A stretch of 64,000 bases of DNA, taken from an uncultured Piscirickettsiaceae bacterium. Lineage in GTDB: Bacteria > Pseudomonadota > Gammaproteobacteria > GCF-002020875. Position 1 is the first letter of the stretch. Every line of letters begins with the position of its first letter. This document shows positions 1 to 64,000 of this stretch, piece after piece. The DNA lies in assembly GCA_964344135.1 (NCBI GenBank), contig CAYFMF010000003.1, positions 442 through 64,441 of the forward strand. The letters are read 5' to 3'. The notes beneath the pieces were generated by a model. The model saw only the letters and a program-made list of their open reading frames with translations, had not been told where the DNA came from and did no database searches. Made by a program: the position numbers and the translations under genes.

Positions 1-2
1 TG

Positions 3-188
3 GCCACTGCAAACGGGATCCGGACGATCGCCTTCCCCTCCATCAGTACCGGCATCTATGGCTACCCGAAGAGAGAGGCCGCAGAGATTGCCCTCTCTGC
101 TTTCAGAGAAGAGGAAAACCGGGTTGAACGAATTGTTGCCTGCTGCTTCAACACCACCGATGCATCGATCTACAACAGCCTGTTATGA
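3..188 (+). CDS. Macro-domain protein (O-acetyl-ADP-ribose deacetylase-like); N-terminus lies outside the window
   Basis: Frame-3 translation ...[55 protein letters not shown] contains the macro-domain ISTGIYGYP core. Stop TGA at 186-188. Confidence 0.65.
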
Positions 189-191
189 GTA

Positions 192-216
192 AACAGGCGG
201 CGCTGCCTGTTTTTTA
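192..216 (+). terminator. Rho-independent terminator after the macro-domain gene
   Basis: aaacaggcggcgctgcctgtttttt: GC stem acaggc/gcctgt followed by a T-run. Confidence 0.5.
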
Positions 217-546
217 GGCAATCCGTAAACCCGGGATGATTGACTGACAGAATTCGTCGGGGATGGAGTTATCTACAATCTTATCCACAGCTACTGTGGA
301 GAACCCGATTTCCTTTTGTCAGGTTACAGTGTTATGAAATTTGACAAGAATCCAGATTAAATATATTCCATATCTATCTGTTTCATGGATGATCTGGAAC
401 AGGTTTTTTGATAAAGCTCAAGTTGATTCTAACTGATTGTTTTTCTGTCAATGGCCCCCTCTTTGGGGCGCGCACCAATTAGTTGAAACTAATATCCACA
501 AGAGCCCATTACTCTATAAGCAGATTCTGCAAGAGTATTATCCCCC

Positions 547-813
547 CTATCCGGTGGAAAAACCGGGGGCCACATCCAGCTCAATCTCCTCACCAGCCAC
601 GGCTGTAACCTCTGACCACTCTGGCCCTCTCCACAACCACAGCTCCAGCGCATCAAGTTGCTGCGCTGATCCAGCGGCAATCACCTCGACAGTTCCATCA
701 GGCAGGTTTCTGGCTGATCCACTCAGACCGAGCCGACGTGCCTGCTGCTGCGTGGACCCCCGGTAGTAGACCCCCTGCACCCGACCAGAGACAATCCAGC
801 GCCTGCAGCCCAC
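547..813 (-). CDS. acyP: Acylphosphatase
   Basis: 88 aa; VSGRVQGVYYRGSTQQ...GSARNLPDGTVEVIAAG matches the two acylphosphatase signature motifs (VxGxVQGVxFR and GxxxNxxDGxVE). Confidence 0.8.
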   Translation of the reverse strand: MGCRRWIVSGRVQGVYYRGSTQQQARRLGLSGSARNLPDGTVEVIAAGSAQQLDALELWLWRGPEWSEVTAVAGEEIELDVAPGFSTG

Positions 814-816
814 CAG

Positions 817-1341
817 CTACTCAACCCCCATCAGGATCAGCACAGGGGGGTGGTCGCGACTGGAAACCACTGCACCCGGGCTGGATCTCTGCTCCAGAAT
901 CACCCCGGCCATCGGCGCCCTCAGCACACTCTGCTCCAGATCGAGGGCCGCCTCGTCGCGATCTGCTCTGTATCGCTCAACCTGGGCACGGATTGTTGTC
1001 ACCCGGTGCCTCACGTCTCTCAGGCTCTTTTCTGATGTCACCATCCGTTCAAAGAGCTCCAGCTGATCGGCCAGCTCCTCTTCCGCCTGCTGCAGATTGG
1101 CCTCCACCTCCTGCAGCTCTGCCTCGGAACGGCGCAGTCGAATCCGGTAGCGGCGCGGATCCAGCCTGAGCAGCTCCTGCCCGGACTCCACACGATCCCC
1201 TGGCTGAACCATCACCTGCTCCACCACCCCGGAGACCGGAACCCCCAGGGCGATTGTGGCTGACGGCTCCTCCGCCTGGCCGGTAGCGATAACAAACATC
1301 ATCCCCAGAACAGCCCATCCCCTTCTACTCATGGATAACAA
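817..1341 (-). CDS. Truncated efflux periplasmic adaptor (membrane fusion protein). It has an N-terminal anchor, a split lipoyl domain and a coiled-coil hairpin, but lacks the beta-barrel and membrane-proximal domains
   Basis: 174 aa. GVPVSGVVEQVMVQPGDRVESGQELLRLD and LRAPMAGVILEQ are the lipoyl half-motifs, with a long coiled coil between them. It overlaps the upstream TolC-like gene by 17 bp. Typical adaptors are about 350-400 aa. Confidence 0.6.
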   Translation of the reverse strand: MLSMSRRGWAVLGMMFVIATGQAEEPSATIALGVPVSGVVEQVMVQPGDRVESGQELLRLDPRRYRIRLRRSEAELQEVEANLQQAEEELADQLELFERMVTSEKSLRDVRHRVTTIRAQVERYRADRDEAALDLEQSVLRAPMAGVILEQRSSPGAVVSSRDHPPVLILMGVE

Positions 1342-2614
1342 TCTCCTTTCCGATCAATTGGTCCAGTCTGGCCCTGGTCAGCATGGCTGCAAAACGGCTG
1401 CTGGCACTGCGTAGATGTGAGGCGGAGACCCCAACCAGGGCATCACCAAAATTGGACTGTCGCTCCAGCTCATAGAGTGCACGATTTCGATCCAGCTCGA
1501 TATCACTGAAGGCCTCGGCTACCTGGTCCGCCCTCCACTGCGCCTCCAGCGCATTCAACTCCAGATAGTACTGGGCCGCAAGCTCGCCCACATTGCGCCG
1601 TTCACTCTCCAGACGGATACGTGCAAGCCTCAGCTCCTCTCGGGCCGCCGCAACCTCGTGCCCCTTTGTTCCCCCATCCAGAAGCGGAACCTCCAGCAGC
1701 AGAGAGGCGCGCCAGCGGTCCCGTGTGCTGGTTACCCTGGAGTTGTCCAGCAGCTCAAATGCGGCATCCAGTTCGGGAATGCCCTCCATCTCCGCATGCT
1801 CCACCCGATTTTGTGCAATCCTGATCTGCTGCTCTGCCTGACCGATGCCCCAGTTTCCCTCCATGGCCTGCTGCTGGATCTGATCCAGCTGCCCAATCTC
1901 CTCAAGCAGCTGGGGAGGTGTTGCAGTTGGAGAGAGCAGCATCCCGGGGAGCTCGCCTGGCCGGTTCATCGCCTCCGCGAGACGGATGCGACTGAGGCGT
2001 TGCTCCAGTTCACTCTGCTTCTGTTTTGCACGTGCATCCTCAAATCTGGACTCCGCACGCAACAGATCCAGATCGGAGTATTCGCCTGTGATCTCCTTGT
2101 CCTCCATCTTCTTGAAGCGGAGATAGGCAATGGTCATCGCCTCGTCATCAACCGTTCGCTGAAGGTCGGCCAGCAGCACCTGGAAAAATCGCTCCATGAT
2201 CTGCAGCTTGCTCTCCTCCAGAAAATGGAGCTGCTCCTGCTGACGAAGCCCCAGCTCATCCCTGGCGATCTGCTCTTCAACTGCAGTGCGGCCGAAATCA
2301 TAGAGTGGCTTCTCCACAACCAGTGCGAGCTGGTGATCCCCAACCCGATCTCCGACATTCTGCTGTAGCGTCTTCCAGCGGATTCTCCCCTTCAGATCAA
2401 CCGTCATTGCCTGCGCGCTCTCTACCTCACCCAGCCTGATGCGGGCCAGCTCCGTCTGCCCCTGAAGGAGCTGTTGCCGAGGATGATCCTGCGATGCAAA
2501 GTGAAGCGCCTGCTGCAGGGTCAGGGGCTCCGGTATCGAAGCGTGCTCTGCGGCCTGCAGTGGCATCGGCAGCAGCGCCAGCAGCAGGGGGAGACGGCGG
2601 AGAGTGAACCTCAT
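1325..2614 (-). CDS. TolC-family outer-membrane efflux protein
   Basis: 429 aa with a signal peptide (LLLALLPMPLQAAE). Two repeated coiled-coil/beta halves typical of outer-membrane factor proteins. Operonic overlap with both neighbours. Confidence 0.75.
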   Translation of the reverse strand: MRFTLRRLPLLLALLPMPLQAAEHASIPEPLTLQQALHFASQDHPRQQLLQGQTELARIRLGEVESAQAMTVDLKGRIRWKTLQQNVGDRVGDHQLALVVEKPLYDFGRTAVEEQIARDELGLRQQEQLHFLEESKLQIMERFFQVLLADLQRTVDDEAMTIAYLRFKKMEDKEITGEYSDLDLLRAESRFEDARAKQKQSELEQRLSRIRLAEAMNRPGELPGMLLSPTATPPQLLEEIGQLDQIQQQAMEGNWGIGQAEQQIRIAQNRVEHAEMEGIPELDAAFELLDNSRVTSTRDRWRASLLLEVPLLDGGTKGHEVAAAREELRLARIRLESERRNVGELAAQYYLELNALEAQWRADQVAEAFSDIELDRNRALYELERQSNFGDALVGVSASHLRSASSRFAAMLTRARLDQLIGKEIVIHE

Positions 2615-3135
2615 CCTCCTCTTCTCGTCCGCTTGTATCGAGAGAAGGAGCTCTGCAGATACCGCTGCTCAACGGCATACCTGCCCAGCAGCAGAAACTC
2701 CTCCACACTGGATGCGGCACCGGTATAGCGAACCACCATAACACCATCCAGGTTGTAGAAGGCCATCATCGGTGTCGCCCGCGCCCGGTTGCGCTCGGCA
2801 AAATCCTTCTCTACTACCTCGTTGCCTGAAAAATCGACAATCTCGATCTCCCCCTTCACATTCACTGGAAAAATCCTGAAGTGTTCACGGTAATAGTCCT
2901 GTACCTCGCTGCGGTTGAGAATGGTCCCCTTCATGCGCGCACAGAATGGACAGTCATCCTCCTCAAAAAAGAGAAAGATCCCCTGCTTCCCCTCCTCTGC
3001 CGCAATCTCCAGCTCTTCAGAGTAATCATTAAAGGTGGAGTGGAAGAAGTGGTCATCCGGACCACGAATCTCTCCATGCGCCGGAATGGTCACACAGAAG
3101 AAGAGGCCCAGCAGAGCCATTGCAAAAAACCTCAT
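2611..3135 (-). CDS. Periplasmic thioredoxin-fold protein with a CxxC (CPFC) active site
   Basis: 174 aa. Signal peptide MRFFAMALLGLFFCVTIPAHG, FLFFEEDDCPFCARM redox motif. Overlaps the TolC-like gene by 4 bp. Confidence 0.6.
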   Translation of the reverse strand: MRFFAMALLGLFFCVTIPAHGEIRGPDDHFFHSTFNDYSEELEIAAEEGKQGIFLFFEEDDCPFCARMKGTILNRSEVQDYYREHFRIFPVNVKGEIEIVDFSGNEVVEKDFAERNRARATPMMAFYNLDGVMVVRYTGAASSVEEFLLLGRYAVEQRYLQSSFSRYKRTRRGG

Positions 3136-3234
3136 AACACCCCCCTGATCGATCGTCTGTTCTTCTTGTTATGATCCCCCAGCGGCCACTTTCATCCATG
3201 GTTGAGGCCCCTCTTCAGTGGTAGGATACCGCCC

Positions 3235-4752
3235 ATGACGACGATCCAACAAGAAGATTTTATCTCCAGCATCGCTGATGCACTGCAGTTTATCTCCTAC
3301 TACCATCCAACCGATTTCATCCAGGCGATGGGAGAGGCCTGGGAGCGTGAACAGTCCCCTGCAGCCAGGGATGCGATTGCGCAGATCCTGATGAACTCAC
3401 GGATGTCCGCCCTCGGAAAGCGACCGATCTGTCAGGACACCGGCATTGTTGTTGCCTTCATCAAGGTTGGAATGGATGTGCAGTGGGAGGCCACCATGAG
3501 TCTGCAGGAGATGGTCAACGAGGGGGTTCGCCGTGCCTACACTGATCCCGAGAATACGCTGCGCGCCTCGGTACTGGCAGATCCTGCCGGAAGCCGGACC
3601 AACACCGGGGACAACACCCCGGCCGTCGTGCACATGGAGATCATCCCCGGAGACCAGGTCGAGGTCGCACTTGCGGCCAAGGGGGGAGGCTCCGAGAACA
3701 AGTCCAGGTTCGCCAACCTCTCCCCCTCGGCCAACGTCGCCGACTGGGTGGTCGAACAGATTCCCTCCATGGGTGCCGGCTGGTGCCCGCCCGGCATACT
3801 TGGAATCGGTATTGGCGGCACTGCCGAGAAGTCGATGCTGATGGCGAAGGAATCCTTGATGGAGCCGGTTGATATCCACCAACTCATCGAACGCGGCCCC
3901 TCCAGTCGTGCCGAGGAGCTCCGTCTGGAGATCTTCGATCGAGTCAATGGGTTGGGGATTGGTGCGCAGGGGCTTGGGGGGGTGACAACCGTACTCGATG
4001 TCAAGGTCATGGACTACCCGACCCATGCAGCATCACTGCCGGTCAGTCTGATCCCCAACTGTGTTGCCACCCGACACGCCCATTTCCATCTCGATGGAAG
4101 CGGAGCAGCAACACTCACGCCACCCGTTCTCGAGGATTGGCCCGATATCGAATGGGAGCCGAGCGCCGAAACCCGCCGTGTCAATCTCGACTCCATCTCC
4201 CCCGAGCAGATTCAGGAGTGGAAACCGGGAGAGACACTCCTCCTCTCTGGAAGGATTCTCACCGGGCGGGATGCAGCTCACAAGCGAATTTCCGACCTGC
4301 TTGAGAATGGAGAGGGACTTCCGGAAGGGGTCGATTTCACCAACCGCTTTATCTACTATGTTGGACCGGTCGACCCCGTAGATGATGAGGTGGTTGGCCC
4401 CGCCGGCCCCACAACCTCCACCCGCATGGACCCCTTCACCGACATGATGCTGGAGAAGACCGGACTGCTGGGAATGATTGGCAAGGCAGAACGGGGGGCA
4501 GCAACCATTGAGTCTATCAAGAACCACCGCTCGGTCTATCTGATCGCTGTGGGAGGAGCGGCCTACCTGGTGGCACAGGCGGTCCGCAAATCACGCATTG
4601 TCGCCTTCGAGGATCTTGGAATGGAGGCGATCTACGAATTTGAGGTGAGGGATATGCCGGTGACCGTTGCGGTCGACAGCCACGGAGACTCCGTCCACAA
4701 GAGTGGACCGGAGCAGTGGAGGATCAGAATTGAGGAGATGAAGGCTGGATAG
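3235..4752 (+). CDS. Class I (Fe-S dependent) fumarate hydratase
   Basis: About 506 aa from MTTIQQEDF. Catalytic and swivel regions (CQDTGI, GGGSENKS, GIGIGGTAEK) are conserved as in FumA/FumB. The ORF track starts 33 nt upstream at 3202. Confidence 0.85.
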   Translation: MTTIQQEDFISSIADALQFISYYHPTDFIQAMGEAWEREQSPAARDAIAQILMNSRMSALGKRPICQDTGIVVAFIKVGMDVQWEATMSLQEMVNEGVRRAYTDPENTLRASVLADPAGSRTNTGDNTPAVVHMEIIPGDQVEVALAAKGGGSENKSRFANLSPSANVADWVVEQIPSMGAGWCPPGILGIGIGGTAEKSMLMAKESLMEPVDIHQLIERGPSSRAEELRLEIFDRVNGLGIGAQGLGGVTTVLDVKVMDYPTHAASLPVSLIPNCVATRHAHFHLDGSGAATLTPPVLEDWPDIEWEPSAETRRVNLDSISPEQIQEWKPGETLLLSGRILTGRDAAHKRISDLLENGEGLPEGVDFTNRFIYYVGPVDPVDDEVVGPAGPTTSTRMDPFTDMMLEKTGLLGMIGKAERGAATIESIKNHRSVYLIAVGGAAYLVAQAVRKSRIVAFEDLGMEAIYEFEVRDMPVTVAVDSHGDSVHKSGPEQWRIRIEEMKAG

Positions 4753-4782
4753 GCTCCTAGCCCTTATCAGCACCCTCTCGAA

Positions 4783-5325
4783 TCAGTGCCCCTCACCCTT
4801 GTGGGAGAGATAGAGGGCCAGCCCGATCAGGGCGATGCCACCCGCCATATAGAGCAGATCCAGTGGTGTCCCAAAGTGCATGGATACCGTGTGCTCGAAG
4901 AACTTGACGATCAGGATCATCAGAATCACCTTGGCCAGCCGCGCCTTGAGATCATCCAGGCTCTTGATCAAGAGGATATTGGATGAGGTCTCTGCCCCCT
5001 CTGCGGCACCAATCTCGCTGATAAAGAGCTCATAGAGACCGAGGGAAAAAATCAGCAGCACCGTGGCCAGCAGGTATCCATCCACAATCTCCACAATGTG
5101 AGTCACCGTCTCTGCATGGAGCGCGGTCCGCACCGCCGCCTCCATCGCCGGATCTGCATAATCGACAAGATGGGCAACCATGTAGAAGGCATCCACGGTT
5201 GCCATATAGAACATGGCCAGTGATGCCAGCAGGCTGGAGATCACGGCCGTCAGGACAACCAGACGACTGCTCCAGAGAAAGTTTTCAAACAGTGTTTCCA
5301 GTGATTTCATCGAGATCCGTTCCAA
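4783..5325 (-). CDS. yqhA: YqhA-family (UPF0114) inner-membrane protein
   Basis: 180 aa, multi-TM, typical YqhA length and hydropathy layout. Confidence 0.7.
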   Translation of the reverse strand: MERISMKSLETLFENFLWSSRLVVLTAVISSLLASLAMFYMATVDAFYMVAHLVDYADPAMEAAVRTALHAETVTHIVEIVDGYLLATVLLIFSLGLYELFISEIGAAEGAETSSNILLIKSLDDLKARLAKVILMILIVKFFEHTVSMHFGTPLDLLYMAGGIALIGLALYLSHKGEGH

Positions 5326-5369
5326 AATTTGAGATTTCCATATATTCTACTATTTTTCGAGTTTTTGCC

Positions 5370-5750
5370 ATGTTGAATTCAAAACAGCAACGCCTCCGTG
5401 CAACCGCCCTTGTCAGCTACTTCTCGCTGATAACCTTCCTCCTGCTCTGGATCACCTGGCTCGCCCCCTCTCGCCACTTTCCAACCGCAATGGTACTGGT
5501 CGTGATGGTGGTTCCACTGCTGTTTCCACTACGAGGCATCCTCCATGGGCGCGCCTATACCCATGCCTGGACCGGGTTTCTCGCCCTCCTCTATCTGATC
5601 CACGGGATTAGTGATCTTTTTGCCAACCCGTCAGAGCGGATCTATGGTGCGATCGAAATTGTGCTGAGCCTGGCGCTCTTCTTCAGCTGCGCCTTCTATG
5701 CACGAACTGCCGGAGGCCGGGAGAGAGGGGGCCAGTCAGAGGGAGAGTAA
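5370..5750 (+). CDS. Small integral membrane protein (DUF2069-like)
   Basis: About 126 aa from the ATG at 5370 (MLNSKQQRLRATALVSYFSLITF...) with four hydrophobic helices. The longer track ORF (5199) overlaps yqhA and is unlikely. Confidence 0.45.
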   Translation: MLNSKQQRLRATALVSYFSLITFLLLWITWLAPSRHFPTAMVLVVMVVPLLFPLRGILHGRAYTHAWTGFLALLYLIHGISDLFANPSERIYGAIEIVLSLALFFSCAFYARTAGGRERGGQSEGE

Positions 5751-6431
5751 CTCCTTTACAAACGGGATTGTCAACCGGCGCTGGGCAATCAGGGTCTGCT
5801 GATCCAGCTTATCCAGCAGGGCAAAGAGCGCATGAAAATCACGCGCAGTACGGTTCATCAGAAAGGCGGCCACCTCGTCACTGATCACCATCCCCCGCTC
5901 CTCGGCCCGCTGCCTCAGTACCTGCCACTTCTCTCGGTCCTCCAGTGGAGCGAGGTGTTCCACAACCCCCTCACCCAGCCGGGAACGGAGATCCGGCAGC
6001 TGAATGGCCATTGCGGAGAGTGGAAGCTGCCCAGTGATGACTACTCGATGACCGATATCACGCATGCGGTTCAGGAGGTGGAACAGCGCCTCCTCCCACG
6101 CCGCATCACCAACGACTGCATTCAGGTCATCCAGTGCGACCAGGGCGTGGCGTTCAACCCCCTCAAACATCTCCACCCCCTCTCTCCTGAGGGCTGCCAG
6201 CGGGAGCACGATCGCCTGCCCCGGCGCACTCCGATCCAGGGCGTTGCAGGCAGCATGGAGCAGGTGGCTCTTTCCTGCCCCCTCCGCCCCCCAGAGATAG
6301 AGCAGGTGTGGGCCCACCCCTCTGCCAATCTCTTCCAGCACCGCCAGATGGGAACGGTCAGAGAGACCGTGGAAGTTTTCGAATGTGGCCCGTTCCGGAA
6401 GTGAGAGGGAGAGCGGAATCTGCTCACCCAT
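5736..6431 (-). CDS. hda: DnaA regulatory inactivator Hda
   Basis: Walker A GAEGAGKSHLLHA, DnaA-like AAA+ fold, about 231 aa from MGEQIPLSLSLPERATFENF (typical Hda N-terminus). Confidence 0.8.
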   Translation of the reverse strand: MGEQIPLSLSLPERATFENFHGLSDRSHLAVLEEIGRGVGPHLLYLWGAEGAGKSHLLHAACNALDRSAPGQAIVLPLAALRREGVEMFEGVERHALVALDDLNAVVGDAAWEEALFHLLNRMRDIGHRVVITGQLPLSAMAIQLPDLRSRLGEGVVEHLAPLEDREKWQVLRQRAEERGMVISDEVAAFLMNRTARDFHALFALLDKLDQQTLIAQRRLTIPFVKELLSL

Positions 6432-6978
6432 GGCGCTGCTCCCGATAGGCACACCAGCCCCAGGTCCAGACATAGTCGGCACCACTCAGCACGGTTGTGG
6501 TCAGCACCACATAGGCCGACATTGTGATCACCTCCTGACCGACCCAGCCGAAGGCCTGATTCATGACCACACCTAATACATAAGATATCTGAACAAATGT
6601 ATTGATTTTACTGACAATACTTGGAGCCATGTCATATTGGCCCACGGTATAGTGATAGACGGTTCCCCCCGCCACAATCAGCAGATCCCGAACCACAATC
6701 ACCAACACCAGCCAGACAGGAATCAGCCCCAGCCAGGCCAGCATGACGGTTGTAGAGACCAGCAGAAGCTTGTCTGCGAGAGGATCGAGAATGGATCCGA
6801 GACGGCTCTCCCACCCCATCCGCTTGGCCAGAAATCCATCCAGCCCATCACTCATCCCGGCAAATGCAAAAAGGTAGAGCGACTCCAGAAAGAACCCATT
6901 GGCCAGCAGCCAGACGATGGGGATGACCAGCACTATCCGCAACATGGTGATGAGATTTGGAATATCGCGTCGATCCAT
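6424..6978 (-). CDS. pgsA: CDP-diacylglycerol--glycerol-3-phosphate 3-phosphatidyltransferase
   Basis: 184 aa. CDP-alcohol phosphatidyltransferase motif DGLDGFLAKR...GSILDPLADK. Confidence 0.8.
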   Translation of the reverse strand: MDRRDIPNLITMLRIVLVIPIVWLLANGFFLESLYLFAFAGMSDGLDGFLAKRMGWESRLGSILDPLADKLLLVSTTVMLAWLGLIPVWLVLVIVVRDLLIVAGGTVYHYTVGQYDMAPSIVSKINTFVQISYVLGVVMNQAFGWVGQEVITMSAYVVLTTTVLSGADYVWTWGWCAYREQRHG

Positions 6979-7032
6979 AATCCGGTAGAATACGTGCTTT
7001 CAAATCCGTGGTCTAACAAAGATCGATAAAAC

Positions 7033-8079
7033 TTGATAATGAGTTCGAAAAAATCTCTAAGCTATAGTGATGCAGGTGTTGATATCGATGCCGGCAACGA
7101 CCTGATTGAACAGATCAAGCCCCTGGCGGCACGGACCAGACGCCCCGGCGTGATGGCCGGACTTGGCGGATTTGGTGCCCTGTTCGAGATCCCCCTCGAC
7201 CGCTACAAGAATCCGCTGCTGGTATCGGGAACGGATGGCGTTGGAACCAAGCTTCGGCTGGCGATGCAGCTGGAGAAGCATGACACTATCGGCATCGACC
7301 TGGTTGCGATGTGTGTCAATGACCTGATTGTGCAGGGTGCAGAGCCCCTCTTCTTTCTCGACTACTACGCCACCGGAAAGCTGGACAACGGGACCGCCGT
7401 CTCTGTAGTGGACGGGATTGCAACCGGCTGCGAGCAGGCAGGAGCTGCACTGATCGGTGGTGAGACGGCAGAGATGCCAGGAATGTACAGCGAGGGGGAT
7501 TATGACCTTGCCGGCTTCAGTGTTGGCATCGTCGAGAAGAGTGAGGTGATCGATGGCACCAGGGTATCGGCTGGTGACGTACTCATTGGCATGGCCTCTT
7601 CCGGCCCCCACTCCAACGGCTACTCCCTGATTCGCAAGATTCTTGAGGTCTCTGGAGCCGACATCCAGGGTGACCTCGAGGGCAGCCCACTCGGCGAGCA
7701 GCTTCTGGAGCCGACAAGAATTTACGTCAAGCCACTGCTGGAGCTGATGAGGCAACTCCCTGTCCACGCACTGGCCCACATCACCGGCGGCGGACTGACC
7801 GAAAATCTGCCCCGCGTACTCCCCCACCACACCACGGCCGCAATCGACAACAGCTCCTGGGAGTGGCCCGCCGTATTCCGCTGGCTACAGCAACAGGGCA
7901 ATGTCGAGGAGTCGGAGATGGTCCGCACCTTCAACTGTGGTGTCGGGATGGTGGTTGTGGTCTCTGCAGAGAATGCAGAGCGTACGATTGAGATACTGGA
8001 TGGAGCAGGCGAAGAGGCCTGGGTGCTTGGCACCATTACCGCCTCTGGGGATGAGACGCCCTCCGTCTCCTTCCATTAA
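7033..8079 (+). CDS. purM: Phosphoribosylformylglycinamidine cyclo-ligase
   Basis: 348 aa. [12 protein letters not shown]...[10 protein letters not shown] conserved PurM N-terminus. Confidence 0.9.
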
Positions 8080-8108
8080 TCGCATCCAGCCATCCCCCTG
8101 ATCCAGCT

Positions 8109-8798
8109 GTGACCACTGCAGCCCCATCTCCACAACCCATCACCATCGTAGTACTGATCTCCGGGCGGGGCAGCAACCTGCAGGCCCTGATCCACGCACA
8201 ACAGAAGCAACAGCTCAATGTCCGGTTTGGGGCCGTGATCAGCAACCGCCCGGACGCTCTGGGACTCCGGTTTGCCGAGAAGAGCGGCATCACCACCAAG
8301 GTAGTCGACCACACCCGCTTTGAGGGGCGCGAGGCCTATGACCAGGCACTGATTGAGGCAGTCGACCAGTACCAGCCGGATCTGGTGGTACTGGCTGGGT
8401 TCATGCGCATCCTTACCATTCCATTCGTACACCACTACCATGGCCGACTGATCAACATCCACCCCTCCCTGCTGCCCCTCCACAGAGGACTCCATACCCA
8501 TCAGCAGGCACTGGATGCAGGTGATGATGAGCACGGGGCCAGTGTCCACTTTGTGACCGAGGAGCTGGATGGCGGACCGGTCTTTATTCAGATCCGGGTC
8601 CCTGTTCTGGAGAGCGATAGTGCAGAGAGCCTGGCGGACCGTGTGCTCCAGCAGGAGCACCGCCTCTACCCGGAGGCTGTGCAGCTGATTGCCGATGGAC
8701 GGATCAGACTGGTTGACGACACCCTGCTCTTCGACCAAACTCCACTCAATGAGCCACTTCAACTGGACAGCCCCAACTGGGAGGCTGTCCGAGAATAG
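8109..8798 (+). CDS. purN: Phosphoribosylglycinamide formyltransferase
   Basis: IVVLISGRGSNLQALI, HPSLLP motifs. Follows purM as in the canonical purMN operon. Confidence 0.85.
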   Translation: MTTAAPSPQPITIVVLISGRGSNLQALIHAQQKQQLNVRFGAVISNRPDALGLRFAEKSGITTKVVDHTRFEGREAYDQALIEAVDQYQPDLVVLAGFMRILTIPFVHHYHGRLINIHPSLLPLHRGLHTHQQALDAGDDEHGASVHFVTEELDGGPVFIQIRVPVLESDSAESLADRVLQQEHRLYPEAVQLIADGRIRLVDDTLLFDQTPLNEPLQLDSPNWEAVRE

Positions 8799-8831
8799 AA
8801 ACCGTAGCGAAAATTACAGAGAGGCCATAAG

Positions 8832-9644
8832 GTGAGCTTAATGAATGAGGCGAATATTGGGCTATATTTAACGAGTTCAATAAGCTCAGATTATGGTCTA
8901 TCTGGGATTTGCAGTAGGTTCTCTATTCTCGGACAGCCTTCCAGGGCCCTGCTGCTTGCCACCACGCTCCTCTCGGGAGTGGCAGAGGCGCTTCCCGAAT
9001 CCTTCCATGCCCAATACAGCCTTAGCGGCAAGGGGATGACGCTGGGAGAGACCACCTACAACCTCAGCCCGATTCCCGAGAAGAAGAGGGAGCGCTTCAC
9101 CATCCATACCGAACCAACAGGGCTGGCCAGACTTCTTGTCAAGAAAGTCATCGACGAGGAGTCAATCTGGGAGTGGAATAGTGGTCTCATCCGCCCACTG
9201 CAGTACCACTACCGACAGAGCGGAAAACGGGAAAAGGAGCGCGCTCGACAGTTCGACTGGGAGAGAGGCGTCGTCACCCTTATGGACAACAGTGAGCCTG
9301 GAGCACTCGACCAGCTACAGCCCAATACCGTGGATGAGGCCCTCTTTCTGATTGCACTGATGCATGATCTGGAACAGGGCAGAGAGAGTATCAGCTACCG
9401 CGTTGCCAGGCGCGGCGGATGGTCTGACTACCGATTCACCATCGGGGAGCGCAAAACAGTCACGGTTCCGGCAGGAGAGTTTTCGACAATCCACATCAGC
9501 CGGCAGAAGGAGGGAAAGAGAACCTTCGAGCTCTGGAGCGCCCCTGCCCTGGGCTATCTTCCAGTACAGGTCGAGTACCGGGAGAAGGATGGAACACTGT
9601 TTCGCCTCCAGCTGAAAAAGAGCTCGATTCAGCCATCCTCCTGA
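8832..9644 (+). CDS. DUF3108-like secreted protein; start codon uncertain
   Basis: 270 aa. Hydrophobic leader ALLLATTLLSGVAEA. Position downstream of purN is typical for DUF3108 proteins in gammaproteobacteria. Confidence 0.55.
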   Translation: MSLMNEANIGLYLTSSISSDYGLSGICSRFSILGQPSRALLLATTLLSGVAEALPESFHAQYSLSGKGMTLGETTYNLSPIPEKKRERFTIHTEPTGLARLLVKKVIDEESIWEWNSGLIRPLQYHYRQSGKREKERARQFDWERGVVTLMDNSEPGALDQLQPNTVDEALFLIALMHDLEQGRESISYRVARRGGWSDYRFTIGERKTVTVPAGEFSTIHISRQKEGKRTFELWSAPALGYLPVQVEYREKDGTLFRLQLKKSSIQPSS

Positions 9645-10087
9645 AGCAGCGAGAGCGGAACCTCCACCATCTCGATCCCTGCCTCCTCGAAGATGAGGCG
9701 CGTCAGGGCAACACTCTCCTCCCAGCGGGACATCTCATCCGGGATGGTGGTCACTACGCGACTGATCCCGGTCTGAATGATCTTTGCCGCACAGCGGGAA
9801 CAGGGGGGCAGCGGATAGACATAGATGGTGTTGCCGGAAAGATCCGACCTGGAGAAGAGCAGCGCATTCTCCTCCGCATGGAGCACCAGCGAATACTTGG
9901 TCTCTCGATCATGCAACCGCTTGTCATCCGACAGCCCCTGAGGGAAACCGTTAAAACCGAGCGAGACCACCTTGTTGCCCTTGGCAACCACCGCACCCAC
10001 CTGGGTACTGGGGTCCTTTGACCACTCCGCCACATGGGAGGCGAGCCCCAGAAAACGCCGATCCCACTTGCTCAACTCATGTTCCAT
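9629..10087 (-). CDS. dCMP deaminase (ComEB-type cytidine/deoxycytidylate deaminase)
   Basis: 152 aa. Zinc-binding HAEENAL and PCSRCAAKII motifs. Confidence 0.8.
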   Translation of the reverse strand: MEHELSKWDRRFLGLASHVAEWSKDPSTQVGAVVAKGNKVVSLGFNGFPQGLSDDKRLHDRETKYSLVLHAEENALLFSRSDLSGNTIYVYPLPPCSRCAAKIIQTGISRVVTTIPDEMSRWEESVALTRLIFEEAGIEMVEVPLSLLQEDG

Positions 10088-10368
10088 TCACCACTCTCCT
10101 GATCCCTCTCTTCAATCGGCTGCTGAGTATATCGGTTCCTGGGAAGAGAAAAAACCATAGACCCTCAACACATTGTGGCTCTGAGGCAGTGCAGGACACT
10201 CTGTTGCAGAAGTGTCTGTGGCATGGACGCGCAGAGGTCAGGCCTGCGGGGATGTAGTTACGGCGTCTCCAGAAACGGGATGCCCTCTCCTCTGAAGGGA
10301 AAAGTATCAAAAAACCGCCATGGCCGAAAAGGCACATGACGGTCATTTGCCAATGAGTTCAATAGAGA

Positions 10369-11457
10369 CTACTGAATCACGATATTGGGGAACTTGGTGG
10401 TGAAATCCTTCTTCTGCTGCGCAAGCTTTGCCGATGCACGGCGTGCAATCTCGCGGTAGAGCCTTGCGATCTGACCCTCGGGATCCGCAACCACGGTCGG
10501 CTTGCCGCCATCGGTGTCACTGCGGATGGTCTTGTCCAGCGGGAGTCCGCCGAGGAAATCGACATGAGACTCCTCTGCCATGCGCTGACCACCGCCCTCG
10601 GCAAAGATATGCTCCTCATGGCCACAATTTGAGCAGATATGGATGCTCATGTTCTCGACCACGCCGAGCACAGGGACCTCCACCTTCTCAAACATCTTCA
10701 GCCCCTTGACCGCATCCAGCAGCGCAATATCCTGCGGTGTGGTCACGATGACCGCCCCGCTGACCGGAATTTTCTGGGCCAGTGTCAACTGAGTGTCACC
10801 GGTACCCGGTGGCAGATCAATAACCAGATAGTCCAGATTGTCCCACTGGGTATCCTTCAACAGCTGCTCCAGTGCCTGGGTAACCATCGGGCCACGCCAG
10901 ATCATCGGGGTATCCTCCTCCACCAGATACCCAATGGACATGGATTGAATCTGGTAGGAGCTGACCGGCTTCAGGCTCTTGCCATCCGGTGACTCCGGTT
11001 TTGCACCGTGAGCGCCCAGCATCCGTGGCTGACTGGGGCCATAAATATCGGCATCGAGCATCCCCACATTCGCCCCCTCTGCAGAGAGCGCAAGCGCCAG
11101 GTTGACCGCGGTGGTCGACTTTCCGACCCCCCCCTTGCCAGAGGCGACTGCAATAATGTTCTTCACACCATTGACGGACTGCACCCCCTTCTGCACGGCA
11201 TGAGCGACGATATTCCAGCTCACCTCCACTGTTGAGGCGCTAACACCATCAACAGCGTTGATAATCTCACTGATCTTCTCGCTCAACTCCTCCGCATAAC
11301 CCTTTGCAGGAAAGCCCAGCTCAATCTCTACCGTTACCGCTCCACCATCGATCCTCACATCCTTGATCGTCTTTGCAGAGACCAGATCACTCTCCAGATA
11401 GGGGTCGACATAGGCCGCGATTGCAGACTCAATCGTCTCGCGAGTCACTTCTGACAT
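10369..11457 (-). CDS. apbC: Iron-sulfur cluster carrier ATPase ApbC/Mrp
   Basis: 362 aa. N-terminal DUF59 domain, deviant Walker A GKGGVGKST, CxxC (CSNCGH) motif. Confidence 0.9.
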   Translation of the reverse strand: MSEVTRETIESAIAAYVDPYLESDLVSAKTIKDVRIDGGAVTVEIELGFPAKGYAEELSEKISEIINAVDGVSASTVEVSWNIVAHAVQKGVQSVNGVKNIIAVASGKGGVGKSTTAVNLALALSAEGANVGMLDADIYGPSQPRMLGAHGAKPESPDGKSLKPVSSYQIQSMSIGYLVEEDTPMIWRGPMVTQALEQLLKDTQWDNLDYLVIDLPPGTGDTQLTLAQKIPVSGAVIVTTPQDIALLDAVKGLKMFEKVEVPVLGVVENMSIHICSNCGHEEHIFAEGGGQRMAEESHVDFLGGLPLDKTIRSDTDGGKPTVVADPEGQIARLYREIARRASAKLAQQKKDFTTKFPNIVIQ

Positions 11458-11676
11458 GATAAAACTCCAAATTCATTTTCGATTAACAGAATTCACTAAT
11501 GCTAGCATATTCACACCGCTGAAGAGAACCAATAGTTGATGAATTTTGTAGGTTATTGTGCCAGGATCAATTTTCCTCCATTCACCCCGCTGAAGAGGGA
11601 TAAAACAGTGTGTAGTTTGTCGGCTAATTCGTTAAAATTGCAGGATTACCTGTAACAAAATAACAACAGACCTCTC

Positions 11677-13740
11677 ATGGCAGACTCCGCGCCCCGCAAG
11701 ATCCTGGTTACCAGTGCTCTCCCCTATGCAAATGGAAGCATCCATATTGGCCATCTGGTCGAGTACATTCAGACCGATATCTGGGCACGTTTCCAGAAGA
11801 TGCAGGGCAATGAGTGCTACTACGTCTGTGCCGATGATGCGCATGGCACCCCTATCATGCTGCGCGCCCAGAATGAGGGAATCACCCCGGAACAGCTGAT
11901 TGGTGACATGGCGGCGGAACACCAGGCAGACTTTGCAGAGTTCCTGATCGACTTTGACAACTACCACTCCACCCACTCCGATGAGAATCGTGAGCTCTCC
12001 AGCGAGATCTACAGACGCCTGCGAGAGAAGGGGTATATCACGACACGCACGATCGAGCAGGCCTATGATCCGGAACGCGAGATGTTTCTGCCCGATCGCT
12101 TCATCAAGGGGAGCTGCCCCAAGTGTGGAGCGGAGGATCAGTATGGGGACAACTGTGAGGCGTGCGGGGCCACCTACTCCACTGCCGAACTGAAGGATGC
12201 GGTCTCCGCCGTCTCTGGCGCCAGACCGGTCAACCGTGAGTCCGAGCACTACTTCTTCCGACTCTCCGAGTTTGAGGAGATGCTGAAGGGGTGGACCCAT
12301 GGAGGCCACCTCCAGGAGGAGGTCGCCAAGAAACTCAATGAGTGGTTTGAGGCCGGACTCCAGGAGTGGGATATCTCCAGGGATGCCCCCTACTTCGGCT
12401 TCAAGATCCCCGATACCGACGACAAATACTTCTATGTCTGGCTCGATGCCCCGATCGGTTACATGGCCAGCTTCAGGAATTTCTGCACAAAAAATGGGGT
12501 AGATTTTGATACCTTCTGGTCAAGTGAGAGCGAGGCGGAGCTCTACCACTTTATCGGCAAGGACATCATCTACTTCCACGCCCTCTTCTGGCCCGCGATG
12601 CTGGATGGGGCCGGTTTCCGCACCCCGACCGCGATCAATGCCCACGGCTTCCTGACCGTCAATGGGCAGAAGATGTCCAAATCCAGAGGGACCTTTATCA
12701 AGGCACGTACCTGGCTGGAACACCTCAATCCGGAGGCACTGCGCTACTACTTTGCCGCAAAACTGGGGCACGGAATCGAGGATCTGGATCTCAACCTTGA
12801 TGACTTCCGTGCCCGTGTCAATTCGGATCTGGTGGGCAAGGTGGTCAATATCGCCAGCCGCTGCGCCGGATTCATCACCAAACGGTTTGATGGACGACTC
12901 TCCGACCACTGCAGTGAGATGGAGCTCTACCAGGGTTTTGTCACTGCAGGCGACTCGATTGCCCAGCACTATGAGGATCGTGACTTTGGTCGTGCAGTGC
13001 GCGAGATCATGGCACTGGCAGACAGCGCCAACCGCTATATTGACGAGAAGAAACCCTGGGTGCTGGCCAAGGTGGAGGGGCGAGAGCAGGAGGTCCAGGA
13101 GGCGTGCAGTGTTGGGCTCAATCTGTTCCGTGCCCTGATGACCTATCTCAAGCCCGTTCTCCCACAGATGGCAGAAGAGGTGGAGAAGTTCCTCAATGCC
13201 GGCACACTGGACTGGGATGCGCTGCAGCACCCGCTTGAGGGAAGCACCATCAACCCCTTCAAGCCCCTGATGCGACGTGTTGAGGAGAAGGATACCGAGG
13301 CGATGGTTCAGGATTCAATGGAGTCCCTGCAGAGCCAGGAGGCTGAAACAAAACAGAAATCTTCTGCTGCTACAGTCGATGCCAGCGGCGACAGCGCCAT
13401 CGACCCCATTGCCGAGGAGATCAGCTTTGATGACTTTGCAAAGATTGACCTGCGTGTTGCCCGCATCGAAAAGGCCGAGCCGGTGGAGGGTGCGGATCGA
13501 CTGCTGCAGCTTACCCTTGACCTGGGTGGAGAGAAGAGAAATGTATTTGCCGGGATCAAGTCTGCCTACAGGCCAGAAGATCTGGAGGGAAAACTGACCG
13601 TGATGGTGGCCAACCTTGCTCCCAGAAAGATGCGCTTTGGACTCTCCGAGGGGATGGTCCTGGCTGCCGGACCTGGTGGGGATGATCTATTCATTCTCCA
13701 TCCGGACGATGGTGCGAAGCCGGGAATGAGGATCAAGTAA
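11677..13740 (+). CDS. metG: Methionine--tRNA ligase
   Basis: 687 aa. HIGH (ANGSIHIGH) and KMSKS motifs, zinc knuckle CPKCG...CEACG, C-terminal tRNA-binding domain. Divergent from mrp as in enterobacteria. Confidence 0.95.
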
Positions 13741-13741
13741 G

Positions 13742-14323
13742 TTGAGCGAGATTGCGCTAATTCTGGTTAGCACCATCCTGGTCAACAATTTCGTTCTGGT
13801 CAAATTCCTTGGCCTCTGCCCCTTTATGGGGGTCTCCAGAAAGCTGGAGACTGCCATCGGCATGGGGCTTGCGACCACCTTTGTTCTGACCCTCTCCGCC
13901 TCACTCAGCTATCTGGTCAACGAGTACCTCTTGATACCGCTCGGCCTGGGGTACCTCCGTACCATCGCATTCATTCTGGTGATTGCGGCAATCGTCAACT
14001 TCACCGAGATGTTTGTCCACAAGACCAGCCCCATGCTCTATCAGGTGCTGGGGATCTTCCTGCCACTGATCACCACAAACTGTGCGGTTCTGGGCGTTGC
14101 CCTGCTCAATACCCGTGAGCAGCACAGCTTTATCGAGTCAGCGGCCTTCGGTTTTGGTGCAGCAGTCGGCTTCTCGCTGGTCCTGGTTGCCTTTGCTGCC
14201 ATCCGTGAACGTGTACGTGCGGCCGATGTCCCTGAACCCTTCCGTGGCGCATCCATTGCAATGATCACTGCCGGACTTCTCTCCATCGCATTTATGGGGT
14301 TTACCGGTCTGGTACATGGATAG
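13742..14323 (+). CDS. rnfA: Rnf electron-transport complex subunit A
   Basis: 193 aa, TTG start. Aligns residue for residue with RsxA ([21 protein letters not shown]). Confidence 0.9.
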
Positions 14324-14335
14324 GAGGGACTCCAG

Positions 14336-14920
14336 ATGCTAAATGCGGTTCTTGCAATTGCCCTCCTCGCCTCACTGTTCGGGGCACTACTGGGCTTTGC
14401 ATCGATCCGCTACAGGGTTGAGGGGGATCCGATTGTCGACAACATCGATGAGCTGCTTCCCCAGACCCAGTGCGGACAGTGCGGATACCCGGGCTGTCGC
14501 CCCTATGCGGAGGCCATTGCCAGCGGGGAGGCCGAGATCAATCTCTGCCCTCCCGGAGGAGAGGCTGTCATGGTTTCGCTCGCCAGTCTGCTCGACCGTG
14601 AACCGGTTGCACTGGAGCAGGAGCAGAGGATTCCCGGGATTGCACTGATTGATGAGCAGGTCTGCATTGGGTGCACGCTCTGCATTCAGGCCTGTCCGGT
14701 GGATGCCATTCTGGGGGCAGCCAAACAGATGCACACGGTCATTGCCGATGAGTGTACTGGCTGCGAGCTCTGCCTCCCCCCCTGCCCGGTGGACTGCATC
14801 ACCATGGAGCCCATCCCGTTCGAGCTTGGTGACTGGATCTATCCGGAACCACCCCCCATCTCGGGCCACGGGGCCCAGAGTGACGAGGCGTCTCTGATGA
14901 CCACAAGGGAGGCCGCGTAA
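14336..14920 (+). CDS. rnfB: Rnf complex subunit B (ferredoxin-type)
   Basis: CGQCGYPGC...CPPGG and two 4Fe-4S CxxCxxCxxxCP motifs. Confidence 0.9.
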
Positions 14921-14923
14921 CAG

Positions 14924-16567
14924 ATGATGCGCCCCCTGCACCGATTCCATGGCGGCATCCACCCGCAGCAACACAAGAAGCTGACACGGGATCGCGCTAT
15001 TGAGGCCGTTCCAGTGCCCGACGAGGTGGTAGTTACCCTCCACCAGGGGGTCGGAAGCGTCAACCGCCCCATTGTCTCTGTCGGTGACCCGGTCAAGAAG
15101 GGACAGCGGTTGAGCGAGTGCTTCAACCCCACCAGTGTACCGATCCACTCCCCCTGCACAGGAACCGTTACCGCCATTGAGAAACGCCCCTTCCCCCACC
15201 CCTCCGGGATGGAGGATCAGGCCATTGTAATCCGCTGCGTAGATAATCAGAGTACCCCCGTACCCTCTAGCGAGAAGCCAGAGCTGCAACCCCTGCTGCA
15301 GGAGCTCTCCCCGGAGGAGATTGTGACACGTATCCGGATGGGCGGGGTGATTGGTCTTGGTGGTGCCGGCTTTCCAACCTCCGTCAAGGTCCGTACAGGG
15401 ACCCAGCTCCCGATCAGAACCCTGATCATCAATGGCATGGAGTGCGAGCCCTACATCACCTGTGACGATGCACTGATGCGGGAGCAGGCGACAGAGATCA
15501 TCCACGGGATCGAGATCCTGGATCATCTGCTGAGACCGGAGGAGATCCTGGTGGGAGTTGAGGATAACAAGCCCGAGGCCATTCAGGCGATGAAAAAGGC
15601 TGCGGACCGCTCCGCCTCGCAGATCGAGATTATTACCACACCCACCATCTACCCCTCCGGTGGAGAGAGACAGCTGATCAAGATCCTGACCGGTCAGGAG
15701 GTACCCAGTGGCGGCCTCCCCCATGACCTCTCTATCCTCTGCCAGAATGTGGCAACAGCCAGCTCCATCTACCACACCCTGATCGGAGAACCACTGACAG
15801 AGCGCCTGGTCACCGTTACCGGAGACGGTGTGGAGAGGCCGGGAAACTACCGGGTTCCGATCGGCATGCCGATTGAGGAGTTGCTGCAGCAGTGCGCTGT
15901 TACCAGAGAGAGTGCCCGAATCACCGTTGGCGGCCCGATGATGGGATTCCCGCTGCTGAACCGGCGCAGCCCGATCACAAAAACGGTCAACTGCCTGATC
16001 GTGGAGAAGAGCAGCTCGCTTCCAGCTGCACCAACACGACGCAACTGCATCCGCTGTGCCGCCTGCAGTGATGCCTGCCCTGCACTGCTGCTCCCCCAGC
16101 AGCTCTACTGGGCAGCCCAGTCAAGAGACTTTGAGCGTACTGAGGCACTGCACCTCTTTGACTGCATTGAGTGTGGCTGCTGCAACCATGTCTGCCCGAG
16201 CCATATCCCGCTGGTGGAGTACTATCGCCATGCAAAGGGGGTGCTGCGCAGCCAGCAGCATGAGCAGAAGAAGGCGGATCGTGCCCGTAATCGCCATGAG
16301 TTCCGGGACGCTCGCCTGCTTCGGGAGAAGGAGGAGAAGGCAAGAAAACTGGCGAAGAAGCGGGCCGCTCTCAAGGCCAGGGAGAAGAGCGGAGGCCAGG
16401 ATGACAGTGGGAAGAAAGAGGCGATCCGTGCGGCCATTGAGCGGGCAAAGGCAAAGCGCTCTGCCATGAAGGGCAGCCCGGAGGCGGACCCGGCAGAAGA
16501 GCAGCAGGCCGAAAAAGAGCATGATTCAGATAAAAACAGCAATGGAGTGAGCAATGGTTCCGCATAA
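14924..16567 (+). CDS. rnfC: Rnf complex subunit C with a Lys/Glu/Arg-rich C-terminal tail
   Basis: 547 aa. NADH/FMN-binding region GGAGFPT, two ferredoxin CxxCxxCxxxCP motifs. The low-complexity tail resembles the extension of RsxC. Confidence 0.9.
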   Translation: MMRPLHRFHGGIHPQQHKKLTRDRAIEAVPVPDEVVVTLHQGVGSVNRPIVSVGDPVKKGQRLSECFNPTSVPIHSPCTGTVTAIEKRPFPHPSGMEDQAIVIRCVDNQSTPVPSSEKPELQPLLQELSPEEIVTRIRMGGVIGLGGAGFPTSVKVRTGTQLPIRTLIINGMECEPYITCDDALMREQATEIIHGIEILDHLLRPEEILVGVEDNKPEAIQAMKKAADRSASQIEIITTPTIYPSGGERQLIKILTGQEVPSGGLPHDLSILCQNVATASSIYHTLIGEPLTERLVTVTGDGVERPGNYRVPIGMPIEELLQQCAVTRESARITVGGPMMGFPLLNRRSPITKTVNCLIVEKSSSLPAAPTRRNCIRCAACSDACPALLLPQQLYWAAQSRDFERTEALHLFDCIECGCCNHVCPSHIPLVEYYRHAKGVLRSQQHEQKKADRARNRHEFRDARLLREKEEKARKLAKKRAALKAREKSGGQDDSGKKEAIRAAIERAKAKRSAMKGSPEADPAEEQQAEKEHDSDKNSNGVSNGSA

Positions 16568-17573
16568 CCCCAGTACAACAGCACGCGAGATGGGGATGGT
16601 TATCCTTGCCCTGATCCCCGGACTGCTGGCACTGACATGGATTTTTGGCGCCGGAATGCTGATCCATGCCGCGATCACTGTCACTACCGCCGTTGCAGCA
16701 GAGTCACTGATTCTGGCCCTCCGTGGGCGCTCACCGATGAGCGGCATCAGTGATCTCAGTGCAGTGCTCACCGCACTGCTGCTGGCTGCAGCACTGCCCC
16801 CTCTCCTCCCCTGGTGGATGGCCGTTCTGGGCACCCTGTTTGCGATCATTCTGGCCAAACAGCTCTACGGGGGGCTGGGACAGAATCCGTTTAACCCCGC
16901 CATGGTCGGCTATGTCATTCTGCTGATCTCCTTTCCACTGGAGATGACCAGCTGGCTCCCCCCCTCCGGACTGGATGGATCGACCATCGGGGTCATACAG
17001 ACACTACAGGTCATCCTTGGTGTTGGTGATTTTCCACCGCTCGACACCCTGACCGGGGCAACCCCACTGGATGCGATGAAGACCTCTCTGGACCAGGGGT
17101 TCACCATTCGTGAGAGCTGGGAGAGGGTTCCGCTGGGGATGATGGCTGGGGCGGGATGGGAGTGGATCAACCTGGCATTCCTCGCTGGAGGGCTGATCCT
17201 GCTGGCAACACGGACCATCTCCTGGCAGATACCGCTCAGCATGCTGGTTGCCCTGCATCTGACCGCCTTCCTCTTCAACACCATCGATCCCGCAAACTTC
17301 ACCACCCCGCTCTATCACCTGCTCAGCGGTGGCATCATGCTCGGTGCCTTCTTTATCGCAACCGACCCGGTCACCGCCAGCACCACACCGATGGGGAGAA
17401 TCTGGTTTGGTGCAGGCATTGGGGTTCTGGTCTATATCATACGGACCTGGGGCGGTTATCCCGATGCGGTCGCGTTCAGTGTTCTGCTGATGAACATGTT
17501 TGCCCCGCTGATTGACCACTTTACACAGCCTGCCGTCTATGGGGCACAGCAGTCGGAGGAGCACCGGGAGTGA
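16554..17573 (+). CDS. rnfD: Rnf complex subunit D
   Basis: 339 aa polytopic NqrB/RnfD family. Overlaps rnfC by 14 bp. Confidence 0.9.
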   Translation: MVPHNPSTTAREMGMVILALIPGLLALTWIFGAGMLIHAAITVTTAVAAESLILALRGRSPMSGISDLSAVLTALLLAAALPPLLPWWMAVLGTLFAIILAKQLYGGLGQNPFNPAMVGYVILLISFPLEMTSWLPPSGLDGSTIGVIQTLQVILGVGDFPPLDTLTGATPLDAMKTSLDQGFTIRESWERVPLGMMAGAGWEWINLAFLAGGLILLATRTISWQIPLSMLVALHLTAFLFNTIDPANFTTPLYHLLSGGIMLGAFFIATDPVTASTTPMGRIWFGAGIGVLVYIIRTWGGYPDAVAFSVLLMNMFAPLIDHFTQPAVYGAQQSEEHRE

Positions 17574-18298
17574 GCGAGCAGGAGAACAATGGGGTGATCC
17601 CCGAGTGGGTGCGTATCGCCCTGCGCAGTGCCGGGATGCTCGCGCTCTTTGCCCTCTTCGGAACCGCACTGGTTGCCGTCACCCATGACCTGACCCGGGA
17701 GCAGATTGCCGAGAACAAGCGACTTGCACTGCTCAAGTCACTGACACAACTGGTACCCGAATCCGAGTATGACAACAACCTGCTGGAGGATACTCGCCCC
17801 CTGCCGGCCAGTGATCTCCTGGGGACCAGCGAGATGACCAATGCCTACCTTGCCAAGCGTGATGGGGCCGTTCACACCATACTGATCACCCCAGCCACCC
17901 AGGAGGGGTACAACGGCACCATCAACCTGCTGGTTGCCATCCGGGCCGATGGCTCCCTCGCTGGTGTCCGTGTACTCGGTCACTCGGAGACCCCGGGGCT
18001 GGGCGACCTGATCGATGTCAAGAAGTCGGACTGGATCCACTCCTTTGCCGGCCACTCTCTGGACAATCTCACCAAGAAACAGTGGGGTGTGAAAAAGGAT
18101 GGTGGAATCTTTGACCAGTTTACCGGGGCAACCATCACCCCACGTGCAATTGTGAAGGCCGTTCACAAGAGCCTGCGCTATTTTGCAGAGCACCGCGAAC
18201 AACTGTTGTTGTGCGCCTCCATGCCCAGGAGCACCATTCGAAAAAGTGGCGAAACAGCGATAACCATCAGCAACCAACTATGTACAGATAGAGGATAG
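17570..18298 (+). CDS. rnfG: Rnf complex subunit G (FMN-binding)
   Basis: GTG start overlapping the rnfD stop. FMN-attachment motif [10 protein letters not shown]. Confidence 0.85.
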
Positions 18299-18309
18299 AG
18301 GGAACCACA

Positions 18310-19029
18310 ATGAGTGAAGAGACTTCCCAGGCGGCACCCGCTGTTGTTGACTACAGAAAAATCATCAATGATGGCCTCTGGACCAATAATGCAGGTCTGG
18401 TCCAGCTGCTGGGGCTCTGTCCACTGCTGGCGGTAACCACAACCACAATCAACGGATTGGGGCTGGGGCTTGCAACCACGCTGACCCTGATCATCTCCAA
18501 CCTGATGGTCTCCTCAATCCGCAATATCGTCACCAAGGAGATCCGTATCCCGGTCTTTGTCCTGATCATCGCCTGCACCGTAACCGGCATTGAGCTGGCG
18601 ATGAATGCCTGGTTCCACGAACTCTTCCTGGTGCTCGGTATCTTCATCCCCCTGATCGTCACCAACTGTGCCATTATCGGCCGTGCAGAGGCCTTTGCCA
18701 GCCGCAACTCGCTGCTCCCCTCGCTGGCTGATGCCATCAGTATGGGCATTGGTTTTACCCTGATTCTGATGCTGCTGGGTGGGATGCGCGAGATATTCGG
18801 TTTTGGAACCCTGCTTGCACAGTCTGACTTGATGTTTGGAGAGGGTGCAGGCTGGATGACCATGACCCTGGTTGAGGATTATCGCGGCTTCCTGCTTGCC
18901 ATCCTCCCCCCAGGCGCATTTATCGGGCTTGGACTGATCATCGCGGCAAAGAACCGGATTGATCAGCGGATGGAAATGGCCAGAGTGGAGTCCAGCCAGA
19001 GCCCGGATGCCGTGACACAGACCGCCTGA
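18310..19029 (+). CDS. rnfE: Rnf complex subunit E
   Basis: 239 aa. RnfA/RnfE family ([23 protein letters not shown]). Confidence 0.9.
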
Positions 19030-19042
19030 CCCCTGAATCACC

Positions 19043-19675
19043 GTGAACAGGACCATTCGGGAAGAGATCTTCAGGCGCCTTGCCGAGGCCATCCCCGACC
19101 CAACCACAGAACTCAACTATCGCTCTCCATTTGAGCTTCTGGTCTCCGTTGTCCTCTCGGCACAGGCCACCGATGTCAGCGTCAACAAGGCGACAGAAAA
19201 GCTGTTTGCCGTCGCCAACACCCCACGGGCGCTGCTTGAACTCGGTGAGAAGCGACTAAGAGACTATATCAAGACCATCGGCCTCTACAACAGCAAGGCA
19301 AGACATCTGATCCAGACCGCGACCATTCTTCATCAGCAGTATGGTGATCAGGTTCCGGATCAGCGCAGTGATCTTGAGTCCCTCCCCGGGGTGGGGCGCA
19401 AGACCGCCAATGTAATCCTCAATACCGCCTTTGGTCAGCCCACCATTGCAGTGGACACCCATATCTTCCGGGTCTCCAACCGCACCCGGATAGCCCCGGG
19501 AAAGAGTGTTCTTGAGGTGGAGAAGAGACTGCTGAGGCATGTTCCCAAACCATATCGACAGGATGCCCACCACCTGCTGATCCTCCATGGTCGCTACACC
19601 TGCACTGCACGCAACCCGAAATGTGCGACATGCTGTATCCTTGATCTCTGTGAATACAGAGAAAAAACAGCATGA
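19043..19675 (+). CDS. nth: Endonuclease III
   Basis: 210 aa, GTG start. Near-collinear with E. coli Nth (HhH-GPD, LPGVGRKTANVILN, C-x6-C-x2-C-x5-C cluster). Confidence 0.9.
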   Translation: MNRTIREEIFRRLAEAIPDPTTELNYRSPFELLVSVVLSAQATDVSVNKATEKLFAVANTPRALLELGEKRLRDYIKTIGLYNSKARHLIQTATILHQQYGDQVPDQRSDLESLPGVGRKTANVILNTAFGQPTIAVDTHIFRVSNRTRIAPGKSVLEVEKRLLRHVPKPYRQDAHHLLILHGRYTCTARNPKCATCCILDLCEYREKTA

Positions 19676-19765
19676 ACTGTAACGTACCAGAAAGTCAGCA
19701 TGGTGGCCCAGAGATGGCCATGGCTGAATCTGCCTCTCTCACACAGTGATGATCGACACAACATC

Positions 19766-20200
19766 ATGATTTTTACCCAGAACCGTGAAGAGATCCGCCG
19801 CTTCTACCTGCAGGCATGGGAGAAGCAGCAGCAGGGGTTTCCCCTGGAGCCACTGGAGGCGCAGATTGTGGACATCATCCAGGCACACCCCGAATACCAC
19901 CCGCTACTGGCGCAGGGAGAGGATGGAATCGACCGCGAGTGGACGCCGGAGATGGGCGAGAGCAACCCCTTTCTCCACATGGGGATGCATCTGGCGATCC
20001 GTGAACAGCTCTCCACCGATCGCCCACCAGGAATACGTGATGCGACCAGAACGCTGCTCAAGCAGATTGGGGATGGCCATGAGACCGAGCACCGGATGAT
20101 GGAGTGCCTCGGCGAGACCCTCTGGCGTGGACAGCGAGACGGCAAGGGGCCGGATGAGCAGGCCTATCTACAGTGTGTAATCAGGCTGGGACGCAGGTAA
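19766..20200 (+). CDS. DUF1841-family protein
   Basis: About 144 aa from MIFTQNREEIRRFY. NPFLHMGMHLAIREQL motif typical of DUF1841. Confidence 0.5.
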   Translation: MIFTQNREEIRRFYLQAWEKQQQGFPLEPLEAQIVDIIQAHPEYHPLLAQGEDGIDREWTPEMGESNPFLHMGMHLAIREQLSTDRPPGIRDATRTLLKQIGDGHETEHRMMECLGETLWRGQRDGKGPDEQAYLQCVIRLGRR

Positions 20201-20292
20201 CCGGTAGCCTCTCGATAGCCTGATACTGTTTCTGGAGGTATTTGCAAATACCTCTCTGGTCAGAACTATTGAGATATGGACGAGGCTAGCGG

Positions 20293-21270
20293 CTAAACAA
20301 CGGAGTCCGGCTGCTCCGCCCCCTCCTTCTTCGGAGGCATCAGATCCTCCTTGCTGACCCCCAGTGCCAGAATCGTGTTGCTGGCCACGTAGATCGAGGA
20401 GTAGGTTCCAACCACCACACCCACAATCAGCGCCAGCGCAAAGCCGTGGATGATCTCCCCTCCCAGGAAGAAGAGTGCAAGCAGTACGATCAGGGTTGTG
20501 ATCGATGTCATCAAGGTACGGGAGAGGGTCTGGTTCAGGGATCCATTGATTACCTCTATGGGTGTCCCCTTGCGCATCTTCCTGAAGTTCTCGCGAATAC
20601 GGTCAAATACAACAATGGTGTCGTTGAGCGAATAGCCGATCACCGCAAGGATGGCGGCCAGTACCGGGAGGTCAAACTCAATCTGCAGCAGAGAGAAGAC
20701 CCCAAGGGTCAGAATCACATCATGGATCAGCGCGGCAACCGCCCCGACCGAGAAGCGGTACTCAAAACGGAGCGCCACGTAGATCAGAATCGCAAACAGC
20801 GAGAAGAGTACCGCAAGCCCACCATCCTCCGTCAACTCGTCACCAACCTGGGGGCCTACAAACTCGACACGACGCATCTTCACGTCACCGGTTGCACGAC
20901 CTCGTTCCTCGGTTGCACGACCTCGTTCCTCGGTTGATTTCAGCACAGCCAGCACCTGGCTGCTGAGATCAGCCGCCTTCACCCCCTCGCGCGGAGCCAG
21001 CCGAATCAGCACATCCTGTGCGGTTCCAAAGTGCTGCACCACCGCCTCACCGAAACCGGCACCGTCCAGCGCGCCTCTTATCCGATCCAGCTCCGCCGGC
21101 TCCGAATAACCCACCTCGATCAGGGTTCCGCCGGTAAAATCAATCCCCGGATTGAGCTTCAGGGTAAAGAGTGAGGCCAGTGATACCAGAATCAGTGCGG
21201 TGGAGAAGAGCGCAGCAATCCTGCGCTTTCCCATGAAATCCAGTCCAAGTCCCTCTTTCAATATCTGCAT
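20293..21270 (-). CDS. secF: Protein translocase subunit SecF
   Basis: 325 aa. Contains an in-frame 21-bp tandem duplication (TEERGRA x2) in the periplasmic loop. Confidence 0.9.
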   Translation of the reverse strand: MQILKEGLGLDFMGKRRIAALFSTALILVSLASLFTLKLNPGIDFTGGTLIEVGYSEPAELDRIRGALDGAGFGEAVVQHFGTAQDVLIRLAPREGVKAADLSSQVLAVLKSTEERGRATEERGRATGDVKMRRVEFVGPQVGDELTEDGGLAVLFSLFAILIYVALRFEYRFSVGAVAALIHDVILTLGVFSLLQIEFDLPVLAAILAVIGYSLNDTIVVFDRIRENFRKMRKGTPIEVINGSLNQTLSRTLMTSITTLIVLLALFFLGGEIIHGFALALIVGVVVGTYSSIYVASNTILALGVSKEDLMPPKKEGAEQPDSVV

Positions 21271-21285
21271 TGTTCTCTCCTAAAC

Positions 21286-23148
21286 CTAAATCGACAGTTC
21301 CTTGACCTTGCGACCGCCGTAGATCAGGTTAACCACAGAGCGCGTTCCCATGATTGCGGTAAACATCGAGGTGACAATACCGATCGAGAGGGTTACCGCA
21401 AATCCCTTGATGGGGCCGGTGCCAAACGCAAACAGCACAATCGCAGCAATCAGCGTGGTTACATTTGCATCGGTAATGGTGGAGAAGGCCTTGTCATATC
21501 CGGCATGGATACTGGCCTGTGGCGAGTTGCCATTGCGCAGCTCCTCACGGATACGCTCAAAGATCAATACATTGGCATCCACCGCCATACCGACCGTCAA
21601 AACAATGCCGGCAATGCCAGGCAGGGTCAGTGTCGCCTGAATCAGCGAGAGCACCGCAACGATCAACACCAGGTTGAGTGTCAGCGCCATATTGGCAACC
21701 AGACCAAACAGCCGGTAGTAGATGGCCATGAAAAAGAGCACCAGGACAAAGCCGATCATGACGGAGAGGAACCCCTTGTCAATGTTGTCCTGTCCCAGGC
21801 TGGGCCCCACTGTGCGCTCCTCGACAATCTCCATCGGTACTGCCAACGCACCCGCTCTGAGCAGCAGCGCAAGATCACGTGCCTCTTCGGTGCTGTCAAG
21901 GCCGGTCACCTGAAAACGCTTGCCGAGCTGATCGCGGATCACCGCAACATTGATCACCTCCTGCTTCTTCTTGCGGACCTTGATCCGCTCCCCGTTCTCG
22001 ATCCGGGTCTCCATCTTGGTCTCGATAAAGACAACCGCCATGCGCTTGCCAATATTGTCCCGTGTACCGTTGGACATCCTGCGAGCACCCTTTCCATCCA
22101 GGGTAATGAATACCGCAGGGCTGCCGGACTGCTGCTCGATTCCGGATGCAGCATCGATCACCGAGTCACCGGTCAGCAGAACCCGCCGCTTCAGCAGTAC
22201 CGGCTCTCCGCTACGCTCCTTGTAGAGCAGCGCTCCAGCCGGCACGCGTCCCTGACTGGCCGCCTCATAGGGGTCATGCCCTTCGGCAACCAGACGAAAC
22301 TCCAGTGTTGCGGTGGCACCCAGGATCTCCTTCGCGCGTGCCGTATCCTGAACACCGGGCAGCTGGACCACAATTCGGTTCTTGCCCTGCTGCTGAATCA
22401 CCGGCTCCGCCACACCCAGCTCGTTGACACGGTTTCTCAGTGTGGTGATATTCTGCTGCAATGCAAACTTGCGAGTCTCCTCAATCTCCTGCTCCCCGAT
22501 ATTCAGTATCAGTTGTGAGACCCCGCCACTCTCCCGCTCCTCACTCAAGAGACGTGGATACTCCTGCACGATGCGTGCACGTGCCAGATCCCGACCCACC
22601 TCATCGCTGAAGCCAAGAAGGAGACCGCCCCCGGCGCCACGACCAATGCTCTTGTAGCGAATCTTCTCCTTGCGCAGGATCACACGCAGATCACTTACAT
22701 AACGCTGCTCTGCCTTGGTGATCGCCTCATCCATATCCACCTCCATCAGGAAGTGGACCCCTCCACGCAGGTCCAGCCCCAGATACATCGGCTCCCCACC
22801 CATGGCGCGGAGCCACCCTGGCGTGGTCTGCGCGAGGTTGAGGGCGGTAATGTATTGATCACCCAGCTCCTGACGGATCCAGTCGAGGCCCAGCAGCTGA
22901 TCCTCGGTGTTGTTGAAGCGGGCCAGCAGCATCCCCCCCTCCTCTCCCACGGACTTGAAGGGGATCCCCTTCTGCTGCAACAGGTTCTCCACCCGTGAAC
23001 GGGTGGCCGGAGTCAGCTCTCCACGCTCTGCCAGAGAGATCTGCACCGCGGGATCCTCACCATAGAGATTCGGAAGCGCATAAATTGCAGCCACCAGAAC
23101 AACCACTGCGATCAGCAGATGCTTCCAGAGCGGGTATTGATTAATCAT
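21286..23148 (-). CDS. secD: Protein translocase subunit SecD
   Basis: 620 aa. 12-TM SecDF superfamily with the large P1 periplasmic domain. Confidence 0.9.
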   Translation of the reverse strand: MINQYPLWKHLLIAVVVLVAAIYALPNLYGEDPAVQISLAERGELTPATRSRVENLLQQKGIPFKSVGEEGGMLLARFNNTEDQLLGLDWIRQELGDQYITALNLAQTTPGWLRAMGGEPMYLGLDLRGGVHFLMEVDMDEAITKAEQRYVSDLRVILRKEKIRYKSIGRGAGGGLLLGFSDEVGRDLARARIVQEYPRLLSEERESGGVSQLILNIGEQEIEETRKFALQQNITTLRNRVNELGVAEPVIQQQGKNRIVVQLPGVQDTARAKEILGATATLEFRLVAEGHDPYEAASQGRVPAGALLYKERSGEPVLLKRRVLLTGDSVIDAASGIEQQSGSPAVFITLDGKGARRMSNGTRDNIGKRMAVVFIETKMETRIENGERIKVRKKKQEVINVAVIRDQLGKRFQVTGLDSTEEARDLALLLRAGALAVPMEIVEERTVGPSLGQDNIDKGFLSVMIGFVLVLFFMAIYYRLFGLVANMALTLNLVLIVAVLSLIQATLTLPGIAGIVLTVGMAVDANVLIFERIREELRNGNSPQASIHAGYDKAFSTITDANVTTLIAAIVLFAFGTGPIKGFAVTLSIGIVTSMFTAIMGTRSVVNLIYGGRKVKELSI

Positions 23149-23164
23149 CGTATTTGCAGACCAG

Positions 23165-23500
23165 TTAGTTGGACTTCAGGGTTCCCTTCGGCATCAGCTG
23201 TGCAATCTGACCCTTCTGAACGGTCAGTGTCACGCCATCAGCCACCTCAATATCGACAAAGTTCTCTCCAACCTTGCGGATCTTTCCAAGAATTCCACCG
23301 GTGGTGACCGCCTCATCCCCCTTGGAGAGCTCCTCCACCATCTTGCGATGCTCCTTGGCCTTCTTCTGTTGCGGCCTGATCAGCAGGAAATAGAAGATCA
23401 CAAAAAGAATAACCATCGGAAGCAGCCCAGCCCATGCAGGTGCCTGCTCAGCGCCCGCAGCGGCACTCTGTGCCATTGCGTCAGAAACGAAAAAACTCAT
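23165..23500 (-). CDS. yajC: Preprotein translocase subunit YajC
   Basis: 111 aa, single TM. Conserved position upstream of secD. Confidence 0.85.
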   Translation of the reverse strand: MSFFVSDAMAQSAAAGAEQAPAWAGLLPMVILFVIFYFLLIRPQQKKAKEHRKMVEELSKGDEAVTTGGILGKIRKVGENFVDIEVADGVTLTVQKGQIAQLMPKGTLKSN

Positions 23501-23537
23501 TACACACTCCTTTGTTCAAACAGCAGCAGATAGTACC

Positions 23538-24671
<1,134 letters not shown>

Positions 24672-24788
24672 CTATTCATTGTCAGGGTACGCTATACAAC
24701 ATCCCTGTTCGCTCGACGATAGCCATCCCCGGCTAACAACGCCCCTGAAATAAACATGGGGATACTTGTCAGATGACTCATGATTGCT

Positions 24789-25835
24789 CTACTCCGGCAG
24801 ATCATCCGCCCCACCACGTCCGTTGATCAACATCGCATCCCCATAGCTGAAGAAGCGGTAGCGCTCCCTGATCGCATGCCGATAGGCATCCATTACGGCC
24901 TGGTACCCTCCAAAGGCGGTGACCAGCATCATCAGGGTCGACTCGGAGAGGTGAAAGTTGGTCAGCAGTGCATCCACGGTATTGAAATGGTACCCCGGGG
25001 TGATGAAGATGTCTGTCTCCCCGGAAAAGGGGGCGATCTCCCCACCCCTGGAGGCACTCTCCAGGCTGCGTACTGCGGTGGTACCCACCGCAATCACCCG
25101 CCCCCCTGCGCCCTTTGTGGCTCGTATCTGATCACAAAGCGCGGCAGTCACCTCAAACCACTCACTGTGCATCACATGGTCCTCAATCCGCTCGGTGCGA
25201 ACCGGCTGAAAGGTTCCCGCCCCCACATGGAGTGTGACAAATCCCGTCTGCACACCCATCTCCCTGATCTGCTGGAGGATCTTGTCGGTAAAGTGGAGCC
25301 CGGCCGTGGGTGCAGCCACCGCCCCCTGGTGGCGCGCATAGACGGTCTGGTAACGCTCCCGATCCTCCGCATCGGCCTCGCGCTCGATATAGGGGGGGAG
25401 CGGAATTCGCCCCAGTGACTCCAGCAGCTCAACAGCCGGCCTCGGGTCGAGAAACTCAACCTCAAACAGTGCACCCCTGCGCCCCACAACCCTCACCTCC
25501 AGCTCCCCCTCCAGGATCAGTAGAGCCCCTGACTTTGGAGACTTGCTGGAGCGCAGATGTGCCAGAACGTGGTGCTGGCCGAGCACCCGCTCCACCAGTA
25601 GCTCCACCTTGCCACCACTCTCCTTGCGCCCGAAGAGACGGGCCGGGATCACCCTGGTATCGTTAAACACAAGCAGATCATTTGGTTTAACAAGACCCAG
25701 TATCTCACTGAATTCACGGCCATATAAGGAACCATCTGGAGCCAGAACCAGAAGCCGGCTCTGCCCCCTCTCCTCGGGTGGAGACTGGGCGATCAGCTCA
25801 GCTGGAAGATCAAACCGAAAGTCACTTTTGCGCAT
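24789..25835 (-). CDS. queA: S-adenosylmethionine:tRNA ribosyltransferase-isomerase
   Basis: 348 aa, [20 protein letters not shown]-terminus. queA-tgt-yajC-secDF synteny. Confidence 0.9.
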
Positions 25836-25910
25836 GGCGCGCTAGGATAACATTCCTTATCAATTCCATGGCAAAATGGCCCCTTTCAGACAATAACAAG
25901 AACAGATGCC

Positions 25911-26759
25911 ATGAAATGGATTGGGGCACACGTCAGTACTGCCGGAGGGGTGCAAAATGCACCAGAGAACGCCTACAGGATCGGCGCCAGGGCCTTCGCC
26001 CTCTTCACCAAGAACCAGCGCCAGTGGAGCGCAAAGCCTCTCACCAGCGAGCAGATCGATGGCTTTCAGGCCGCAATGGAGCAGTATGGCTACACGCCGG
26101 AGCAGGTGCTCCCCCACGACAGCTACCTGATCAACCTTGGCCACCCCGAGAGGGAGGCGCGGGAGAAGTCACTAAACGCCTTCATCGATGAGCTGGAGCG
26201 CTGCCACCAGCTGGGGCTCACCCTGCTCAACTTCCACCCTGGCAGTCACCTGCGAAAGATCAGCGAGGAGAGCTGTCTCGACCTGATCGCGGACTCCATC
26301 AATCAGGCACTGGAGAAGACCACCGGGGTTACTGCGGTGATTGAGAATACCGCTGGACAGGGCTCCAACCTGGGATACCGCCTTGAACATCTCGCCCATA
26401 TCATTGACCGGGTAGAGGACAAATCCCGAGTCGGGGTCTGCATCGACACCTGTCACGCCTTTGCGGCCGGTTACGACCTGCGCACCGCAGATGCCTACAA
26501 CCAGACGATGGATGCCTTCGGGGAGATCGTCGGATTCGACTACCTGCGTGGAATGCACATCAACGACTGCAAATCGGAGTTCGAGAGCCGGGTCGATCGT
26601 CACCACAGCATTGGCGAGGGGACCATCGGGCTCGAGGGGTTCCGCATGGTGATGAATGACAAAAGGATTGACCAGATCCCGATGGTGCTGGAGACCATCA
26701 ACAGTGAACTCTGGAGAGAGGAAATCGAGTTACTTTACGGTATGATTACCACCGACTGA
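25911..26759 (+). CDS. nfo: Endonuclease IV
   Basis: 282 aa. Near-collinear with E. coli Nfo (MKxIGAHVS...[11 protein letters not shown]...[11 protein letters not shown]...[18 protein letters not shown]). Confidence 0.9.
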
Positions 26760-26786
26760 TCCAGCCACCACAGTAGAGAGAACCCA

Positions 26787-28070
26787 TTGGATATTAACAA
26801 CTTTGAAGCCTATTGTGATCAGTTTGATCGCGCTGTCAACGAGCTGGGGATCGAAGAGAATCTGGCCGAACTGCTGAAACACCCTGACCGTGAACTCCTC
26901 GTGGAACTCCCGCTGGTTCGGGATGATGGCTCCCTGATGGTCCTCCACGGCTATCGGGTTCAACACAACAATGCCCGTGGCCCCTTCAAGGGGGGGCTGC
27001 GTTTTCATGAGTGTGTCGATCTGGACGAGGTGCGTGCCCTCTCAGCACTGATGACCTTCAAGACCGCCCTGGTCGATATCCCCTATGGTGGTGGCAAGGG
27101 GGGGATCCAGGTGGACCCCAAGAAGCTCTCCTCACATGAACTGGAGCAGCTGACTCGAACCTTTGTCCGCGCCATCAGTCCGGTGATCGGGGTCCATACC
27201 GACATCCCGGCACCCGATGTAAACACCAATGCCCAGATCATGGCCTGGTTCATGGATGAATACAGTCAGCTTCACGGCTACAGCCCCGGAATTGTCACCG
27301 GAAAGCCGCTCAATCTCGGAGGCTCGAAGGGAAGAAATGCCGCTACCGGATATGGAGTCTCCATCGTGCTGCGTGAGGTTGCCGAGTACCGCAACATGGA
27401 GCTGAAGGGTGCAACAGTTGTAATCCAGGGATTTGGCAATGTGGGGAGCTGGGCTGCCAAATACCTTGATGAATTTGGCTGCAAGATCATTGCAGTCAGT
27501 GACAGCAAGGGGGCCATTATCGATAACAGTGGGCTCGATATTACGGCACTGATTGAATACAAGCAGACACATGGGACCATCCAGGGTTTTGGAAACAGTC
27601 ACTCCATCGATGCCGAAACACTTCTCTATACACCCTGCGACTTTCTGGTCCCGGCGGCACTGGGTGGCGTGATCCACAAAAAGAACGCCAATAATCTGCG
27701 CTGCAAGATCGTGATCGAGGCAGCCAACGGCCCCACCACCCCAACCGCTGACACGATTTTATGGAGCAAGAACATTCCTGTGGTTCCCGACATCCTGACC
27801 AATGCGGGTGGTGTGATCGCCTCCTACTACGAATGGGTCCAGAACCTGCAGCGCCACTACTGGGAGGAGGAAGAGGTCAACAGCAAGATGGAGAAGAAAC
27901 TGACCAGCGCCTTCTGTGAGGTTGCCGCACTCGCCCACTCCAAAAGGGAGCTCTCCTATCGTACTGCCGCCTTTATGCTGGCAATTAAACGGGTAACCGA
28001 TACCACAACGATTCGTGGACGACTCGGCTCTCCCTGCGCCATCACCCCTGATCTGCCCCAAGACACTTAA
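26787..28070 (+). CDS. gdhA: Glu/Leu/Phe/Val dehydrogenase family, most likely glutamate dehydrogenase
   Basis: 427 aa. KGGLRFH...PYGGGKGG catalytic motif and C-terminal Rossmann domain GFGNVGSWAA. Confidence 0.8.
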   Translation: MDINNFEAYCDQFDRAVNELGIEENLAELLKHPDRELLVELPLVRDDGSLMVLHGYRVQHNNARGPFKGGLRFHECVDLDEVRALSALMTFKTALVDIPYGGGKGGIQVDPKKLSSHELEQLTRTFVRAISPVIGVHTDIPAPDVNTNAQIMAWFMDEYSQLHGYSPGIVTGKPLNLGGSKGRNAATGYGVSIVLREVAEYRNMELKGATVVIQGFGNVGSWAAKYLDEFGCKIIAVSDSKGAIIDNSGLDITALIEYKQTHGTIQGFGNSHSIDAETLLYTPCDFLVPAALGGVIHKKNANNLRCKIVIEAANGPTTPTADTILWSKNIPVVPDILTNAGGVIASYYEWVQNLQRHYWEEEEVNSKMEKKLTSAFCEVAALAHSKRELSYRTAAFMLAIKRVTDTTTIRGRLGSPCAITPDLPQDT

Positions 28071-28476
28071 TCCCGGACACCTCCCAGAAATCTGGCCCAT
28101 AATCGATAAAGATCTCCTCTCCGGGACGGATCCTCTTCAGTGCCTCGATCCGTGCCTTTTTCCAACGTGTTGAGACCACAAACTGTGCATTGGGTTTTGC
28201 CGAATGGTTTACATAGCGGGTGTAATTCTCCCCCACAATCAGACAGTCCCGACAGACCCAGAGCAGATAGTGTGAATCAATATAGGGGCTGCGTTCCGAC
28301 TGGGCATCGGTGATGATCTTCCCCAGATAGGGGCCGATGGTATCCCCTCTCTGGAGCGTCACAAGCGAAAAGAGCCCCTCTCCACACCCACTGATTGTGG
28401 ATGGAGCCACCTCAAAGTGGTGCTCCTCAAACTGTCTCGATTGTCCCATTCTCCACCCGATCTCCTCTCGCCCCAA
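28042..28476 (-). CDS. SET-domain protein (putative protein-lysine N-methyltransferase)
   Basis: 144 aa. GCGEGLFS, RYVNHSAKPNAQF and GEEIFIDYG match SET-domain motifs (GxG, NHS/RxxNH, ELxxDY). Convergent 29-bp overlap with the gdh 3' end. Confidence 0.65.
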   Translation of the reverse strand: MGREEIGWRMGQSRQFEEHHFEVAPSTISGCGEGLFSLVTLQRGDTIGPYLGKIITDAQSERSPYIDSHYLLWVCRDCLIVGENYTRYVNHSAKPNAQFVVSTRWKKARIEALKRIRPGEEIFIDYGPDFWEVSGIKCLGADQG

Positions 28477-28589
28477 ACAGCCGACAAGACACTATTCAAG
28501 CGCTCAATTGAATTGTATTTCAGCCAATTTCATGTTAATATAGCAGAAATTGATGCACCATATTTAAACTCCAAACCCAAGAGGTTTTC

Positions 28590-29339
28590 ATGAAAAAACT
28601 GAATCTTGTAATGCGTACAGCTGCTGGCGCCCTGATAGCCAGCAGCATGGCGATGCCGGTCGCTGCAGAAGAGGCTGCCACTGGGCAGGTTGCTGAACAA
28701 CAGGCAGCGGCTGCCACACAGCAGGCTGAGCCACGCAAGCGCCGTCCACAGAGCCGCCCCCCCATGCCCTATGGCCCTGGGATGACACCCCCTTATGGCA
28801 TGATGCCTCCGGGCATGGCTCCCTATGGCCCTGGCCCCTACGGGATGGCACCTCCACAGGGTTTTGGCCCCTATGGCCCTCCCGGCATGAGCCCCTACGG
28901 CCCACCAATGGGCTATGCGCCCCCCGGCTACGGGCCTGGCGGCTACAATGCCCCCGGTTTCAACCCCTCATTCAACCCACCCACCATGGAGCCACCCTGG
29001 GGGAATGACAAGAACTTTGACATGAGCCCGATGAAATTCTGGCCGGTTCCCGGAACAGGAAACCCCTGGCACTACAAGCCATGGGAGCCCGGTGCCCCCT
29101 GGGGTGATTCCGACAAGTTCTCCGATCCACCCGATGAGGCCTTCCACGAGGCGGAGGATTTCCTCGCCGACGCCCCAAGAATGCCTGGTGGCTGGGAGCT
29201 GCCCAACATCTCCATGCCAAGCCCCTTCGAGATCGGAGAGCAGGTTGGAGACCAGAGCTGGCTGCTGCCGGAAAACTTCAAGATGCGTGACCGCAATCGT
29301 CCCAAGCGCTACCGGAAGTACTTCCAGAACGAGCAGTAA
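28590..29339 (+). CDS. Secreted low-complexity Pro/Gly/Tyr/Met-rich repeat protein
   Basis: 249 aa. Signal peptide MKKLNLVMRTAAGALIASSMAMPVAA, then reiterated PYGPG/PPGM units (PYGPGMTPPYGMMPPGMAPYGPGPYGMAPP...). Good RBS, genome-typical GC3. Confidence 0.55.
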   Translation: MKKLNLVMRTAAGALIASSMAMPVAAEEAATGQVAEQQAAAATQQAEPRKRRPQSRPPMPYGPGMTPPYGMMPPGMAPYGPGPYGMAPPQGFGPYGPPGMSPYGPPMGYAPPGYGPGGYNAPGFNPSFNPPTMEPPWGNDKNFDMSPMKFWPVPGTGNPWHYKPWEPGAPWGDSDKFSDPPDEAFHEAEDFLADAPRMPGGWELPNISMPSPFEIGEQVGDQSWLLPENFKMRDRNRPKRYRKYFQNEQ

Positions 29340-29350
29340 CAACGCTACCG

Positions 29351-29521
29351 ATGGGAGGCTGGGGCTGCCCGCATGATGCCAACGGCATCTGCCTGAAGGT
29401 ACCGAAGACCCGCTGCGATCCGGGGATGAAGGGGTGCGTTCTGGCCGGCCGCTTCCGCTTCAGCAAGGAGCAGAAGAACCGCCCCGGTGGCCCCAAAAAG
29501 CGCAGCTACGAGACAGAGTAG
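29351..29521 (+). CDS. Candidate 56-aa Cys4 mini-protein (not in the ORF track because it is under 60 aa)
   Basis: MGGWGCPHDANGICLKVPKTRCDPGMKGCVLAGRFRFSKEQKNRPGGPKKRSYETE. Lies 12 nt after the upstream stop and immediately before a strong intrinsic terminator. Four Cys and a basic tail. Confidence 0.3.
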   Translation: MGGWGCPHDANGICLKVPKTRCDPGMKGCVLAGRFRFSKEQKNRPGGPKKRSYETE

Positions 29522-29545
29522 CCGCTCTCGACCTGCCCATAGAGA

Positions 29546-29575
29546 AGAGCCCTCAACTGAGGGCTCTTTTTTTTG
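29546..29575 (+). terminator. Rho-independent terminator
   Basis: agagccctc-aact-gagggctct followed by TTTTTTTT. Confidence 0.7.
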
Positions 29576-29763
29576 TTCAGATCAGGTGTTCCGGTGGGCC
29601 CGCATTGACGGTGCATCCGGATGATTTATGTCAAATACATTTATGCAAACCGGCAGGAAGATCACTATTCGAGGACAAACACTCTTGTTGAGAAGGCAGT
29701 GGTTAGATGCTACGGTTAACAACAAGATACAGCACGGCACCCCATTGGGAGGGGGGAACAACA

Positions 29764-30354
29764 ATGAACATACTAATCGCTGACGATCACTACCTCTATC
29801 TGCAGGGGCTGCGCCTGCTACTCAATGGGCAGCACAAGAAGCTGCGCTACCATGAGGCCAGGGATCTCGCCTCTGTGCTGGATCAGCTGGGCCACCACCC
29901 CATTGAGCTGCTGCTGCTCGATCTGCGGATGCCCGACATGGAGGGGTTTGACGGGGTCTACCAGATCCGTGAGCGCTACCCTGAGCTGCCGATTGTGATC
30001 ATTACCAGCTCAGAGAGCCGCACCGATGTCCAGGCTGCAATCAATGCCGGGGTTCAGGGGTATATCCTCAAGTCACTGGATCACAAGGCGATGACCGATG
30101 CGCTCAATGAGGTGGTTGCCGGCAACCCGTTCTTCCCCGACCTCAGTCAGCCACTCTCTGGCCCACTGGAGAATCTGACCAATCGGCAGCTGGAGATCCT
30201 GCACCTGATCAATGACGGGATGGGGAATCGTGAGATTGGCAAGCGGCTGGGGATTACCGAAGGGACCGTGGGGCAGCATGTTCACGCCCTGCTCAGCGCA
30301 CTGAAGGTAAAAAACCGTTCCGAGGCGGCGCGCATCCTTCGTGAGTATGAGTAG
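29764..30354 (+). CDS. NarL/LuxR-family response regulator (REC domain plus LuxR helix-turn-helix)
   Basis: MNILIADDHYLYLQGL...LLLDLRMPDMEGF receiver domain. C-terminal NRQLEILHLINDGMGNREIGKRLGITEGTV LuxR helix-turn-helix motif. Confidence 0.85.
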   Translation: MNILIADDHYLYLQGLRLLLNGQHKKLRYHEARDLASVLDQLGHHPIELLLLDLRMPDMEGFDGVYQIRERYPELPIVIITSSESRTDVQAAINAGVQGYILKSLDHKAMTDALNEVVAGNPFFPDLSQPLSGPLENLTNRQLEILHLINDGMGNREIGKRLGITEGTVGQHVHALLSALKVKNRSEAARILREYE

Positions 30355-30982
30355 CACCCACCCGCACCACGCACTGGGGCAGTTTCTCTCCACAGCAATT
30401 CACGACATCAAGCAGCCGCTCAATGTGCTACAGATGTATCTGGGGATCCTGCAGGAGCAGGCCGGCCTCCCAAAGGGGGACGAATTGACCCAGATCGCAA
30501 ATGGCTCCCTGAAATCACTACAGTCAATGCTCAACCTGCTCAGCAACTGGGCGCGTGCTGATGAAGGGGGACTCAGGATCCAGCCAGAGTGGGTAACGCC
30601 ATCAACATGGTCTCAACATCTCGAGAAGCAGGAGTGGCTCTCCCACCCCCTCCCGGCAGTGGATCTCTCTGCTGAGGAGACTCATCGGTCGATCGATCTT
30701 GCCCTGCTCACCCAGACCCTGCGCGACATCCTGACCCTGCTCCCCAGGGGGACAGCCATCACCGCAACCCCCACCCCATGGAGCCTTGAACTCCAGCTCA
30801 CCCCGCCACTACAGCGTGGCAGTGATGGTGAGCTTCTGTTTAGCGATGCCCTGCATCAACTGGCAGTGGATGGCGGAGGCGCCGTCCTGAAGGCGCTCGG
30901 CTTTCAGCAGCGGCTGGTAGAGCGTGATGGGGCGGTTGTGATTGCCATTCAGGGGGCGGAGAGTATGGTTGCTGCGCCATGA
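30341..30982 (+). CDS. HisKA (DHp) domain protein lacking recognisable ATPase boxes
   Basis: 213 aa. H-box AIHDIKQPLNVLQMYLGIL, but no N/G1/G2 motifs. Overlaps the regulator gene by 14 bp and the downstream kinase gene by 4 bp. Confidence 0.5.
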   Translation: MSMSSTHPHHALGQFLSTAIHDIKQPLNVLQMYLGILQEQAGLPKGDELTQIANGSLKSLQSMLNLLSNWARADEGGLRIQPEWVTPSTWSQHLEKQEWLSHPLPAVDLSAEETHRSIDLALLTQTLRDILTLLPRGTAITATPTPWSLELQLTPPLQRGSDGELLFSDALHQLAVDGGGAVLKALGFQQRLVERDGAVVIAIQGAESMVAAP

Positions 30983-33261
30983 TCGAGCTGACCAGAGCGT
31001 GGTTGTTCCGAGTTGCCACCCTGTTACTGCTCGCCTTTGGAGCCGGGGCCACCCATGCCGAGGAGGAGCTGGTTCCGGTCAGGCTGCAGCTGAACTGGTT
31101 CCACCAGTTTGAGTTTGCCGGCTTCTATGCGGCGCTGGAGCAGGGCTACTACCGTGATGCGGGGCTGGATGTAACGATCATCCCCGCCACCTTCACGACA
31201 GTTGCCGCCGATGAGCTGACCAGTGGAAATGCCGACTATGCGGTGGGCTACGCGGGCACCATGCTGAAGAAGGCCGCCGGGCAGCCCATTGTCGCCCTCA
31301 AGTCCATCCTTCAGTACTCCCCCTACGCCCTGATGGTACGTGCCGACTCCGCAATCCAGCAACCCGCGGATCTGCGACACAAGCGAATCATGATGCCCCC
31401 CAACCCCAACGCCTCGGAACTGTTTGCGATGCTGCAGGAACATGGTATTAAGCCAAACCAGATTCTGCGCATGGACCACAGCCACAAGCTTGAGGATCTC
31501 ATCTCAGGCAAGGCGGATGCCATCAGCATCTACACCACCAACGAGCCCTTCCGCCTCAGAGAGATGGGGTTTGAGCCACGCATCTTTGACCCCCGGGACA
31601 GCGGAGTGGACTTTTATGGTGACATTCTGATCACAACCGAACAGAAGATCCAGGAGCGCCCAGAGGAGGTACAGCGCTTTGCCGAGGCGACCATGATGGG
31701 ATGGGAGTATGCATCCACCCACCCCACAGAGCTGATCCAGACCATTGTTGAGCACTACAACGGAAAAGAACAGGGAGGGCTGGAAAAAAGTTTTGATGCA
31801 CTCCAGTTTGAGGCGACCGAGATTATCAAAAGGGTCTCTCCCATTCTGATCGATATCGGCCATATGAGTCGCAAACGGTGGCAGAGGTCGCTGTTGACCT
31901 ATCTGGATCAGGGGATGGTGAATCAGCGGTACCGGGACCCCGCTGAACAGGAGCGGTTACTGGATGAGTTTCTCTACACCCCCCCGATCGCAATCACCCT
32001 GCCCCATCTGCTCACCCACTATCGCACCGAGGCCACCATTGTATCCGTGATACTTGTCATCATCAGCGGGCTCATCCTCCTCTACCTTATTCAGTTGAGG
32101 AGGACGGTGGAGGCAACCCTCAACAAGGAGGAGTTCATGGCGAGAATGAGCCATGAGATTCGAACCCCGATGAATGGCATCATGGGGGTGCTGGAGTTGC
32201 TGCGGCTGACCCCGCTCAACCGGGAACAGCAGGATCACCTCAATACCATGCAGAGCTCGGGGACAAGGCTGTTGACCATCATCAACGGGATTCTCGACCT
32301 CTCCAAGATTGAGGCGGGAAAGATCAACCTTGAATCAACCCCATTTGACCTCTTCCGGGTTCTGCAGGAGATTGACGACCTGATCTCCCCACTGGCTCAC
32401 AACAAGGGGGTCAGACTCACACTGGCCAATGACCCCCAACTGCCACAGTGGGTGAAGGGAGACCCGACCCGCCTGCAGCAGATTCTGCTCAATCTGACCG
32501 GCAACGGAATCAAGTTTACCTCCCATGGTGGAGTGACTCTACACACTACACTGGTTGAGAGCAGTCAGGGGCAGGCCCTCATTGAGTTCACTGTCGAGGA
32601 TAGCGGAATCGGCATCAGCGATGAGGCGCAACACCATATCTTTGAGCAGTTCACCCAGGCCAGCGCTGAGACGACCCGTCACCACGGTGGGACTGGACTG
32701 GGGCTGACCATCTCCCAGCAGCTGGTTCAGAAGATGGGCAGCACCATCGTGCTCTCCAGTACTCCGGGAGAGGGAAGCCGCTTCAGCTTCAGGCTCGATC
32801 TGGAGATCGCCACCCCACCGCAGGGGCCGGAGGAGAGTCGGTCCGCAAGAACTGCCCTGGATCCAGCACTGCTCCCCTGCGCTGTACTGCTGGTTGAGGA
32901 CAATGAGACCAACCGGATTGTGGCCCAGAAACTGCTGGAACACATTGGCTGCGAGGTGGAGAATGCAGAGAATGGGGAGGTTGCCCTCAACCGGGTCGTC
33001 GGGCGCAACACCCCCTACGATCTGATCCTGATGGATCTGAACATGCCACTGATGGATGGGGTGGAGGCAGCCCGCCGTATCCGGGGGGGCGGAATCGAAA
33101 CCCCCATTGTTGCACTGACCGCAGAGATCCAGTCCGATGGCAGGCGCTGCCATGAGGCGGGGATTGATGACCTGCTCTACAAGCCATTCTCCATGAGTGA
33201 TCTCGTTGAGAAGATCAACCAGTGGGTCGGAGCTGAGAGCAAGCCCTCACAGAAACAATAA
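30979..33261 (+). CDS. Hybrid sensor histidine kinase/response regulator with a periplasmic SBP-like (NMT1/SsuA-TauA-type) sensor domain
   Basis: 760 aa. Signal/TM, SBP-like domain (LQLNWFHQFEFAGFY...), TM, H-box SHEIRTPMNGI, N-box LNLTGNGIKFT, G1 DSGIGI, G2 GGTGLGLTIS, C-terminal REC domain (LLVEDNETN...DLILMDLNMP). Confidence 0.85.
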   Translation: MIELTRAWLFRVATLLLLAFGAGATHAEEELVPVRLQLNWFHQFEFAGFYAALEQGYYRDAGLDVTIIPATFTTVAADELTSGNADYAVGYAGTMLKKAAGQPIVALKSILQYSPYALMVRADSAIQQPADLRHKRIMMPPNPNASELFAMLQEHGIKPNQILRMDHSHKLEDLISGKADAISIYTTNEPFRLREMGFEPRIFDPRDSGVDFYGDILITTEQKIQERPEEVQRFAEATMMGWEYASTHPTELIQTIVEHYNGKEQGGLEKSFDALQFEATEIIKRVSPILIDIGHMSRKRWQRSLLTYLDQGMVNQRYRDPAEQERLLDEFLYTPPIAITLPHLLTHYRTEATIVSVILVIISGLILLYLIQLRRTVEATLNKEEFMARMSHEIRTPMNGIMGVLELLRLTPLNREQQDHLNTMQSSGTRLLTIINGILDLSKIEAGKINLESTPFDLFRVLQEIDDLISPLAHNKGVRLTLANDPQLPQWVKGDPTRLQQILLNLTGNGIKFTSHGGVTLHTTLVESSQGQALIEFTVEDSGIGISDEAQHHIFEQFTQASAETTRHHGGTGLGLTISQQLVQKMGSTIVLSSTPGEGSRFSFRLDLEIATPPQGPEESRSARTALDPALLPCAVLLVEDNETNRIVAQKLLEHIGCEVENAENGEVALNRVVGRNTPYDLILMDLNMPLMDGVEAARRIRGGGIETPIVALTAEIQSDGRRCHEAGIDDLLYKPFSMSDLVEKINQWVGAESKPSQKQ

Positions 33262-33297
33262 ACCCCTCGAGAGAGGGGCCTATCAGGTATGGCGCGG

Positions 33298-33849
33298 TTA
33301 TCTCCAGTAGGGAGGCGGTGCCATCATTGGCGGCATGGCCGGTGCAAATGGCGGCTGTCCACCACCCATCCCCATAGGGGCAGGTCCATAGGGGTAGGGA
33401 GCCGGACCATAACCATAAGGGGCCGGTGGAGCTCCATAGTATTGTGGAGCATAGTAGTTATCCCCGTAGTAGCGGTTCTCTCCACGACTGCGGCCACGTC
33501 CCTTGTACTTCTTCTCTCCGCTTCCCCTGCCCTCGCCATGAGCCTCGCCCTTGAGCTTGGTGTCGAGATTGAGATCCCACTCCACATCGGTATTGAGGTC
33601 GCTCATTGCATCTCCCATCCCCATGCTGTCCATCATCGAATCGACGGCACCCCAGCCGTGCTCCCCACCAAACGGGCCACGCTTATCATTACTACCCCAG
33701 CCAAAGGGGGCCATGGGGTGGTCAGAACGGTCTCCCCAGTCACTCCAGCCATCCTGCATATCCCAATCTTTCGGGTTCCAGAAGGCCGAGGCACCGCTTG
33801 AGAGCGCCATTGCTGTTGCAGCCACAACGATTTTTACCATGTATTTCAT
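33298..33849 (-). CDS. Secreted low-complexity Gly/Pro/Tyr/Met/Trp-rich protein
   Basis: 183 aa. Signal peptide MKYMVKIVVAATAMALSSGASA; WGDRSDHPMAPFGWG, MMDSMGMGDAM, YYGDNYYAPQYYGAPPAPYGYGPAPYPYGPAPMGMGGG. Compositional paralogue of the 28590..29339 protein. Confidence 0.5.
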   Translation of the reverse strand: MKYMVKIVVAATAMALSSGASAFWNPKDWDMQDGWSDWGDRSDHPMAPFGWGSNDKRGPFGGEHGWGAVDSMMDSMGMGDAMSDLNTDVEWDLNLDTKLKGEAHGEGRGSGEKKYKGRGRSRGENRYYGDNYYAPQYYGAPPAPYGYGPAPYPYGPAPMGMGGGQPPFAPAMPPMMAPPPYWR

Positions 33850-33940
33850 AATTCAGACTCAAACCAGGGTTGGATTAATCAACCGTTTCAGTAAATGCTT
33901 TAATTGTACCCTCTTTTACCCCTTTAATCAAGCAATAATG

Positions 33941-34008
33941 GGGGTCAGGTCTTTCATTTTGCATTGGTGGCAAGGTGGCCCACCAATGTAAAATGAAAGA
34001 CCTGACCC
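33941..34008 (+). repeat. Near-perfect 30-bp inverted repeat (long hairpin) with an 8-nt loop
   Basis: ggggtcaggtctttcattttgcattggtgg-caaggtgg-ccaccaatgtaaaatgaaagacctgacccc. The single mismatch is a G-U wobble only on the + strand transcript. Confidence 0.7.
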
Positions 34009-34020
34009 CCCCCATAACAG

Positions 34021-34725
34021 TTATATCGGCAGCAGCACCATGCTGGCAAGGGAGTGTACCACCCCCGTCAGCTGACGGTTGGTCTGGTCAGCAATCAGGA
34101 TCGCAATCAGGTCCTGGTTTGCGGCCGCCCGGCTGATCTGGTTACTGACCTGCTGGCCGTTCTGCAGCAGCAGGGGTCTCCTTCCCTCCACCCCTGCCTG
34201 CTCAACCATCCTCAATGCGGTCTCGAAATTTCGGGCGGTATTGTAGATCTTCTGCGGGTCGAGCTGATCGAGCATATAGAGCTCAGTGGTGCCGTTATAG
34301 GAGCGCATGGTCATTGAGACCAGTGCTGCGGTAAAGAGCAGCACCCGATCCCCCTGGTAGCTCTCATCAAAGGCGAGATGGAGCAGGTTGTTGCCCCGTG
34401 CGCGCCCAAACTCCGGGAAGTTCCAGCGAATCCGTTGGCCGAAAACCCGCTTCACATTGGCCTCTATGGATGGGTATTGGGCCCGCTCCAGCTGCTGCGG
34501 ATTGGCGGCGTAGAGCTCTGCCATCATCATCCGCAGTGACCTCAACACCTCACGCTGCCCCAGCTCGGCGGCACGGCTGAGGTCCGATTTTGCCAGCATG
34601 CGGACGTCGTAACTGCCGGCATCGGAGTGGATCTTCTTGTAGCGCTCAGGGTTGGTGACACAGCCACTCCCCATCAACAGGGTGGCAGCAAGGCAGAGGA
34701 GGACAGACAACCGCGAGCAACTCAT
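34021..34725 (-). CDS. Hypothetical secreted protein or lipoprotein
   Basis: 234 aa. Leader MSCSRLSVLLCLAATLLMGSGC (Cys after the leader suggests a lipobox). No recognisable catalytic motif. Confidence 0.45.
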   Translation of the reverse strand: MSCSRLSVLLCLAATLLMGSGCVTNPERYKKIHSDAGSYDVRMLAKSDLSRAAELGQREVLRSLRMMMAELYAANPQQLERAQYPSIEANVKRVFGQRIRWNFPEFGRARGNNLLHLAFDESYQGDRVLLFTAALVSMTMRSYNGTTELYMLDQLDPQKIYNTARNFETALRMVEQAGVEGRRPLLLQNGQQVSNQISRAAANQDLIAILIADQTNRQLTGVVHSLASMVLLPI

Positions 34726-34770
34726 TTACAATTCCGGAAGAACCATTAGTAAAAGGAGAGGATACCAAAT

Positions 34771-35427
34771 ATGAATCTCGAACTCGTCAGTTTCAAGCTC
34801 TGTCCCTATGTTCAGCGTGCGGTGATCGCACTCAAGGAGAAGGAGGTCCCCTACAGGATCACCTATATCGACCTATCGGATCCACCACAGTGGTTCCTGG
34901 ATATCTCGCCACTTGGAAAGGTTCCCCTGCTGCGGGTTGATGGCGAGGTGCTTTTTGAGTCCGCCGTGATCAGCGAGTTTATTGACGAGACCACCGAGGG
35001 GAGCCTCCACCCGCAGGATCCGCTGCAGCGTGCAAGGAATCGTGGATGGATTGAGTACTGCTCCTCCTGTCTTGAGGTGCTCTATACAATCAACACCACC
35101 ACGGAACAAGAGTTATTTGATGAGGCGGTCGACACCATGCGGGGGCGGCTGACAAAGCTCGAGGCGGTTCTGGAGAGCACTCCCTTCTTCAATGGTGAAC
35201 AGTTCTCACTGGTGGATGCCGCATTTGCCCCGCTCTTCATGCGCCTCGACCTCCTGGAGCAGAAGGCCGGAGTCACCACCTGTAGCGGCCTGTCCAGGGT
35301 CTGCAGCTGGCGCGATACCCTGCTGGCACGAGAGAGTGTTCAACACTCCGTGGTTGAGGAGTTCCCGATGATGTTCCAGGGGATGCTGAAGATGAAGGGG
35401 GGCATTGCCGGCTCTCTTGTTGAGTAA
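34771..35427 (+). CDS. Glutathione S-transferase family protein
   Basis: 218 aa. N-terminal thioredoxin-like GST fold (FKLCPYVQRAVIALKEKEVPY...GKVPLL...ESAVISEFI). Confidence 0.75.
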   Translation: MNLELVSFKLCPYVQRAVIALKEKEVPYRITYIDLSDPPQWFLDISPLGKVPLLRVDGEVLFESAVISEFIDETTEGSLHPQDPLQRARNRGWIEYCSSCLEVLYTINTTTEQELFDEAVDTMRGRLTKLEAVLESTPFFNGEQFSLVDAAFAPLFMRLDLLEQKAGVTTCSGLSRVCSWRDTLLARESVQHSVVEEFPMMFQGMLKMKGGIAGSLVE

Positions 35428-35439
35428 ACAATAATCGGC

Positions 35440-37476
35440 CTATTGGCCACTCTCCAACAGGCAAACAACACGGTGTGACCTGCTGAGGTTCCGGGATTCA
35501 GGAATCTCATGACTACACCGCTCCATCGCCTGTGGACAGCGCGGATGGAAGGGGCACCCCGATGGAGGGTGGATCGGTGACCCCTGATCCCCCTGCAGAC
35601 GAATCACCTCACGCCGACTCTCCCGATCCACCGTGGGCACTGCCGAGAGCAGGGCCTGAGTGTAGGGGTGGCGTGGTGTGGTCATCACCTCATCAACCGT
35701 ACCATACTCGACAATCCTGCCGAGATACATCACCGCAACCTCCTGGGCAAACCAGGAGACCACAGAGAGGTTGTGGGTGATGAAGAGATAGGAGAGCTCC
35801 TGTTGCTTCTGCAGCTCGCGCAACAGGTTGAGGATCTGCGCCTGCACCGACACATCGAGCGCACTGGTCGGTTCATCGCAGATGATCAGTTTCGGGTTGA
35901 CCGCCAGTGCACGGGCAATGGCGATGCGCTGACGCTGCCCCCCAGAGAACTCATGTGGATAGCGGCGCGCCATCTCGGCAGTGAGCCCTACCTGCTCCAG
36001 CAGTGAGCCGATCTGCCGCTCCCGTTCCACGCCGCTGTATTGCCCCTCCAGCAGGGCATCCATCCCCTCACCGATGATATCGGAAACCATCATCCGCGGA
36101 TTCATTGAGGCGTAGGGATCCTGGAAGATCATCTGAAAGTTGGAGCGGAACGATCTCAGCGCCCTCCCCCGCAGGGAGTCAAGATCGGTTCCGTCCAGGG
36201 AGATGGAGCCCGCCGTCGGCTCCAGTAGACGCAGGATCGACTTGCCCACCGTGGTCTTGCCACAGCCGGACTCCCCAACCAGTGCCACGGTCTGACCGCG
36301 ATTGACTGCAAGATCGACCCCATCCACAGCCCGCACCGCCCCCACGGTACGGTGAAAGAACCCCTTCCTGACCGGGAAGTGGACCTTGAGCCCCTCCACG
36401 TTCAACAGGGAACCCCCTCTCCCCTCCCCGACCGGTTCAACCGGTTGTTCAACGGGAGAGGGTGATTCAGCTGTTGGCTGCGCAAGGGTGGCACCCCCCT
36501 CACCACCACCAAAGAGGTGGCAGCGCACCCCCTGTCCCTGGCCCAGTGAGGACCATTGAGGTGCAGACTCCCCACAGATCGCCCAGCCATGGTCACAGCG
36601 GTTGCGAAAGGTGCAACCCTGGAATTGCTCGGTCAATGGGGGGACGGTGCCGTGCAGCACCGAGAGCGGCCTGTGCCGCTTTCCGGCATCCGGCAGGGCG
36701 TCAAACAGACGCCGGGTATAGGGGTGCGCGGGGTTGGCAAAGAAGGGTTCCCGTGGTGCCTGCTCGATCAGCTGGCCGGCATACATCACCGCAACCCGAT
36801 CGGCCATCTCCGCCACCACCCCCAGATCGTGGGTGATCAGCAGGATCGCCATCCCCCGCTCCTGCTGCAGGCGCCGCAGCAGGTCGAGAATCTGGGCCTG
36901 AATGGTGACATCCAGTGCCGTGGTTGGTTCATCGGCGATCAGCAGATCCGGCTCTCCGGCCAGGGCGATGGCAATCATCACCCGCTGCTTCATCCCACCC
37001 GAGAGCTGGTGCGGATAGTGATCAATCCGCTGCCCGGAATCGGGAAGCCCTACATCCTCCAGCAGCTCGATGACACGCTGGCGCTGTGCCCTGGCACCGC
37101 TCCCGGCATGGTTCCGCAACACCTCTCCCACCTGATCACCAACCGTCAGTACCGGGTTGAGCGAGGTCATCGGCTCCTGGAAGATCATCGCAACCCGTCC
37201 ACCACGAATCTGGCGCATCTCTCGCTCCGGGAGATCCAGCAGGCTCTCCCCCTCCAGCGCCACCTCGCCACTCACCCGCTCAAGGGCCACCTCCGGGAGC
37301 AGCTGCATGATCGAGAGTGCGGTGATGGACTTTCCGCAGCCCGACTCCCCCAGCAGCGCAAAGGTCTCCCCCTTGCGGATCTCCAGTGAGATCTCGTCCA
37401 CCGCGCGCACCACCCCCTGACGGGTGGAGAACCAGGTCTGGAGATTGGAAACCTTGAGCAGTGGGGCGAAACTCAT
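35440..37476 (-). CDS. ABC transporter ATP-binding protein with duplicated ATPase domains (YejF/DppDF-fusion type)
   Basis: 678 aa. Two Walker A motifs (GESGCGKS x2), two LSGGQ signatures ([16 protein letters not shown]) and Walker B motifs. Confidence 0.85.
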
Positions 37477-38915
37477 TTTCTGCCTCGCTGCATCCGTGGA
37501 TCGAAGGCCTCACGCACCACATCGGAGAAGAGGTTGGCCGCCAGCACCAGGGTAAACATGAAGAGGAAGGAGGCCAGCAGGGTCCACCAGACCACCGGCT
37601 CGCGTGCCATCTCCAGACGTGCACCGTTGATCATGTTGCCCCAGCTGTGCATGGTGGGGTCCACCCCGACCCCTACATAGGAGAGGACTGCCTCGGCCAG
37701 CACCAGCCCGCTGAAGTCGAGCACCACGGAGATCAGCACCACATGGAGCACATTGGGGAGGATGTGGCGGGTGATGATGCGCAGATTCCGCACCCCGAAG
37801 GCGTGGGCCGCGGTGATGTAGTCCATCTCCCGCAGCTTCAGGGTCTCGCCACGCAACAGCCGGCAGAGACCGGTCCAGCTGGTGACCCCGAGAATGATAC
37901 AGAGAAAGAGCAGCCGCAGATCGGCCCGCTCCTCGGTGGTCTCAAACAGTGCCGCATTGCTGTCGATATAGACCTGAATCATCAGGATGGCCGCCGCAAT
38001 CAGCAGCACCCCGGGGATGGAGTTGAGGGTGGTGTAGGTGTACTGGATCAGATCATCGATCCAGCCACGGAAGAATCCGGCCATGATCCCGAGCAGAATG
38101 GCGAAGGGGAGCATGATCAGGGTGGTCAGGGTCCCTATCACCAGACCGGTACGGATACTCTTGACCGCCTGATAGAAGACATCCTGACCCACCTTGTCGG
38201 TACCCAGAATATGGTATTTGACCCCAATCTGGATCGCCACCATCACCAACATGGAGGTAATAAAAGTGACCAACAGAATGGTTCTCCACGGGGTTGGGGT
38301 CCGCCCCTGGACCACCGCACCGGCCCAGCGCAGCCGGGAGCCCTCTCCCCTTCGCCTGCCGACCCAGAGCATCAACAGCAGTGCAATCGTGAGCCAGAGC
38401 AGAACCCCCTTCCCCACCCCCTGCAGGGTGTTCTCCGCCAGATCTGCCCCGCGCTGCCCCGGATCATCGAGATGGGCACCACCAAACCGGAGGCGCGGAA
38501 AGTCACGCCGGATCTCACCCGATGGGCTCTCCACCATCTCGCGCACATAGAGCTCGGTTGCCAGCGGTGCAGAGTAGCTCTTCTCACTGTCACGACGCAG
38601 CCCGCCCACCATCCAGTCGAGCACGGTACGCGCCTCCACCGCATAGTGGACCTCCTCCCCCGGCTCGCTCTGTTCCAGCGCCGGCCGGTAGTGGATGGAG
38701 TCGAGCAGACCAATCACCACATAGACCAGTAGTACCACCAGGGAACCCATCGCCAGCCGGCTTCGGGCCACCCGGTACCACGGCTCCAGCAGATGGGGAC
38801 GACGACGGGTATAGGAGACCCCAAAGAGAATCACCGCCACCAGCAACCAGATCAGCAGATCGGTCCAGAGCAGCAGCGGCTTGGCTCCGACAGATGCATA
38901 CAGTGCATCAAGCAT
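37473..38915 (-). CDS. ABC transporter permease (YejE/DppC-type)
   Basis: 480 aa with a long N-terminal extension. Overlaps the ATPase gene by 4 bp. Confidence 0.8.
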   Translation of the reverse strand: MLDALYASVGAKPLLLWTDLLIWLLVAVILFGVSYTRRRPHLLEPWYRVARSRLAMGSLVVLLVYVVIGLLDSIHYRPALEQSEPGEEVHYAVEARTVLDWMVGGLRRDSEKSYSAPLATELYVREMVESPSGEIRRDFPRLRFGGAHLDDPGQRGADLAENTLQGVGKGVLLWLTIALLLMLWVGRRRGEGSRLRWAGAVVQGRTPTPWRTILLVTFITSMLVMVAIQIGVKYHILGTDKVGQDVFYQAVKSIRTGLVIGTLTTLIMLPFAILLGIMAGFFRGWIDDLIQYTYTTLNSIPGVLLIAAAILMIQVYIDSNAALFETTEERADLRLLFLCIILGVTSWTGLCRLLRGETLKLREMDYITAAHAFGVRNLRIITRHILPNVLHVVLISVVLDFSGLVLAEAVLSYVGVGVDPTMHSWGNMINGARLEMAREPVVWWTLLASFLFMFTLVLAANLFSDVVREAFDPRMQRGRK

Positions 38916-39023
38916 TGTGCCACTCCTCTCTTAACCTCGCGCAAAGAGGCCAAGGCGCAAAGGAGAGCGCAATAGAGTTGTTAACTTTGCACCTTGGCCT
39001 CTTTGCGCGAGATAGCTGTTTCC

Positions 39024-40001
39024 TCATGAGAGCCGAACCCTCGGATCTACAACGGTATAGGAGAGATCCGTCAGCAGCAGACCGATGATATAGAGCACCG
39101 CACCGAGGAAGACCATGGCCCGGACAATGGCAAAGTCCTGGGCGTTGATCGCCTCAATGGTGTAACTGCCCAGGCCGGGTATTCCGAAAAAGGATTCGGT
39201 AATCAGGCTCCCCATAAAGAGCAGCGGCAGCACCACCACCGCACCGGTGAGGATCGGGATCATCGCATTCCTCAACACATGGTGGAACAGTACCCGACTC
39301 TCGGAGAGCCCCTTGGCACGGGCGGTACGGACATAATCCTTCCCCATCTCCTCAAGGAAGATGGTGCGATACCAGCGGGTTCCGGAGCCGATTCCGGAGA
39401 TCACCCCGATGACCACTGGAAGGATCACGAAGCGGAAGGCCCCCAGCCCCCCCTCATAGCCGGAGATGGGAACCAGGTGCATCAGCTTGCCCACCACAAA
39501 CTGCCCGCCAATGATGTAGAAGAGGCCGGAGATTGACATCAGCACCACCGTCAACACCACGCCCGAGAGGTCAAGATAGGTGGCGCGGAAGAAGACCATC
39601 AACATCGCAAAGGTGATATTGGTCATCAGCCCGATGACAAAGATAGGTACCGCAATGGCGAGGCTGGGGCCCATCCGCTCCCGGATATCCCCGCCAATAT
39701 CGCGCCCGTCATCAGCCACCCCAAAATCGAAACGAAACAGCTTGAGGGACTCAGAGACAATCAGGGTCTCGGTCAGCTTCTCACTACCCGATGCCGACTC
39801 ATTCCAGAGCAGCGGGCGGTCATAGCCCCGCTCCTGCTTCCAGTTCTCGATCGCCTCCTCGGTGACATGCTTCATCCCCAGGTGCATGCGTGCCATGTCA
39901 TCCGGGGTGTTGACCACGAAGAAGAGGAAGAAGGTGATCAGGTTGACCCCGACCAGGATCGGGAAGGCGTAGAGGATACGGCGCAGAATATAGTTCAGCA
40001 T
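39024..40001 (-). CDS. ABC transporter permease (YejB/DppB-type)
   Basis: Start taken at MLNYILRRILYAFPILVG (strong GGGGGGAG RBS). The ORF track extends 129 nt further upstream without supporting features. Confidence 0.8.
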   Translation of the reverse strand: MLNYILRRILYAFPILVGVNLITFFLFFVVNTPDDMARMHLGMKHVTEEAIENWKQERGYDRPLLWNESASGSEKLTETLIVSESLKLFRFDFGVADDGRDIGGDIRERMGPSLAIAVPIFVIGLMTNITFAMLMVFFRATYLDLSGVVLTVVLMSISGLFYIIGGQFVVGKLMHLVPISGYEGGLGAFRFVILPVVIGVISGIGSGTRWYRTIFLEEMGKDYVRTARAKGLSESRVLFHHVLRNAMIPILTGAVVVLPLLFMGSLITESFFGIPGLGSYTIEAINAQDFAIVRAMVFLGAVLYIIGLLLTDLSYTVVDPRVRLS

Positions 40002-40003
40002 GG

Positions 40004-42184
40004 TCAGCTCCCCCCCTGGATACGGAGTGAGCTGCGCTCCTTTCTGCGCACCCCAAGCCAGGCGGGGACAATCAGCAGCAACAGCACCGCCCCGCCCCCC
40101 CAGAGTGGCCAGAGTACCGGGCGGTTCCACTCATTGCGCAGCCGCTTCCGCTCAACCGGATCAAGCCGGACATATTTCAGGGTGTTGTTGGCCATCAGGT
40201 TGGGCTTGGTATTGCGGTACCAGGAGTGGTAGAGGCCAAAGTTCTTGGGGTGCATCCCCCAGACCCAGGGGGCATCCTCTCGCAGCAGGGCCACCATGCG
40301 GTCGATCATCTGCTGCCGCTGCGCTCCATTCTCCATGTTCTTCATCTCTTCAAAGAGGCGGTTGAACTCCGGGCTGTCATAGTTGGAGGCATTCTCCCCA
40401 TTCTTCCCCATCTTGGCATTGGGGCCATAGAGCAGAAAGAGGAAGTTCTCGGGATCGGGATAGTCGGCATTCCACCCCCAGAGGTAGATCTGGGCACTGC
40501 CGTTGAGCATCTTGTCCTGAAAACGGTTGTAGTCGGTATTGCGAATCACCAGCTGCAGATCGATCTTCTCAAACTGCTTGCGATACCAGTCCATCCGCGC
40601 CTTGTCATCCGGTCCACTGGCGGTCACATCGAAATAGAGGGTCAGCGGCTTGCCTGTCTCGCGATCGCGCCCCTTGGGATAACCGGCCTCGGCCAGCAGC
40701 GCGCGTGCCTCCTCCAGTGGGCGACGCTTTGCTCTGCCACTCTCCCAGCGGTAGACCAGCGGATTGATACCAGGCTCCCCCTCCTTGTGACCAAAGATCC
40801 CGGCGGGGAGCGGCCCCTGTGCCGCAATCCCGCGCCCGTTAGAGAAGATGGAGATGAACTCCTCATAGTCGACCGCAATGGAGATCGCCTGACGCAGCTT
40901 CCTGGCACGCTCACTCTCTCCACCAACCACAGGATCTGCCATATTGAACCCCATATAGAAGATCGAGGTGGAGACCGAGGTCTGGAGGCGCATCCCCTGC
41001 GCCTCCATCTCCGGCGTGAGGGCCGCTTCACCACCGGCGGTAATCTGCACCGCCTGATCAAAACTGTCGGAGCTGATCCCGGAGGCATCGTAGTAGCCCT
41101 GGAGAAACTTGTTCCAGTAGGGGATCGTCTCCTTCTCCAGACTGAACTCGATTCGGTCGAGGAACGGGATCGGCTCTCCTGCACTGGCCAACAGACCACT
41201 CTCCCTGTCTTCCGCCTCCCCCTCCAGCGGATAGTGTTCAGGATGGTGGTTGGGGTTGCGCTCCAGAACCATCTTGCGGTTGGGGTTGTTGAGCGTCAGC
41301 ATGAAGGGGCCGCTTCCAACCGGATACCAGTCGAGGGTGATGTTCTTCTCCCGTAGCAGTGGCTGGGCATGAAAGCGGTCCGCCTCCCATGGCATGGGGG
41401 AGAAGAAGGGCATCGCCAGCCAGTAGATGAACTGGGGGTACTTGCCCTTTATCTTGATCCGGTAGGTCAGGCTGTCCACCCGCTCCACCCCCTCAAGCGG
41501 GAACTCCCGCAGATCAAGCCAGCCGTCCGGGTCCCCCTCTCTGGACTGCTTCAGCGCGTCACGCAGGGGCTGTAGCCCAACAATATGTTCTGTCATCAGC
41601 CCGAATATCGGGGAGTGGAGCGCGGGGTGGGCAAGGCGCTTGATCTGATAAATATAATCCTCTGCGGTCACCTTGCGTGTGCCCTGTTGCGGAAAATCGG
41701 CCATCCGCTCGATTCCGGCGGCCTCATCCTCCCCCAGATTGGCATAGCGCATCTCCCCCTGCTCATCCCTTACAAAGGCGGGATGGGGCTGATAGTGTGC
41801 CCCCTCCCGCACCCGAACCTCATAGATGGAGTGGGCAATCCTCTCAACCGGCGCATCCTCGGGCAGCTGCTCTCCATCGGCATCCAGGTAGATCACCCTG
41901 GGCATCACTGCCGCCCCCAGAGGCTCAAGCTGATAGGGGCGCTTGAGATAGTGGTACTGCAGTGGCGGCTCATAGATCTGCCCAATAAAGGTGTACTCAT
42001 TGGAGCTGTAGGAGCGCGCAGGATCGAGGTGTTTCGGTCGTCCGGAGAAGGAGGAGTAGAGCACCTGCTCCTCCACCCCCTCCTGTGGATAGGGGTTGTT
42101 CCAGCTCGCCTGGAGAGGCAGTGAAAGGACCATTCCGACCAGGATGGTGAATAATCCCCCTCTTTTATTCTTGTTAGCGCCCAC
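40004..42184 (-). CDS. ABC transporter family-5 substrate-binding protein (YejA-like) with a C-terminal hydrophobic anchor
   Basis: 726 aa. Signal peptide, SBP_bac_5-like body. C-terminus ...NRPVLWPLWGGGAVLLLLIVPAWLGVRRKERS is a predicted transmembrane helix. Confidence 0.75.
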   Translation of the reverse strand: MGANKNKRGGLFTILVGMVLSLPLQASWNNPYPQEGVEEQVLYSSFSGRPKHLDPARSYSSNEYTFIGQIYEPPLQYHYLKRPYQLEPLGAAVMPRVIYLDADGEQLPEDAPVERIAHSIYEVRVREGAHYQPHPAFVRDEQGEMRYANLGEDEAAGIERMADFPQQGTRKVTAEDYIYQIKRLAHPALHSPIFGLMTEHIVGLQPLRDALKQSREGDPDGWLDLREFPLEGVERVDSLTYRIKIKGKYPQFIYWLAMPFFSPMPWEADRFHAQPLLREKNITLDWYPVGSGPFMLTLNNPNRKMVLERNPNHHPEHYPLEGEAEDRESGLLASAGEPIPFLDRIEFSLEKETIPYWNKFLQGYYDASGISSDSFDQAVQITAGGEAALTPEMEAQGMRLQTSVSTSIFYMGFNMADPVVGGESERARKLRQAISIAVDYEEFISIFSNGRGIAAQGPLPAGIFGHKEGEPGINPLVYRWESGRAKRRPLEEARALLAEAGYPKGRDRETGKPLTLYFDVTASGPDDKARMDWYRKQFEKIDLQLVIRNTDYNRFQDKMLNGSAQIYLWGWNADYPDPENFLFLLYGPNAKMGKNGENASNYDSPEFNRLFEEMKNMENGAQRQQMIDRMVALLREDAPWVWGMHPKNFGLYHSWYRNTKPNLMANNTLKYVRLDPVERKRLRNEWNRPVLWPLWGGGAVLLLLIVPAWLGVRRKERSSLRIQGGS

Positions 42185-42318
42185 TATGTCTGTGTAGAAT
42201 TAGCCGGATAAAGGAGTCGGTTCGGTTCCCATTGGTGTCACCATTGTGAGGATTGGATCATATCAGAATATCACGCGTTAAAACCGCGTTGAAAGCGAAA
42301 AGCGGACGAGGATTTGTG

Positions 42319-43119
42319 ATGGGATTCATGCAGGGAAAAAAGGCGCTGGTTGTCGGTGTCGCCAGTAACCGTTCAATCGCCTGGGGGATCGCCAAGGCGA
42401 TGCACCGTGAGGGGGCCGAGATTGCCCTCACCTACCAGGGTGACAAACTGAAGGGGCGTGTCGAGAAGCTCGCCGCAGAGCTCGGAAGCGAGATCACCAT
42501 CCCCTGCGATGTCTCCAGTGATGAGGAGATCAGAAACACCTTCAAGCGCCTCTCCACCCACTGGGATGGCCTCGACTGCCTGGTCCACTCGGTCGCCTTC
42601 TCTCCCAAGGGGGAGCTGGATGGGCGTTTTGTCGATTCGGTCACCCGGGAGGGGTTCAAGATTGCCCACGACATCAGCTCATTCAGCTTTTCGGCACTGG
42701 CCCGTGAATCCCTGCCGATGATGGAGGGTCGCAACGGCTCCATGTTGACGCTGAGCTATCTGGGCGCAGTGCGCTCCATCCCCCACTACAACGTGATGGG
42801 GCTGGCCAAGGCGAGCCTGGAGGCCAATGTGCGCGCACTGGCCGCTGACCTGGGGCCGGATGGAATCCGCGTCAATGGCCTCTCTGCCGGTCCGATCAAG
42901 ACACTGGCCGCAAAGGGAATTGGCGACTTCAACCTGCTGCTCGACTACTCGGAGAAGAATTCACCGCTGCGCCGCAATGTCACCATTGACGAGGTGGGTA
43001 ATGTGGGGGCCTTCCTCTGCTCCGATCTCAGCTCTGGAGTCACTGGAGAGATCACCTATGTGGACGGTGGCTACAACACAACCGGAATGGGGATCTATGG
43101 GATCGCGGATGGCTCCTGA
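42319..43119 (+). CDS. fabI: Enoyl-[acyl-carrier-protein] reductase (NADH)
   Basis: Start [25 protein letters not shown] as in E. coli FabI. Catalytic Y...K motif present. Confidence 0.85.
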
Positions 43120-43144
43120 GCGCTTTGCGGATAATCGATAACGC

Positions 43145-43171
43145 AAAAGCCCGGCACTGCCGGGCTTTTTG
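43145..43171. terminator. Bidirectional intrinsic terminator between fabI and ppiD
   Basis: aaaa-gcccggc-act-gccgggc-ttttt, with A-run and T-run flanks. Confidence 0.7.
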
Positions 43172-43194
43172 TTGAGAGAACTCACACTCTTCGA

Positions 43195-45123
43195 TCAGTT
43201 AAGCTGATCCTCGTGAATCACAACCTCTGCACGCTCTCGCAGATTGGCCACATAGCTCTGATAGTGACTCATCACATTGCGATTGCGCAGCTCTCGGCGC
43301 AGTGCCTCCCGCTCCTTCTCACTCATCGCATCCAGATTACCATCCTCAACCGCACTGAACTCGATCAATGCATAACCGCCCCCCTGCAGCTCACTTCCTG
43401 CATAGGAGAGCACTCCACCATCCAGAGTATCCGTGTTGATCCGGAACAGGCGTGTCACCACCTCGGGCGGGAGTGACTGGTTGTTGCGCCCAATCTTCTC
43501 AACCTCACCCCACTCGACTGCAGCCTGTTCAGCCACAGCCTGTGGAGTCATCTCCCCAGCCTGAACTTTCTGCAGCAGCTCCAGCCCCTGGTTGCGCGCC
43601 TCTACCCGGGCACGCTGGTCGAGGATGGCATCAACCACCTGCAGACGCACCTCATCGAGCGGTTTCCTGGTGGCCGGCTTGTGTTCATGGATACGGACAA
43701 CCACCATGCGATCCTCCGCAAGCTCTATTGGATCACTGTTCTTGCCGTTGGTCAGTACCATGTCGGAGAAGGCCTCCTTGATCACCCCGGGATTGGTTGC
43801 AATCCCGCTGGCCCCACCCTGACGGCCAAAGAGTGTGCTCTGCTTGACCTTCAGCCCCACCGCCGCTGCCGCACCCTCCAGCGTATCCGGCTCCTCATAG
43901 GCAATATTGGCGATGGTCTCGGCATGTTCATAAAAGAGATCCTCTGCAGTGCGCCGTCTCAACTCTGCACTCAGTTCACCCCGCACCTCCTCAAAGGGGC
44001 GAATCTCCTCGGCCTGGATCTCCTCCAGACGAATCAGGTGAAAACCAAATGGGGTACGGATTGGGTCGGAGAGCTCTCCCACCTGCATCGAGAAGACGGC
44101 CTCATCAAACTCCGGCACCATGATGCCACGTGGAAAGAAGTCAAGATCTCCCCCAGCCGATGCAGAGCCCGGATCATCCGAGTATGCTGCTGCCAACGCC
44201 TCAAACGACTCTCCTGCAGCCAGCTTCTCCTGCACCTCATCCAGCCGTGCCTGGGCAGCAGTGGTGGCGGCCTCATCCGCCCCCTCAGCCAGCTCGATCA
44301 GGATATGGCGTGCGTGACGCTCCTCATCGGCCAGCATGCCGCCCTTGCGCTCCTCATAGAGCTTCTCCAGGGCACTCTCCTCAACAGGCACACCTCGTGC
44401 GAGGTCGGCAACAGCGAGCTCGATATAGTCCAGGCTGACCTGCTCCGGAATCTCGTAGAGAGCGGCATTCAACTCATACTGTGCGGCAATCTCCTCGTCA
44501 TCCACCACGCGATTCCCGATGCGCTGCAGTGTGGCAGGGATGGTCAGGAGGCGCATGGTACGCACCTGATCCTGGAGACGAACCGCCTCGCGCAGCTCCT
44601 GTGGGGTGACAAAGGAGGCGTGGCGGAAGGCGGTCAAGAGCTGAGACTGCATCAGATCGGTACGGATGCCACTCTCGAAAAAGGGCTTGCTCATCCCCTG
44701 GGCAGAGAGCAGCTGCTCATAGAGTGCGGAGCTGAACCTGCCATCATGCTGGAATGCCTCGATGCGCTGTATCTGTCCAAACAGAAGCTCATCACCGATA
44801 CGGAAACCGTCACTCTCCACCGCCTGTGTCAGGAGATCATTCTCGATCATTGCATCCAGTACCGCACGACGCATCTGTGGATTTTCCATCATCTCCGGAC
44901 GATAGTTTGTCCCCATCAGTGAGCGCAGCTTCTCCCGCTGCTGCTGCAGGGAGCGCTGATAGTCATTCAGGCTGATCTCTGTGCCATTAACCTCGGCCAC
45001 GACCGCACCGCTCCCCCCCTCAAAGTAGGAGTTAATTCCCCAGAGCGCAAACGGGATAATCAACAATCCGACAATCACCCAGGCGATCCAGCTCTGCGCC
45101 TGATCATGAATACTCTGCAACAT
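43195..45123 (-). CDS. ppiD: Periplasmic chaperone/peptidyl-prolyl isomerase PpiD
   Basis: 642 aa. N-terminal TM anchor, parvulin-like domain, SurA-like chaperone regions. Confidence 0.85.
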   Translation of the reverse strand: MLQSIHDQAQSWIAWVIVGLLIIPFALWGINSYFEGGSGAVVAEVNGTEISLNDYQRSLQQQREKLRSLMGTNYRPEMMENPQMRRAVLDAMIENDLLTQAVESDGFRIGDELLFGQIQRIEAFQHDGRFSSALYEQLLSAQGMSKPFFESGIRTDLMQSQLLTAFRHASFVTPQELREAVRLQDQVRTMRLLTIPATLQRIGNRVVDDEEIAAQYELNAALYEIPEQVSLDYIELAVADLARGVPVEESALEKLYEERKGGMLADEERHARHILIELAEGADEAATTAAQARLDEVQEKLAAGESFEALAAAYSDDPGSASAGGDLDFFPRGIMVPEFDEAVFSMQVGELSDPIRTPFGFHLIRLEEIQAEEIRPFEEVRGELSAELRRRTAEDLFYEHAETIANIAYEEPDTLEGAAAAVGLKVKQSTLFGRQGGASGIATNPGVIKEAFSDMVLTNGKNSDPIELAEDRMVVVRIHEHKPATRKPLDEVRLQVVDAILDQRARVEARNQGLELLQKVQAGEMTPQAVAEQAAVEWGEVEKIGRNNQSLPPEVVTRLFRINTDTLDGGVLSYAGSELQGGGYALIEFSAVEDGNLDAMSEKEREALRRELRNRNVMSHYQSYVANLRERAEVVIHEDQLN

Positions 45124-45188
45124 GCTCTACTACCTTCCTCTTGTGATAAAAAAAGGGCGCACCTGAAAGCAGGCACGCCCTTGAGTAG

Positions 45189-45265
45189 TGGCGGAGCGGA
45201 CGGGACTCGAACCCGCGACCCCCGGCGTGACAGGCCGGTATTCTAACCAACTGAACTACCGCTCC
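45189..45265 (-). tRNA. tRNA-Asp (GTC)
   Basis: Reverse complement ggagcggtagttcagttggttagaataccggcctgtcacgccgggggtcgcgggttcgagtcccgtccgctccgcca. Cloverleaf with anticodon GUC and encoded CCA. Confidence 0.85.
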
Positions 45266-45281
45266 ACAATTCATCAATATT

Positions 45282-45358
45282 TGGTGGGTGCTGCAGGGAT
45301 CGAACCTGCGACCCTCGCCTTGTAAGGGCGATGCTCTCCCAGCTGAGCTAAGCACCCC
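45282..45358 (-). tRNA. tRNA-Val (TAC)
   Basis: Reverse complement ggggtgcttagctcagctgggagagcatcgcccttacaaggcgagggtcgcaggttcgatccctgcagcacccacca. Anticodon UAC. Confidence 0.85.
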
Positions 45359-45502
45359 ATCCTGCAGGAACCCTTCGGTTCTCCACTCGGACAGCGCGCG
45401 CTAGTTTACGGTATCCTCCTCCGCTTTACCAGTTCAAAACGGGAGTTTTTTCAAAAAAAACATGCCCTGAAACGGCTCACACTGGAGGCCACAACCCGCC
45501 CC

Positions 45503-47953
45503 TTAATGGGTCTGAATCACAGAGGAGTCCGAACCCTCGGCAGCGTGGTTATCCCCACTCTCCGCACCCTCACCCTCTGCCTCAATCTCATGCTCATTCA
45601 GCGGCTCCGGTGAGTACTGCAGCGCAATCTCCAGTACCTCATCCACCCAGCGTACCGGTTTTACCTCAAGATCCTTGAGAATATTCTCCGGAATCTCCTT
45701 GAGATCCTTTCTGTTCTCCTCGGGAATCAGTACCGTCTTGATTCCACCCCGATGGGCGGCGAGCATCTTCTCCTTGAGCCCGCCAATCGGCAATACCTCG
45801 CCACGCAGGGTGATCTCTCCGGTCATCGCCACGTCGGCCCGTACCGGAATGCCGGTCAGCACGGAGACCAGTGCGGTACACATCCCGATCCCGGCGCTGG
45901 GGCCATCCTTGGGAATTGCACCCTCAGGGACATGGATATGGATATCACTCTTCTCATACTCTGAGGGCTTGATGCCCAGCACCGCAGAGCGGCTCCTGAC
46001 AACAGTCATGGCTGCCTGGATCGACTCCTTCATCACCTCACCCAGCTGTCCGGTCACGGAGAATTTGCCCTTTCCGGGCATCACCGCACCCTCGATGGTC
46101 AACAGCTCTCCACCCACCTGGGTCCAGGCCAGGCCTGTCACCTGACCCACCTGATCCTTCTCATCCGCCAGACCATAACGGAACTTCTTGACCCCGAGAT
46201 AGTGCTCCAGATTACGGACCGAGACCGAGACCCTGCCCTTCTGTTTCTTCAGCACCAGCTCCTTGACCACCTTGCGCAACACCTTGGATAGTTCACGCTC
46301 AAGGTTTCGCACCCCGGCCTCGCGAGTGTAGTGGCGAATCACCTGCAGAATCGCCCCCTCGCTGATGCTCACCTCCTTCTGCCTGAGGCCATTGCTCTTC
46401 ATCTGCTTGGGAATCAGGTAGCGCTGGGCAATATTGAGCTTCTCCTCCTCGGTATAACCGGGGATTCGAATCACCTCCATCCTGTCTTTAAGGGGCCCTG
46501 GAATGTTCATGCTGTTTGCAGTGGCCACAAACATCACATCGGAGAGATCGTAGTCGACCTCCAGATAGTGGTCTGCAAAGGTGTCATTCTGCTCCGGATC
46601 GAGCACCTCCAGCAGCGCCGATGCCGGATCACCCCGAAAGTCCATCGCCATCTTGTCAATCTCGTCGAGCAGGAAGAGCGGATTCCTGACCTCAACCTTG
46701 CTCATGTTCTGGATGATCTTGCCCGGCATGGAGCCGATATAGGTGCGCCGGTGACCACGAATCTCCGCCTCATCCCGTACACCGCCGAGTGACATGCGGA
46801 CAAATTTTCGGCTGGTGGCACGAGCAATCGACTGCCCCAGCGAGGTCTTGCCAACACCGGGAGGGCCGACCAGACAGAGGATGGCACCCTTGATCTTGCC
46901 GACACGCTTCTGTACGGCCAGATACTCAAGGATGCGCTCCTTGACCTCCTCCAGTCCGTAGTGGTCCTCATTGAGAATCTTCTCGGCACGTACCAGATCA
47001 CTGCGCAGACGGGAGCGTTTCACCCAGGGGACACCGAGCAGGGTCTCGATATAGGTGCGTACCACCGCTGCCTCGGCAGACATCGGCGACATCATCTTCA
47101 GCTTCTTGAGCTCCGATTCCGCCTTCTCTCTGGCCTCTTTGGACATCCTGGTCTCTTTGACCTTGCGCTCCAGCTCATCAGTCTCACTGCTGCCATCCTC
47201 GGACTCCCCGAGCTCCTTCTGGATCGCCTTGATCTGCTCATTGAGATAGAACTCGCGCTGGTTGCGCTCCATCTGTTTCTTGACCCGCCCCTGAACCCGC
47301 TTCTCCACCTCAAGGATATCGAGCTCACCCTCCATCACGGAGAGAATATGCTCCATCCGCTCCTGCACGTCGAAGGTCTCCAGCAACTGCTGCTTCTCCT
47401 CGATCTTGAGCGTCATGTGGGCGGCCACCGTATCACTGAGCCGCGACGGGTCGTCGATTCCAGCCAGCGAGGTGAGGACCTCTGGTGGAATCTTCTTGTT
47501 CATTTTGACGTAGTGCTCAAACTGCCCCTGGATGGAGCGTGCCAGCACATCGACCTCGGTACCACCTGCTACCCGTTCTCGGTGAAGTGTAACCCGCGCG
47601 CGGAGCTGCCCCTGATCCTCCCCAATAGAGCGAATCAGTGCCCGATTGACCCCCTCCACCAGCACCTTGACGGTACCGTCAGGCAGTCTCAGCAGCTGCA
47701 GAATGGTGGCCACGGTACCGGCAGAGAAGAGATCCTCGACCTCTGGCTCATCCTTGCCTGCACTCTTCTGGGCGACCAGCAGAATCTGTTTCTCATCCGC
47801 CATGGCGCTCTCCAGTGCCGCAATCGAACGCGGACGACCGACAAACAGCGGGATCACCATGTGTGGATAGACCACTACATCACGCAGTGGCAGAACGGAG
47901 TACTCCTGCTCCAGTGGATCGGAAAAATCCAGGCTCTTCTCTTCAGTCCCCAT
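45503..47953 (-). CDS. lon: ATP-dependent Lon protease
   Basis: 816 aa. Lon N-domain, AAA+ GPPGVGKTS, proteolytic Ser-Lys dyad region (PKDGPSAG). Confidence 0.95.
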
Positions 47954-47959
47954 GGGGTA

Positions 47960-49228
47960 CTATTCGGATGCTGCGAGCTTCTGCTGCTCGCCACCCTCAA
48001 GGATCAGCAGTGGCTCTGATTTCCCCTCAATAACCGAGGCATCGACAACCACCTTCTCCACATTCTCGTAGGATGGGAGGTGGTACATGGTATCGAGCAG
48101 TGCGTGCTCAAGGATGGAGCGCAGACCACGTGCACCGGTCTTGCGCTTGATCGCCTTCTTGGCAATGGCACGCAGCGCATCCTCGCGGATATCGAGCTCA
48201 ACACCCTCCATCTCAAAGAGCTTGCCATACTGCTTGGTCAGTGCATTCTTCGGTTCGGTGAGAATCCGTATCAGGGCATCCTCATCCAGCTCCTGCAGGG
48301 TGGCCTCCACCGGGAGACGTCCCACAAACTCCGGAATCAGACCATACTTGATCAGATCCTCAGGCTCCACATCGGTGAGGATCTCACCCACAGAGCGCTC
48401 ATCATCCTTGCCCTTGACCTCGGCAGAGAAGCCAATACCGCTCTTCTCGGAGCGGTCACGAATGATCTTGTCCAGCCCGGCAAAGGCACCACCACAGATA
48501 AAGAGGATCTTGCTGGTATCGACCTGCAGGAACTCCTGCTGCGGGTGCTTGCGTCCACCCTGCGGTGGAACCGATGCAGTGGTCCCCTCGACCAGCTTCA
48601 GCAGCGCCTGCTGCACACCCTCACCAGAGACATCGCGGGTGATGGAGGGGTTATCGGACTTGCGTGAAATCTTGTCGATCTCGTCCACATAGATGATGCC
48701 ACTCTCGGCGCGCTCAACGTCATAGTCACACTTCATCAGCAGTTTCTGGATGATGTTCTCGACATCCTCACCCACGTACCCCGCCTCTGTCAGGGTGGTG
48801 GCATCGGCAATGGTAAAGGGGACATTGAGAATACGGGCCAGTGTCTCGGCCAGCAGTGTCTTGCCGGATCCGGTTGGGCCGATCAGCAATACATTGCTCT
48901 TTGCCAGCTCCACATCATCCCGCTTGTAGCCGGACTCCACACGCTTGTAGTGGTTGTAGACAGCAACCGAGAGGGTCTTCTTGGCCTGGTCCTGGCTGAT
49001 CACATAGTCATCGAGTGTTGCACGGATCTTCTCCGGAATCGGCAGAGAGGATTCCGAGCTCTCCCCCTCACTCTCATCCTGCTCCTCCCGAATGATGTCA
49101 TTGCAGAGCTCGACACACTCATCACAGACATAAACAGATGGGCCTGCGATCAGTTTTCGCACCTCATTCTGGCTCTTTCCGCAGAAAGAGCAGTAGAGCA
49201 ACTTGCCATCTTCTTCGTTATCACTCAT
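47960..49228 (-). CDS. clpX: ATP-dependent Clp protease ATP-binding subunit ClpX
   Basis: 422 aa. Zinc-binding CSFCGK...CDEC, Walker A GPTGSGKT. Confidence 0.95.
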
Positions 49229-49539
49229 CCAGTCAGTACCTTATCTATTGTCATTAACCCGTATTGGAACCTTAAATCTTACACACTCGCCCTGATCCTG
49301 CAAGTACCTGCATCAACTACTGCCCGGATCCGCATATGGAACCACGGATTTGGGATCAACATATTGATCCAACAGAAAAAATCCACTCTTTCCGGCAACT
49401 GCCAGGAGGCGGTCGAAAAATGGCGCACCTACCCTTCCAGAGAGGGCGTTTCCCGGATCCCAATAATTTCAGGTGTGTTGGCAGCTCCTGCCACCGATTA
49501 TACGGAAGAGCCTCCAAAGAAACCAACTATTTTTGTTGG

Positions 49540-50148
49540 TTATTGCTCTCGACTGGAGAGCACCTGATCAATCAGACCATACTCCACCGAGACATCACCA
49601 CTCATGAAATTGTCACGATCGGTATCCCTGCGGATCTGCTCCATGGGCTGTCCGGTATGGTTTGCCAGGATGGTATTGAGACGCTCACGCACATCCAGTA
49701 TCTCCTTGGCGTGGATCTCGATATCCGAGGCCTGCCCCTGGAAACCGCCGAGCGGCTGATGAATCATCATTCTGGAGTGTGGCAGGCAGAAACGCTTGCC
49801 CTTGGCACCCCCCGTCAACAGCAGTGCCCCCATGCTGGCCGCCTGACCAATGCACATGGTGCTGACATCCGGCTTGATGAACTGCATGGTGTCATAGATG
49901 GAGAGCCCGGCCGTAACCGACCCACCCGGTGAGTTGATGTAGAGGTGAATGTCCTTGTCCGGATTCTCCGACTCCAGGAAGAGTAGTTGTGCCACCACCA
50001 GATTGGCCATCTGGTCCTCGACGGGCCCCACCAGAAAGATGACGCGCTCCTTGAGCAGACGGGAGTAGATGTCATAGGCGCGCTCCCCGCGCGAGGACTG
50101 CTCCACCACCATGGGGACCATGCCAAGATTCTCGATTGGTGAACTCAT
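49540..50148 (-). CDS. clpP: ATP-dependent Clp protease proteolytic subunit ClpP
   Basis: 202 aa. Active site GQAASMG with the His/Asp triad region. Confidence 0.95.
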
Positions 50149-50208
50149 TTGATTACTCTTCCTCCAGATAGTTGAATCGTTAACAGCCGATAGAGGCGTT
50201 TTGGCACC

Positions 50209-51513
50209 CTACGCCGTTTGACCGGCATTGGCCTTCTGCATCAGCTCCTCAAAACCCATGCTCGCCTCACTGACCTCGGCATCCTTCATGACCAGATCCA
50301 CAACCTGCTCCTCAAGGGCCAGATTCTGCACCCCCTCCAGATACTGAGGGTTCTTGTTGTACCACTCAATCACCTCTTTTGGATCCTCATAACCGGCAGC
50401 CATACGCTCAATATGGCTCTGTACCAGTGTTGGGTCGACCTGGACATTGTGCTCACGCACCACCTCGGCAAGGACCAGCCCCAGCTTGACCCTGCGCTCG
50501 GCCTGCCCCTTGAAGAGGTCCGGGCTCAGCACACCCTCCTGCCCCTGCATCTGCTGCTTCATGTTCTCGACCATGCGGGCGGCCTCCTCGTCAATCAATG
50601 CACCGGGCACATCAAAACCGTGGCTCTCATAGAGTCCATCCATCACCTGGCTCTTGTTGACCGTCTCAACAGCCTGATCACACTCACGCTGCATATTCTC
50701 CCGAATCTGCTTGCGGAACGCCTCAACCCCCCCCTCCGTCACCCCATACCCGGAGATAAACTCATCATCCACCTCGGGAAGCACCTGCTCGGAGACGGTG
50801 CTGACCTTGATTGCGAACTGAGCCTCCTTTCCAGCCAGCTCTTCGGCCGCATAGTCCTCGGGGAAGGTGACATCGATACTCTTCTCATCGCCCGCCTTCA
50901 TTCCAGCAATCCCCTCCTCAAATCCCCCAATCATTGAACCGGATCCGAGGGTTACGGGAACCCCCTCTGCCGAGCCGCGCTCAAAGGCCTCGCCATCGAT
51001 GGTGCCGGCAAAGTCGATCACCACCTGGTCACCATCGGCCGCCTCTCGCTCAACCTCGCTCCAGCTCTGCTGCTGGCTACGCAGGTTGTCAATCATCTTG
51101 TCCATGTCCTCCTCACCAATCTCAACCACCGGCTTCTCCACCTTGATCCCGGCAAAGGAGGTGATCTCAAACTCGGGATAGACCTCAAAGGTCGCCTTAA
51201 AGGTCAGCGCCTTGCCTGCCGCAATCTCCTCTGGGTCGATCTGTGGCGCACCGGCCGGAGAGAGCTTCTCCTGGTTGACCGCCTCACCAAAGCTGGCCTG
51301 AATCACCTCTCCAGCCACCTCATGCAGTACGGAATCGCCAAAACGCTTCTTCACCACCGCCATCGGCACCTTGCCCGGGCGGAAACCATTCAGTTTGACC
51401 GTATTTTTCATTCGATTGAGGCGATCAGCCACCTCCTTGTCAACGCGCTCCGCCGGAACGGTGACTGTCATGATGCGCTCTAGCCCCTGGCTTGTCTCTA
51501 CAGATACTTCCAT
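50209..51513 (-). CDS. tig: Trigger factor
   Basis: 434 aa. Ribosome-binding GFRPGKVP motif and FKBP-type PPIase domain. tig-clpP-clpX-lon synteny. Confidence 0.9.
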   Translation of the reverse strand: MEVSVETSQGLERIMTVTVPAERVDKEVADRLNRMKNTVKLNGFRPGKVPMAVVKKRFGDSVLHEVAGEVIQASFGEAVNQEKLSPAGAPQIDPEEIAAGKALTFKATFEVYPEFEITSFAGIKVEKPVVEIGEEDMDKMIDNLRSQQQSWSEVEREAADGDQVVIDFAGTIDGEAFERGSAEGVPVTLGSGSMIGGFEEGIAGMKAGDEKSIDVTFPEDYAAEELAGKEAQFAIKVSTVSEQVLPEVDDEFISGYGVTEGGVEAFRKQIRENMQRECDQAVETVNKSQVMDGLYESHGFDVPGALIDEEAARMVENMKQQMQGQEGVLSPDLFKGQAERRVKLGLVLAEVVREHNVQVDPTLVQSHIERMAAGYEDPKEVIEWYNKNPQYLEGVQNLALEEQVVDLVMKDAEVSEASMGFEELMQKANAGQTA

Positions 51514-51739
51514 GTCTACTTCTCGATTCAGTGGTTGATGGTTGGAGGCTCCGGAAGTCCACTTCCGCTGAGCCGTGAAAGCGGCCTATTGTAGTACAGC
51601 AGTGGATAAATAACTATCTCCAGGAGCCTGTCGGATTTATGGGTGCCACGGCAAAAAAGCCCTGACGCAGTGACAGATTCATGAGTAGAATTGAGTTCTT
51701 GATCATGGAAGCATATCGAACCGACATGGAGAAGAAGCA

Positions 51740-53692
51740 GTGAGCAGCGAAGAGACCGGAACCACAAAAGTCTATCCCGTCAACAGTGCGTTTGCCGCAC
51801 AGGCCAATGTTACTGCAGAGCAGTACGAGGAGATGTACCAGCACTCCATTACCGACCCCGAGGGGTTCTGGAGCGAACAGGCCACCCGCTACCTCACCTG
51901 GTTCACTCCATGGGAGACCACCCTGGATTGGAGCTACAGCGGTGATGTACACATCAACTGGTTCAGGGGTGGAAAACTGAATGCCTCCTACAACTGTCTC
52001 GATCGCCACCTTGAGGAGCGTGGGGATCAGGTCGCCATCCTCTGGGAGGGGGATGACCCCAACGAGGATCGCAGCATCACCTACCGGGAGCTCCACGCTG
52101 AGGTGAGCCGGTTCGCCAACGTACTGAAGTCTCGTGGGGTCAACAGGGGGGATCGGGTCTCCATCTATATGCCGATGATCCCGGAGGCGGCTGTCGCAAT
52201 GCTCGCCTGCACCCGTATCGGTGCGGTCCACTCCGTGGTCTTTGGCGGCTTCTCCCCCGATGCACTGCGTGACCGTATCCTGGACTCCGACTGTCAGGTG
52301 GTGATCACCGCCGACCAGAGCATTCGCGGAGGCAAGAAGGTTCCCCTGAAGCAGAATGCAGACCAGGCGATCGCCTCCTGCCCCAACGTGCACACCTGCA
52401 TTGTGGTGCAGCGGGGTGGAGAGCCTGTCGACTGGAGCGAGGAGCGAGATCTCTGGTACCACAAGGCAATGGAGAGCGCCTCTGCGGAGTGCCCTCCCGA
52501 AGAGATGGATGCCGAGGATCCGATGTTTATCCTCTACACCTCCGGATCCACCGGAAAGCCGAAGGGGGTACAGCACACCACCGGTGGCTATATGCTCCAC
52601 GCCGCAATCACCCACAAACTCACCTTCGACTACAAGGATGGGGAGATCTACTGGTGTACCGCCGATGTGGGATGGGTCACCGGACACACCTATATTCTCT
52701 ATGGCCCACTCGCCAATGGTGCCACCACCATGATGTTCGAGGGGATCCCCACCTACCCCACCACCTCCCGCTTCTGGGAGGTCTGTGACAAGCACAGTGT
52801 TGCCAGCTTCTACACCGCACCCACCGCAATCCGTGCCCTGATGTCCAGTGGTAACGAACCGGTAGAGAGGACCTCGCGCAAATCCCTGCGCCTGCTGGGA
52901 ACGGTCGGCGAACCGATCAACCCCGAGGCATGGGAGTGGTACTACAATGTTGTCGGTGACGGACGCTGTCCGATTGTAGACACCTGGTGGCAGACCGAGA
53001 CTGGTGGACACCTGATCACCCCACTCCCTGGTGCCCACCCGCTGAAACCGGGCTCTGCCAGCCGCCCCTTCTTCGGAGTACAGCCGGTGCTGCTGGATGA
53101 TGAGGGGAACGAACTGGAGGGGACAACCTCCGGCAATCTGGCGATGAAGTTCCCGTGGCCCGGACAGATGCGTACCCTCTATGGTGATCACGACCGCTTT
53201 ATCGAAACCTACTTTACCCAGTTCCCCGGCTACTACTTCACAGGAGATGGGGCACGCCGCGACGAGGATGGGTACTGGTGGATCACCGGCCGTGTAGACG
53301 ATGTACTCAATGTCTCCGGACACCGTCTGGGAACAGCCGAGATTGAGTCTGCCCTGGTGCTGCATGAGATGGTCGCAGAGGCGGCTGTGGTCGGTTATCC
53401 CCATGAGATCACTGGCCAGGGGATCTACGCCTTCGTCACCCTGATGCAGGGTGAGACAGCAACCGATGCCCTGAAGAGTGACCTCGTAGCACTGGTGCGC
53501 AAGGAGATTGGCCCCATTGCCAGGATCAACATCATCCAGTGGGCGCCCGGCCTGCCCAAAACCCGCTCTGGAAAGATCATGCGCCGCATCCTGCGCAAGA
53601 TTGCCGCCAATGAGCTGGATGACCTGGGTGATACCTCAACCCTGGCCGACCCCAGCGTAGTTGAGGAACTGATTGAGAACCGAAAGTATTGA
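51740..53692 (+). CDS. acs: Acetyl-coenzyme A synthetase
   Basis: 650 aa. AMP-binding motif [11 protein letters not shown], conserved acylation-site Lys near the C-terminus (SGKIMRR). Confidence 0.95.
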
Positions 53693-53757
53693 GGTCGCGT
53701 TACCGAAAGCATTGAGGTCGCGTTACCGAACGCATTGATGTTGCGCCACCGGGAAAA
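53689..53757 (+). repeat. Three imperfect 23-bp tandem direct repeats spanning the acs stop codon
   Basis: ccgaaagtattgaggtcgcgtta / ccgaaagcattgaggtcgcgtta / ccgaacgcattgatgttgcgcca. Confidence 0.7.
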
Positions 53758-53940
53758 CCGGTAATCTCACAACCGGCCAACCGGGGGAAATCGGAACATC
53801 AGGAGCTGCTAACATACTGGTGCAATATGGAAAAATCTTGCACTCTATTATTGGATACGTATGATTGATCTGAATAAACTGCTCTATCCATATGCAGAGA
53901 TCCGACCAGAAGAGTTGGCAACGCATAGCAGGGAGGAAAT

Positions 53941-54612
53941 ATGCTCGTAAAAATTACTGTTCTGTCACTGGCAGCTCTTCTTTCACCCATTGCCGGCGCC
54001 TGGGATGGTCTGGACCGTGGAGGCGAGATTGAGGAGTCAATGACACTCACTCCCGACATTGAGAACGGAAAAAAACTCTATAAAACCTGTGCCTTCTGTC
54101 ACACACCGGATGGGTGGGGCATGGAGCCCGGAATCGGTAAATACCGGGTTCCGGGAACCTATCCACAACTGGCGGGCCAACACCAGTCGGTACTGATCAA
54201 GCAGCTCTACGATATCCGTCAGCTCAATCGGGACAACCCCACCATGTACCCCTTTACACTGGCCCGCTATATTGGAGGTGCCCAGGATGTTGCCGATGTA
54301 ACCGCCTACATCACCACCCTCTCCATCAACCACTTCAATCAGCATGGGGATGGATCTGATCTGGCGCTTGGAAAAGAGCTCTACGAGGAGAACTGCGTCA
54401 AGTGTCACGGGGAGAATGGTGAGGGAGATACTGAAAACTTCTACCCGCGCCTCTCCAACCAGCACTACCCCTATATGCTGAGACAGTTTGTCTGGATCAA
54501 GGATGGAAAGCGCAGAAACGCCAACAGCAAGATGGTCAAACAGATCCAGAGATTTACCTATCGCGACATGAAGGCGGTCATTGACTATGCCTCCAGACTG
54601 GATGCCCAGTAA
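53941..54612 (+). CDS. Periplasmic diheme cytochrome c (c4-like)
   Basis: 223 aa. Signal peptide, two CxxCH motifs (CAFCH, CVKCH) in two cytochrome-c domains with Met ligand regions. Confidence 0.75.
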   Translation: MLVKITVLSLAALLSPIAGAWDGLDRGGEIEESMTLTPDIENGKKLYKTCAFCHTPDGWGMEPGIGKYRVPGTYPQLAGQHQSVLIKQLYDIRQLNRDNPTMYPFTLARYIGGAQDVADVTAYITTLSINHFNQHGDGSDLALGKELYEENCVKCHGENGEGDTENFYPRLSNQHYPYMLRQFVWIKDGKRRNANSKMVKQIQRFTYRDMKAVIDYASRLDAQ

Positions 54613-54673
54613 CCTGCCTGTAGAAGAATAAAACACAACAACAGTCATAGAGCCTCTAGAGGGAGAGACCTAG

Positions 54674-55378
54674 ATGAAAAAACTACTGATTCCAGCCCTG
54701 ATCTTTATTGCCGGCATGGTGGCACTTGGGGGCGTCAATGTCTTCTTTGCCGCTACCAACGAGATGGAGTTCTGTACCTCCTGCCACTCGATGAAGATCA
54801 ACCTCGAGGAGTATCGCCACACCGTCCACTACGAGAATCAGTCCGGTGTTCAGGCCACCTGCTCGGACTGTCATGTACCCAAACAGTTCATCCCCAAGGT
54901 AATGGCCAAGATCATGGCGGCCAAGGATGTATACCACTGGGTCATGGGCACCATTGAGCCTGATGAGTCCCAACTGGTTTCAGCGGACAGCAGTGGCAAC
55001 TGTCCCGACCTCTTTATCCCTGTTGAGGAGGGCTCCAACCTCTGCGTCCCCAATTATGGGGATCCCTATAGCGAGGATGAGATGAGCGAGGAGGCTGAGG
55101 CGCGTCGTGAGGCGGCACTGGAGAAATACAATGCCTACCGCTGGAAGATGGCCAACAGTGTCTGGGACAAGATGAAGGCCACGGATTCACGTGAATGCAG
55201 AAACTGTCACTCCTTCGACAACATGAACCTCGACGAGCAGGACCGCAGTGCACGCAAGAAGCATGGTCGTGCCACCGACAAGGGTCAGACCTGTATCGAC
55301 TGCCACAAGGGGATAGCCCATGCCGAGCCGGATGAACCTGATGATGAAGAGGAAGAGGAAGAGGATGAAGAGGCATAG
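54674..55378 (+). CDS. NapC/NirT-family membrane-anchored tetraheme cytochrome c (quinol dehydrogenase type) with an acidic C-terminal tail
   Basis: 234 aa. N-terminal TM. Four CxxCH motifs (CTSCH, CSDCH, CRNCH, CIDCH). Tail DEPDDEEEEEEDEEA. Confidence 0.8.
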   Translation: MKKLLIPALIFIAGMVALGGVNVFFAATNEMEFCTSCHSMKINLEEYRHTVHYENQSGVQATCSDCHVPKQFIPKVMAKIMAAKDVYHWVMGTIEPDESQLVSADSSGNCPDLFIPVEEGSNLCVPNYGDPYSEDEMSEEAEARREAALEKYNAYRWKMANSVWDKMKATDSRECRNCHSFDNMNLDEQDRSARKKHGRATDKGQTCIDCHKGIAHAEPDEPDDEEEEEEDEEA

Positions 55379-55408
55379 CCCAGCCCACTGGATGCCGGCC
55401 TATCGGAA

Positions 55409-56365
55409 ATGAATCGGAGCAGTATCATGAAAACAATAACCACCATCGTACTATCCCTCCTCTTCTCCAGTGCCTGCCTCGCTGATGCCGCACTGGACCA
55501 GTCACTGCGCAGGGCTGTGATCAATGGGGAGCTTGCTGAGGTTAAACAGCTGATCAGCCAGGGTGCTGATATCAACAGTAGTGGAGAGTTTGGCCACACC
55601 CCACTGATCTATGCGGCCGAGGATGGTCAGATTGAGATTGCCCAGCTGCTGATTGAACATGGTGCCCGTATCGACCGGCAGACCAGGGGAGGATACACCG
55701 CCCTCTCCGCCGCTGCCGATGAAAGCAGCATTGCCCTGGTCTCCCTGCTCCTGAAGGCTGGAGCCGACCCACATATCAAGACCCGTAATGGAATGGATGC
55801 GCTGATGATTGCGGTCCGCAGCGGAGATGCAGATGTGATCTCGATGCTGATGGCCTATAACAGCAACATCAACACCGCAAACCGCCATGGACAGACCCCG
55901 TTGATGATCGCCTCCCAGAGCGGCAATATCGATGTGGTCCATATGATGTTGCTGGCTGATGCCGGCATGAACATCCGTGACAAGAATGGCAGAACCGCCC
56001 TGATGATCGCCGCAGACACCCAGAGCCTGGAGGTGGTAACCGCCCTGCTGAATCGTGGGGCCTTAACCTCGGTGACGGATGATCATGGTGCCACCGCCCT
56101 GCACTATGCAATCAAGCGCAAGGGAAGCGCCATTGCAGAGACCCTTCTCAACCGTGGCGCCAATGTCAATGTGGCAGATAACGACAGCTGGACCCCGTTA
56201 ATGGATGCGGTCAGCCGTGGAAACAGCAAACTGGCAAAACTGCTGATACAGCGAGGTGCCGATGTAGAGGTCCATGATCAGGAAGGCCACAGCCTCCCCC
56301 AGATCGCCGAGATGAACCGCCGCCACCAGCTGGCTGAATATCTTCAGGGGCTTATCAAGCGCTAG
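55409..56365 (+). CDS. Periplasmic ankyrin-repeat protein
   Basis: 318 aa. Signal peptide (start may be the MKTITTIVLSLLFSSACLA methionine at about 55427). About 8 tandem 33-residue ANK repeats (GxTPLxxAA...GADxN). Confidence 0.8.
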   Translation: MNRSSIMKTITTIVLSLLFSSACLADAALDQSLRRAVINGELAEVKQLISQGADINSSGEFGHTPLIYAAEDGQIEIAQLLIEHGARIDRQTRGGYTALSAAADESSIALVSLLLKAGADPHIKTRNGMDALMIAVRSGDADVISMLMAYNSNINTANRHGQTPLMIASQSGNIDVVHMMLLADAGMNIRDKNGRTALMIAADTQSLEVVTALLNRGALTSVTDDHGATALHYAIKRKGSAIAETLLNRGANVNVADNDSWTPLMDAVSRGNSKLAKLLIQRGADVEVHDQEGHSLPQIAEMNRRHQLAEYLQGLIKR

Positions 56366-56600
56366 CCGGTTACGGTAGCACCAACACCAAACCAATGCCG
56401 GATAACCTACAGAGCACTCCACCATGGAGAGAGCTCCTGTAGCTTAACGGCACAGAACCCACTGACGGGATTGGTGGCTCCGAAGCATGCGGGTTACTCG
56501 ATCACGAGCACCGTTCTCCAACAATATTGAGTACTTGATCTAGAGACCTAACTCGAATAAGGTACTGTTTCTGGTTATTCATGTTCAGGGGGAGAGGTAT

Positions 56601-57218
56601 ATGAGAAAGGTACTGCTTGGCACAATATTAACAACCATTCTGGCATCGCCGGTAACCATGGTTACAGCCGCAGAGGAGGCCGCTGCGGAGAAGGCTGCTG
56701 TAGCAGAGGATATCTCTGTCCACGTTCAAGAGAGTCGTGCTCTGGCCAAGAAGCTGTTTGTCAAACTGAAACATGCGCTGGTTACGGGGATGAAGGCGGG
56801 AGGCCCCTCTACGGCAATCACCGCCTGTAACGTACAGGCGCAGCCCATTACCCGTGCAGCATCCAACCGCCGTACCGGGCTCAATATTCGTCGCACCAGT
56901 CTGCGCCTGCGCAATCCAAAGAATGCCCCCGATGCCTGGGAGATTCGGGTTCTGGAACAGTTTGAGGGGCGCTTTGCCGCAGGTGAGGATCCCAGCAAGG
57001 TGGAGTACCACGAGGTGGTGGAACAGAAAGGTGGCGAACGACTCTTCCGTTACATGAAAGCGATCCCGGCCAGCAAGCCCTGCATGGTCTGTCATGGCGA
57101 GCTGATTGCACCGGATGTACTGAAGACCATTCGGGATCTCTATCCCTATGAGCAGGCAACCGGCTTCAAGCCGGGAGATCTTCGTGGTGCCTTCTCGGTC
57201 ACCAGAGAGCTCGATTGA
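56601..57218 (+). CDS. DUF3365/Tll0287-like periplasmic heme-c protein
   Basis: 205 aa. Signal peptide, PAS-like body, single C-terminal CxxCH (CMVCHG), as in Tll0287-family proteins. Confidence 0.55.
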   Translation: MRKVLLGTILTTILASPVTMVTAAEEAAAEKAAVAEDISVHVQESRALAKKLFVKLKHALVTGMKAGGPSTAITACNVQAQPITRAASNRRTGLNIRRTSLRLRNPKNAPDAWEIRVLEQFEGRFAAGEDPSKVEYHEVVEQKGGERLFRYMKAIPASKPCMVCHGELIAPDVLKTIRDLYPYEQATGFKPGDLRGAFSVTRELD

Positions 57219-57285
57219 TGTTGTAGTCCATTCAACAATAAGTTAAGAGCACCATGCCTGTGGAGGCGGGAATGGTGCGCTGTCG

Positions 57286-59283
57286 ATGTCAGCAGCGGAA
57301 GGGAGGAGTGCTGTGAACCGATTTGTACAGATCACAAGACTATGGGTGCTGATGCTTCTGCTTGGAGTATACGGCACAACCCTCTATGCGGCATCCGACA
57401 ACTCGAAGACGGGTGCAAAGAAAATCGTGCCCAACAAGGTCTGTATTAAATGCCACTCCGATGAGGAAAACAAATTTGAGACCCTCTATGAGGATGAGGA
57501 TGATGAGGAAGGGACCGAGGTCTACATCTACGTCGATGAGGAGAAGTTTGAGGAGAGTGTTCACGGCAAACAGAACTGTGTAGGGTGTCACACCAACATC
57601 ACCAAGAAGTACCACCAGGAACAGCCGGTGATCAGCGTGAGCTGTATCCAGTGCCACAAGGAGGAGTGGGAGAAGCAGCAGGGGGAGGAGCATCCCAGGT
57701 ATGATCGCCTCGATGTGGTGATGCAGCAGATCGACGGCTATATGGATTCGGTCCATGCCCGCCCCAGCATCGCAGACCAGTCCAGGACCAACGCCACCTG
57801 CCATGACTGTCACGACCCACATAACATCGGCACCCTCGGCAGTGAGGCCCGTGCCGACCATCGACTGAAGAACCCAGAAGTCTGCGGACGCTGTCACGAA
57901 GAGCAGAAAGAGGCCTACCTCACCTCCGCACATGGCAGGGAGGTGGTGGAGAATGGCAATAGTGAGGCCGCGGTCTGTTCCGACTGTCACACTACCCACA
58001 ACATCGACTCCCCGGACCGGGATCCCATCAAGCTGACGATTACCCAAAACTGTGGGGATTGCCATGAGGATGCCTACAAGACCTACCGCTCCTCCTACCA
58101 TGGGCAGGTAAACCGCCTGGGGTACACCAATACCGCAAAGTGTTATGACTGCCACGGCAGCCATGAACTCAAGAAGGTAGAGGACCCAACCTCAAGCGTC
58201 CATCTGGAGAACCGCCTGGAGACCTGCCAACAGTGTCATGAGGATGCGCCAGAGGGGTTTTTGAGCTTCCACGCCCATGCCAATGTCGATGACTATGAGC
58301 GTTATCCGGAGATCTATCTCACTGCAAAGTTCATGAACTACCTGATCATTGCGGTCTTTGCCTTCTTCTGGACCCATGTCCTGCTCTGGTTCCATCGTGA
58401 GTACAAGGATCGCAAGCAGGGCAAGGGGTATCAGCCTCCACCTGCAGCGCTGTTGGCAGCCAAGGAGCGGATCTATTTCCGTCGCTTCAGTGCAACCTGG
58501 CGGGTCATTCACCTGCTGTTTGCGGTCAGCACCATGACACTGGTGCTCACCGGGTCATCCCTGCTCTTCTCGCATACCGCCTGGGCTCCGGTCGTGATTG
58601 GTCTGCTGGGTGGGCCGGAGATCGAGGCCATTATTCACCGTACCGCAGCGACTACCTGGCTGTCGGTCTTCCTGGTCCACTTTGGAATTGCCAGCTACAA
58701 CATCATCAAGAACCGCAAGAGCTTCCGCTGGTTCGGCCCCACCTCCATGTTGCCCAACTGGCAGGATCTGCGTGATGTGGTTGCCATGTTCCGCTGGTTC
58801 TTCGGAAGAGCTGAACGTCCCGACTTTGACCGCTGGTCCTACTGGCAAAAGTTTGATTACTGGGCACCATTCTGGGGTGCAGGAGTGATTGGGCTGAGCG
58901 GAATGATGCTCTTCTCGCCAACCCTGGCTGCTACCGTCCTCCCTGGATACGTCTTCAACATTGCAACCATCATCCATGCGGAAGAGGCACTGCTGGCAAC
59001 CATGTTCCTGTTTACGGTCCACTTCTTCAATGCCCACTTCCGCCCGGACAAGTTCCCGATGAGCACAACCATCTTTACCGGGGCGATCCCGCTGGATGAG
59101 TTCAAGCATGAGCACCGTCTGGAGTATGAGCGCCTGAAAGAGAGTGGAGAGCTCTCCAGGTACCTGATCAAGAAGCCATCAAAGGCGATGCAGACCGGCT
59201 CCAACCTGCTCGGTGCCATCCTGATCTTCTCCGGATTGACGCTGTTGACCCTGGTGATGATCGGTTATATCAGCACGATGTAA
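57286..59283 (+). CDS. CbcL-like fusion: periplasmic nonaheme cytochrome c domain joined to a diheme cytochrome b (HydC/FdnI-type) membrane domain
   Basis: 665 aa. Nine CxxCH motifs (CIKCH, CVGCH, CIQCH, CHDCH, CGRCH, CSDCH, CGDCH, CYDCH, CQQCH), then about 5-6 TM helices with conserved His pairs (VIHLLF, IIHRTA, FLVHFG, TIIHAEE...TVHFFNAHF). Confidence 0.75.
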   Translation: MSAAEGRSAVNRFVQITRLWVLMLLLGVYGTTLYAASDNSKTGAKKIVPNKVCIKCHSDEENKFETLYEDEDDEEGTEVYIYVDEEKFEESVHGKQNCVGCHTNITKKYHQEQPVISVSCIQCHKEEWEKQQGEEHPRYDRLDVVMQQIDGYMDSVHARPSIADQSRTNATCHDCHDPHNIGTLGSEARADHRLKNPEVCGRCHEEQKEAYLTSAHGREVVENGNSEAAVCSDCHTTHNIDSPDRDPIKLTITQNCGDCHEDAYKTYRSSYHGQVNRLGYTNTAKCYDCHGSHELKKVEDPTSSVHLENRLETCQQCHEDAPEGFLSFHAHANVDDYERYPEIYLTAKFMNYLIIAVFAFFWTHVLLWFHREYKDRKQGKGYQPPPAALLAAKERIYFRRFSATWRVIHLLFAVSTMTLVLTGSSLLFSHTAWAPVVIGLLGGPEIEAIIHRTAATTWLSVFLVHFGIASYNIIKNRKSFRWFGPTSMLPNWQDLRDVVAMFRWFFGRAERPDFDRWSYWQKFDYWAPFWGAGVIGLSGMMLFSPTLAATVLPGYVFNIATIIHAEEALLATMFLFTVHFFNAHFRPDKFPMSTTIFTGAIPLDEFKHEHRLEYERLKESGELSRYLIKKPSKAMQTGSNLLGAILIFSGLTLLTLVMIGYISTM

Positions 59284-59292
59284 CAGCAGCCT

Positions 59293-59331
59293 CCCCTTAT
59301 ATATGCGGCCATAGCCGTCATATATAAGGGG
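59293..59331 (+). terminator. Strong GC-clamped hairpin downstream of the CbcL-like gene
   Basis: ccccttatatatg-cggccatagccg-catatataagggg: 13-bp stem. Weak or absent U-tract. Confidence 0.45.
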
Positions 59332-59510
59332 GGGGTGAACTGCCTCCTGCGCAAATTATTTCCTTGCATCAGAAGTTTTATTTGAATTATTATAGGAGTG
59401 TTCTGCGCGGGGGGCTGCCGGACTGATTAACCATCTATTTGACTCCTCCCGAATAGAGCAAAATTAATATTAATTTTAAATAAAATCTCTAAATAACTTT
59501 AGGAGGAGAT

Positions 59511-60107
59511 ATGAAAGCAACGAAACTTGCAGTAGCCGTTCTCGGCAGCTGTGCAATCAGTTTCTCTGCGTTCGCAGGAAACATGACAGGGGCTGACGGA
59601 TCCATGCTCGCCAACACCTGTGCTGGTTGTCACGGCACAGACGGAGCCAGCGTTGGTCCAGCCATCCCATCCATTGGTGGAATGTCTGCAACCTACATCA
59701 CCGACATGATGGCAGCATACAAGTCTGGTGATACCAACAGCACCATCATGGGCCGTATCGCAAAGGGCTACAGTGAGGATGAGGTTGGTGCGATCGCCAA
59801 CTTCTTCGCCGATCAGCCACAGTCCCGTGCAGACCAGTCCTTTGACAGTGCCAAGGTCGCCAAGGGGCAGAAGCTGCATGACAAGTACTGTGAGAAGTGT
59901 CACTCTGAGGGTGGCGCACTGGCAGATGACGATTCCGGCATTCTCGCTGGGCAGCTGATGCCTTATCTTGAGTACAGTATGGAGGATTTCCACAATGGTG
60001 ATCGCTCTATGCCGAAGAAGATGAAGAAGAAGGTCAAGAAGCTGAACAAGAAGGAAGGCGACGCTGGTGTTGACGCTATCTTCCACTACTACGCAAGCCA
60101 GCGCTAA
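59511..60107 (+). CDS. fccA: Flavocytochrome c sulfide dehydrogenase, diheme cytochrome subunit
   Basis: 198 aa. Signal peptide, two CxxCH motifs (CAGCHG, CEKCHS). Immediately upstream of fccB. Contains a Lys-rich insertion PKKMKKKVKKLNKKEG. Confidence 0.75.
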   Translation: MKATKLAVAVLGSCAISFSAFAGNMTGADGSMLANTCAGCHGTDGASVGPAIPSIGGMSATYITDMMAAYKSGDTNSTIMGRIAKGYSEDEVGAIANFFADQPQSRADQSFDSAKVAKGQKLHDKYCEKCHSEGGALADDDSGILAGQLMPYLEYSMEDFHNGDRSMPKKMKKKVKKLNKKEGDAGVDAIFHYYASQR

Positions 60108-60122
60108 GGAGGAGCTATAACA

Positions 60123-61451
60123 ATGAGTAAATTTAATCGTAGAGACTTTCTGAAGGTTTCTGGTAGTGCCGTAGGTGCCGCATCCGTTGCCGGTATGGGG
60201 CTGTATGCAGGTAACTCCTTCGCTGGCTCCAAGGGCCGCGTCGTTGTTGTTGGTGGTGGTATGGGCGGTGCAACAGCTGCCAAATACATCAAGCGCGCTG
60301 ATGCTGCCATTGATGTCACCATCATCGAGCCTAACAAGACCTACTACACTGGTTTCACCAGTAATCTGACACTCTCAGGCATGGTCACCATGGATCAGCT
60401 GGCTCACACCTATGAGGGTCTGGCTGCAATGGGAATCAACATTGTTCACGACGCTGTGACCGAGATCGGTGACAATGCGGTGAAGACTGCAGGTGGCGGC
60501 AGCTACGGCTTTGACCGCTGTGTGGTCTCTCCTGGTGTGGACTTCAAGTTTGTTGAGGGACACAGTGAGGAGGTTGCCAACAACTCCGTAACCCACGCCT
60601 ACAAGTCTGGCCACCAGATGAATCTGCTGGGGCAGCAGCTCAAGGCGATGAAGGATGGCGGTACAGTTGTAATTGCTGCACCACGCAACCCATTCCGTTG
60701 CCCTCCCGGACCTTATGAGCGTACCAGCCAGATCGCTGCCTACCTCAAGGCCAACAAGCCAAAATCAAAGATCATTGTTCTTGATCCAAAGGACAAGTTC
60801 TCCAAGTTTGGTCTGTTCCGCGAGGCGTGGTCTGTGCACTACGGCTTCGATGGTGCCCAGGATGGTGGTGAAAACTCCATGATCACCTGGGTCAAGGGTG
60901 CAGCCGGTGGTGCACTGGAGGCCGTTGAGGCTGACAGCAACACTGCAGTTGCAGCTGTTGAGGAGTTCAAGGCGGACGTACTGAATGTTATCCCCGACAT
61001 GAAGGCGGGTAATGTTGCCTCTGCCAATGGGCTGACTGATGGTGACTGGTGTCCAGTAGACCTGCAGACTTTCGAATCCAAGAAGCGTGCAAACATCTAC
61101 GTAATTGGTGACTCCAGTGCTGCCAAGGGTCTGCCGAAGTCTGGCTATGCGGCCAGCTCAGAGGCAAAGGTCTGTGCAGCAGCGGTTGTAGCGGCACTGA
61201 ACGGCAACTCTGCCCCAATCCCCGCCTACACCAACACCTGCTACAGTGTGGTTGCACCGAACGATGCGTTCTCTGTTGCAGCGGTCTACCAGCTGGCAGC
61301 AGACAAGTCGAAGGTCATGAAGGTCTCCGGCGGTCTGACTCCAAGCGGTGACAAGCGCAACGCTGCGTTCCGTGAGCGTGAGGTTGCCTATGCACTGAGC
61401 TGGTATGACAACATCACCTCTGATGCCTTCAACAACGCCAAGAAGTTGTAA
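60123..61451 (+). CDS. fccB: Flavocytochrome c sulfide dehydrogenase, flavoprotein subunit
   Basis: 442 aa. Tat signal SKFNRRDFLK, FAD-binding VVVVGGGMGGATAAKY. Confidence 0.85.
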   Translation: MSKFNRRDFLKVSGSAVGAASVAGMGLYAGNSFAGSKGRVVVVGGGMGGATAAKYIKRADAAIDVTIIEPNKTYYTGFTSNLTLSGMVTMDQLAHTYEGLAAMGINIVHDAVTEIGDNAVKTAGGGSYGFDRCVVSPGVDFKFVEGHSEEVANNSVTHAYKSGHQMNLLGQQLKAMKDGGTVVIAAPRNPFRCPPGPYERTSQIAAYLKANKPKSKIIVLDPKDKFSKFGLFREAWSVHYGFDGAQDGGENSMITWVKGAAGGALEAVEADSNTAVAAVEEFKADVLNVIPDMKAGNVASANGLTDGDWCPVDLQTFESKKRANIYVIGDSSAAKGLPKSGYAASSEAKVCAAAVVAALNGNSAPIPAYTNTCYSVVAPNDAFSVAAVYQLAADKSKVMKVSGGLTPSGDKRNAAFREREVAYALSWYDNITSDAFNNAKKL

Positions 61452-61495
61452 AGCAGTAGAGGCGTTGTCTTAACAAGCAACGCTGGAAAAAGAGA

Positions 61496-61525
61496 CCCTC
61501 AGAAGGCAACTTCTGAGGGTTTTTT
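61496..61525 (+). terminator. Rho-independent terminator after fccB
   Basis: ccctcagaag-gcaa-cttctgaggg followed by TTTTTT. Confidence 0.8.
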
Positions 61526-61556
61526 CATGAACATGGAAACAGAGTGTACGCTCTAT

Positions 61557-61826
61557 CTACAGCGCTTTCTGGACTACACTTGCCCTGACCATCCGCGGAA
61601 ACAGCCTTAGAACATCATCAACGGAGATCAGACCGTTATACATTGTAATCTCCCTTCTCTTCACCAGCTCCTGGATAATGACCCGCCGGACCTTCAGAAT
61701 CTCACACAGAAGGCAGGATGACATGAACCTTTTATTGCACCCATCGCAACTGAGCTCAATGGAGCAACCATTAATCAACTGATCCAGCTCTCTCTCAGAC
61801 ATACAATTCAAACCCCCTCTCTTCAT
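61557..61826 (-). CDS. Hypothetical small Cys-rich protein
   Basis: 89 aa (or about 81 aa from MSERELDQ). Cys pattern CSIELSCDGCNKRFMSSCLLC. Between fccB and soxA. Function unknown. Confidence 0.35.
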   Translation of the reverse strand: MKRGGLNCMSERELDQLINGCSIELSCDGCNKRFMSSCLLCEILKVRRVIIQELVKRREITMYNGLISVDDVLRLFPRMVRASVVQKAL

Positions 61827-61870
61827 CTAGAACTCCTGTCCCAATCATCACTCCAGTAGCAGCGGACGTA

Positions 61871-61917
61871 AATACGTATAACTACGTATTGATGCAAATG
61901 ATTCTCGTTACTATAAT
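61871..61917 (+). promoter_or_regulatory. Consensus-like sigma70 promoter (TTGATG-17-TATAAT) with an abutting 8-4-8 inverted repeat operator candidate
   Basis: aatacgta-taac-tacgtatt overlaps the -35 ttgatg (61889-94). 17-nt spacer. Perfect -10 tataat (61912-17). Confidence 0.5.
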
Positions 61918-61923
61918 GAAGCC

Positions 61924-62006
61924 ACATTTAGAGAGTAGTCGTTGAGTTTCCTCCCATAGATTGACGACTGTTGTTGCCGGCATATCAATGATATGCCGGC
62001 TTTTTT
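61924..62006 (+). ncRNA. Candidate small RNA, about 80 nt, between the promoter above and an intrinsic terminator
   Basis: The transcript would contain stem agtcgt/acgact enclosing a UUCCUCCC loop, then terminator gccggcatatcaatgatatgccggc plus TTTTTT (61976-62006). There is no + strand ORF for it to serve. Confidence 0.35.
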
Positions 62007-62013
62007 AACGGAC

Positions 62014-62045
62014 AAAAAAACCCGGCCATTGCTGACCGGGCTATC
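62014..62045 (-). terminator. Intrinsic terminator for soxA (minus strand)
   Basis: Minus-strand reading agcccgg-tcagcaatgg-ccgggtt followed by TTTTT. Confidence 0.5.
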
Positions 62046-62096
62046 GTCTTAATGGATTGTCGTCACAGGGTGAATCTGTGACAAGCTCCCAGAAGG

Positions 62097-62957
62097 CTAC
62101 TTGCGATAGGCAGGACCATTAAACTCCAGACCATTACTCATATAGGTATGGAAGTACTCCAGGTTGCGATACTCCCTGCTCTGGGCCTTGAATGGCTTGG
62201 CGCGTACCTGCTTGTTACACCCCCCGAAACGGCGGTGCAGGGTACCAAAGCCATCACCCGACTTGGACTTGCCTGACCACTTGGCACGGAATACCGGGAA
62301 ACCTGTGGTATGCCCCAATGCGGGAGAGAGCAGATCGGCACGAATATGCTGGCCTGACTGATAGACGTGGCAGTCCGCACAGGCAAGGTTGAGCTGTCCA
62401 CGCTTGGCATAGAAGAAGCGCTTGCCATCCTCATAGGCTGCCAGCGCCTTTGGATCATCAGGAATCACTACATTGACCTTTTGGCCACGCGCCTCATAGT
62501 TGATATAGGCTGAGAGGTGGGCCATCTTGCCCTTTTTCCACTTCAGTGGCTTCTCGCCATTCTCCTTACGACACTTGTTGATGTCCCCCTCGAGGGTCAC
62601 AACCTCACCACTCTTGGCATCCCAGTGTGGATAGCGGACACGCACTGCAGCAACATCATCTCCGAAGCAGCTGGCATAGCCATTACCGTTGGCAAAGGGC
62701 TTGTTCCACTCCTCTTCACCCTCTTCCACAAACTGCTCATAGGGGGGGAACTCCTCGATGGCCTCCCACTGCTGGCGAAAGGTTGGACTGATTGAGTAGA
62801 CCCCATTCTTGAAGTCACCCATCTCGGTCTGCGGGAACTTCTCTACAAAGTAGGCACGGAAGGCCTTCAAATCTTCTTCAGGGGTTGCGTGCACATTGGC
62901 TACAGCCATAGTCAGGGCGACAGCACATACACGCTTCAGGATAGTCCCGGCATTCAA
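62097..62957 (-). CDS. soxA: Sulfur-oxidation c-type cytochrome SoxA
   Basis: 286 aa. Signal peptide, heme motif CADCH, conserved SoxA C-terminal region. Downstream of soxYZ. Confidence 0.8.
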   Translation of the reverse strand: MNAGTILKRVCAVALTMAVANVHATPEEDLKAFRAYFVEKFPQTEMGDFKNGVYSISPTFRQQWEAIEEFPPYEQFVEEGEEEWNKPFANGNGYASCFGDDVAAVRVRYPHWDAKSGEVVTLEGDINKCRKENGEKPLKWKKGKMAHLSAYINYEARGQKVNVVIPDDPKALAAYEDGKRFFYAKRGQLNLACADCHVYQSGQHIRADLLSPALGHTTGFPVFRAKWSGKSKSGDGFGTLHRRFGGCNKQVRAKPFKAQSREYRNLEYFHTYMSNGLEFNGPAYRK

Positions 62958-63065
62958 AACGTTCTCCTTTGGTTGTCATCATTTCCCCTCCCACCGTTTT
63001 GGTGGGAGGGGTTCCAGGTTTTGGCAATCTTCTCTTTCAATACCTACAGGGTGCAGGCAGTGAAC

Positions 63066-63380
63066 TTATTTTGCTGCCTTGCTTCCTGTTGCACTCTCTC
63101 CCTTGTTGTCGGTCCAGGTGACGCTAATCTTGTCACCCTTCTCTCCCGCGACCTTGAATCGCAGATAGGGGTTCTTCGAGATTGTGGAGTTGAAGTCCGC
63201 AGTCATGAAGACAGCACCGTTCTTCTCCGCAGTTACTGTCTGGATAAAGTGTTCAGGAATCTTCTCACCTGTCTTCTTGTCCTTTCTCAGACCGGTCTCC
63301 ATTGGGTGACTCATCAGACACTTGATGTCAATGACACCCTTTTTTGCCTTGGCTCTCAGCTTTACTGCTTTCTTTGCCAT
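63066..63380 (-). CDS. soxZ: Thiosulfate-oxidation carrier complex protein SoxZ
   Basis: 104 aa. Typical SoxZ size and sequence (IKCLMSHPMETG...FKVAGEKGDKISVTWTDNKG). Confidence 0.8.
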   Translation of the reverse strand: MAKKAVKLRAKAKKGVIDIKCLMSHPMETGLRKDKKTGEKIPEHFIQTVTAEKNGAVFMTADFNSTISKNPYLRFKVAGEKGDKISVTWTDNKGESATGSKAAK

Positions 63381-63437
63381 TTTGTTTTCCTCTAATTTTT
63401 CTGTTTATTCCATAGTGGGATATGCAGGCACTGCCTA

Positions 63438-63881
63438 CTAGCCACCACATCCGCCGATGGTTACCTTGACCTGTGTCTTGGCGTTCACGGTGCCCGATGC
63501 GGTCTTGACTACGCCATAGACATCACCCGTCTTGCCCATCTTGAGACGGGTAGAGACATAGGGAACAGCACCTTCACTAAGGTGATAGGTAGCGGCAAGT
63601 GGGCGCCCATTGGCAGCGGCGACAATACTGATGCTCTCGACGATACCGTCAATACTGGTGGCATCAACTGTTACCGGTACAACTGCGCCATTCTCAGCAA
63701 TCTCCGGGGCCTTGATCTTGACAGCACCACTGGCATCACCTACATCAGCAAATGTGTCAGCCTCCATTACCGCTGTTGGCCAGGCAGCCAGTACAGCACG
63801 TGGGGTCAACAGGCCGGCGCCCAGTGCAGCTGTAACCGCACTACCGGCAAGTGTTCCCTTCATAAACAATCTTCTTTTCAT
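63438..63881 (-). CDS. soxY: Thiosulfate-oxidation carrier protein SoxY
   Basis: 147 aa. Tat-like leader RRLFMKGTLAGSAV. Invariant C-terminal swinging-arm motif VKVTIGGCGG. Confidence 0.9.
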   Translation of the reverse strand: MKRRLFMKGTLAGSAVTAALGAGLLTPRAVLAAWPTAVMEADTFADVGDASGAVKIKAPEIAENGAVVPVTVDATSIDGIVESISIVAAANGRPLAATYHLSEGAVPYVSTRLKMGKTGDVYGVVKTASGTVNAKTQVKVTIGGCGG

Positions 63882-64000
63882 CTTATTCTCCTTCTTAGTA
63901 CATGTATTCCACAGTCTGAAATTGCAATCCTCTTGATGACAACCGCGGAACTACAGACTGTAAATAAAATCCGTCACTTTGTCGATCTCTGATTCACTCA

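What the first reader, a model, noticed from the sequence alone, without database searches (positions are those of the whole stretch)
28042..34725. Lineage-specific island: two secreted Pro/Gly/Tyr/Met-rich proteins flanking a periplasmic-ligand-sensing two-component module (candidate sulfur-globule or metal-binding envelope system)
Between conserved gdh and the GST/ABC genes lies a block with no housekeeping function. It contains the SET protein, a secreted PYGP-repeat protein plus a Cys4 mini-ORF under one terminator, a NarL-type regulator, a HisKA-only protein and a hybrid kinase with an SBP-like periplasmic domain (translationally coupled), a second secreted G/P/Y/M/W-rich protein on the opposite strand, a 30-bp-stem hairpin and a lipoprotein. 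Sulfur-globule envelope proteins (SgpA/B/C) of sulfur-storing bacteria are secreted, repetitive, Gly/Tyr-rich structural proteins. The genome context here (soxYZA, fccAB) makes an Sgp-like role plausible. The reiterated M-x-x-M and MGMG stretches alternatively suggest Cu(I)- or metal-binding periplasmic proteins. Either way the arrangement looks like an undescribed regulated envelope-protein system.
Basis: inference. Interest (0 to 1): 0.7.

Follow-up and report, generated by a model that had tools for sequence, protein, structure and literature searches.

The report
Divergent sulfur-globule protein gene plus unrelated neighbours
One of the two odd secreted proteins is a distant, unannotated relative of the proteins that coat sulfur globules in sulfur-oxidising bacteria; the other secreted protein, its small cysteine partner and the signalling genes between them are separate units, so this is probably not one system.

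Summary
The genes are all present as described. The block holds SET, a 249-aa secreted PYG-rich protein (PYG249), a coupled 56-aa Cys4 ORF (mini56), a NarL-type regulator, a HisKA-only protein, an NMT1-sensor hybrid kinase, a 183-aa secreted G/P/Y/M/W-rich protein (GYP183), a 31-bp hairpin and a lipoprotein. soxYZA and fccAB lie about 25 kb away.

The Sgp idea holds for GYP183 only. It is a divergent member of the Pfam SGP family. It scores 20.7 bits, below the 26.7 cutoff, but accepted Beggiatoaceae Sgp proteins score 21-28. A profile-profile match to proteins that pass the SGP cutoff gives 98.9% probability. The similarity survives removal of the signal peptide and shuffling controls. The gene stands alone with its own conserved promoter and terminator.

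PYG249 is related neither to SGP nor to GYP183. Its function is unknown.

The two-component trio sits at this position in one other species and is missing from two. Its sensor domain most resembles thiamine-pyrimidine binding proteins. The promoters of both secreted-protein genes are conserved whether or not the trio is present.

The copper reading has little support.

Verdict: a mosaic containing one new divergent Sgp homologue and an orphan operon. Interest is moderate to low.

The parts
28042..28476 (-). SET-domain protein. It is divergent from PYG249 and overlaps the gdh 3' end by 29 nt.
   Evidence: Pfam SET 58.9 bits. It lies next to the PYG249 homologue in 12 of the 14 genome loci; in L018 it is about 4.4 kb upstream and in L020 it is absent.
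28494..28513 (.). Palindromic candidate operator, ATTCAAGCGCTCAATTGAAT, upstream of a conserved extended -10 element of PYG249.
   Evidence: It is a perfect 9+9 inverted repeat in L008 and L032 and is unique in the window. It is conserved in L008, which lacks the two-component trio.
28590..29339 (+). PYG249: signal peptide, a variable P/G/Y/M-rich linker with six PYG units, and a nearly invariant 125-aa W/P/D/E-rich C-terminal region.
   Evidence: 19 homologous clusters and alignment A2. No Pfam, NCBIfam or PDB hit. AlphaFold2 pLDDT 48.
29351..29521 (+). mini56: a 56-aa protein with four invariant Cys (C-x7-C-x7-C-x6-C) and a basic tail, with no signal peptide. It is translationally coupled to PYG249.
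   Evidence: Conserved at 71-92% identity in 12 of 14 genome loci, and also in L032-L034. The stop and start codons overlap in L010, L011 and L014. No family or PDB hit.
29546..29574 (+). Intrinsic terminator that closes the PYG249-mini56 operon.
   Evidence: Stem AGAGCCCTCA/TGAGGGCTCT followed by T7 (read from the sequence).
29764..30354 (+). NarL/LuxR-type response regulator (REC + GerE).
   Evidence: Pfam Response_reg 88 bits and GerE 54 bits. 70% identical in L032.
30347..30982 (+). HisKA-only protein. It keeps the H-box His and has a degenerate C-terminal half. It is a candidate ChpT/Spo0B-like histidine phosphotransferase.
   Evidence: Pfam HisKA 39 bits only. The PDB search matches only the DHp region. 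The H-box is conserved and there are no N/G1/G2 boxes in the alignment with L032. The single-sequence model is poor.
30979..33261 (+). Hybrid histidine kinase: signal/TM segment, periplasmic NMT1/ThiY-like domain, TM segment, HisKA, HATPase, REC. There is no Hpt domain.
   Evidence: Pfam. The sensor domain matches ThiY 3ix1 at E 3.8e-20. 54% identical in L032.
33256..33285 (-). Terminator-like hairpin after GYP183.
   Evidence: 13-pair stem followed by a T-rich tail.
33298..33849 (-). GYP183: a divergent SGP-family (sulfur globule protein) homologue. Order of segments: signal peptide, W/D-rich region, Met/Asp motif, basic G/R/K segment, Y/P/G/M tail.
   Evidence: Pfam SGP 20.7 bits. hhalign to the SGP set gives 98.9%. 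The family is restricted to 7 representatives in 1.84 billion proteins.
33903..33931 (-). Sigma-70-like promoter of GYP183 (TTGATT, 17 nt, TACAAT), followed by a conserved leader.
   Evidence: Found. The hexamers are conserved in L008, L032 and L024, and the leader in L008 and L032.
33940..34010 (.). 31-bp-stem hairpin between the lipoprotein gene and the GYP183 promoter. It is species-specific.
   Evidence: It is present only in same-species contigs and absent from L008 and L032.
34021..34725 (-). Probable lipoprotein of unknown function.
   Evidence: Signal peptide plus a conserved Cys. No family or PDB hit. It is syntenic in L008 and L032 only.

Best explanation
The block is a mosaic of three independent units, not one system.

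(1) GYP183 is a divergent member of the sulfur-globule-protein (SGP, SgpA/B-type) family. It is made with a Sec signal peptide and exported to the periplasm. There it most likely forms part of the protein coat around stored elemental sulfur produced by the Sox (soxYZA) and FccAB enzymes of this marine gammaproteobacterium. It is transcribed alone from a strong, conserved sigma-70 promoter and ends at its own terminator, as the sgp genes of Allochromatium do.

(2) PYG249 and mini56 form a conserved, translationally coupled two-gene operon of unknown function. It has its own palindromic operator and an extended -10 promoter. PYG249 is a secreted, largely non-globular protein. Its composition makes it a candidate second envelope or globule-associated protein, but it has no detectable homology to any Sgp.

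(3) The regulator, the HisKA-only protein and the hybrid kinase form a His-Asp-His-Asp phosphorelay. The HisKA-only protein stands in for the missing Hpt domain. The relay senses a periplasmic small molecule through a ThiY/NMT1-type binding domain. It is present in only some relatives, and nothing ties it to either secreted-protein gene.

Shown: gene structures, homology, synteny and promoter conservation. Inferred: globule localisation, the order of the phosphorelay and the ligand class.
For: GYP183 as an SGP relative:
- The Pfam SGP hit is E 7.6e-4, 20.7 bits.
- An exhaustive profile search finds only 7 representatives. The distant ones, P0033 and P0034, pass the Pfam SGP cutoff at 31.9 and 30.7 bits.
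- hhalign of the GYP183 family against a P0033-type SGP set (one member is named 'sulfur globule family protein') gives probability 98.9%, E 2e-17, over 135 collinear columns.
- With signal peptides removed, the SGP-set HMM scores the family at 22-62 bits, and the window protein at 40.4. The best of 2400 global shuffles is 11.2 and the best of the block-10 shuffles is 33.
- The experimentally supported Beggiatoa leptomitoformis Sgp and two relatives (PMC7356093 supplement) score 27.7, 22.7 and 21.4 on Pfam SGP, the same range as GYP183.

Stand-alone unit: the promoter, leader and terminator are conserved. sgp genes are separate transcription units (PMC10386293).

Sulfur-oxidiser context.

Mosaic:
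- L032 has the whole block. L008 and L015 lack the trio. L010/L024 have GYP183 elsewhere. L034 has other genes after mini56.
- PYG249 is unrelated to SGP and to GYP183.

Phosphorelay:
- The kinase has a REC domain but no Hpt domain, and the gene starts and stops overlap.
- The HisKA-only protein keeps the H-box His and lacks ATP-binding boxes.

Sensor: closest to the ThiY FAMP-binding protein.
Against: - GYP183 is below Pfam's gathering score, and only 2 of 12 family members hit SGP at all.
- A direct HMM comparison with the three Beggiatoaceae Sgp sequences is not significant after bias correction.
- Much of the profile score comes from collinear, compositionally biased segments; block shuffles reach 33 bits. 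Convergence is therefore not fully excluded.
- The family is acidic and Met-rich, unlike other SGP members.
- The window does not show whether soxCD is absent or dsr is present, so sulfur storage by this organism is unproven.
- There are no expression or localisation data.
- The full gene order, including the trio, is conserved in L032, so a functional link between the trio and its neighbours cannot be ruled out.
Confidence: 0.6

Rival explanations
1. One reading: the whole block is one regulated envelope-protein system. The periplasm-sensing two-component module controls both secreted repeat proteins, which together build a sulfur-globule or envelope layer.
For: - The complete gene order, including the trio, is conserved in a second species (L032; RR 70%, kinase 54%, GYP183 65%).
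- The two secreted-protein genes are adjacent or nearly so in four lineages (window, L008, L015, L032).
- In A. vinosum, sgpD lies next to a probable two-component regulator (PMC10386293).
Against: - The trio is absent in L008 and L015, while both target genes and their promoter regions are kept.
- GYP183 is unlinked in L024.
- The two upstream regions share no motif, and the PYG249 palindrome is unique in the window.
- The sensor domain resembles pyrimidine-precursor binders, not sulfur or metal binders.
- PYG249 has no homology to Sgp.
Confidence: 0.15
2. GYP183 only converges on Sgp-like composition and segment order. It is then a generic low-complexity periplasmic or cell-surface structural protein with no role in sulfur storage.
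For: - Block-wise shuffles that keep local composition reach up to 33 bits against the SGP-set HMM.
- The direct comparison with Beggiatoaceae Sgp is not significant.
- The Pfam score is below the cutoff.
- The Met-rich, acidic character is atypical for the family.
Against: - Real family scores have a median of about 48 bits and a maximum of 62, above all 2400 block shuffles for most members.
- Shared motifs appear in the same order: A-F-(W/D)-x-P-x-D-W-D, then GPFGG-x-GWG, then G-D-(A/M)-(M/F)-(S/G)-D, then G-x-G-(R/K)-G, then R-x-YGD-x-YY-x-PY.
- The negative control, PYG249 against the SGP set, gives 1.7%.
- The organism carries sox and fcc genes.
Confidence: 0.15
3. The Met-rich secreted proteins are periplasmic Cu(I)- or metal-binding proteins. 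The two-component module is a metal-stress sensor.
For: - The Met content is raised: 7.5% in GYP183 and 6.3% in PYG249. This is above the 1-4% of other SGP-family proteins.
- There is a conserved DSMMDSMGMGDAMSD stretch.
Against: - There are only 1 and 2 M-x-x-M motifs and 2-3 His per protein.
- A homologous D/M motif exists in SGP proteins.
- There are no cop, cus or pco genes nearby.
- The regulator is NarL-type and the sensor is an SBP-like NMT1 domain, unlike CusS/CopS.
Confidence: 0.07

Closest known systems
Sulfur globule proteins of the SgpA/SgpB type (Pfam SGP, PF17228). Examples: Allochromatium vinosum SgpA/B and Beggiatoa leptomitoformis ALG67575.
   Same: - Sec signal peptide.
- No Cys.
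- Rich in Gly, Pro, Tyr and Trp.
- Same order of segments: W/D-rich N-terminus, GPF-x-G-x-GWG, D/M motif, basic G-R/K segment, Y/P/G tail.
- Monocistronic gene with its own promoter and terminator.
- Found in a sox/fcc sulfur oxidiser.
- Its Pfam SGP score is in the range of accepted Beggiatoaceae Sgp proteins.
   Different: - Below the Pfam gathering score.
- Larger: 17.8 kDa mature, against about 11-13 kDa.
- Acidic and Met-rich.
- Carries an extra invariant motif, NTDVEWDLNLDTKLKG.
- The family is confined to one uncultured marine gammaproteobacterial lineage.
- Association with globules has not been tested.
ChpT (Caulobacter) and Spo0B (Bacillus) histidine phosphotransferases, which are DHp plus pseudo-kinase-domain proteins acting within phosphorelays.
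   Same: - About 210 aa.
- HisKA/DHp domain with a conserved phospho-acceptor His.
- C-terminal alpha/beta half without ATP-binding boxes.
- Encoded between a hybrid kinase that lacks Hpt and a response regulator.
   Different: There is no detectable sequence similarity to ChpT or Spo0B, and the structural model has low confidence. The role is inferred from domain logic only.
ThiY / NMT1-THI5-type periplasmic binding proteins (PDB 3ix1, FAMP-binding protein).
   Same: The kinase's periplasmic domain matches Pfam NMT1 at 170 bits and ThiY at E 3.8e-20.
   Different: Here the domain is fused to a hybrid histidine kinase as a sensor instead of serving an ABC transporter. The ligand is unknown.
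Periplasmic Met-motif copper proteins (CusF, PcoE, CopC) with CusRS/CopRS regulation.
   Same: Secreted, with a raised Met content.
   Different: There are no repeated M-x-x-M or H/M clusters, no family hits, no cop/cus context, and the regulator is of a different class.

Membership tests
SGP (PF17228, SgpA/B-type sulfur globule proteins) | Score on the Pfam SGP model at or above the gathering cutoff (26.7 bits). | tested here: not met
   GYP183 scores 20.7 bits, E 7.6e-4, and only 2 of 12 family members hit. For calibration, B. leptomitoformis Sgp scores 27.7, B. alba 22.7 and Thioflexithrix 21.4.
SGP (PF17228, SgpA/B-type sulfur globule proteins) | Profile-level homology to proteins that pass the SGP cutoff. 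| tested here: met
   hhalign gives 98.9%, E 2e-17, over 135 columns. The reciprocal mature-only HMMs score 20-62 bits, against at most 11 for global shuffles and at most 33 for block shuffles. The PYG249 control gives 1.7%.
SGP (PF17228, SgpA/B-type sulfur globule proteins) | Sec signal peptide directing export to the periplasm. | tested here: met
   MKYMVKIVVAATAMALSSGASA before FWNP, with A-S/Y/A-A before F conserved in all 12 members. This was read by eye; no predictor was run.
SGP (PF17228, SgpA/B-type sulfur globule proteins) | Gly/Tyr/aromatic-rich, Pro-spaced repetitive composition with no Cys. | tested here: met
   G 17.4%, P 13.0%, Y 7.5%, W 5.0%, 0 Cys. Gly and Tyr are lower than in Beggiatoaceae Sgp, and Met is higher.
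SGP (PF17228, SgpA/B-type sulfur globule proteins) | Separate transcription unit with its own promoter and terminator (PMC10386293). | tested here: met
   TTGATT-17-TACAAT at 33931-33903 and a terminator at 33285-33256. The promoter is conserved in three other species.
SGP (PF17228, SgpA/B-type sulfur globule proteins) | Physical presence in the globule envelope; induction by sulfide or thiosulfate. | not testable with these tools
   No proteomic or transcript data were available for this uncultured lineage.
SGP (PF17228, SgpA/B-type sulfur globule proteins) | The host stores sulfur: Sox without SoxCD, plus rDsr or an equivalent. | tested here: inconclusive
   soxYZA and fccAB are in the window. 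The window does not cover soxCD or dsr status.
SGP family, tested for PYG249 | Any sequence or profile similarity to SGP. | tested here: not met
   No Pfam SGP hit in 13 members at E<=1. hhalign gives 1.7%. The SGP-set HMM finds only GYP183 among all window ORFs.
Histidine phosphotransferase of the ChpT/Spo0B type, tested for the HisKA-only protein | DHp domain with a phospho-acceptor His plus a degenerate, non-ATP-binding CA-like domain, working between a hybrid kinase and a response regulator. | tested here: inconclusive
   The HisKA domain and conserved His are present, and there are no N/G1/G2 boxes. The predicted secondary structure is a helical hairpin followed by an alpha/beta part, but pLDDT is 45. 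Phosphotransfer was not tested.
Met-motif Cu(I) proteins with CusRS/CopRS | Repeated M-x-x-M/M-x-M or His-Met clusters, cop/cus neighbours, and an OmpR-type regulator. | tested here: not met
   1-2 M-x-x-M motifs and 2-3 His per protein. The neighbours are GST and an oligopeptide ABC transporter. The regulator is NarL-type.

The most novel reading that the evidence does not exclude
PYG249 with its translationally coupled Cys4 partner mini56, and perhaps the divergently transcribed SET methyltransferase, could be a new, non-SGP class of sulfur-globule or periplasmic envelope protein module. It would be specific to an uncultured pelagic sulfur-oxidising gammaproteobacterial lineage and would work together with the divergent Sgp GYP183. 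In some species the pair would be controlled by a phosphorelay whose SBP-like sensor reads a periplasmic small molecule.
Probability: 0.15. Interest if true: 0.6.

Novelty: new member of a known kind. Interest (0 to 1): 0.35.

Why it matters
If GYP183 really coats sulfur globules, it marks an uncultured marine gammaproteobacterial lineage as a periplasmic sulfur storer. The related contigs have sample names pointing to Saanich Inlet and other marine metagenomes. This bears on how reduced sulfur is buffered in oxygen-deficient waters.

It also shows that the Pfam SGP model misses a whole subfamily, whose members carry no SGP annotation in the protein collections searched here ("hypothetical protein" or no name).

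PYG249 and mini56 are a tightly conserved orphan pair that deserves a functional test.

A phosphorelay with a ThiY-like sensor and a HisKA-only shuttle is a tidy but unsurprising variant of known signalling designs.

Tried and rejected
- Pfam and NCBIfam scans of PYG249, mini56 and the lipoprotein gave no hits.
- PDB sequence searches with mini56, the lipoprotein and the PYG249 profile gave nothing.
- tblastn of mini56 and the PYG249 C-terminal domain against plasmids gave nothing meaningful.
- AlphaFold2 of PYG249 with a 13-sequence alignment gave pLDDT 48 with no fold. AlphaFold2 of the HisKA-only protein as a single sequence gave pLDDT 45. No fold search was run, because it would have been meaningless.
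- A metagenome scan with the kinase's sensor domain found only relatives at 35-41% identity, without the trio, so it said nothing about the regulon.
- Exact cluster look-ups returned no names.
- An Rfam scan gave only spurious miRNA-model hits on the long hairpin.
- Tandem Repeats Finder found no DNA-level repeat under the PYG units.
- A direct HMM comparison of the GYP183 family with the three Beggiatoaceae Sgp sequences was not significant after composition correction.
- A literature search for the sample project and for UBA868 did not identify the lineage.
- I first concluded that the two-component trio was an insertion specific to the window's species. I corrected this when L032 showed the same trio in a second species.

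Full report
**1. What is there**

- SET-domain protein, 28042-28476(-).
- PYG249, 28590-29339(+), a 249-aa protein with a Sec-type signal peptide.
- mini56, 29351-29521(+), a 56-aa ORF with four Cys.
- NarL/LuxR-type response regulator, 29764-30354(+).
- HisKA-only protein, 30347-30982(+).
- Hybrid histidine kinase, 30979-33261(+). Its periplasmic part is an NMT1-type binding domain (170 bits).
- GYP183, 33298-33849(-), a 183-aa secreted protein.
- Probable lipoprotein, 34021-34725(-).

The flanks are nfo and gdh on one side, and GST plus an oligopeptide ABC transporter on the other.

The three signalling genes overlap start-to-stop, by 8 nt and by ATGA. PYG249 and mini56 share one intrinsic terminator at 29546-29574. 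The 31-bp-stem hairpin at 33940-34010 is real, with dG -57 kcal/mol and z -8.9. fccAB and soxYZA are in the window about 25 kb away.

Two details of the observation do not hold. M-x-x-M is rare, with 1 and 2 copies. The region is not compositionally distinct from its surroundings.

**2. Both low-complexity ORFs are genes, in a very narrow lineage**

GYP183 has 11 homologous clusters and PYG249 has 19. All come from uncultured marine gammaproteobacterial MAGs and metagenomes. The MAG titles read Piscirickettsiaceae, Methylophaga, Thiotrichales or Gammaproteobacteria, and some sample names point to Saanich Inlet.

Each protein combines a variable low-complexity stretch with a strongly conserved part:
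- In PYG249 this is a nearly invariant 125-aa C-terminal region.
- In GYP183 it is the N-terminal 80 residues.

An exhaustive profile search of 1.84 billion representatives found only seven for the GYP183 family.

**3. GYP183 is a divergent sulfur-globule-protein homologue**

GYP183 hits Pfam SGP at 20.7 bits, below the 26.7 cutoff. Only 2 of 12 family members hit the model at all.

The weakest significant hits of the family profile, P0033 and P0034, pass the SGP cutoff at 31.9 and 30.7 bits. Relatives of P0033 carry PF17228, and one of them is named 'sulfur globule family protein'.

A profile-profile comparison of the GYP183 family with this SGP set gives 98.9% probability, E 2e-17, over 135 collinear columns. 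The aligned parts, in order, are the signal peptide, the W/D-rich start, a D/M motif, a basic G-R/K segment and a Y/P tail.

The similarity is more than composition:
- With signal peptides removed, the SGP-set HMM scores the family at 22-62 bits, and the window protein at 40.4.
- Global shuffles reach at most 11.2 bits.
- Shuffles within 10-residue blocks reach at most 33 bits.

The block-shuffle result shows that part of the signal comes from the order of biased segments, so I keep some doubt.

Three Beggiatoaceae Sgp sequences serve as calibration. They come from the supplement of PMC7356093, and in one of them transposon disruption abolishes globule formation. They score 27.7, 22.7 and 21.4 bits on Pfam SGP, so GYP183 is no worse than accepted members. 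A direct HMM comparison with those three is not significant after bias correction, although the GPF-x-G-x-GWG motif aligns.

GYP183 is a stand-alone transcription unit. It has a TTGATT-17-TACAAT promoter and its own terminator. The promoter hexamers are conserved in L008, L032 and L024. The leader is conserved in L008 and L032. This matches what is reported for the sgp genes of A. vinosum (PMC10386293).

The family differs from other SGP proteins. It is acidic, Met-rich (5-10% M against 1-4%) and somewhat larger.

**4. PYG249 and mini56**

- PYG249 is related neither to SGP (hhalign 1.7%) nor to GYP183.
- It has no family or PDB match.
- It is predicted to be non-globular even in its invariant part, though the alignment is shallow.
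- mini56 follows it in 12 of 14 genome loci. Its four Cys are invariant, and its start overlaps the PYG249 stop in three loci, so the two are translationally coupled.
- A palindrome lies upstream of a conserved extended -10 element between SET and PYG249. It is a perfect 9+9 inverted repeat in L008 and L032, is recognisable in L015, and is unique in the window.

The function is unknown. Sec export, an Sgp-like P/Y/G tail and frequent proximity to GYP183 make a globule or envelope role possible, but unproven.

**5. The two-component trio**

In L032 (PYG249 73% identical) the whole order is kept: SET, PYG249, mini56, regulator, HisKA-only, NMT1 kinase, GYP183, lipoprotein, GST.

Elsewhere the arrangement varies:
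- In L008 and L015 the PYG249-mini56 operon directly faces GYP183 and the trio is absent. L015 has unrelated hybrid kinases beyond GYP183 instead.
- In L024 the GYP183 homologue sits next to an FKBP-rhodanese gene. L010, a contig of the same length (60,766 nt), carries SET-PYG249-mini56 with no GYP183 within 10 kb, so if the two are the same contig the genes lie roughly 25 kb apart.
- In L034 mini56 is followed by ferritin-like and Nuo-like genes.

The promoter regions of both secreted-protein genes are conserved whether or not the trio is present, and share no motif. The sensor domain is closest to ThiY, a thiamine-pyrimidine binding protein (E 3.8e-20).

The kinase has a REC domain but no Hpt domain. 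The HisKA-only protein keeps the H-box His and lacks ATP-binding boxes. I therefore infer a His-Asp-His-Asp relay with the HisKA-only protein acting as a ChpT/Spo0B-like shuttle. The structural model was too poor to test this.

**6. Verdict**

The block is best read as a mosaic of three units:
- a new divergent Sgp homologue;
- an orphan secreted-protein and Cys4 operon;
- a phosphorelay of variable presence.

The copper alternative is weak. The novelty is that of a new, sub-threshold member of a known family, plus an uncharacterised conserved pair. Interest is moderate to low.

Noticed in passing
window 28494-28513: Palindrome ATTCAAGCGCTCAATTGAAT between SET and PYG249. It is a perfect ATTCAATTG-N2-CAATTGAAT in L008 and L032 and is unique in the window. 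It is a likely operator for an unidentified regulator and sits upstream of a conserved extended -10 element (TGnTAnnAT).
   Followed up: partly
window 33940-34010: A 31-bp perfect-stem hairpin (dG -57 kcal/mol) with no T tail. It occurs only in same-species contigs (L001, L002, L004) and is absent at the same site in L008 and L032. It may be a recent insertion or a REP/MITE-like element, not a conserved part of the locus.
   Followed up: partly
GYP183 family (A1) and PYG249: The GYP183 subfamily has 5-10% Met, against 1-4% in other SGP-family proteins. Some members carry long M/Q/P tails, for example P0003. PYG249 has 6.3% Met. The reason for the Met enrichment is unexplained.
   Followed up: partly
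P0032 (315 aa): An Omp28-like N-terminal half is fused to a C-terminal half whose last ~105 residues are identical to P0011, a member of the GYP183 family. This is probably a chimeric assembly or gene call.
   Followed up: no
window 30979-32118 (kinase sensor domain): The periplasmic domain is closest in the PDB to the ThiY FAMP-binding protein (3ix1) and to THI5/THI13. This hints at a pyrimidine or vitamin-precursor-like ligand for a hybrid kinase.
   Followed up: partly
window 51614-59283: A cluster next to fccAB encodes a dihaem cytochrome c, a NapC/NirT tetrahaem protein, a 318-aa ankyrin-repeat protein, a Tll0287-like protein and a multihaem-cytochrome b561 fusion. A 596-aa ORF at 51614-53404(-) has no Pfam hit.
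   Followed up: no
window 28042-28070: The 3' ends of the convergent gdh and SET genes overlap by 29 nt.
   Followed up: no
L032 2548-4136, 12839-13357; L033 8643-9796: Relative to the window, the L032 species carries a HipA/HTH toxin-antitoxin pair between queA and nfo, and an Xre-like gene between GYP183 and the lipoprotein gene. A sister contig, L033, has an IS element right after the PYG249-mini56 operon. The neighbourhood appears to be an insertion hot spot.
   Followed up: no

What the first reader, a model, noticed from the sequence alone, without database searches (positions are those of the whole stretch)
28590..29339. Secreted PYGP/PPGM repeat protein 1
249-aa ORF with a classical Sec signal peptide followed by about 100 residues of degenerate P-Y-G-P-G-M repeats and a C-terminal acidic/aromatic domain (WHYKPWEPGAPWGD). 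There is a strong RBS and its own promoter-like AT-rich upstream region. Resembles structural extracellular proteins rather than enzymes.
Basis: seen in the sequence. Interest (0 to 1): 0.55.

Follow-up and report, generated by a model that had tools for sequence, protein, structure and literature searches.

The report
Secreted repeat protein with ultra-conserved tail
This is a real gene for an exported, apparently unstructured protein whose variable proline-tyrosine-glycine-methionine region is joined to an almost invariant tryptophan/proline-rich tail; it belongs to an undescribed protein family of uncultured marine bacteria, its function is untested, and my best guess is a coat or scaffold protein.

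Summary
Window 28590..29339 (+) is a 249-aa ORF with a signal-peptide-like N-terminus. It has a 68-residue uncharged stretch that is 85% P/G/Y/M, and a Trp/Pro/acidic C-terminal region ending in a basic tail.

It is a genuine gene. Orthologues occur in 14 species-level MAGs, labelled uncultured Piscirickettsiaceae, Methylophaga, Thiotrichales or Gammaproteobacteria. The signal peptide and repeat region diverge freely in sequence and length. The last ~125 residues are 90-100% identical, with dN/dS 0.01-0.05 at near-saturated synonymous sites.

No Pfam, NCBIfam or PDB match exists. AlphaFold gives no confident fold (pLDDT ~49). It does not match the sulphur-globule-protein family PF17228, although a second secreted PYG-rich gene (33298..33849, -) does so weakly.

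Profile and metagenome searches found a wider unannotated family. Members share a signal peptide, a long Pro/Tyr-rich low-complexity region and a ~45-residue 'MPGGW' acidic core. Many of these genes sit directly downstream of lipase or phospholipase genes.

Best reading (inferred, about 0.4): a non-enzymatic exported coat or scaffold protein that self-associates through its repeats and docks through its tail onto a hydrophobic or lipid interface. In this sulphide oxidiser that could be the sulphur-globule envelope.

Novel family, untested function, moderate interest.

The parts
28494..28513 (.). 20-bp palindrome ATTCAAGCGCTCAATTGAAT (consensus ATTCAAT-N6-ATTGAAT). It is centred about 45 nt upstream of the inferred transcription start and is a candidate activator site.
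   Evidence: Conserved 93-121 nt upstream of the orthologous start codon in 12 of 15 orthologous loci checked (267 nt in L010; absent in L012 and L014/L034). Unique in the 64-kb window. The binding protein is unknown.
28513..28541 (+). Inferred promoter: weak -35 TTGTAT (28513-28518), 17-nt spacer, extended -10 TGtTAATAT (28533-28541).
   Evidence: Read. The TGnTAnnnT block is conserved in the orthologue alignment. The consensus scan did not report it, so this is inferred, not shown.
28579..28584 (+). Ribosome-binding site AAGAGG, 5 nt before the ATG.
   Evidence: AGAGGTTTTCATG conserved in orthologues.
28590..29339 (+). Complete coding sequence of the 249-aa protein, stop codon included.
   Evidence: gene callers in public assemblies call the same ORF.
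28590..28667 (+). Residues 1-26: Sec-type signal peptide (MKK, hydrophobic stretch, VAA|EE).
   Evidence: An equivalent segment with an AxA-type site is present in all 14 genome orthologues. There is no lipobox and no twin-arginine motif. Heuristic only.
28668..28757 (+). Residues 27-56: Ala/Gln-rich variable spacer ending in PRKRRPQSR.
   Evidence: Not conserved between orthologues.
28758..28961 (+). Residues 57-124: uncharged P/G/Y/M low-complexity region with degenerate PYG(P/M) units.
   Evidence: 85% P+G+Y+M, 0 charged residues, entropy 2.53 bits. Length and sequence vary between orthologues (the region before the conserved tail is 88-136 aa in the full-length homologues). No DNA tandem repeat.
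28962..29114 (+). Residues 125-175: Trp/Pro module (NPSFNPP...WPVPGTGNPWHYKPWEPGAPWGDS). Specific to this subfamily and nearly invariant.
29115..29276 (+). Residues 176-229: acidic 'MPGGW' core (DEAFHEAEDFLADAPRMPGGWELPNISMPSPFEIGEQVGDQSWLLPEN). This is the only part shared with the wider family.
   Evidence: Family consensus: W-D-D-M-x-x-x-P-x(4)-G-x-MPGGW-x-AP-x-V-x-x-PNP-x-D-x-GD-Q...D-L-P.
29277..29336 (+). Residues 230-249: basic/aromatic tail FKMRDRNRPKRYRKYFQNEQ (net charge +6).
   Evidence: Conserved within the subfamily and absent from the distant relatives.
29351..29521 (+). 56-aa four-cysteine ORF (MGGWGCPH..C..CDPGMKGCVLAGRFRF) with no signal peptide, probably co-transcribed with the main gene.
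   Evidence: Found just downstream (separation from nil to about 140 nt) in 12 of 14 genome loci. Its own family is wider and occurs in unrelated contexts, so linkage is probably positional rather than functional.
29541..29576 (+). Intrinsic terminator (14-bp stem plus T-run) closing the two-gene unit.
   Evidence: -28.2 kcal/mol, z = -5.2 against shuffles.

Best explanation
The ORF is a real, strongly selected gene for a Sec-exported protein with two parts, and it probably has no stable fold on its own.

Part one (mature residues ~27-124) is a fast-evolving spacer. Its uncharged Pro/Gly/Tyr/Met repeats are conserved in composition but not in sequence.

Part two (residues 125-249) is a near-invariant module with three pieces: a Trp/Pro-rich segment, an acidic ~45-residue 'MPGGW' core, and a basic/aromatic tail. 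The core places the protein in a previously undescribed family of secreted low-complexity proteins from marine Gammaproteobacteria.

Proposed mechanism (inferred, not shown):
1. After signal-peptide cleavage, the uncharged repeat region self-associates, as elastomer-like or coat-forming proteins do.
2. The conserved module docks the protein onto a conserved partner or a hydrophobic/lipid interface. Trp/Pro and basic-aromatic segments are typical interfacial binders.
3. In this sulphide-oxidising organism the most plausible target is the envelope of periplasmic sulphur globules, alongside the neighbouring SGP-like protein. An inner face of a membrane is the alternative.

It is not an enzyme.
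For: Shown:
- The ORF and its features are present.
- There are 19 homologues and 14 genome loci.
- A signal-peptide-like N-terminus is present in all 14 loci.
- The repeat region varies while the last ~125 aa are near-invariant.
- dN/dS is 0.01-0.05 with dS 0.27-3.5, so the constraint is on the protein, not the DNA.
- For comparison, glutamate dehydrogenase in the same loci is only 72-85% identical to the window copy.
- There is no enzyme or known domain.
- AlphaFold gives pLDDT 49 with essentially no secondary structure, and only weak helices in a second run.
- The wider family shares the architecture of signal peptide, Pro/Tyr-rich low-complexity region, Trp/basic segment and acidic core. 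This is seen in 39 non-redundant metagenomic proteins.

Context:
- The window encodes flavocytochrome c sulphide dehydrogenase and a SoxA/TsdA-like cytochrome.
- A second secreted PYG/Met-rich protein lies 4 kb away, or directly adjacent in L002 and L009. It shows a weak PF17228 sulphur-globule-protein match and shares the YGPxPYG unit.
- In L009 the same palindrome precedes both genes.
- Distant relatives lie directly downstream of a class-3 lipase (23 loci) or a patatin phospholipase (3 loci). This points to a lipid or hydrophobic interface.
- Known sulphur globule proteins are Sec-exported structural proteins, and sgpD lies beside a two-component regulator (PMC10386293).
Against: - There is no direct evidence of location, expression or binding.
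- The protein and all 19 homologues fail to match PF17228 even at E <= 10.
- It shows no homology to the neighbouring SGP-like protein beyond an 8-residue compositional match.
- That neighbour's PF17228 hit is below Pfam's threshold (20.7 against 26.7 bits), and its orthologues do not hit.
- The mature protein (223 aa, GRAVY -1.04) is larger and more hydrophilic than the 'extremely hydrophobic' 11-13 kDa SgpA-C (PMC10386293).
- No sulphur gene is consistently adjacent, either in orthologous loci or next to the distant relatives.
- Whether these bacteria form sulphur globules at all is unknown.
- The alignments given to AlphaFold were shallow and nearly invariant in the tail. Lack of a predicted fold is therefore weak evidence of disorder.
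- Near-invariance is unusual for a truly disordered region.
Confidence: 0.4

Rival explanations
1. Extracellular or cell-surface matrix protein or adhesin. After Sec export it is passed outward, for example by type II secretion. The sticky Pro/Tyr-rich region then acts as biofilm matrix, adhesive or emulsifier on particles or hydrophobic substrates, with the conserved tail anchoring it to the cell surface.
For: - The Pro/Tyr/Gly composition recalls adhesive and cell-wall proteins (established knowledge; an analogy only).
- In the distant relatives the gene lies between a secreted class-3 lipase and a GGDEF/EAL c-di-GMP protein in about 20 loci. c-di-GMP genes are commonly linked to matrix production.
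- In the P0018 lineage the gene is flanked by chemoreceptor-like genes (read from the sequences, not scanned).
Against: - No secretion-system genes, sorting signal or C-terminal transmembrane anchor is present.
- Several host MAGs come from the water column (titles).
- The lipase/GGDEF synteny is absent from the subfamily that contains this gene.
Confidence: 0.2
2. Periplasmic soft-metal (Cu(I)/Ag(I)) buffer or oxidant sink, analogous to the disordered Met-rich proteins SilE and PcoE. Methionine thioethers and the two invariant histidines would bind metal, and the protein would fold on binding.
For: - Met makes up 7.2% of the protein and 9-16% of the repeat region.
- There are invariant Met133/148/198/209 and His161/186, with an M-x-x-M at residues 145-148.
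- The protein is predicted to be disordered.
- A two-component system lies next to the gene in this window.
- The neighbouring PYG2 protein contains MMDSMGMGDAMSD.
Against: - Met in the repeats is not conserved. The most divergent orthologue has 1 Met in its region before the conserved tail, and several others have 3-6.
- Most distant relatives replace Met with Asn/Gln/Arg.
- There are no cop/cus/sil/pco genes nearby, and the regulator is NarL/LuxR-type rather than CusR/OmpR-type.
- There is no Pfam match to any metal-binding family.
- Near-invariance of many non-ligand residues (Trp, Pro, Phe, Gly) is not explained by this model.
Confidence: 0.1
3. Dedicated partner of another exported protein, as a scaffold, steric chaperone or inhibitor. 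The invariant tail would be a docking surface for one conserved enzyme, much as lipase-specific foldases are encoded beside their lipase, and the low-complexity region would be a spacer.
For: - Extreme conservation of a module with no predicted fold is typical of regions that fold on a partner (inference).
- Relatives sit 12-177 nt downstream of, and co-directional with, two unrelated lipid hydrolase families. This holds over wide divergence, since the lipases are only 48-59% identical to the L040 lipase used as query.
Against: - No lipase or other constant exported neighbour occurs in the 20 loci of this subfamily or in the window.
- There is no match to the lipase-chaperone family or any other Pfam family.
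- The only frequent partner, the small Cys protein, lacks a signal peptide and occurs independently elsewhere.
Confidence: 0.12
4. Not a functional gene: a chance ORF, the shadow of an antisense gene, or a decaying pseudogene.
For: Long antisense ORFs exist at 28588..28908 and 28968..29342. Low-complexity sequence can arise spuriously.
Against: - The frame, signal peptide, RBS and stop codon are conserved in 14 species-level genomes.
- dN/dS is 0.01-0.05 at saturated synonymous sites in the + frame.
- The gene is called identically in 22 public contigs.
Confidence: 0.01

Closest known systems
Sulphur globule proteins SgpA/SgpB/SgpC (Pfam PF17228, SGP) and SgpD of Allochromatium vinosum
   Same: Both are Sec signal-peptide-bearing, cysteine-free, non-enzymatic proteins with Gly/Tyr(/Pro)-rich degenerate repeats. 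Both are encoded in a sulphide oxidiser, and gene number and sequence vary between species. A two-component regulator is adjacent here, as it is for sgpD (PMC10386293). The YGPxPYG unit is shared with the neighbouring weakly SGP-like protein.
   Different: There is no HMM match to PF17228 for this protein or any homologue. The mature protein is about twice as long and hydrophilic overall. It carries a 125-residue near-invariant Trp/Pro/acidic/basic module that described SGPs are not reported to have. Location on globules is untested.
SilE / PcoE periplasmic Met/His-rich metal-binding proteins
   Same: Both are small, periplasmic, Met-rich, predicted to be disordered, and encoded near a two-component system.
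   Different: There are no repeated MxxH/HxxM motifs and no metal-resistance gene context. Met in the repeats is not conserved across the family. There is no sequence match.
Eukaryotic elastomeric and matrix proteins (spider MaSp2 GPGGY/GPGQQ, resilin, abductin, amelogenin). This is an analogy recalled from general knowledge, not homology.
   Same: They share uncharged Pro/Gly/Tyr(/Met/Gln) degenerate repeats. Like amelogenin, this protein has a short, conserved, charged C-terminal segment after a Pro/Met/Gln-rich body.
   Different: The origins are unrelated and no sequence similarity was tested or expected. Self-assembly of this protein has not been shown.
Periplasm-spanning proteins with Pro-rich linkers (TonB, FtsN) and lipase-specific foldases
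   Same: All have an N-terminal hydrophobic segment, a Pro-rich variable linker and a conserved C-terminal module. Relatives of this protein are encoded beside lipases.
   Different: Here the N-terminus looks like a cleavable signal peptide (short hydrophobic region and an AxA site in all orthologues) rather than an anchor. There is no Pfam match to TonB_C, SPOR or Lipase_chap.

Membership tests
Sulphur globule protein family (Pfam PF17228 SGP) | Significant match to the family HMM | tested here: not met
   No hit for the window protein at E <= 0.01. None of 20 family members hit at E <= 10. NCBIfam also finds nothing.
Sulphur globule protein family (Pfam PF17228 SGP) | Sec-dependent signal peptide giving periplasmic targeting | tested here: met
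   A basic/hydrophobic/AxA N-terminus is present in the window protein and all 14 genome orthologues. This is a heuristic; SignalP was not available.
Sulphur globule protein family (Pfam PF17228 SGP) | Small (about 11-13 kDa), extremely hydrophobic structural protein with Gly/aromatic repeats | tested here: not met
   The mature protein is 24.6 kDa with GRAVY -1.04. Only residues 57-124 are uncharged Gly/Tyr/Pro/Met repeats. The reference description is in PMC10386293.
Sulphur globule protein family (Pfam PF17228 SGP) | Physical location on sulphur globules, and a host that forms globules | not testable with these tools
   The window encodes FccAB and a SoxA/TsdA-like cytochrome, so the host oxidises sulphide. 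Globule formation and protein location are unknown.
SilE/PcoE-type periplasmic metal-binding proteins | Repeated, conserved Met/His metal-binding motifs and a metal-resistance gene neighbourhood | tested here: not met
   Met counts in the region before the conserved tail range from 1 to 14 across the homologues. No cop/cus/sil/pco genes are nearby. There is no Pfam hit.
TonB/FtsN-like periplasm-spanning anchored proteins | Retained N-terminal transmembrane anchor plus a recognised C-terminal domain (TonB_C, SPOR) | tested here: not met
   The hydrophobic regions are 12-18 residues long and are followed by AxA sites. There is no Pfam domain.
Lipase-specific foldase (Lif, Pfam Lipase_chap) | HMM match, and a gene adjacent to its cognate lipase | tested here: not met
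   No Pfam hit in this protein or in 8 diverse relatives. There is no lipase in the window or in loci of this subfamily.
   The profile search hit P0020 and P0021 at E = 6e-5 and 2e-4 against 1.84 billion proteins. 47 metagenomic relatives were confirmed by tblastn at E <= 1e-3, but that E-value is relative to pattern-selected candidates only. Alignments are, and the architecture tally is. The window protein is a divergent branch: DFL for DDM, PSP for PNP, with an added Trp/Pro module and basic tail.

The most novel reading that the evidence does not exclude
The 'MPGGW-core' proteins would be a new class of bacterial extracytoplasmic, intrinsically disordered matrix proteins, functionally comparable to amelogenin or phasins. 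A composition-driven, self-associating low-complexity body would form a coat or condensate. An ultra-conserved Trp/Pro/acidic module, lacking an autonomous fold, would organise a hydrophobic inclusion or interface. That interface would be sulphur globules in this lineage and lipid substrates of the adjacent lipases in others.
Probability: 0.2. Interest if true: 0.7.

Novelty: new variant of a known kind. Interest (0 to 1): 0.45.

Why it matters
Little is known about how bacteria build and bound periplasmic inclusions such as sulphur globules. Only the few Sgp proteins of purple sulphur bacteria have been studied, and the abundant uncultured marine sulphur oxidisers have no characterised envelope components.

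This gene offers a concrete, testable candidate. Independently of that, it is a striking case of a region with no predicted fold held nearly invariant (dN/dS about 0.02) across a family-level clade, while being fused to a freely evolving low-complexity region.

If the conserved module is a docking element for a hydrophobic interface or a partner enzyme, it would define a new protein family and could serve as a tag for targeting proteins to that structure. If the protein proves to be a generic periplasmic filler, the finding is only an annotated orphan family.

Tried and rejected
- Pfam, NCBIfam and PDB sequence searches on the protein, its homologues and 8 distant relatives found nothing.
- Two AlphaFold runs, on the full-length alignment and on the C-terminal alignment with distant relatives, both gave pLDDT ~49. 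I therefore ran no fold search, because matches to such models are meaningless.
- Homology between this protein and the second PYG-rich protein was rejected: BLASTP E = 0.69, and hhalign aligned only 8 columns.
- No DNA-level tandem repeat was found.
- Rfam found only two tRNAs in the window and nothing near the gene.
- The consensus scan found no sigma-70 promoter at the gene. The promoter I describe is inferred from alignment.
- A search for further copies of the upstream palindrome in the window, as a possible regulon, found none.
- I tested whether the small Cys-rich downstream ORF is a dedicated partner. It is not: its family occurs in Ectothiorhodospira, Sideroxydans and Candidatus Reidiella in unrelated contexts, and it is absent next to the gene in L014 and L039.
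- The SET-domain neighbour as a functional partner remains unresolved. It is divergent and adjacent in most loci, but it is absent in L002 and L014 and distant in L012.
- Attempts to identify the organism or habitat failed. Cluster look-ups of housekeeping proteins gave no named relatives. Paper searches for the project accessions returned nothing.
- Two literature searches for comparable proteins were uninformative.
- tblastn with the window's FccA, FccB and SoxA-like proteins found no matches in the distant-relative loci.
Full report
**1. The observation**

Window 28590..29339 (+) is an ATG-initiated 249-codon ORF. AAGAGG lies 5 nt upstream of the start.

The product divides into six segments:
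- Residues 1-26: MKK, a 17-residue Ala/Ser-rich hydrophobic stretch, then VAA|EE.
- Residues 27-56: an Ala/Gln-rich spacer.
- Residues 57-124: 85% Pro+Gly+Tyr+Met, with no charged residue and six irregularly spaced P-[YF]-G units.
- Residues 125-175: a Trp/Pro-rich segment.
- Residues 176-229: an acidic segment (net charge -10).
- Residues 230-249: a basic/aromatic tail (net +6).

The protein has no cysteine. The repeat stretch is nearer 70 than 100 residues, and there is no DNA-level tandem repeat.

**2. It is a real gene under unusual selection**

A search of 5.8 billion clustered proteins returned 19 homologues, none with a Pfam domain or an informative name. A scan of one genome per species returned 14 loci. 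All are MAGs labelled uncultured Piscirickettsiaceae, Methylophaga, Thiotrichales or Gammaproteobacteria.

In the alignment the N-terminal half is barely alignable and varies in length. From NPSFNPP to the C-terminus, about 90 positions are invariant.

Every one of the 14 genomic ORFs starts with a basic/hydrophobic/AxA segment, each spelled differently.

Codon analysis of the last 125 codons against 12 orthologues gives dS 0.27-3.5 (saturated in several pairs) and dN 0-0.047. dN/dS is therefore 0.01-0.05. Synonymous sites vary freely, so the constraint acts on the protein, not on DNA, RNA or an antisense frame.

Glutamate dehydrogenase in the same loci is only 72-85% identical to the window copy, so this tail evolves more slowly than a core enzyme. 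The antisense ORFs are by-products.

**3. What it is not**

- Pfam and NCBIfam give nothing for the protein or for any of its 20 family members, even at E <= 10.
- A C-terminal profile finds nothing in the PDB.
- AlphaFold on the family alignment gives mean pLDDT 49 and almost no secondary structure.
- A second run on the C-terminal region with distant relatives gives pLDDT 50 and three weak helices.
- I did not run fold searches on such models.
- The alignments are shallow and nearly invariant, so absence of a predicted fold is only weak evidence of disorder.

**4. A wider family**

A profile of the C-terminal region, scored against 1.84 billion representative proteins, hit only its own family plus two others (E = 6e-5 and 2e-4). 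Following those hits and scanning metagenome contigs with the joint alignment gave 47 further relatives.

The 39 non-redundant full-length relatives share one architecture:
- a signal-peptide-like N-terminus;
- 80-280 residues of low-complexity sequence, always rich in Pro (10-32%) with Tyr, plus Asn/Gln/Gly/Met/Arg depending on lineage;
- a Trp/basic segment (NNKFWGRSGPSxWMNPNK);
- a highly conserved acidic core, W-D-D-M-I-N-A-P-S-R-M-G-E-MPGGW-T-AP-E-V-x-M-PNP-I-D-M-GD-Q...D-L-P-E-Q.

Eight diverse members have no Pfam domain.

The window protein belongs to a divergent branch. That branch keeps the core (residues ~176-229) and adds its own Trp/Pro module and basic tail. One branch (L081/L082/L086) has Met/Pro/Gly/Tyr-rich repeats very like those here.

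**5. Surroundings**

The gene is followed 12 nt later by a 56-aa four-cysteine ORF, then by a strong intrinsic terminator (-28 kcal/mol, z = -5.2). The two genes probably form one transcript.

The small ORF follows the gene in 12 of 14 genome loci. However, its own family is broader, with 105 hits including Ectothiorhodospira, Thioalkalivibrio, Sideroxydans, Ferrigenium, Candidatus Reidiella and Magnetospirillum. In those genomes it sits in unrelated contexts. I therefore treat the linkage as positional.

A SET-domain gene is divergently upstream in most loci, though not all.

The shared intergenic region holds a 20-bp palindrome, ATTCAAT-N6-ATTGAAT:
- It lies 93-121 nt before the start codon in 12 of 15 loci.
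- It is unique in the window.
- It is centred about 45 nt upstream of the start inferred from a conserved extended -10 element.
- This is the geometry of an activator-dependent promoter, but that is an inference.

Downstream in this window lie a NarL/LuxR-type response regulator, a HisKA-only protein and a hybrid kinase with an NMT1-like periplasmic domain. After these comes a convergent gene on the minus strand, 33298..33849.

That gene encodes a second secreted protein with a conserved Trp/acidic/Met-rich N-domain and a variable PYG/Met-rich C-terminus. It hits the sulphur-globule-protein family PF17228 weakly (E = 7.6e-4, 20.7 bits, below the 26.7-bit threshold), and its orthologues do not hit.

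In L002 the two-component genes are absent, so the two PYG genes are neighbours. In L009 the palindrome also precedes the second gene. The two proteins are not homologous; they share only a YGPxPYG unit.

Elsewhere the window encodes FccAB sulphide dehydrogenase, a SoxA/TsdA-type cytochrome and multihaem cytochromes. The host is therefore a sulphide oxidiser.

In the distant relatives, the gene lies directly downstream of a lipid hydrolase on the same strand:
- A class-3 lipase in 23 loci, whose lipases are only 48-59% identical to the L040 lipase used as query.
- A patatin-like phospholipase in the Met/Pro/Gly-rich branch.
- No lipase lies near this gene or its close orthologues.

**6. Mechanism**

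Shown:
- The gene is real.
- The N-terminus has the features of a cleavable Sec signal peptide, and these are conserved.
- Repeat composition is conserved, but repeat sequence is not.
- The tail is under extreme purifying selection.
- There is no recognisable enzyme domain.

Inferred:
- The mature protein is non-enzymatic.
- The uncharged PYGM region mediates self-association or acts as an elastic spacer.
- The invariant tail docks onto a conserved partner or interface. Its Trp/Pro segment and basic-aromatic tail resemble interfacial membrane binders. Separated acidic and basic blocks could also drive head-to-tail assembly.

The hydrophobic-interface idea fits both contexts seen: a sulphide oxidiser with an SGP-like neighbour, and lipid hydrolase genes beside the relatives. 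I put this reading at about 0.4.

The rivals are:
- a surface matrix protein or adhesin (0.2);
- a dedicated partner or chaperone of another exported protein (0.12);
- a Met-rich metal buffer (0.1), weakened because Met is not conserved across the family;
- a non-gene (0.01), refuted.

**7. Comparison with known families**

The protein may work like a sulphur globule protein, but it is not a demonstrable member of that family. The HMM test fails, and size and hydropathy differ from SgpA-C as described in PMC10386293. It also fails the defining features of SilE/PcoE, TonB/FtsN-like anchored proteins and lipase foldases. It does meet the architecture and core motif of the unannotated 'MPGGW-core' family delineated here.

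**8. Verdict**

The novelty is an unannotated family of secreted low-complexity proteins. In this branch a tail with no predicted fold is almost invariant. Function is unproven.

Interest is moderate at 0.45. The conservation pattern is unusual, and the gene is a concrete candidate envelope or scaffold component in uncultured marine sulphur oxidisers. Nothing here yet shows a new mechanism.

Noticed in passing
window 33298..33849 (-): A second secreted PYG/Met-rich protein (183 aa). It has a conserved Trp/acidic/Met-rich N-domain (FWNPKDWDM..GWG..DSMMDSMGMGDAMSD) and a variable PYG-rich C-terminus. It hits Pfam SGP (PF17228) weakly and below threshold. A TTGATT-17-TACAAT promoter lies upstream. 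Orthologues lie next to the finding's gene in L002, L009 and L032.
   Followed up: partly
window 29351..29521 (+): A 56-aa four-cysteine protein (GGWGCPH..C..CDPGMKGCVLAGRFRF, then a basic tail) with no Pfam or NCBIfam match. Its family has 105 members in sulphur- and iron-oxidising and other Proteobacteria (Ectothiorhodospira, Thioalkalivibrio, Sideroxydans, Ferrigenium, Candidatus Reidiella, Magnetospirillum). All are annotated as hypothetical, in varied contexts.
   Followed up: partly
window 28494..28513; also L009 9628..9647: A conserved 20-bp palindrome, ATTCAAT-N6-ATTGAAT, lies upstream of the gene in 12 of 15 loci. In L009 a second copy lies just upstream of the SGP-like gene. The binding factor is unknown. 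The adjacent LuxR-type response regulator is an untested candidate.
   Followed up: partly
L040-L086 (e.g. L040 1066..2037; L081 4363..5259): In the distant 'MPGGW-core' relatives, a class-3 lipase (23 loci) or a patatin-like phospholipase (3 loci) lies immediately upstream on the same strand. A GGDEF/EAL gene follows downstream in about 20 loci. L081 and L086 also carry a convergent DmsABC-type molybdoenzyme with no apparent Tat signal, resembling SoeABC.
   Followed up: partly
window 29707..33261 (+): A three-gene signalling unit: a NarL/LuxR-type response regulator, a 213-aa protein with only a HisKA domain (no ATPase domain), and a hybrid histidine kinase whose periplasmic part is an NMT1/THI5-like solute-binding domain. 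It is inserted between the two PYG genes in this lineage and is absent at that position in L002.
   Followed up: no
window 28042..28476 (-) and 55409..56365 (+): Two proteins with eukaryote-like domains. One is a SET-domain protein, divergently adjacent to the finding in most orthologous loci. The other is a 318-aa ankyrin-repeat protein.
   Followed up: no
window ~33940..34013: A long, near-perfect inverted repeat (about 74 nt) lies between the lipoprotein gene 34021..34725 (-) and the SGP-like gene. It is presumably a terminator or a repeat element.
   Followed up: no
window 53941..62957: A respiratory and sulphur cluster: dihaem cytochrome c, NapC/NirT-type tetrahaem cytochrome, a Tll0287-like protein, a multihaem cytochrome fused to cytochrome b, FccA/FccB sulphide dehydrogenase and a SoxA/TsdA-like cytochrome. 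In addition, the 596-aa ORF 51614..53404 (-) has no Pfam match.
   Followed up: no

Follow-up and report, generated by a model that had tools for sequence, protein, structure and literature searches.

A kinase-dead histidine-kinase remnant whose gene overlaps that of a NarL-type regulator in uncultured marine Gammaproteobacteria: a presumed histidine phosphotransferase

To our knowledge, kinase-derived dimeric histidine phosphotransferases are represented by only a few experimentally studied cases, namely Spo0B, ChpT and PhyT. Such proteins escape domain-based annotation and are labelled 'histidine kinase' or 'hypothetical'. Spo0B, from the sporulation phosphorelay of Bacillus subtilis (SPOB_a/SPOB_ab), is a dimeric phosphotransferase built on a four-helix bundle, and its C-terminal kinase-like α/β domain is unable to bind ATP. 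DivL and RetS are pseudokinases that act by protein–protein contact, independently of the phospho-acceptor His, at the place of which DivL has a Tyr. Spo0B transfers phosphate reversibly between two receiver domains, according to the work cited within PMC5898713 and PMC3433190. ChpT of Caulobacter crescentus (CC_3470, PF10090), which serves the CckA–ChpT–CtrA relay, is a soluble protein of about 210 aa, in which an N-terminal DHp-like hairpin with the transfer His is followed by a C-terminal Bergerat-like domain without a working ATP lid (properties taken from PMC3433190). PhyT (formerly PhyP), known from Sphingomonas melonis and other Alphaproteobacteria, is a phosphotransferase with a possible phosphatase role; it is membrane-anchored and has a periplasmic domain and an HRxxN-type DHp (PMC5898713).

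Here, we describe a further candidate for a protein of this kind, encoded within a 64,000-nucleotide stretch of DNA (the window) from the genome of an uncultured Piscirickettsiaceae bacterium (GCA_964344135.1, contig CAYFMF010000003.1). Its gene lies on the + strand at 30347..30982, between the genes of a NarL/LuxR-type response regulator and of a hybrid sensor kinase. In the mechanical list of open reading frames it spans 30341–30982 and gives a product of 213 aa from a GTG at 30341. All homologues, however, start at an ATG located 17–20 codons 5' of the His of the H-box, and the counterpart of this codon in the window is ATG 30347, which is therefore the likely start; the true length of the protein is most likely 211 aa. 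From this ATG the overlap with the regulator gene, whose stop lies at 30354, is 8 bp (ATGAGTAG). An earlier note, made from the letters of this DNA, had put the overlap at 14 bp, which holds for the GTG start only, while the overlap itself stands. The 4-bp overlap with the hybrid-kinase gene described there was also seen, as ATGA at 30979, so that both overlaps exist and are suggestive of the translational coupling proposed in the note. A frameshift joining the gene to a neighbour, which the note had allowed for, was checked and is not the case. The frame is bounded by stops, with no more than 10 further open codons 5' of GTG 30341, other genomes contain intact homologous genes with products of matching length (196–213 aa), and the hybrid kinase further on begins with an N-terminal leader of its own; origin as a frameshift product or a gene fragment was thus rejected. 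One homologue, that of locus L017, carries a frameshift or an assembly error, and its two frames combined give a full-length protein.

The N-terminal part of the protein is a DHp (HisKA) helical hairpin (aa 8–74, 30362..30562, + strand), recognised by the Pfam HisKA model (PF00512) at aa 12–75 with E 6.5e-10 and 39.4 bits against a cut-off of 26.9; no other credible Pfam domain was found in the protein. The H-box, HDIKQPL, occupies aa 21–27 in the 213-aa numbering and is followed by N28; the His codon lies at 30401–30403. This H-box, called clear in the earlier note, proved to be invariant in all 13 sequences of the family, although overall identity within the family is only 34–43%. Residues H21, D22, Q25, P26, L27, N28, Q31, Y33, G35 and Q38 are all invariant, and mean pairwise identity is 57% for the DHp against 29% for the part that follows it. 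Hydropathy revealed no hydrophobic segment, and there is practically no sequence N-terminal of the DHp helix, from which it follows that the protein is soluble and has no sensor domain.

The ATP-binding domain that should follow a DHp in a kinase could not be recognised by profile methods. HATPase_c had no match in the protein at E<=1 in Pfam, and the HATPase_c, HATPase_c_2, HPTransfase, Spo0B and HPt models matched none of the 13 family members at E<=10. As a positive control we used the ten nearest true kinases, all of which match HATPase_c, with E of 1e-21 to 1e-27; HATPase_c, if present, would thus have been detected. The outcome of the HMM scan proposed in the earlier note is therefore that PF00512 is present and PF02518 absent, and the recognisable HATPase_c domain that would have spoken against its reading was sought and not found. 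When a hidden HATPase_c was searched for by Pfam at E<=10, by a profile search of PDB sequences and by hhalign against the neighbour kinase, only the first CA helix was detectable by sequence. In the PDB-sequence search the match runs from the DHp into this helix, pairing 'iDlaLlqqtlqDli' of the family with the kinase 'cDhnqirQvlqNLi'.

We mapped the ATP-binding boxes by aligning the family to 126 true kinase cores. The N-box NLxxNA corresponds to D129…L133-L134-P135, the kinase consensus LrNLlsNA being aligned with LQD..LLP of the family, and the position of the Mg-binding (second) Asn is taken by the invariant L133. The columns of G1 (DxGxG), the F-box and the lid are gaps in all family members, and G2 (GxGxG) is replaced by A-x-x-A/G-G; the mapping of boxes within the deleted region depends on the alignment, while the glycine motifs are absent in every mapping. 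Past the N-box position about 80 residues remain, where a typical kinase has, by our estimate, roughly 110. With all ATP- and Mg-binding motifs lost, self-phosphorylation from ATP is very unlikely, and judging from its sequence the protein almost certainly cannot use ATP.

Structure prediction of the C-terminal half, also suggested in the earlier note, was run. The AlphaFold model of the window protein (pLDDT 80.4, pTM 0.76) has helices at 8–41 and 48–74, followed by an α/β domain at 83–205, and the model of a 34%-identical family member (P0007, pLDDT 79.7) has the same topology; the alignments behind the two models are shallow, with 8 and 13 sequences. Both models thus predict that the CA (Bergerat) α/β fold is present after the DHp, and by this prediction the C-terminal half (aa 83–205, 30587..30955, + strand) is a vestigial CA-type fold from which the N, G1, F and G2 boxes are gone. 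The residues that are invariant or nearly so in this remnant are D119, L122, L133-L134-P135, W147, D169-x-L-x-Q-L, G179 and G187. The earlier note's view of the protein as kinase-dead and missing N, G1 and G2 is supported by the motif alignment and agrees with models of a CA fold without a lid. Its description as 'HisKA-only' is right as regards the ATP-binding boxes and an understatement as regards the fold, since a vestigial CA domain is present in the models.

Of the described phosphotransferases, ChpT comes nearest. The two share length (about 210 aa), solubility and the order of domains, a DHp-like hairpin with the transfer His coming first and a Bergerat-like domain that has no working ATP lid coming second, and by analogy the kinase-dead protein would likewise act between a hybrid kinase lacking HPt and a DNA-binding regulator. 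Foldseek aligned its model over the full length with the ChpT structures 4fmt, 4fpp and 4qpj, at E of about 2e-4 to 7e-4. However, PF10090 matches 0 of the 13 members at E<=10, the H-box follows the standard HisKA pattern, and in structure true kinases match more closely than ChpT does. The last two observations argue for independent degeneration, apart from ChpT. The genetic setting differs as well, with a gene that overlaps its regulator's gene and a regulator of the NarL type (CtrA is of the OmpR type), and the clade, which is that of marine sulfur-oxidising Gammaproteobacteria, is another one. Spo0B is more distant: the family has no match to the Pfam Spo0B models (PF14689/PF14682), the H-box sequences are unrelated, and the donor of Spo0B is the single-domain regulator Spo0F, not the REC of a hybrid kinase. 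PhyT, too, is kinase-derived, has a degenerate ATPase domain and is encoded at the locus of the regulator that it serves; unlike this membrane-anchored protein, the one described here is soluble, has no sensor and carries a HisKA H-box, HDIKQ. Monomeric HPt domains (PF01627) have no Pfam match in the family, and the modelled hairpin needs a dimer for a bundle. The closest relatives in sequence are canonical class-I histidine kinases of the 'SHDLRQPL' subgroup of HisKA (NahK/ErcS-like kinases as well as hybrid kinases with PAS or CHASE3), to which homology extends over the DHp and the first CA strand and helix (profile positions 5–126). These kinases have a full HATPase_c, sensor domains and, in 6 of 10, a REC, whereas the kinase-dead family is without all three.

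An exhaustive HMM search of 1.84 billion representative sequences delimited the family to one fragment and 12 full-length members, which are 196–213 aa long and match with E of 1e-46 to 1e-87. Next below these come generic kinases, from E 6e-10, which match only profile positions of about 5–126; by this measure the family is discrete and sharply bounded. All genome matches fall in MAGs of uncultured marine Gammaproteobacteria, which bear the label 'uncultured Piscirickettsiaceae' or 'Gammaproteobacteria'; judged by their names, several of the recruited MAGs (e.g., SI037 and NORP) may come from water-column samples. The window genome has 57% GC and encodes SoxA, SoxYZ, flavocytochrome c sulfide dehydrogenase and putative sulfur-globule proteins, which mark the organism as a sulfur oxidiser. 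In the literature we found no paper that describes the family or deals with PRJEB17505, and no characterised regulatory circuit for this clade of uncultured marine sulfur oxidisers.

The partner of the kinase-dead protein is the product of the upstream gene (29764..30354, + strand), a NarL/LuxR-type response regulator of 196 aa from ATG 29764, the mechanical reading frame being open from 29707. Pfam assigns to it Response_reg (E 7e-25) and GerE (E 2e-14); compared with the named families of NCBIfam it falls below every cut-off, the closest being NarL (113 bits) and ErdR (104 bits). Its orthologues share 58–70% identity with it and are far more conserved than the kinase-dead partner, and D7, D8, D53, T81, K103 and nearly the whole helix-turn-helix are invariant among them. 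The regulators are thus predicted to be phosphorylation-competent, and they probably bind the same operator. In every locus examined, a REC+GerE regulator of 196–197 aa is encoded directly 5' of the kinase-dead gene, and at every junction that was read the two frames share 8–11 bp, most often 8 bp, including the regulator's stop.

The hybrid sensor kinase encoded downstream (30979..33261, + strand, 760 aa) was characterised by Pfam, hydropathy and inspection of residues. It consists of an N-terminal hydrophobic leader, which in its sequence alone resembles a signal peptide, an NMT1/THI5 domain, one strongly hydrophobic segment (aa 348–377), HisKA (H392), HATPase_c and REC (D686). The solute-binding domain (PF09084, E 9e-50) is periplasmic; the SBP-like N-terminal domain recognised in the earlier note is now assigned to the NMT1/THI5 type. 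No HPt was found in this kinase by Pfam, while many of its full-length relatives (e.g., P0158, P0168, P0181 and P0224) end in one (PF01627). It can be concluded that the receiver in this type of kinase is normally a relay intermediate, and that versions without HPt need a separate histidine carrier. An ad hoc HMM for HPt, which as a control matched 56 of 120 retrieved kinase homologues, matched none of the open reading frames in the 64-kb window. Two other NMT1 hybrid kinases without HPt (P0198 and P0212) are orphans, with no regulator, HPt or remnant nearby.

The hybrid kinase adjoins the pair only in the lineage of the window, that is in the window itself, in near-identical contigs (P0001) and at loci L009 and L093–95. 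At the latter loci a kinase 54% identical to the window's stands in the same arrangement, within conserved synteny (AP endonuclease, glutamate dehydrogenase, SET through GST, ABC transporter); at L009 and L093 the kinase-dead and kinase genes are 13 bp apart and do not overlap. No orthologue above 54% identity was found elsewhere in a database of 5.8 billion proteins, and the genomes of the other loci appear to be without an orthologue. An obligate three-gene system was thus rejected. The constant partner is the regulator, present at every locus, and not the kinase, adjacent in one lineage only; judged from this gene order, the module is the regulator plus the remnant, with the hybrid kinase as a lineage-specific addition. 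The kinase-centred picture of the earlier note, in which the protein is 'wedged between' its neighbours and may inhibit the 760-aa kinase, is not supported by this gene order. The idea that the kinase-dead protein is a duplicate of the adjacent hybrid kinase was also discarded: the H-box types differ (HDIKQPLN vs HEIRTPMN), and hhalign aligns only 46 columns of the two DHp domains, at 20% identity. By eye, the specificity positions of DHp α1 also differ between the two proteins, an observation that is neutral for a relay.

The limits of the operon were considered as well. Upstream, a terminator-like hairpin with a T-run (AGAGCCCT-CAACTG-AGGGCTCT, 29546..29575, + strand) stands 3' of a small conserved open reading frame (29351–29521). 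It may close the upstream unit and form the 5' limit of the three-gene operon; this assignment is tentative, as the hairpin was read by eye and is absent from the list of a consensus terminator scan. Downstream, a GC-rich hairpin at 33256..33285, between the convergent genes of the hybrid kinase and a putative sulfur-globule protein, was reported by the scan as a terminator-like site on the − strand; it is the likely operon end, and its palindromic stem could be usable on both strands.

In the common arrangement elsewhere, a divergent sugar-nucleotide operon lies upstream of the pair and a convergent MCP(CZB) gene downstream, followed by soxZ–soxY; several loci have a GGDEF gene between the MCP gene and soxZ–soxY, and most have an HD-GYP regulator beyond. 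Overall, most loci of this context contain GGDEF and/or HD-GYP or EAL genes. At other loci the gene directly 3' of the pair is soxZY (L012), Mfd (L014), an aminotransferase (L016) or succinate dehydrogenase (L017). At most of the loci examined, soxYZ or genes for putative sulfur-globule proteins lie next to the pair. A comparison of shared 9-mers revealed no operator motif common to the promoter of the operon and the putative sulfur-globule genes that flank it, and the one palindrome that is conserved occurs only once in the window as an exact match. A candidate target promoter contains a palindrome at 28494–28513.

We consider the chances about even that the kinase-dead protein is a dimeric histidine phosphotransferase, similar to ChpT and Spo0B, for the NarL-type regulator whose gene it overlaps, and that it possibly acts also as a phosphatase. 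Two copies would form a four-helix bundle, each model chain contributing a two-helix hairpin. His21 would take a phosphoryl group from the receiver of a hybrid kinase without HPt, a role that in the window genome would fall to the NMT1-sensor kinase transcribed with it (H392 to D686 to His21), and would pass it to Asp53 of the regulator, which would then control transcription; judged from the gene neighbourhoods, its targets may be sulfur-oxidation or sulfur-globule genes. As the transfer is reversible, the same protein would drain the phosphorylated regulator backwards when the kinase is off, giving an apparent phosphatase role. The protein is competent in its His and kinase-dead in every member, 13 of 13 having HisKA above threshold and no HATPase_c. 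At every locus it is paired with a regulator whose phospho-acceptor residues are retained. In hybrid kinases, phosphate usually moves between the DHp and a receiver, and 6 of the 10 nearest true kinases are hybrid kinases. What makes us prefer the phosphotransferase reading is that the adjacent hybrid kinase lacks the HPt that many of its relatives carry. Among the three roles offered in the earlier note, the phosphotransfer intermediate is therefore the best fit, next to a kinase composed of HisKA, HATPase_c and REC, while that of an inhibitor of the kinase was not supported. Against a relay counts that most loci have no adjacent hybrid kinase, that the family belongs by sequence neither to ChpT nor to Spo0B, and that a separate HPt protein may be encoded in the genome outside the 64-kb window.

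The main rival, which seems unlikely to us but deserves serious attention, is a dedicated constitutive phosphatase. The regulator would then be phosphorylated by another kinase or by acetyl phosphate, and the kinase-dead protein would only remove the phosphate and so set the half-life of the signal. The missing hybrid kinase at most loci is as expected here, and so are the lack of a sensor domain and the fixed ratio to the regulator that overlapping genes give. A T or N at His+4 supports phosphatase activity in HisKA kinases, and the family has an invariant D at His+1 and an invariant amide, Q25, at His+4. However, the nearest true kinases, too, have Q at this position in their consensus (SHDLRQPL), so it is inherited and not a specialisation. 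The strict invariance of His exceeds what many phosphatase mechanisms need. It would also be unusual for a regulator to be co-encoded only with its phosphatase and never with a donor, and the HPt-less hybrid kinase of the same operon would be left without a route to the regulator. There is a precedent for such a reading, as PhyT/PhyP was itself first interpreted as a phosphatase (PMC5898713). Computation does not separate a relay from a pure phosphatase, since both use the same DHp–REC interface.

It is quite improbable that the protein is one half of a split kinase, with a CA domain supplied in trans by another protein, e.g., that of the hybrid kinase phosphorylating His21 directly. An intact H-box and a partner regulator, both usual in two-component pairs, would suit such an arrangement, as would the want of an ATP site of its own. 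However, no locus has a separate CA-only gene, and, going by the models, the retained vestigial CA would occupy the docking place of a foreign CA.

An extension of the phosphotransferase reading, just as doubtful, would have the pair work as a portable 'socket' with an origin separate from those of ChpT, Spo0B and PhyT. Any hybrid kinases without HPt in a given genome would deliver phosphate to His21, and the CA remnant, with LLP, W147 and D169-x-L-x-Q-L, would be a gate for a ligand or partner such as c-di-GMP, switching between forward transfer and back-drain and thereby controlling soxYZ and sulfur-globule genes. The CA domain of CckA binds c-di-GMP. The CA remnant is conserved at few positions but fast-evolving.

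Least probable of all, and only a slim chance in our view, is a heterodimerising or titrating modulator of the RetS-on-GacS kind, whose DHp would pair with that of a kinase and block or redirect its autophosphorylation: the protein does show structural similarity to RetS-type kinase-region structures and weak DHp similarity to the neighbour kinase, but it has a kinase beside it in one lineage only and the regulator as its constant partner, its H-box is of another type than the kinase's, with the short and weak alignment given above, the 13-bp gap leaves the two genes uncoupled in L009 and L093, an inhibitor needs no invariant phospho-acceptor His, and DivL and RetS are both large multidomain sensors, in contrast to a family that keeps His and the whole H-box invariant.

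The concept of a kinase-derived phosphotransferase is already established, and the protein described here is a plausible new component of such a relay. As far as sequences can tell, a kinase seems here to have degenerated once more, and independently, into what is presumed to be a phosphotransferase. The family is distinguished by the obligate overlap with the gene of a NarL-type regulator, by its restriction to one clade of marine sulfur oxidisers, all uncultured, and by frequent sulfur-oxidation neighbours. For annotation this means that the structure of a protein with 'HisKA without HATPase_c' should be examined before the protein is dismissed as a fragment. If the favoured reading is true, the family would add another independent origin, unusual in being hard-wired to its regulator by gene overlap, and it would give a hybrid kinase that has a periplasmic solute-binding sensor and no HPt a route to a transcription factor. 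With such sulfur genes as its neighbours at most loci, either soxYZ or those of putative sulfur-globule proteins, the pair is a candidate for the control of sulfur oxidation in these bacteria.

The three-gene operon, which encodes the NarL-type regulator (29764–30354, + strand), the kinase-dead protein (30347–30982, +) and the hybrid kinase (30979–33261, +), is bracketed in the window by genes of secreted Pro/Gly/Tyr-rich proteins, one on each side. The downstream gene (33298–33849, −) encodes a protein of 183 aa and is a putative sulfur-globule gene; its product matched the Pfam model SGP (sulfur globule protein) weakly and below threshold (E 7.6e-4, 20.7 bits vs 26.7). The upstream one (28590–29339, +) encodes a 249-aa protein for which no Pfam match was found, and its composition is similarly repetitive (PYGPG…). 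Both genes are kept beside the same operon in L093, a homologous locus from the window's own lineage (65% and 73% identity), and these flanking genes may be targets of the NarL-type regulator.

A perfect palindrome, ATTCAA-N8-TTGAAT (28494–28513), was found ~80 bp upstream from the 249-aa gene; it is retained at the same position in L093 and could be a transcription-factor site. It is the single exact copy in the window; when up to two mismatches were allowed, 4 sites were found vs 1.5 expected by chance. Between the 249-aa gene and the operon lies a Cys-rich ORF of 56 aa (MGGWGCPHDANGICLKVPKTRCDPGMKGCVLAGRF…; 29351–29521, +), and its counterpart in L093 is a called gene of 58 aa (3605–3781). 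On the other side, the spacer that separates the putative sulfur-globule gene from the gene of a 234-aa protein (34021–34725, −) contains a long imperfect inverted repeat (about 33938–34013), whose arms span ~30 nt (GGGGGTCAGGTCTTTCATTTT.CATTGGTGG / CCACCAATG.AAAATGAAAGACCTGACCCCC). This repeat is not conserved in the counterpart region of L093, and it could represent a terminator or a repeat element.

SET and ankyrin-repeat domains are associated mainly with eukaryotes, and genes encoding them are common in host-associated bacteria. Both kinds are present in this sulfur-oxidiser genome: a 144-aa SET-domain protein is encoded at 28042–28476 (−; E 7e-16), by a gene also kept in L093, and a 318-aa ankyrin-repeat protein at 55409–56365 (+; E 4e-68).

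A variant of the kinase-dead protein was found in L017, a homologous locus from a marine gammaproteobacterial MAG, where the homologue (834–1420) is frameshifted. Frame 2 stops at GWDGGLPAV, and the remainder runs on in frame 3 with the family-conserved LLP…W…LGF motifs; the regulator upstream of this split homologue is intact. The split marks this homologue as a pseudogene or else stems from an error in the assembly. A very distant protein, P0060, recruited by the HMM search, is of the same size as the family (212 aa), comes from an AT-rich organism (FAHDVKQPLSVL…) and shows a weak HisKA match only, with no HATPase_c. Kinase remnants of a similar kind may occur beyond the limits of this family.

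Genes for sulfur oxidation and electron transfer are also clustered in the window (53941–63881). Among their products are cytochromes c, a tetrahaem protein of the NapC/NirT type, a multihaem–cytochrome b fusion (57286–59283), the flavoprotein of flavocytochrome c sulfide dehydrogenase (60123–61451), SoxA (62097–62957, −) and SoxZ/SoxY (63069–63881, −). This SoxYZ is 86% identical to the SoxYZ encoded beside the regulator–remnant pair elsewhere. The pair thus lies ~30 kb from soxYZ in the window, but next to it in other genomes. In most of the loci with the common context (L001–L016) that extend far enough, genes for chemotaxis and c-di-GMP turnover lie near the pair, interleaved with soxYZ. 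Among them are a gene for an MCP that carries a CZB zinc-binding domain and, depending on the locus, one for a GGDEF protein, an HD-GYP regulator or a REC-GGDEF-EAL protein. This arrangement hints that sulfur oxidation, motility and c-di-GMP signalling are linked.

Follow-up and report, generated by a model that had tools for sequence, protein, structure and literature searches.

What might a small exported protein, nearly half of it glycine, proline, tyrosine, methionine and tryptophan, do for an uncultured marine sulfur oxidiser? The question is raised by a gene near the middle of the window, the whole stretch of 64,000 nucleotides analysed here, whose product we call protein 2; a second gene with a product of similar composition, protein 1, lies on the opposite strand. 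Envelope proteins of sulfur globules have been described in only a handful of cultured bacteria and lack a dependable sequence signature; from genome sequence it is therefore hard to predict which uncultured sulfur oxidisers of the ocean store sulfur. Our preferred reading, held tentatively and with a probability somewhat short of even, is that protein 2 may be a periplasmic structural coat protein of the sulfur-globule type for elemental sulfur or polysulfide, and a functional counterpart of the Sgp proteins of Allochromatium and Beggiatoa.

The protein 2 gene is genuine

A sequence-only reading had proposed a secreted low-complexity protein at this locus, and the elements that it quoted were all recovered: an open reading frame at exactly 33298-33849 on the minus strand (183 aa), a signal peptide MKYMVKIVVAATAMALSSGASA, WG/FG motifs, a Met-rich stretch MMDSMGMGDAMSD (residues 72-84) and a Tyr/Pro block YYGDNYYAPQYYGAPPAPYGYGPAPYPYGP (residues 127-156). 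Mature protein 2 comprises 17.4% G, 13.0% P, 7.5% Y, 7.5% M and 5.0% W, with no Cys, a pI of 4.9 and a GRAVY of -1.08. With 47% and 45% of G+P+Y+M+W, protein 2 and protein 1 are the top two among window ORFs of at least 60 aa, against a background of 19.4 +/- 4.7% for window ORFs of at least 200 aa. The features of the locus are collected in Table 1.

Table 1. Positions of the features discussed in the text, in window coordinates; residue numbers refer to the protein 2 precursor
Feature	Position	Strand	Remarks
Protein 2 CDS	33298..33849	-	183 aa precursor, 161 aa mature, ~17.8 kDa, pI 4.9
Sec-type signal peptide, residues 1-22	33784..33849	-	basic n-region (K2, K6), hydrophobic core, predicted cleavage ASA|FW
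W/G/D-rich conserved N-module, residues 23-101	33547..33783	-	FWNPKDWD, repeated GWG, GPF, Met patch
Acidic Met-rich patch DSMMDSMGMGDAMSD, residues 70-84	33598..33642	-	
Alternating acidic/hydrophobic segment DLNTDVEWDLNLDTKL, residues 84-99	33553..33600	-	strict alternation
Basic Gly/Arg/Lys-rich linker, residues 102-126	33472..33546	-	pI 10.4
Tyr/Pro/Gly/Met-rich low-complexity tail, residues 127-183	33301..33471	-	conserved end PFAPAMPP...YWR
Promoter-like site	33903..33931	-	TTGATT-17 nt-TACAAT
Leader element ATTAAAGCATTTACTGAAA	33886..33904	-	diverged family palindrome, spacer 1 base shorter
Terminator-like hairpin	33256..33285	-	between convergent stops of protein 2 and hybrid histidine kinase
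Protein 1 (partner gene)	28590..29339	+	signal peptide, variable P/Y/G/M-rich region, C-terminal domain of ~125 aa
Exact palindrome ATTCAAGCGCTCAATTGAAT	28494..28513	+	76 nt upstream of protein 1 start codon
Two-component module (inserted)	29707..33261	+	Pfam
LuxR-type response regulator	29707-30354	+	
HisKA-only protein	30341-30982	+	
NMT1/THI5-domain hybrid histidine kinase	30979-33261	+	
FccA, FccB, then SoxA, SoxZ, SoxY	59511..63881	+ (Fcc), - (Sox)	Pfam; periplasmic sulfur oxidation

Comparison with relatives bears out the claim that this is a real, selected low-complexity protein. The ORF is unbroken in 13 of 13 readable relatives, which span 42-59% GC and also keep the signal peptide and the end motif; loss of the ORF and disruption of its frame were looked for across these 13 and neither was seen, while a fourteenth relative (L015), masked by a run of N, lies outside the count. 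Against L007, the closest relative, substitutions by codon position number 4/5/49 in the minus-strand frame and dN/dS is 0.048, so that the gene is genuine and under strong purifying selection. An identical protein 2 is carried by 13 metagenome contigs. That the frame arose by chance in non-coding DNA, the real feature being an overlapping plus-strand ORF of 170 aa (33289-33801) or no gene at all, might be suspected because GC-rich low-complexity DNA often leaves several frames open, because this antisense ORF exists and because the GC3 of the gene (0.60) lies under the 0.65-0.77 of its neighbours, but the idea is refuted by the codon-position pattern and dN/dS against L007, sits badly with the features retained in the 13 relatives and with the correct placement of the promoter and terminator sites, and has a negligible probability.

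The protein is also probably secreted, as had been proposed. Its Sec-type signal, read from sequence, has the typical n-, h- and c-regions of a cleavable signal peptide, as in the sulfur-globule envelope class, and 12 of 12 family members retain an A-x-A|FW junction (ASA, AYA or AAA), with cleavage of protein 2 itself predicted at ASA|FW.

Transcription and a shared palindrome

Predicted sites suggest that the protein 2 gene is monocistronic and separately transcribed, with its own promoter and terminator (Table 1); the TTGAT..-N17-TA.AAT arrangement recurs upstream of most homologues, across differing gene neighbourhoods. In Allochromatium vinosum, each sgp gene is its own transcription unit. 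The leader element is identical in the window, L007 and L009, differs by one base in L008 and has a related variant in L017, and it has been kept although the synonymous sites of protein 2 are saturated against L008 and L009. Folding of the 5' leader was no better than that of shuffles (z -1.2), and an Rfam search around the gene returned sub-threshold microRNA-type matches only, due to a long hairpin at 33939-34011.

Upstream of the protein 1 gene, the exact palindrome ATTCAAGCGCTCAATTGAAT is the sole match in the window at one mismatch or fewer, where 0.11 would be expected. In 477,569 bases, the corresponding 20-bp pattern, ATTCAA-N8-TTGAAT, occurs 13 times without a mismatch, and each copy precedes a protein 1 or protein 2 gene by no more than about 100 nt; in relatives both genes bear it exactly. 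Further operator copies in the window, allowing up to three mismatches, stand at chance level (21 against 16.3 expected). A SqrR/BigR box was considered as the identity of the palindrome and rejected, its spacing here being ATTC-N12-GAAT, unlike the published consensus ATTC-N8-GAAT (PMC9774250).

Proteins 1 and 2 are an ancestral pair with no detectable homology

The two genes are convergent and directly adjacent in L009, L016 and L027/L028, with no two-component module between them, and they are an ancestral convergent pair. The two-component module of the window is a lineage-specific insertion, as the direct adjacency in relatives indicates; it separates the pair in this window only, and in L007 and L008 it is also found beside protein 2. 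The earlier description of the two proteins as bracketing the module is thus true of this window, but it is not the organising principle of the locus. The module may regulate the pair, its LuxR-type response regulator being a candidate.

The same description had called protein 2 a paralogue of protein 1, which was not borne out: hhalign of the family alignments gave 1 column at 28% probability. By this comparison, the likeness is one of composition and is limited to the low-complexity parts. The link between the two is nevertheless real and stronger than had been proposed, since it consists of the convergent pairing, the palindrome common to both in relatives and a covariation of their low-complexity regions, which shift composition together between lineages. 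In the core clade these regions are Met/Gly-rich; in a distant lineage they are Arg/Asp-rich, and a YRY..PPPP motif is common to both proteins there. The C-terminal domain of protein 1 (~125 aa) is, by comparison with its variable region, nearly invariant.

The wider neighbourhoods of protein 2 shift. In eight distinct loci of relatives, the gene immediately upstream codes for an FKBP-rhodanese lipoprotein; other neighbours belong to housekeeping or carbon storage (PPDK, glycogen genes, gdh and GST, for example), and no sulfur gene stands in an operon with protein 2 in the neighbourhoods examined.

Regions of protein 2

The N-module is conserved, with a mean column identity of 83% over 12 homologues and, against L007, 16 synonymous and 0 non-synonymous changes. 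It contains the strictly alternating segment DLNTDVEWDLNLDTKL, whose beta hydrophobic moment of 0.84 compares with 0.19 +/- 0.14 in shuffles (0.02% of which reach 0.84; p ~2e-4) and in which T87-D92 are invariant, the distant homologue P0031 counted in. The segment may form an amphipathic beta-strand, which could attach to an interface. For the Met patch, an amphipathic helix found no support, its hydrophobic moment being 0.16 where shuffles give 0.14. The linker varies in sequence and keeps its basic character throughout the family, with a dN/dS of 0.35-0.52 against more distant relatives. For the tail, dN/dS is 0.04 against L007 and 0.19-0.27 against L008, L013 and L017, so that selection persists. 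AlphaFold2 gave no usable model for either protein (pLDDT 46.7 for protein 2 and 48.6 for protein 1), and from these shallow alignments both are predicted to be intrinsically disordered.

The family is narrowly distributed. Relatives of the N-module form 4 clusters only among 1.84 billion representative proteins, and the tail alone (residues 99-183) has zero matches in 5.8 billion proteins. No Pfam or NCBIfam domain scores above threshold in protein 2, and a PDB sequence search with the family profiles of both proteins found nothing meaningful. The protein 2 family is an orphan, restricted to gammaproteobacterial MAGs from a single clade of marine sulfur oxidisers that are uncultured, among them CALEHW01, JABHIC01, JABHVM01 and CAYFO*/CAZ* bins; all members so far come from uncultured marine MAGs, some of them from Saanich Inlet.

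A metal-binding role is weakened

Copper or silver binding by the Met-rich patch had been suggested from the sequence. As a Met-rich periplasmic Cu(I)/Ag(I) binder, protein 2 would serve as a metal sponge or chaperone, like PcoE/SilE or the Met-rich inserts of CopA/CueO, which are periplasmic, as protein 2 is predicted to be, and carry short MxxM/MxM motifs among acidic residues. Mets motifs of the MxxM/MxM kind bind Cu(I), and in DSMMDSMGMGDAMSD Asp residues flank methionines at MxxM, MxM and Mx3M spacing, with further Met in the tail; M72 and M76 are, moreover, invariant in the core clade. This conservation is not family-wide. In P0031 the patch reads DSAFDSVGIGDAMSE, with M72, M73, M76 and M78 changed to A, F, V and I, so that 4 of 5 patch methionines are replaced by residues that retain hydrophobicity and not ligands; its tail contains 0% Met, and 0% is also the Met content given for P0030, its likely partner. 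The patch has neither His nor Cys, and a Beggiatoa Sgp shows NMSM in the corresponding place. Unlike the PcoE/SilE class, protein 2 also has no metal-resistance context, no cop/cus/pco/sil-type gene having been seen in the neighbourhoods annotated or compared, and it matches no metal-binding family in Pfam or NCBIfam. Taken together, these observations weaken the suggestion, and we judge such a role very unlikely.

Comparison with sulfur-globule proteins

Sulfur-globule envelope proteins are reported to have no marked conserved domains and a size range of 8.7-18.5 kDa; thiosulfate reportedly induces the 15-kDa Sgp of Beggiatoa leptomitoformis 10-fold, and a strain devoid of sulfur globules has lost it (PMC7356093). 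Its sequence, ALG67575.1, was taken from the supplement of that paper and has relatives in B. alba and Thioflexithrix. Its parts run in the order signal peptide, WWG, GWG..GPF..GWG-x-F-N-M-S-M, RGYGRQY and a Y/P/A/G tail, and protein 2 follows this layout step by step. Both have a Sec signal peptide and an aromatic mature start (FW in protein 2, WW in Beggiatoa), then a W/G/D-rich N-region with GWG..GPF..GWG and a short Met motif (GDFNMSMGGGG in Beggiatoa, at the position of the Met patch), and then an Arg/Gly/Tyr stretch followed by a Tyr/Pro/Ala/Gly tail with evenly spaced prolines. Both are proteins of 15-18 kDa with no Cys, from sulfur-oxidising Gammaproteobacteria. Protein 2 differs in the FWNPKDWDM..DGW and acidic alternating DLNTDVEWDLNLDTKLKG elements that flank the common core, in its longer basic linker, in the Met of its tail and in the conserved PFAPAMPP..YWR end.

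Statistical support for this resemblance is marginal or negative. PF17228 (SGP) is the only Pfam match of protein 2, at 20.7 bits (E 7.6e-4), below the 26.7-bit cut-off that the Beggiatoa Sgp passes with 27.7 bits; all three Beggiatoaceae Sgps match this family, against 2 of 12 protein 2 family members at E <=1, and protein 1 family members have no match to it. Shuffling or reversing the N-region left the score unchanged in three of four controls (22.3 against 21.5, 8.9, 20.7 and 22.8 bits), whereas shuffling the tail abolished the match. Residue order therefore matters in the tail, and the order-dependent part of this weak match sits in a variable region. Against ALG67575.1, BLASTP gives an E of 1.5 and hhalign a probability of 96.5% with signal peptides included; once these are removed, the tail alone aligns, at 53%. 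Aligned by themselves, the N-regions are 45% identical across 29 columns (E 1.1e-3 in hhalign), with a score that 15 of 400 column shuffles reach. When the N-module HMM was run on the three Beggiatoaceae Sgps, composition-matched shuffles were beaten for one of them (p 0.003, 0.23 and 0.08), and an HMM of these three Sgps failed to single out protein 2 among 402 window ORFs. Homology of protein 2 to any known Sgp is, by these tests, unproven.

Protein 2 resembles Allochromatium vinosum SgpA, SgpB and SgpC more loosely, as a small, low-complexity protein with a Sec signal and a putative structural role in a sulfur oxidiser. Precursors of the Allochromatium Sgps are of 11-13 kDa and have been described as 'extremely hydrophobic', whereas protein 2 is strongly hydrophilic (GRAVY -1.08). 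Fluorescent fusions of a further protein, SgpD, have been used to study association with sulfur globules (PMC10386293). In size and composition, mature protein 2 (17.8 kDa, inside the reported 8.7-18.5 kDa; G 17%, P 13%, Y 7.5%, W 5%) lies within what is typical of the class (PMC7356093), namely ~8-19 kDa, repetitive, Gly/aromatic/Pro-rich and with no recognisable domain.

Sulfur storage goes with a truncated Sox system, FCSD or SQR, and rDsr. In the host, besides the genes in Table 1, contigs of the same species lengthen the Sox cluster to soxB-218 aa-soxX-Y-Z-A, and soxCD is absent from that cluster; FccAB and SoxBXYZA are both present.

Coat protein or general envelope protein

The main alternative has no connection with sulfur: protein 2 would belong to the periplasmic envelope or matrix, for example as a disordered component with a structural, adhesive or stress-buffering function that self-associates through its Tyr/Pro/Gly/Arg residues, its likeness to Sgps being convergent low complexity. 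It would accord with the marginal homology statistics, with an N-module and a protein 1 C-domain that have no relatives among known Sgps, with the predicted disorder of both proteins, and with the housekeeping and carbon-storage neighbours and the lack of any operon shared with a sulfur gene. It leaves unexplained why the family is restricted to a sulfur-oxidising clade, why its layout matches that of the Beggiatoa Sgp stepwise and why SGP is the sole Pfam family touched, and it offers no concrete function. We consider it rather unlikely.

For the sulfur coat we counted the Beggiatoa layout, the N-region hhalign result, the SGP-only Pfam match, the order dependence of the tail and the size, and in addition the monocistronic gene, FccAB/SoxBXYZA, the FKBP-rhodanese neighbour, the amphipathic segment and the predicted disorder. 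Counted against it were the BLASTP E of 1.5, the dependence of hhalign on the signal peptide, the HMM results, the 2/12 PF17228 matches, the null search with the tail and the GRAVY of -1.08.

If protein 2 is a sulfur coat protein, the following sequence of events may be envisaged. FccAB and SoxBXYZA, encoded on the same contig, would deposit elemental sulfur or polysulfide in the periplasm, and the protein 2 precursor would be exported and cut at ASA|FW. Its invariant alternating segment and aromatic/Met-rich N-module would rest on the hydrophobic sulfur surface, while the Arg/Gly linker and the Tyr/Pro/Gly/Met tail would self-associate and pair with the low-complexity region of protein 1, giving a hydrated protein envelope. 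Co-regulation of the two proteins would run through their common ATTCAA-N8-TTGAAT operator.

Proteins 1 and 2 could go further and form, in pelagic sulfur oxidisers, a two-subunit periplasmic coat or condensate of a kind not described before, in which two non-homologous disordered proteins assemble through matching, co-evolving low-complexity regions and share a private operator that would turn both on and off together. This more specific proposal is quite unlikely; if true, it would represent a new sulfur-storage envelope family and show heterotypic co-assembly of low-complexity proteins in the periplasm of bacteria.

Should the family coat stored sulfur, it would provide a marker of sulfur storage for this clade, and the two proteins, with their defined operator, would serve as a system in which to study the organisation of a periplasmic inorganic inclusion by disordered proteins. 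Should it not, the pair still stands as well-documented orphans, exported and predicted to be disordered. FUS, a phase-separating protein with Tyr/Arg/Gly-rich low-complexity domains, combines Tyr-rich and Arg/Gly-rich segments in one disordered chain as protein 2 does; protein 2 is bacterial, predicted to be periplasmic and non-homologous to FUS, and the likeness is one of analogy only.

Gene reality, anatomy and distribution

The sequence-only reading had taken protein 2 for a real, selected low-complexity protein. Looking among relatives for an absent or broken frame, we found it open from start to stop in 13 of 13 readable loci (L015, masked by a run of N, was left out of the count); 13 metagenome contigs encode the exact protein, and 11 homologues score E <= 1e-28. 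Against L007, the closest relative, substitutions fall 4/5/49 by codon position with a dN/dS of 0.048, which bears that reading out. The N-module differs by 16 synonymous and 0 non-synonymous changes, and the low-complexity tail gives a dN/dS of 0.04. Protein 2 is thus a real gene, and a chance ORF is excluded. The codon-position pattern and dN/dS also rule out an overlapping 170-aa plus-strand ORF as the coding frame.

All the motifs quoted earlier (signal peptide, WG/FG, Met patch, Tyr/Pro block) are present in the ORF. The mature protein of 161 aa (G 17.4%, P 13.0%, Y 7.5%, M 7.5%, W 5.0%) has a pI of 4.9, a GRAVY of -1.08 and no Cys; proteins 2 and 1 are the top two window ORFs in G+P+Y+M+W content (47% and 45%, against 19.4 +/- 4.7% for ORFs of at least 200 aa). 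The N-module holds FWNPKDWD, three GWG motifs, APF and GPF as two motifs of GPF type, and also the Met patch DSMMDSMGMGDAMSD. Towards its end, residues 84-99 alternate strictly between acidic/polar and hydrophobic, with a beta hydrophobic moment of 0.84 against 0.19 +/- 0.14 in shuffles, a value reached by 0.02% of them. We infer from this amphipathic-strand pattern that the segment could lie on a hydrophobic surface. The Met patch gave no significance as an amphipathic helix in a hydrophobic-moment test. The C-terminal motif PFAPAMPP...(Y/G/N/M)WR(R), residues 166-183 (window 33301-33354), is conserved in the core clade and is absent from P0031, a distant homologue; we know of no matching sorting signal.

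A profile of the N-module, run against 1.84 billion representative proteins, recovered four clusters only, one of them an assembly chimera. All 12 relatives in the species-level genome collection are uncultured marine MAGs, Saanich Inlet bins included, labelled Piscirickettsiaceae, Methylophaga, Thiotrichales or Gammaproteobacteria, and the GC of their loci ranges from 42 to 59%. On these searches the protein 2 family is an orphan restricted to a single clade. In the database protein P0032 (315 aa), an unrelated N-terminal sequence precedes the C-terminal half of a homologue of protein 2 (identical to P0011); P0032 is probably an assembly or gene-calling chimera.

Features of the protein 2 locus, its partner gene and the sulfur-oxidation genes (window positions unless stated)
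Feature	Position	Strand	Remarks
Protein 2 ORF	33298-33849	-	183 aa
Signal peptide	residues 1-22	-	typical; junction MKYMVKIVVAATAMALSSGASA/FW, read from sequence
N-module, W/G/D-rich	residues 23-101	-	mean column identity 83%
Alternating segment DLNTDVEWDLNLDTKL	residues 84-99	-	core T87-D92 invariant
Gly/Arg/Lys linker, basic	residues 102-126	-
Tyr/Pro/Gly/Met tail, variable	residues 127-183	-	conserved end PFAPAMPP...YWR
Promoter-like site TTGATT-17-TACAAT	33931..33903	-	upstream of protein 2
Diverged palindrome of protein 2	33886-33904	-	conserved within its clade
Terminator-like hairpin	33285..33256	-	3' of protein 2
Protein 1	28590-29339	+	variable P/Y/G/M region, then nearly invariant C-terminal domain of ~125 aa
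Exact palindrome, window	28494-28513
Exact palindrome, related loci	L011 8674; L013 1601; L014 3327; L015 9936; L016 8274, 10144; L027 8040, 9667; L009 11710
FccA, flavocytochrome c sulfide dehydrogenase	59511-60107	+	on protein 2's contig
FccB, flavocytochrome c sulfide dehydrogenase	60123-61451	+	on protein 2's contig
SoxA, SoxZ, SoxY	62097-63881	-	on protein 2's contig

Comparison with sulfur-globule proteins

The reading we favour, tentatively, as the likeliest of those considered is that protein 2 would be a sulfur-globule-type periplasmic coat protein acting together with protein 1. PF17228 SGP, the Pfam family of sulfur-globule envelope proteins (Sgps), is the sole family that protein 2 touches. 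The match lies in the tail and scores 20.7 bits against a cut-off of 26.7, which leaves protein 2 formally outside the family, and only 2 of 12 members of the protein 2 family show any match; the Beggiatoa Sgp itself scores 27.7 bits, barely over the cut-off. In protein 2 constructs this score was independent of the order of the N-region and dependent on that of the tail.

The layout of ALG67575.1, the 15-kDa Beggiatoa leptomitoformis envelope protein whose sequence appears with two relatives in the supplement of PMC7356093, is paralleled by protein 2 step by step: a signal peptide, WWG..GWGNNEWGPFDDGSGWGDFNMSMGGGGRGYGRQY and finally a Y/P/A/G tail. BLASTP between the two was not significant. 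Profile alignment with hhalign gave 96.5% probability with signal peptides and 53% without them, when only the tails align. The N-regions alone gave a 29-column alignment with 45% identity (E 1.1e-3, equalled by 15 of 400 column shuffles). Set against 3000 composition-matched shuffles, the family HMM came out ahead for one of the three proteins from Beggiatoaceae (p 0.003, 0.23, 0.08), and an HMM of the three Beggiatoaceae Sgps did not find protein 2 among 402 window ORFs. Common descent with the Sgps is therefore unproven; protein 2 fits their functional class in every testable feature, and would count as a new sequence family of an established functional type.

AlphaFold2, supplied with the family alignment, predicted protein 2 to be disordered throughout (mean pLDDT 46.7), and we found no solved structure related to it by sequence. 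The main rival, doubtful in our estimation, is a disordered envelope protein unrelated to sulfur.

The fcc and sox genes on protein 2's contig are extended by same-species contigs (L030 1-8923) into a cluster soxB-218 aa ORF-soxX-Y-Z-A-89 aa ORF, convergent with fccB-fccA; soxCD is absent from it (window 59511-63881 plus L030 1-8923), and neither the 218-aa nor the 89-aa ORF has a Pfam match. In Allochromatium, a Sox system lacking SoxCD works with FCSD to supply sulfane sulfur to periplasmic globules. Eight distinct relative loci carry, immediately upstream of protein 2, a gene for an FKBP prolyl isomerase-rhodanese fusion lipoprotein (L019 9045-9800, L027 6659-7378, equivalents in L010-L015; not in the window), a suggestive neighbour for an exported protein rich in proline in a sulfur context, though not functional evidence. 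A cluster at 53941-59283, directly upstream of fccAB, encodes a dihaem cytochrome c, a NapC/NirT tetrahaem protein, a 318-aa ankyrin-repeat protein, a Tll0287-like protein and a 665-aa multihaem/cytochrome b561 fusion; a Tll0287-like gene also adjoins protein 2 in several relatives.

As to the earlier suggestion that the Met patch binds copper or silver, the patch shows Mets-type spacings and is conserved in the core clade, where it may bind metal. Copper binding is unlikely, given that P0031 carries A, F, V and I in place of M72, M73, M76 and M78 and lacks Met in its tail, that no gene for copper or silver turned up in the neighbourhoods examined and that no metal-binding family matched. The Beggiatoa Sgp has NMSM at the equivalent position, and the patch methionines behave as hydrophobic residues, not conserved ligands.

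Pairing with protein 1 and the upstream palindrome

Protein 2 had been called a compositional paralogue of protein 1, a label that did not hold: hhalign aligned one column, with no detectable homology between the families. In L009, L016 and L027/L028 the two genes sit side by side in convergent orientation, no other gene intervening. The bracketing of a two-component module, described earlier, is real in the window and seen only there; a LuxR-type regulator, a HisKA-only protein and an NMT1-domain hybrid kinase adjoin protein 2 in three loci only (window, L007 and L008), so the bracketing reflects an insertion, specific to this lineage, into a pair that is ancestral. Other loci have GST-hyp234 or PurT-FKBP/rhodanese lipoprotein(-Tll0287) upstream of protein 2 and protein 1-SET-gdh or PPDK-hyp318-glgA downstream. 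Its promoter layout recurs upstream of most homologues despite these quite different neighbourhoods, and it behaves as a self-contained monocistronic unit.

Across the 477,569 bases compared there are 13 exact copies of the palindrome ATTCAA-N8-TTGAAT, all of them no more than ~100 nt ahead of the start codon of a protein 1 or protein 2 gene. It is exact upstream of protein 2 in six distinct lineages, where it overlaps the -10 hexamer, and upstream of protein 1 in four, where the right half-site lies 17 nt before a -10-like hexamer. In the window only the protein 1 copy is exact, and it is the sole match at up to one mismatch (0.11 expected). This confinement points to co-regulation of both genes by one DNA-binding protein, with the palindrome as a likely, putative shared operator; the LuxR-type regulator between the pair is a candidate on positional grounds alone. 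A match to the published SqrR box, ATTC-N8-GAAT (PMC9774250), was rejected, the spacing being four bases different.

From lineage to lineage the low-complexity regions of proteins 1 and 2 also shift in step, both being Met- and Gly-rich in four core lineages. In the distant pair P0030/P0031, from one sample of origin, neither region contains Met (0%), and the two are richer in Arg and Asp and share a YRY..PPPP motif. With five pairs, one of which is an outlier, this is qualitative evidence.

Protein 1 is likewise predicted to be disordered. Its C-terminal domain (window 29090-29339) is almost invariant over ~125 residues among homologues otherwise 58-94% identical, an extreme conservation; AlphaFold predicted no structure for it and no family or PDB relative was found. 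Upstream of protein 1, a SET-domain gene (28042-28476) shares 29 bases, on the opposite strand, with the 3' end of the gene for glutamate dehydrogenase (26787-28070), and the order gdh-SET-protein 1 is kept in several relatives. Within the two-component module, the 213-aa HisKA-only protein (30341-30982) has the phospho-acceptor domain and no ATPase domain; the ends of its gene overlap the response-regulator and hybrid kinase genes, and it may be a phosphorelay intermediate.

Between the stop of the hyp234 lipoprotein gene and the protein 2 promoter lies a near-perfect hairpin with 31-bp arms (33939-34011), single-copy in the window and the cause of spurious sub-threshold Rfam microRNA matches. 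Three short same-species contigs (L003, L005, L006) start within it, so assemblies tend to break there.
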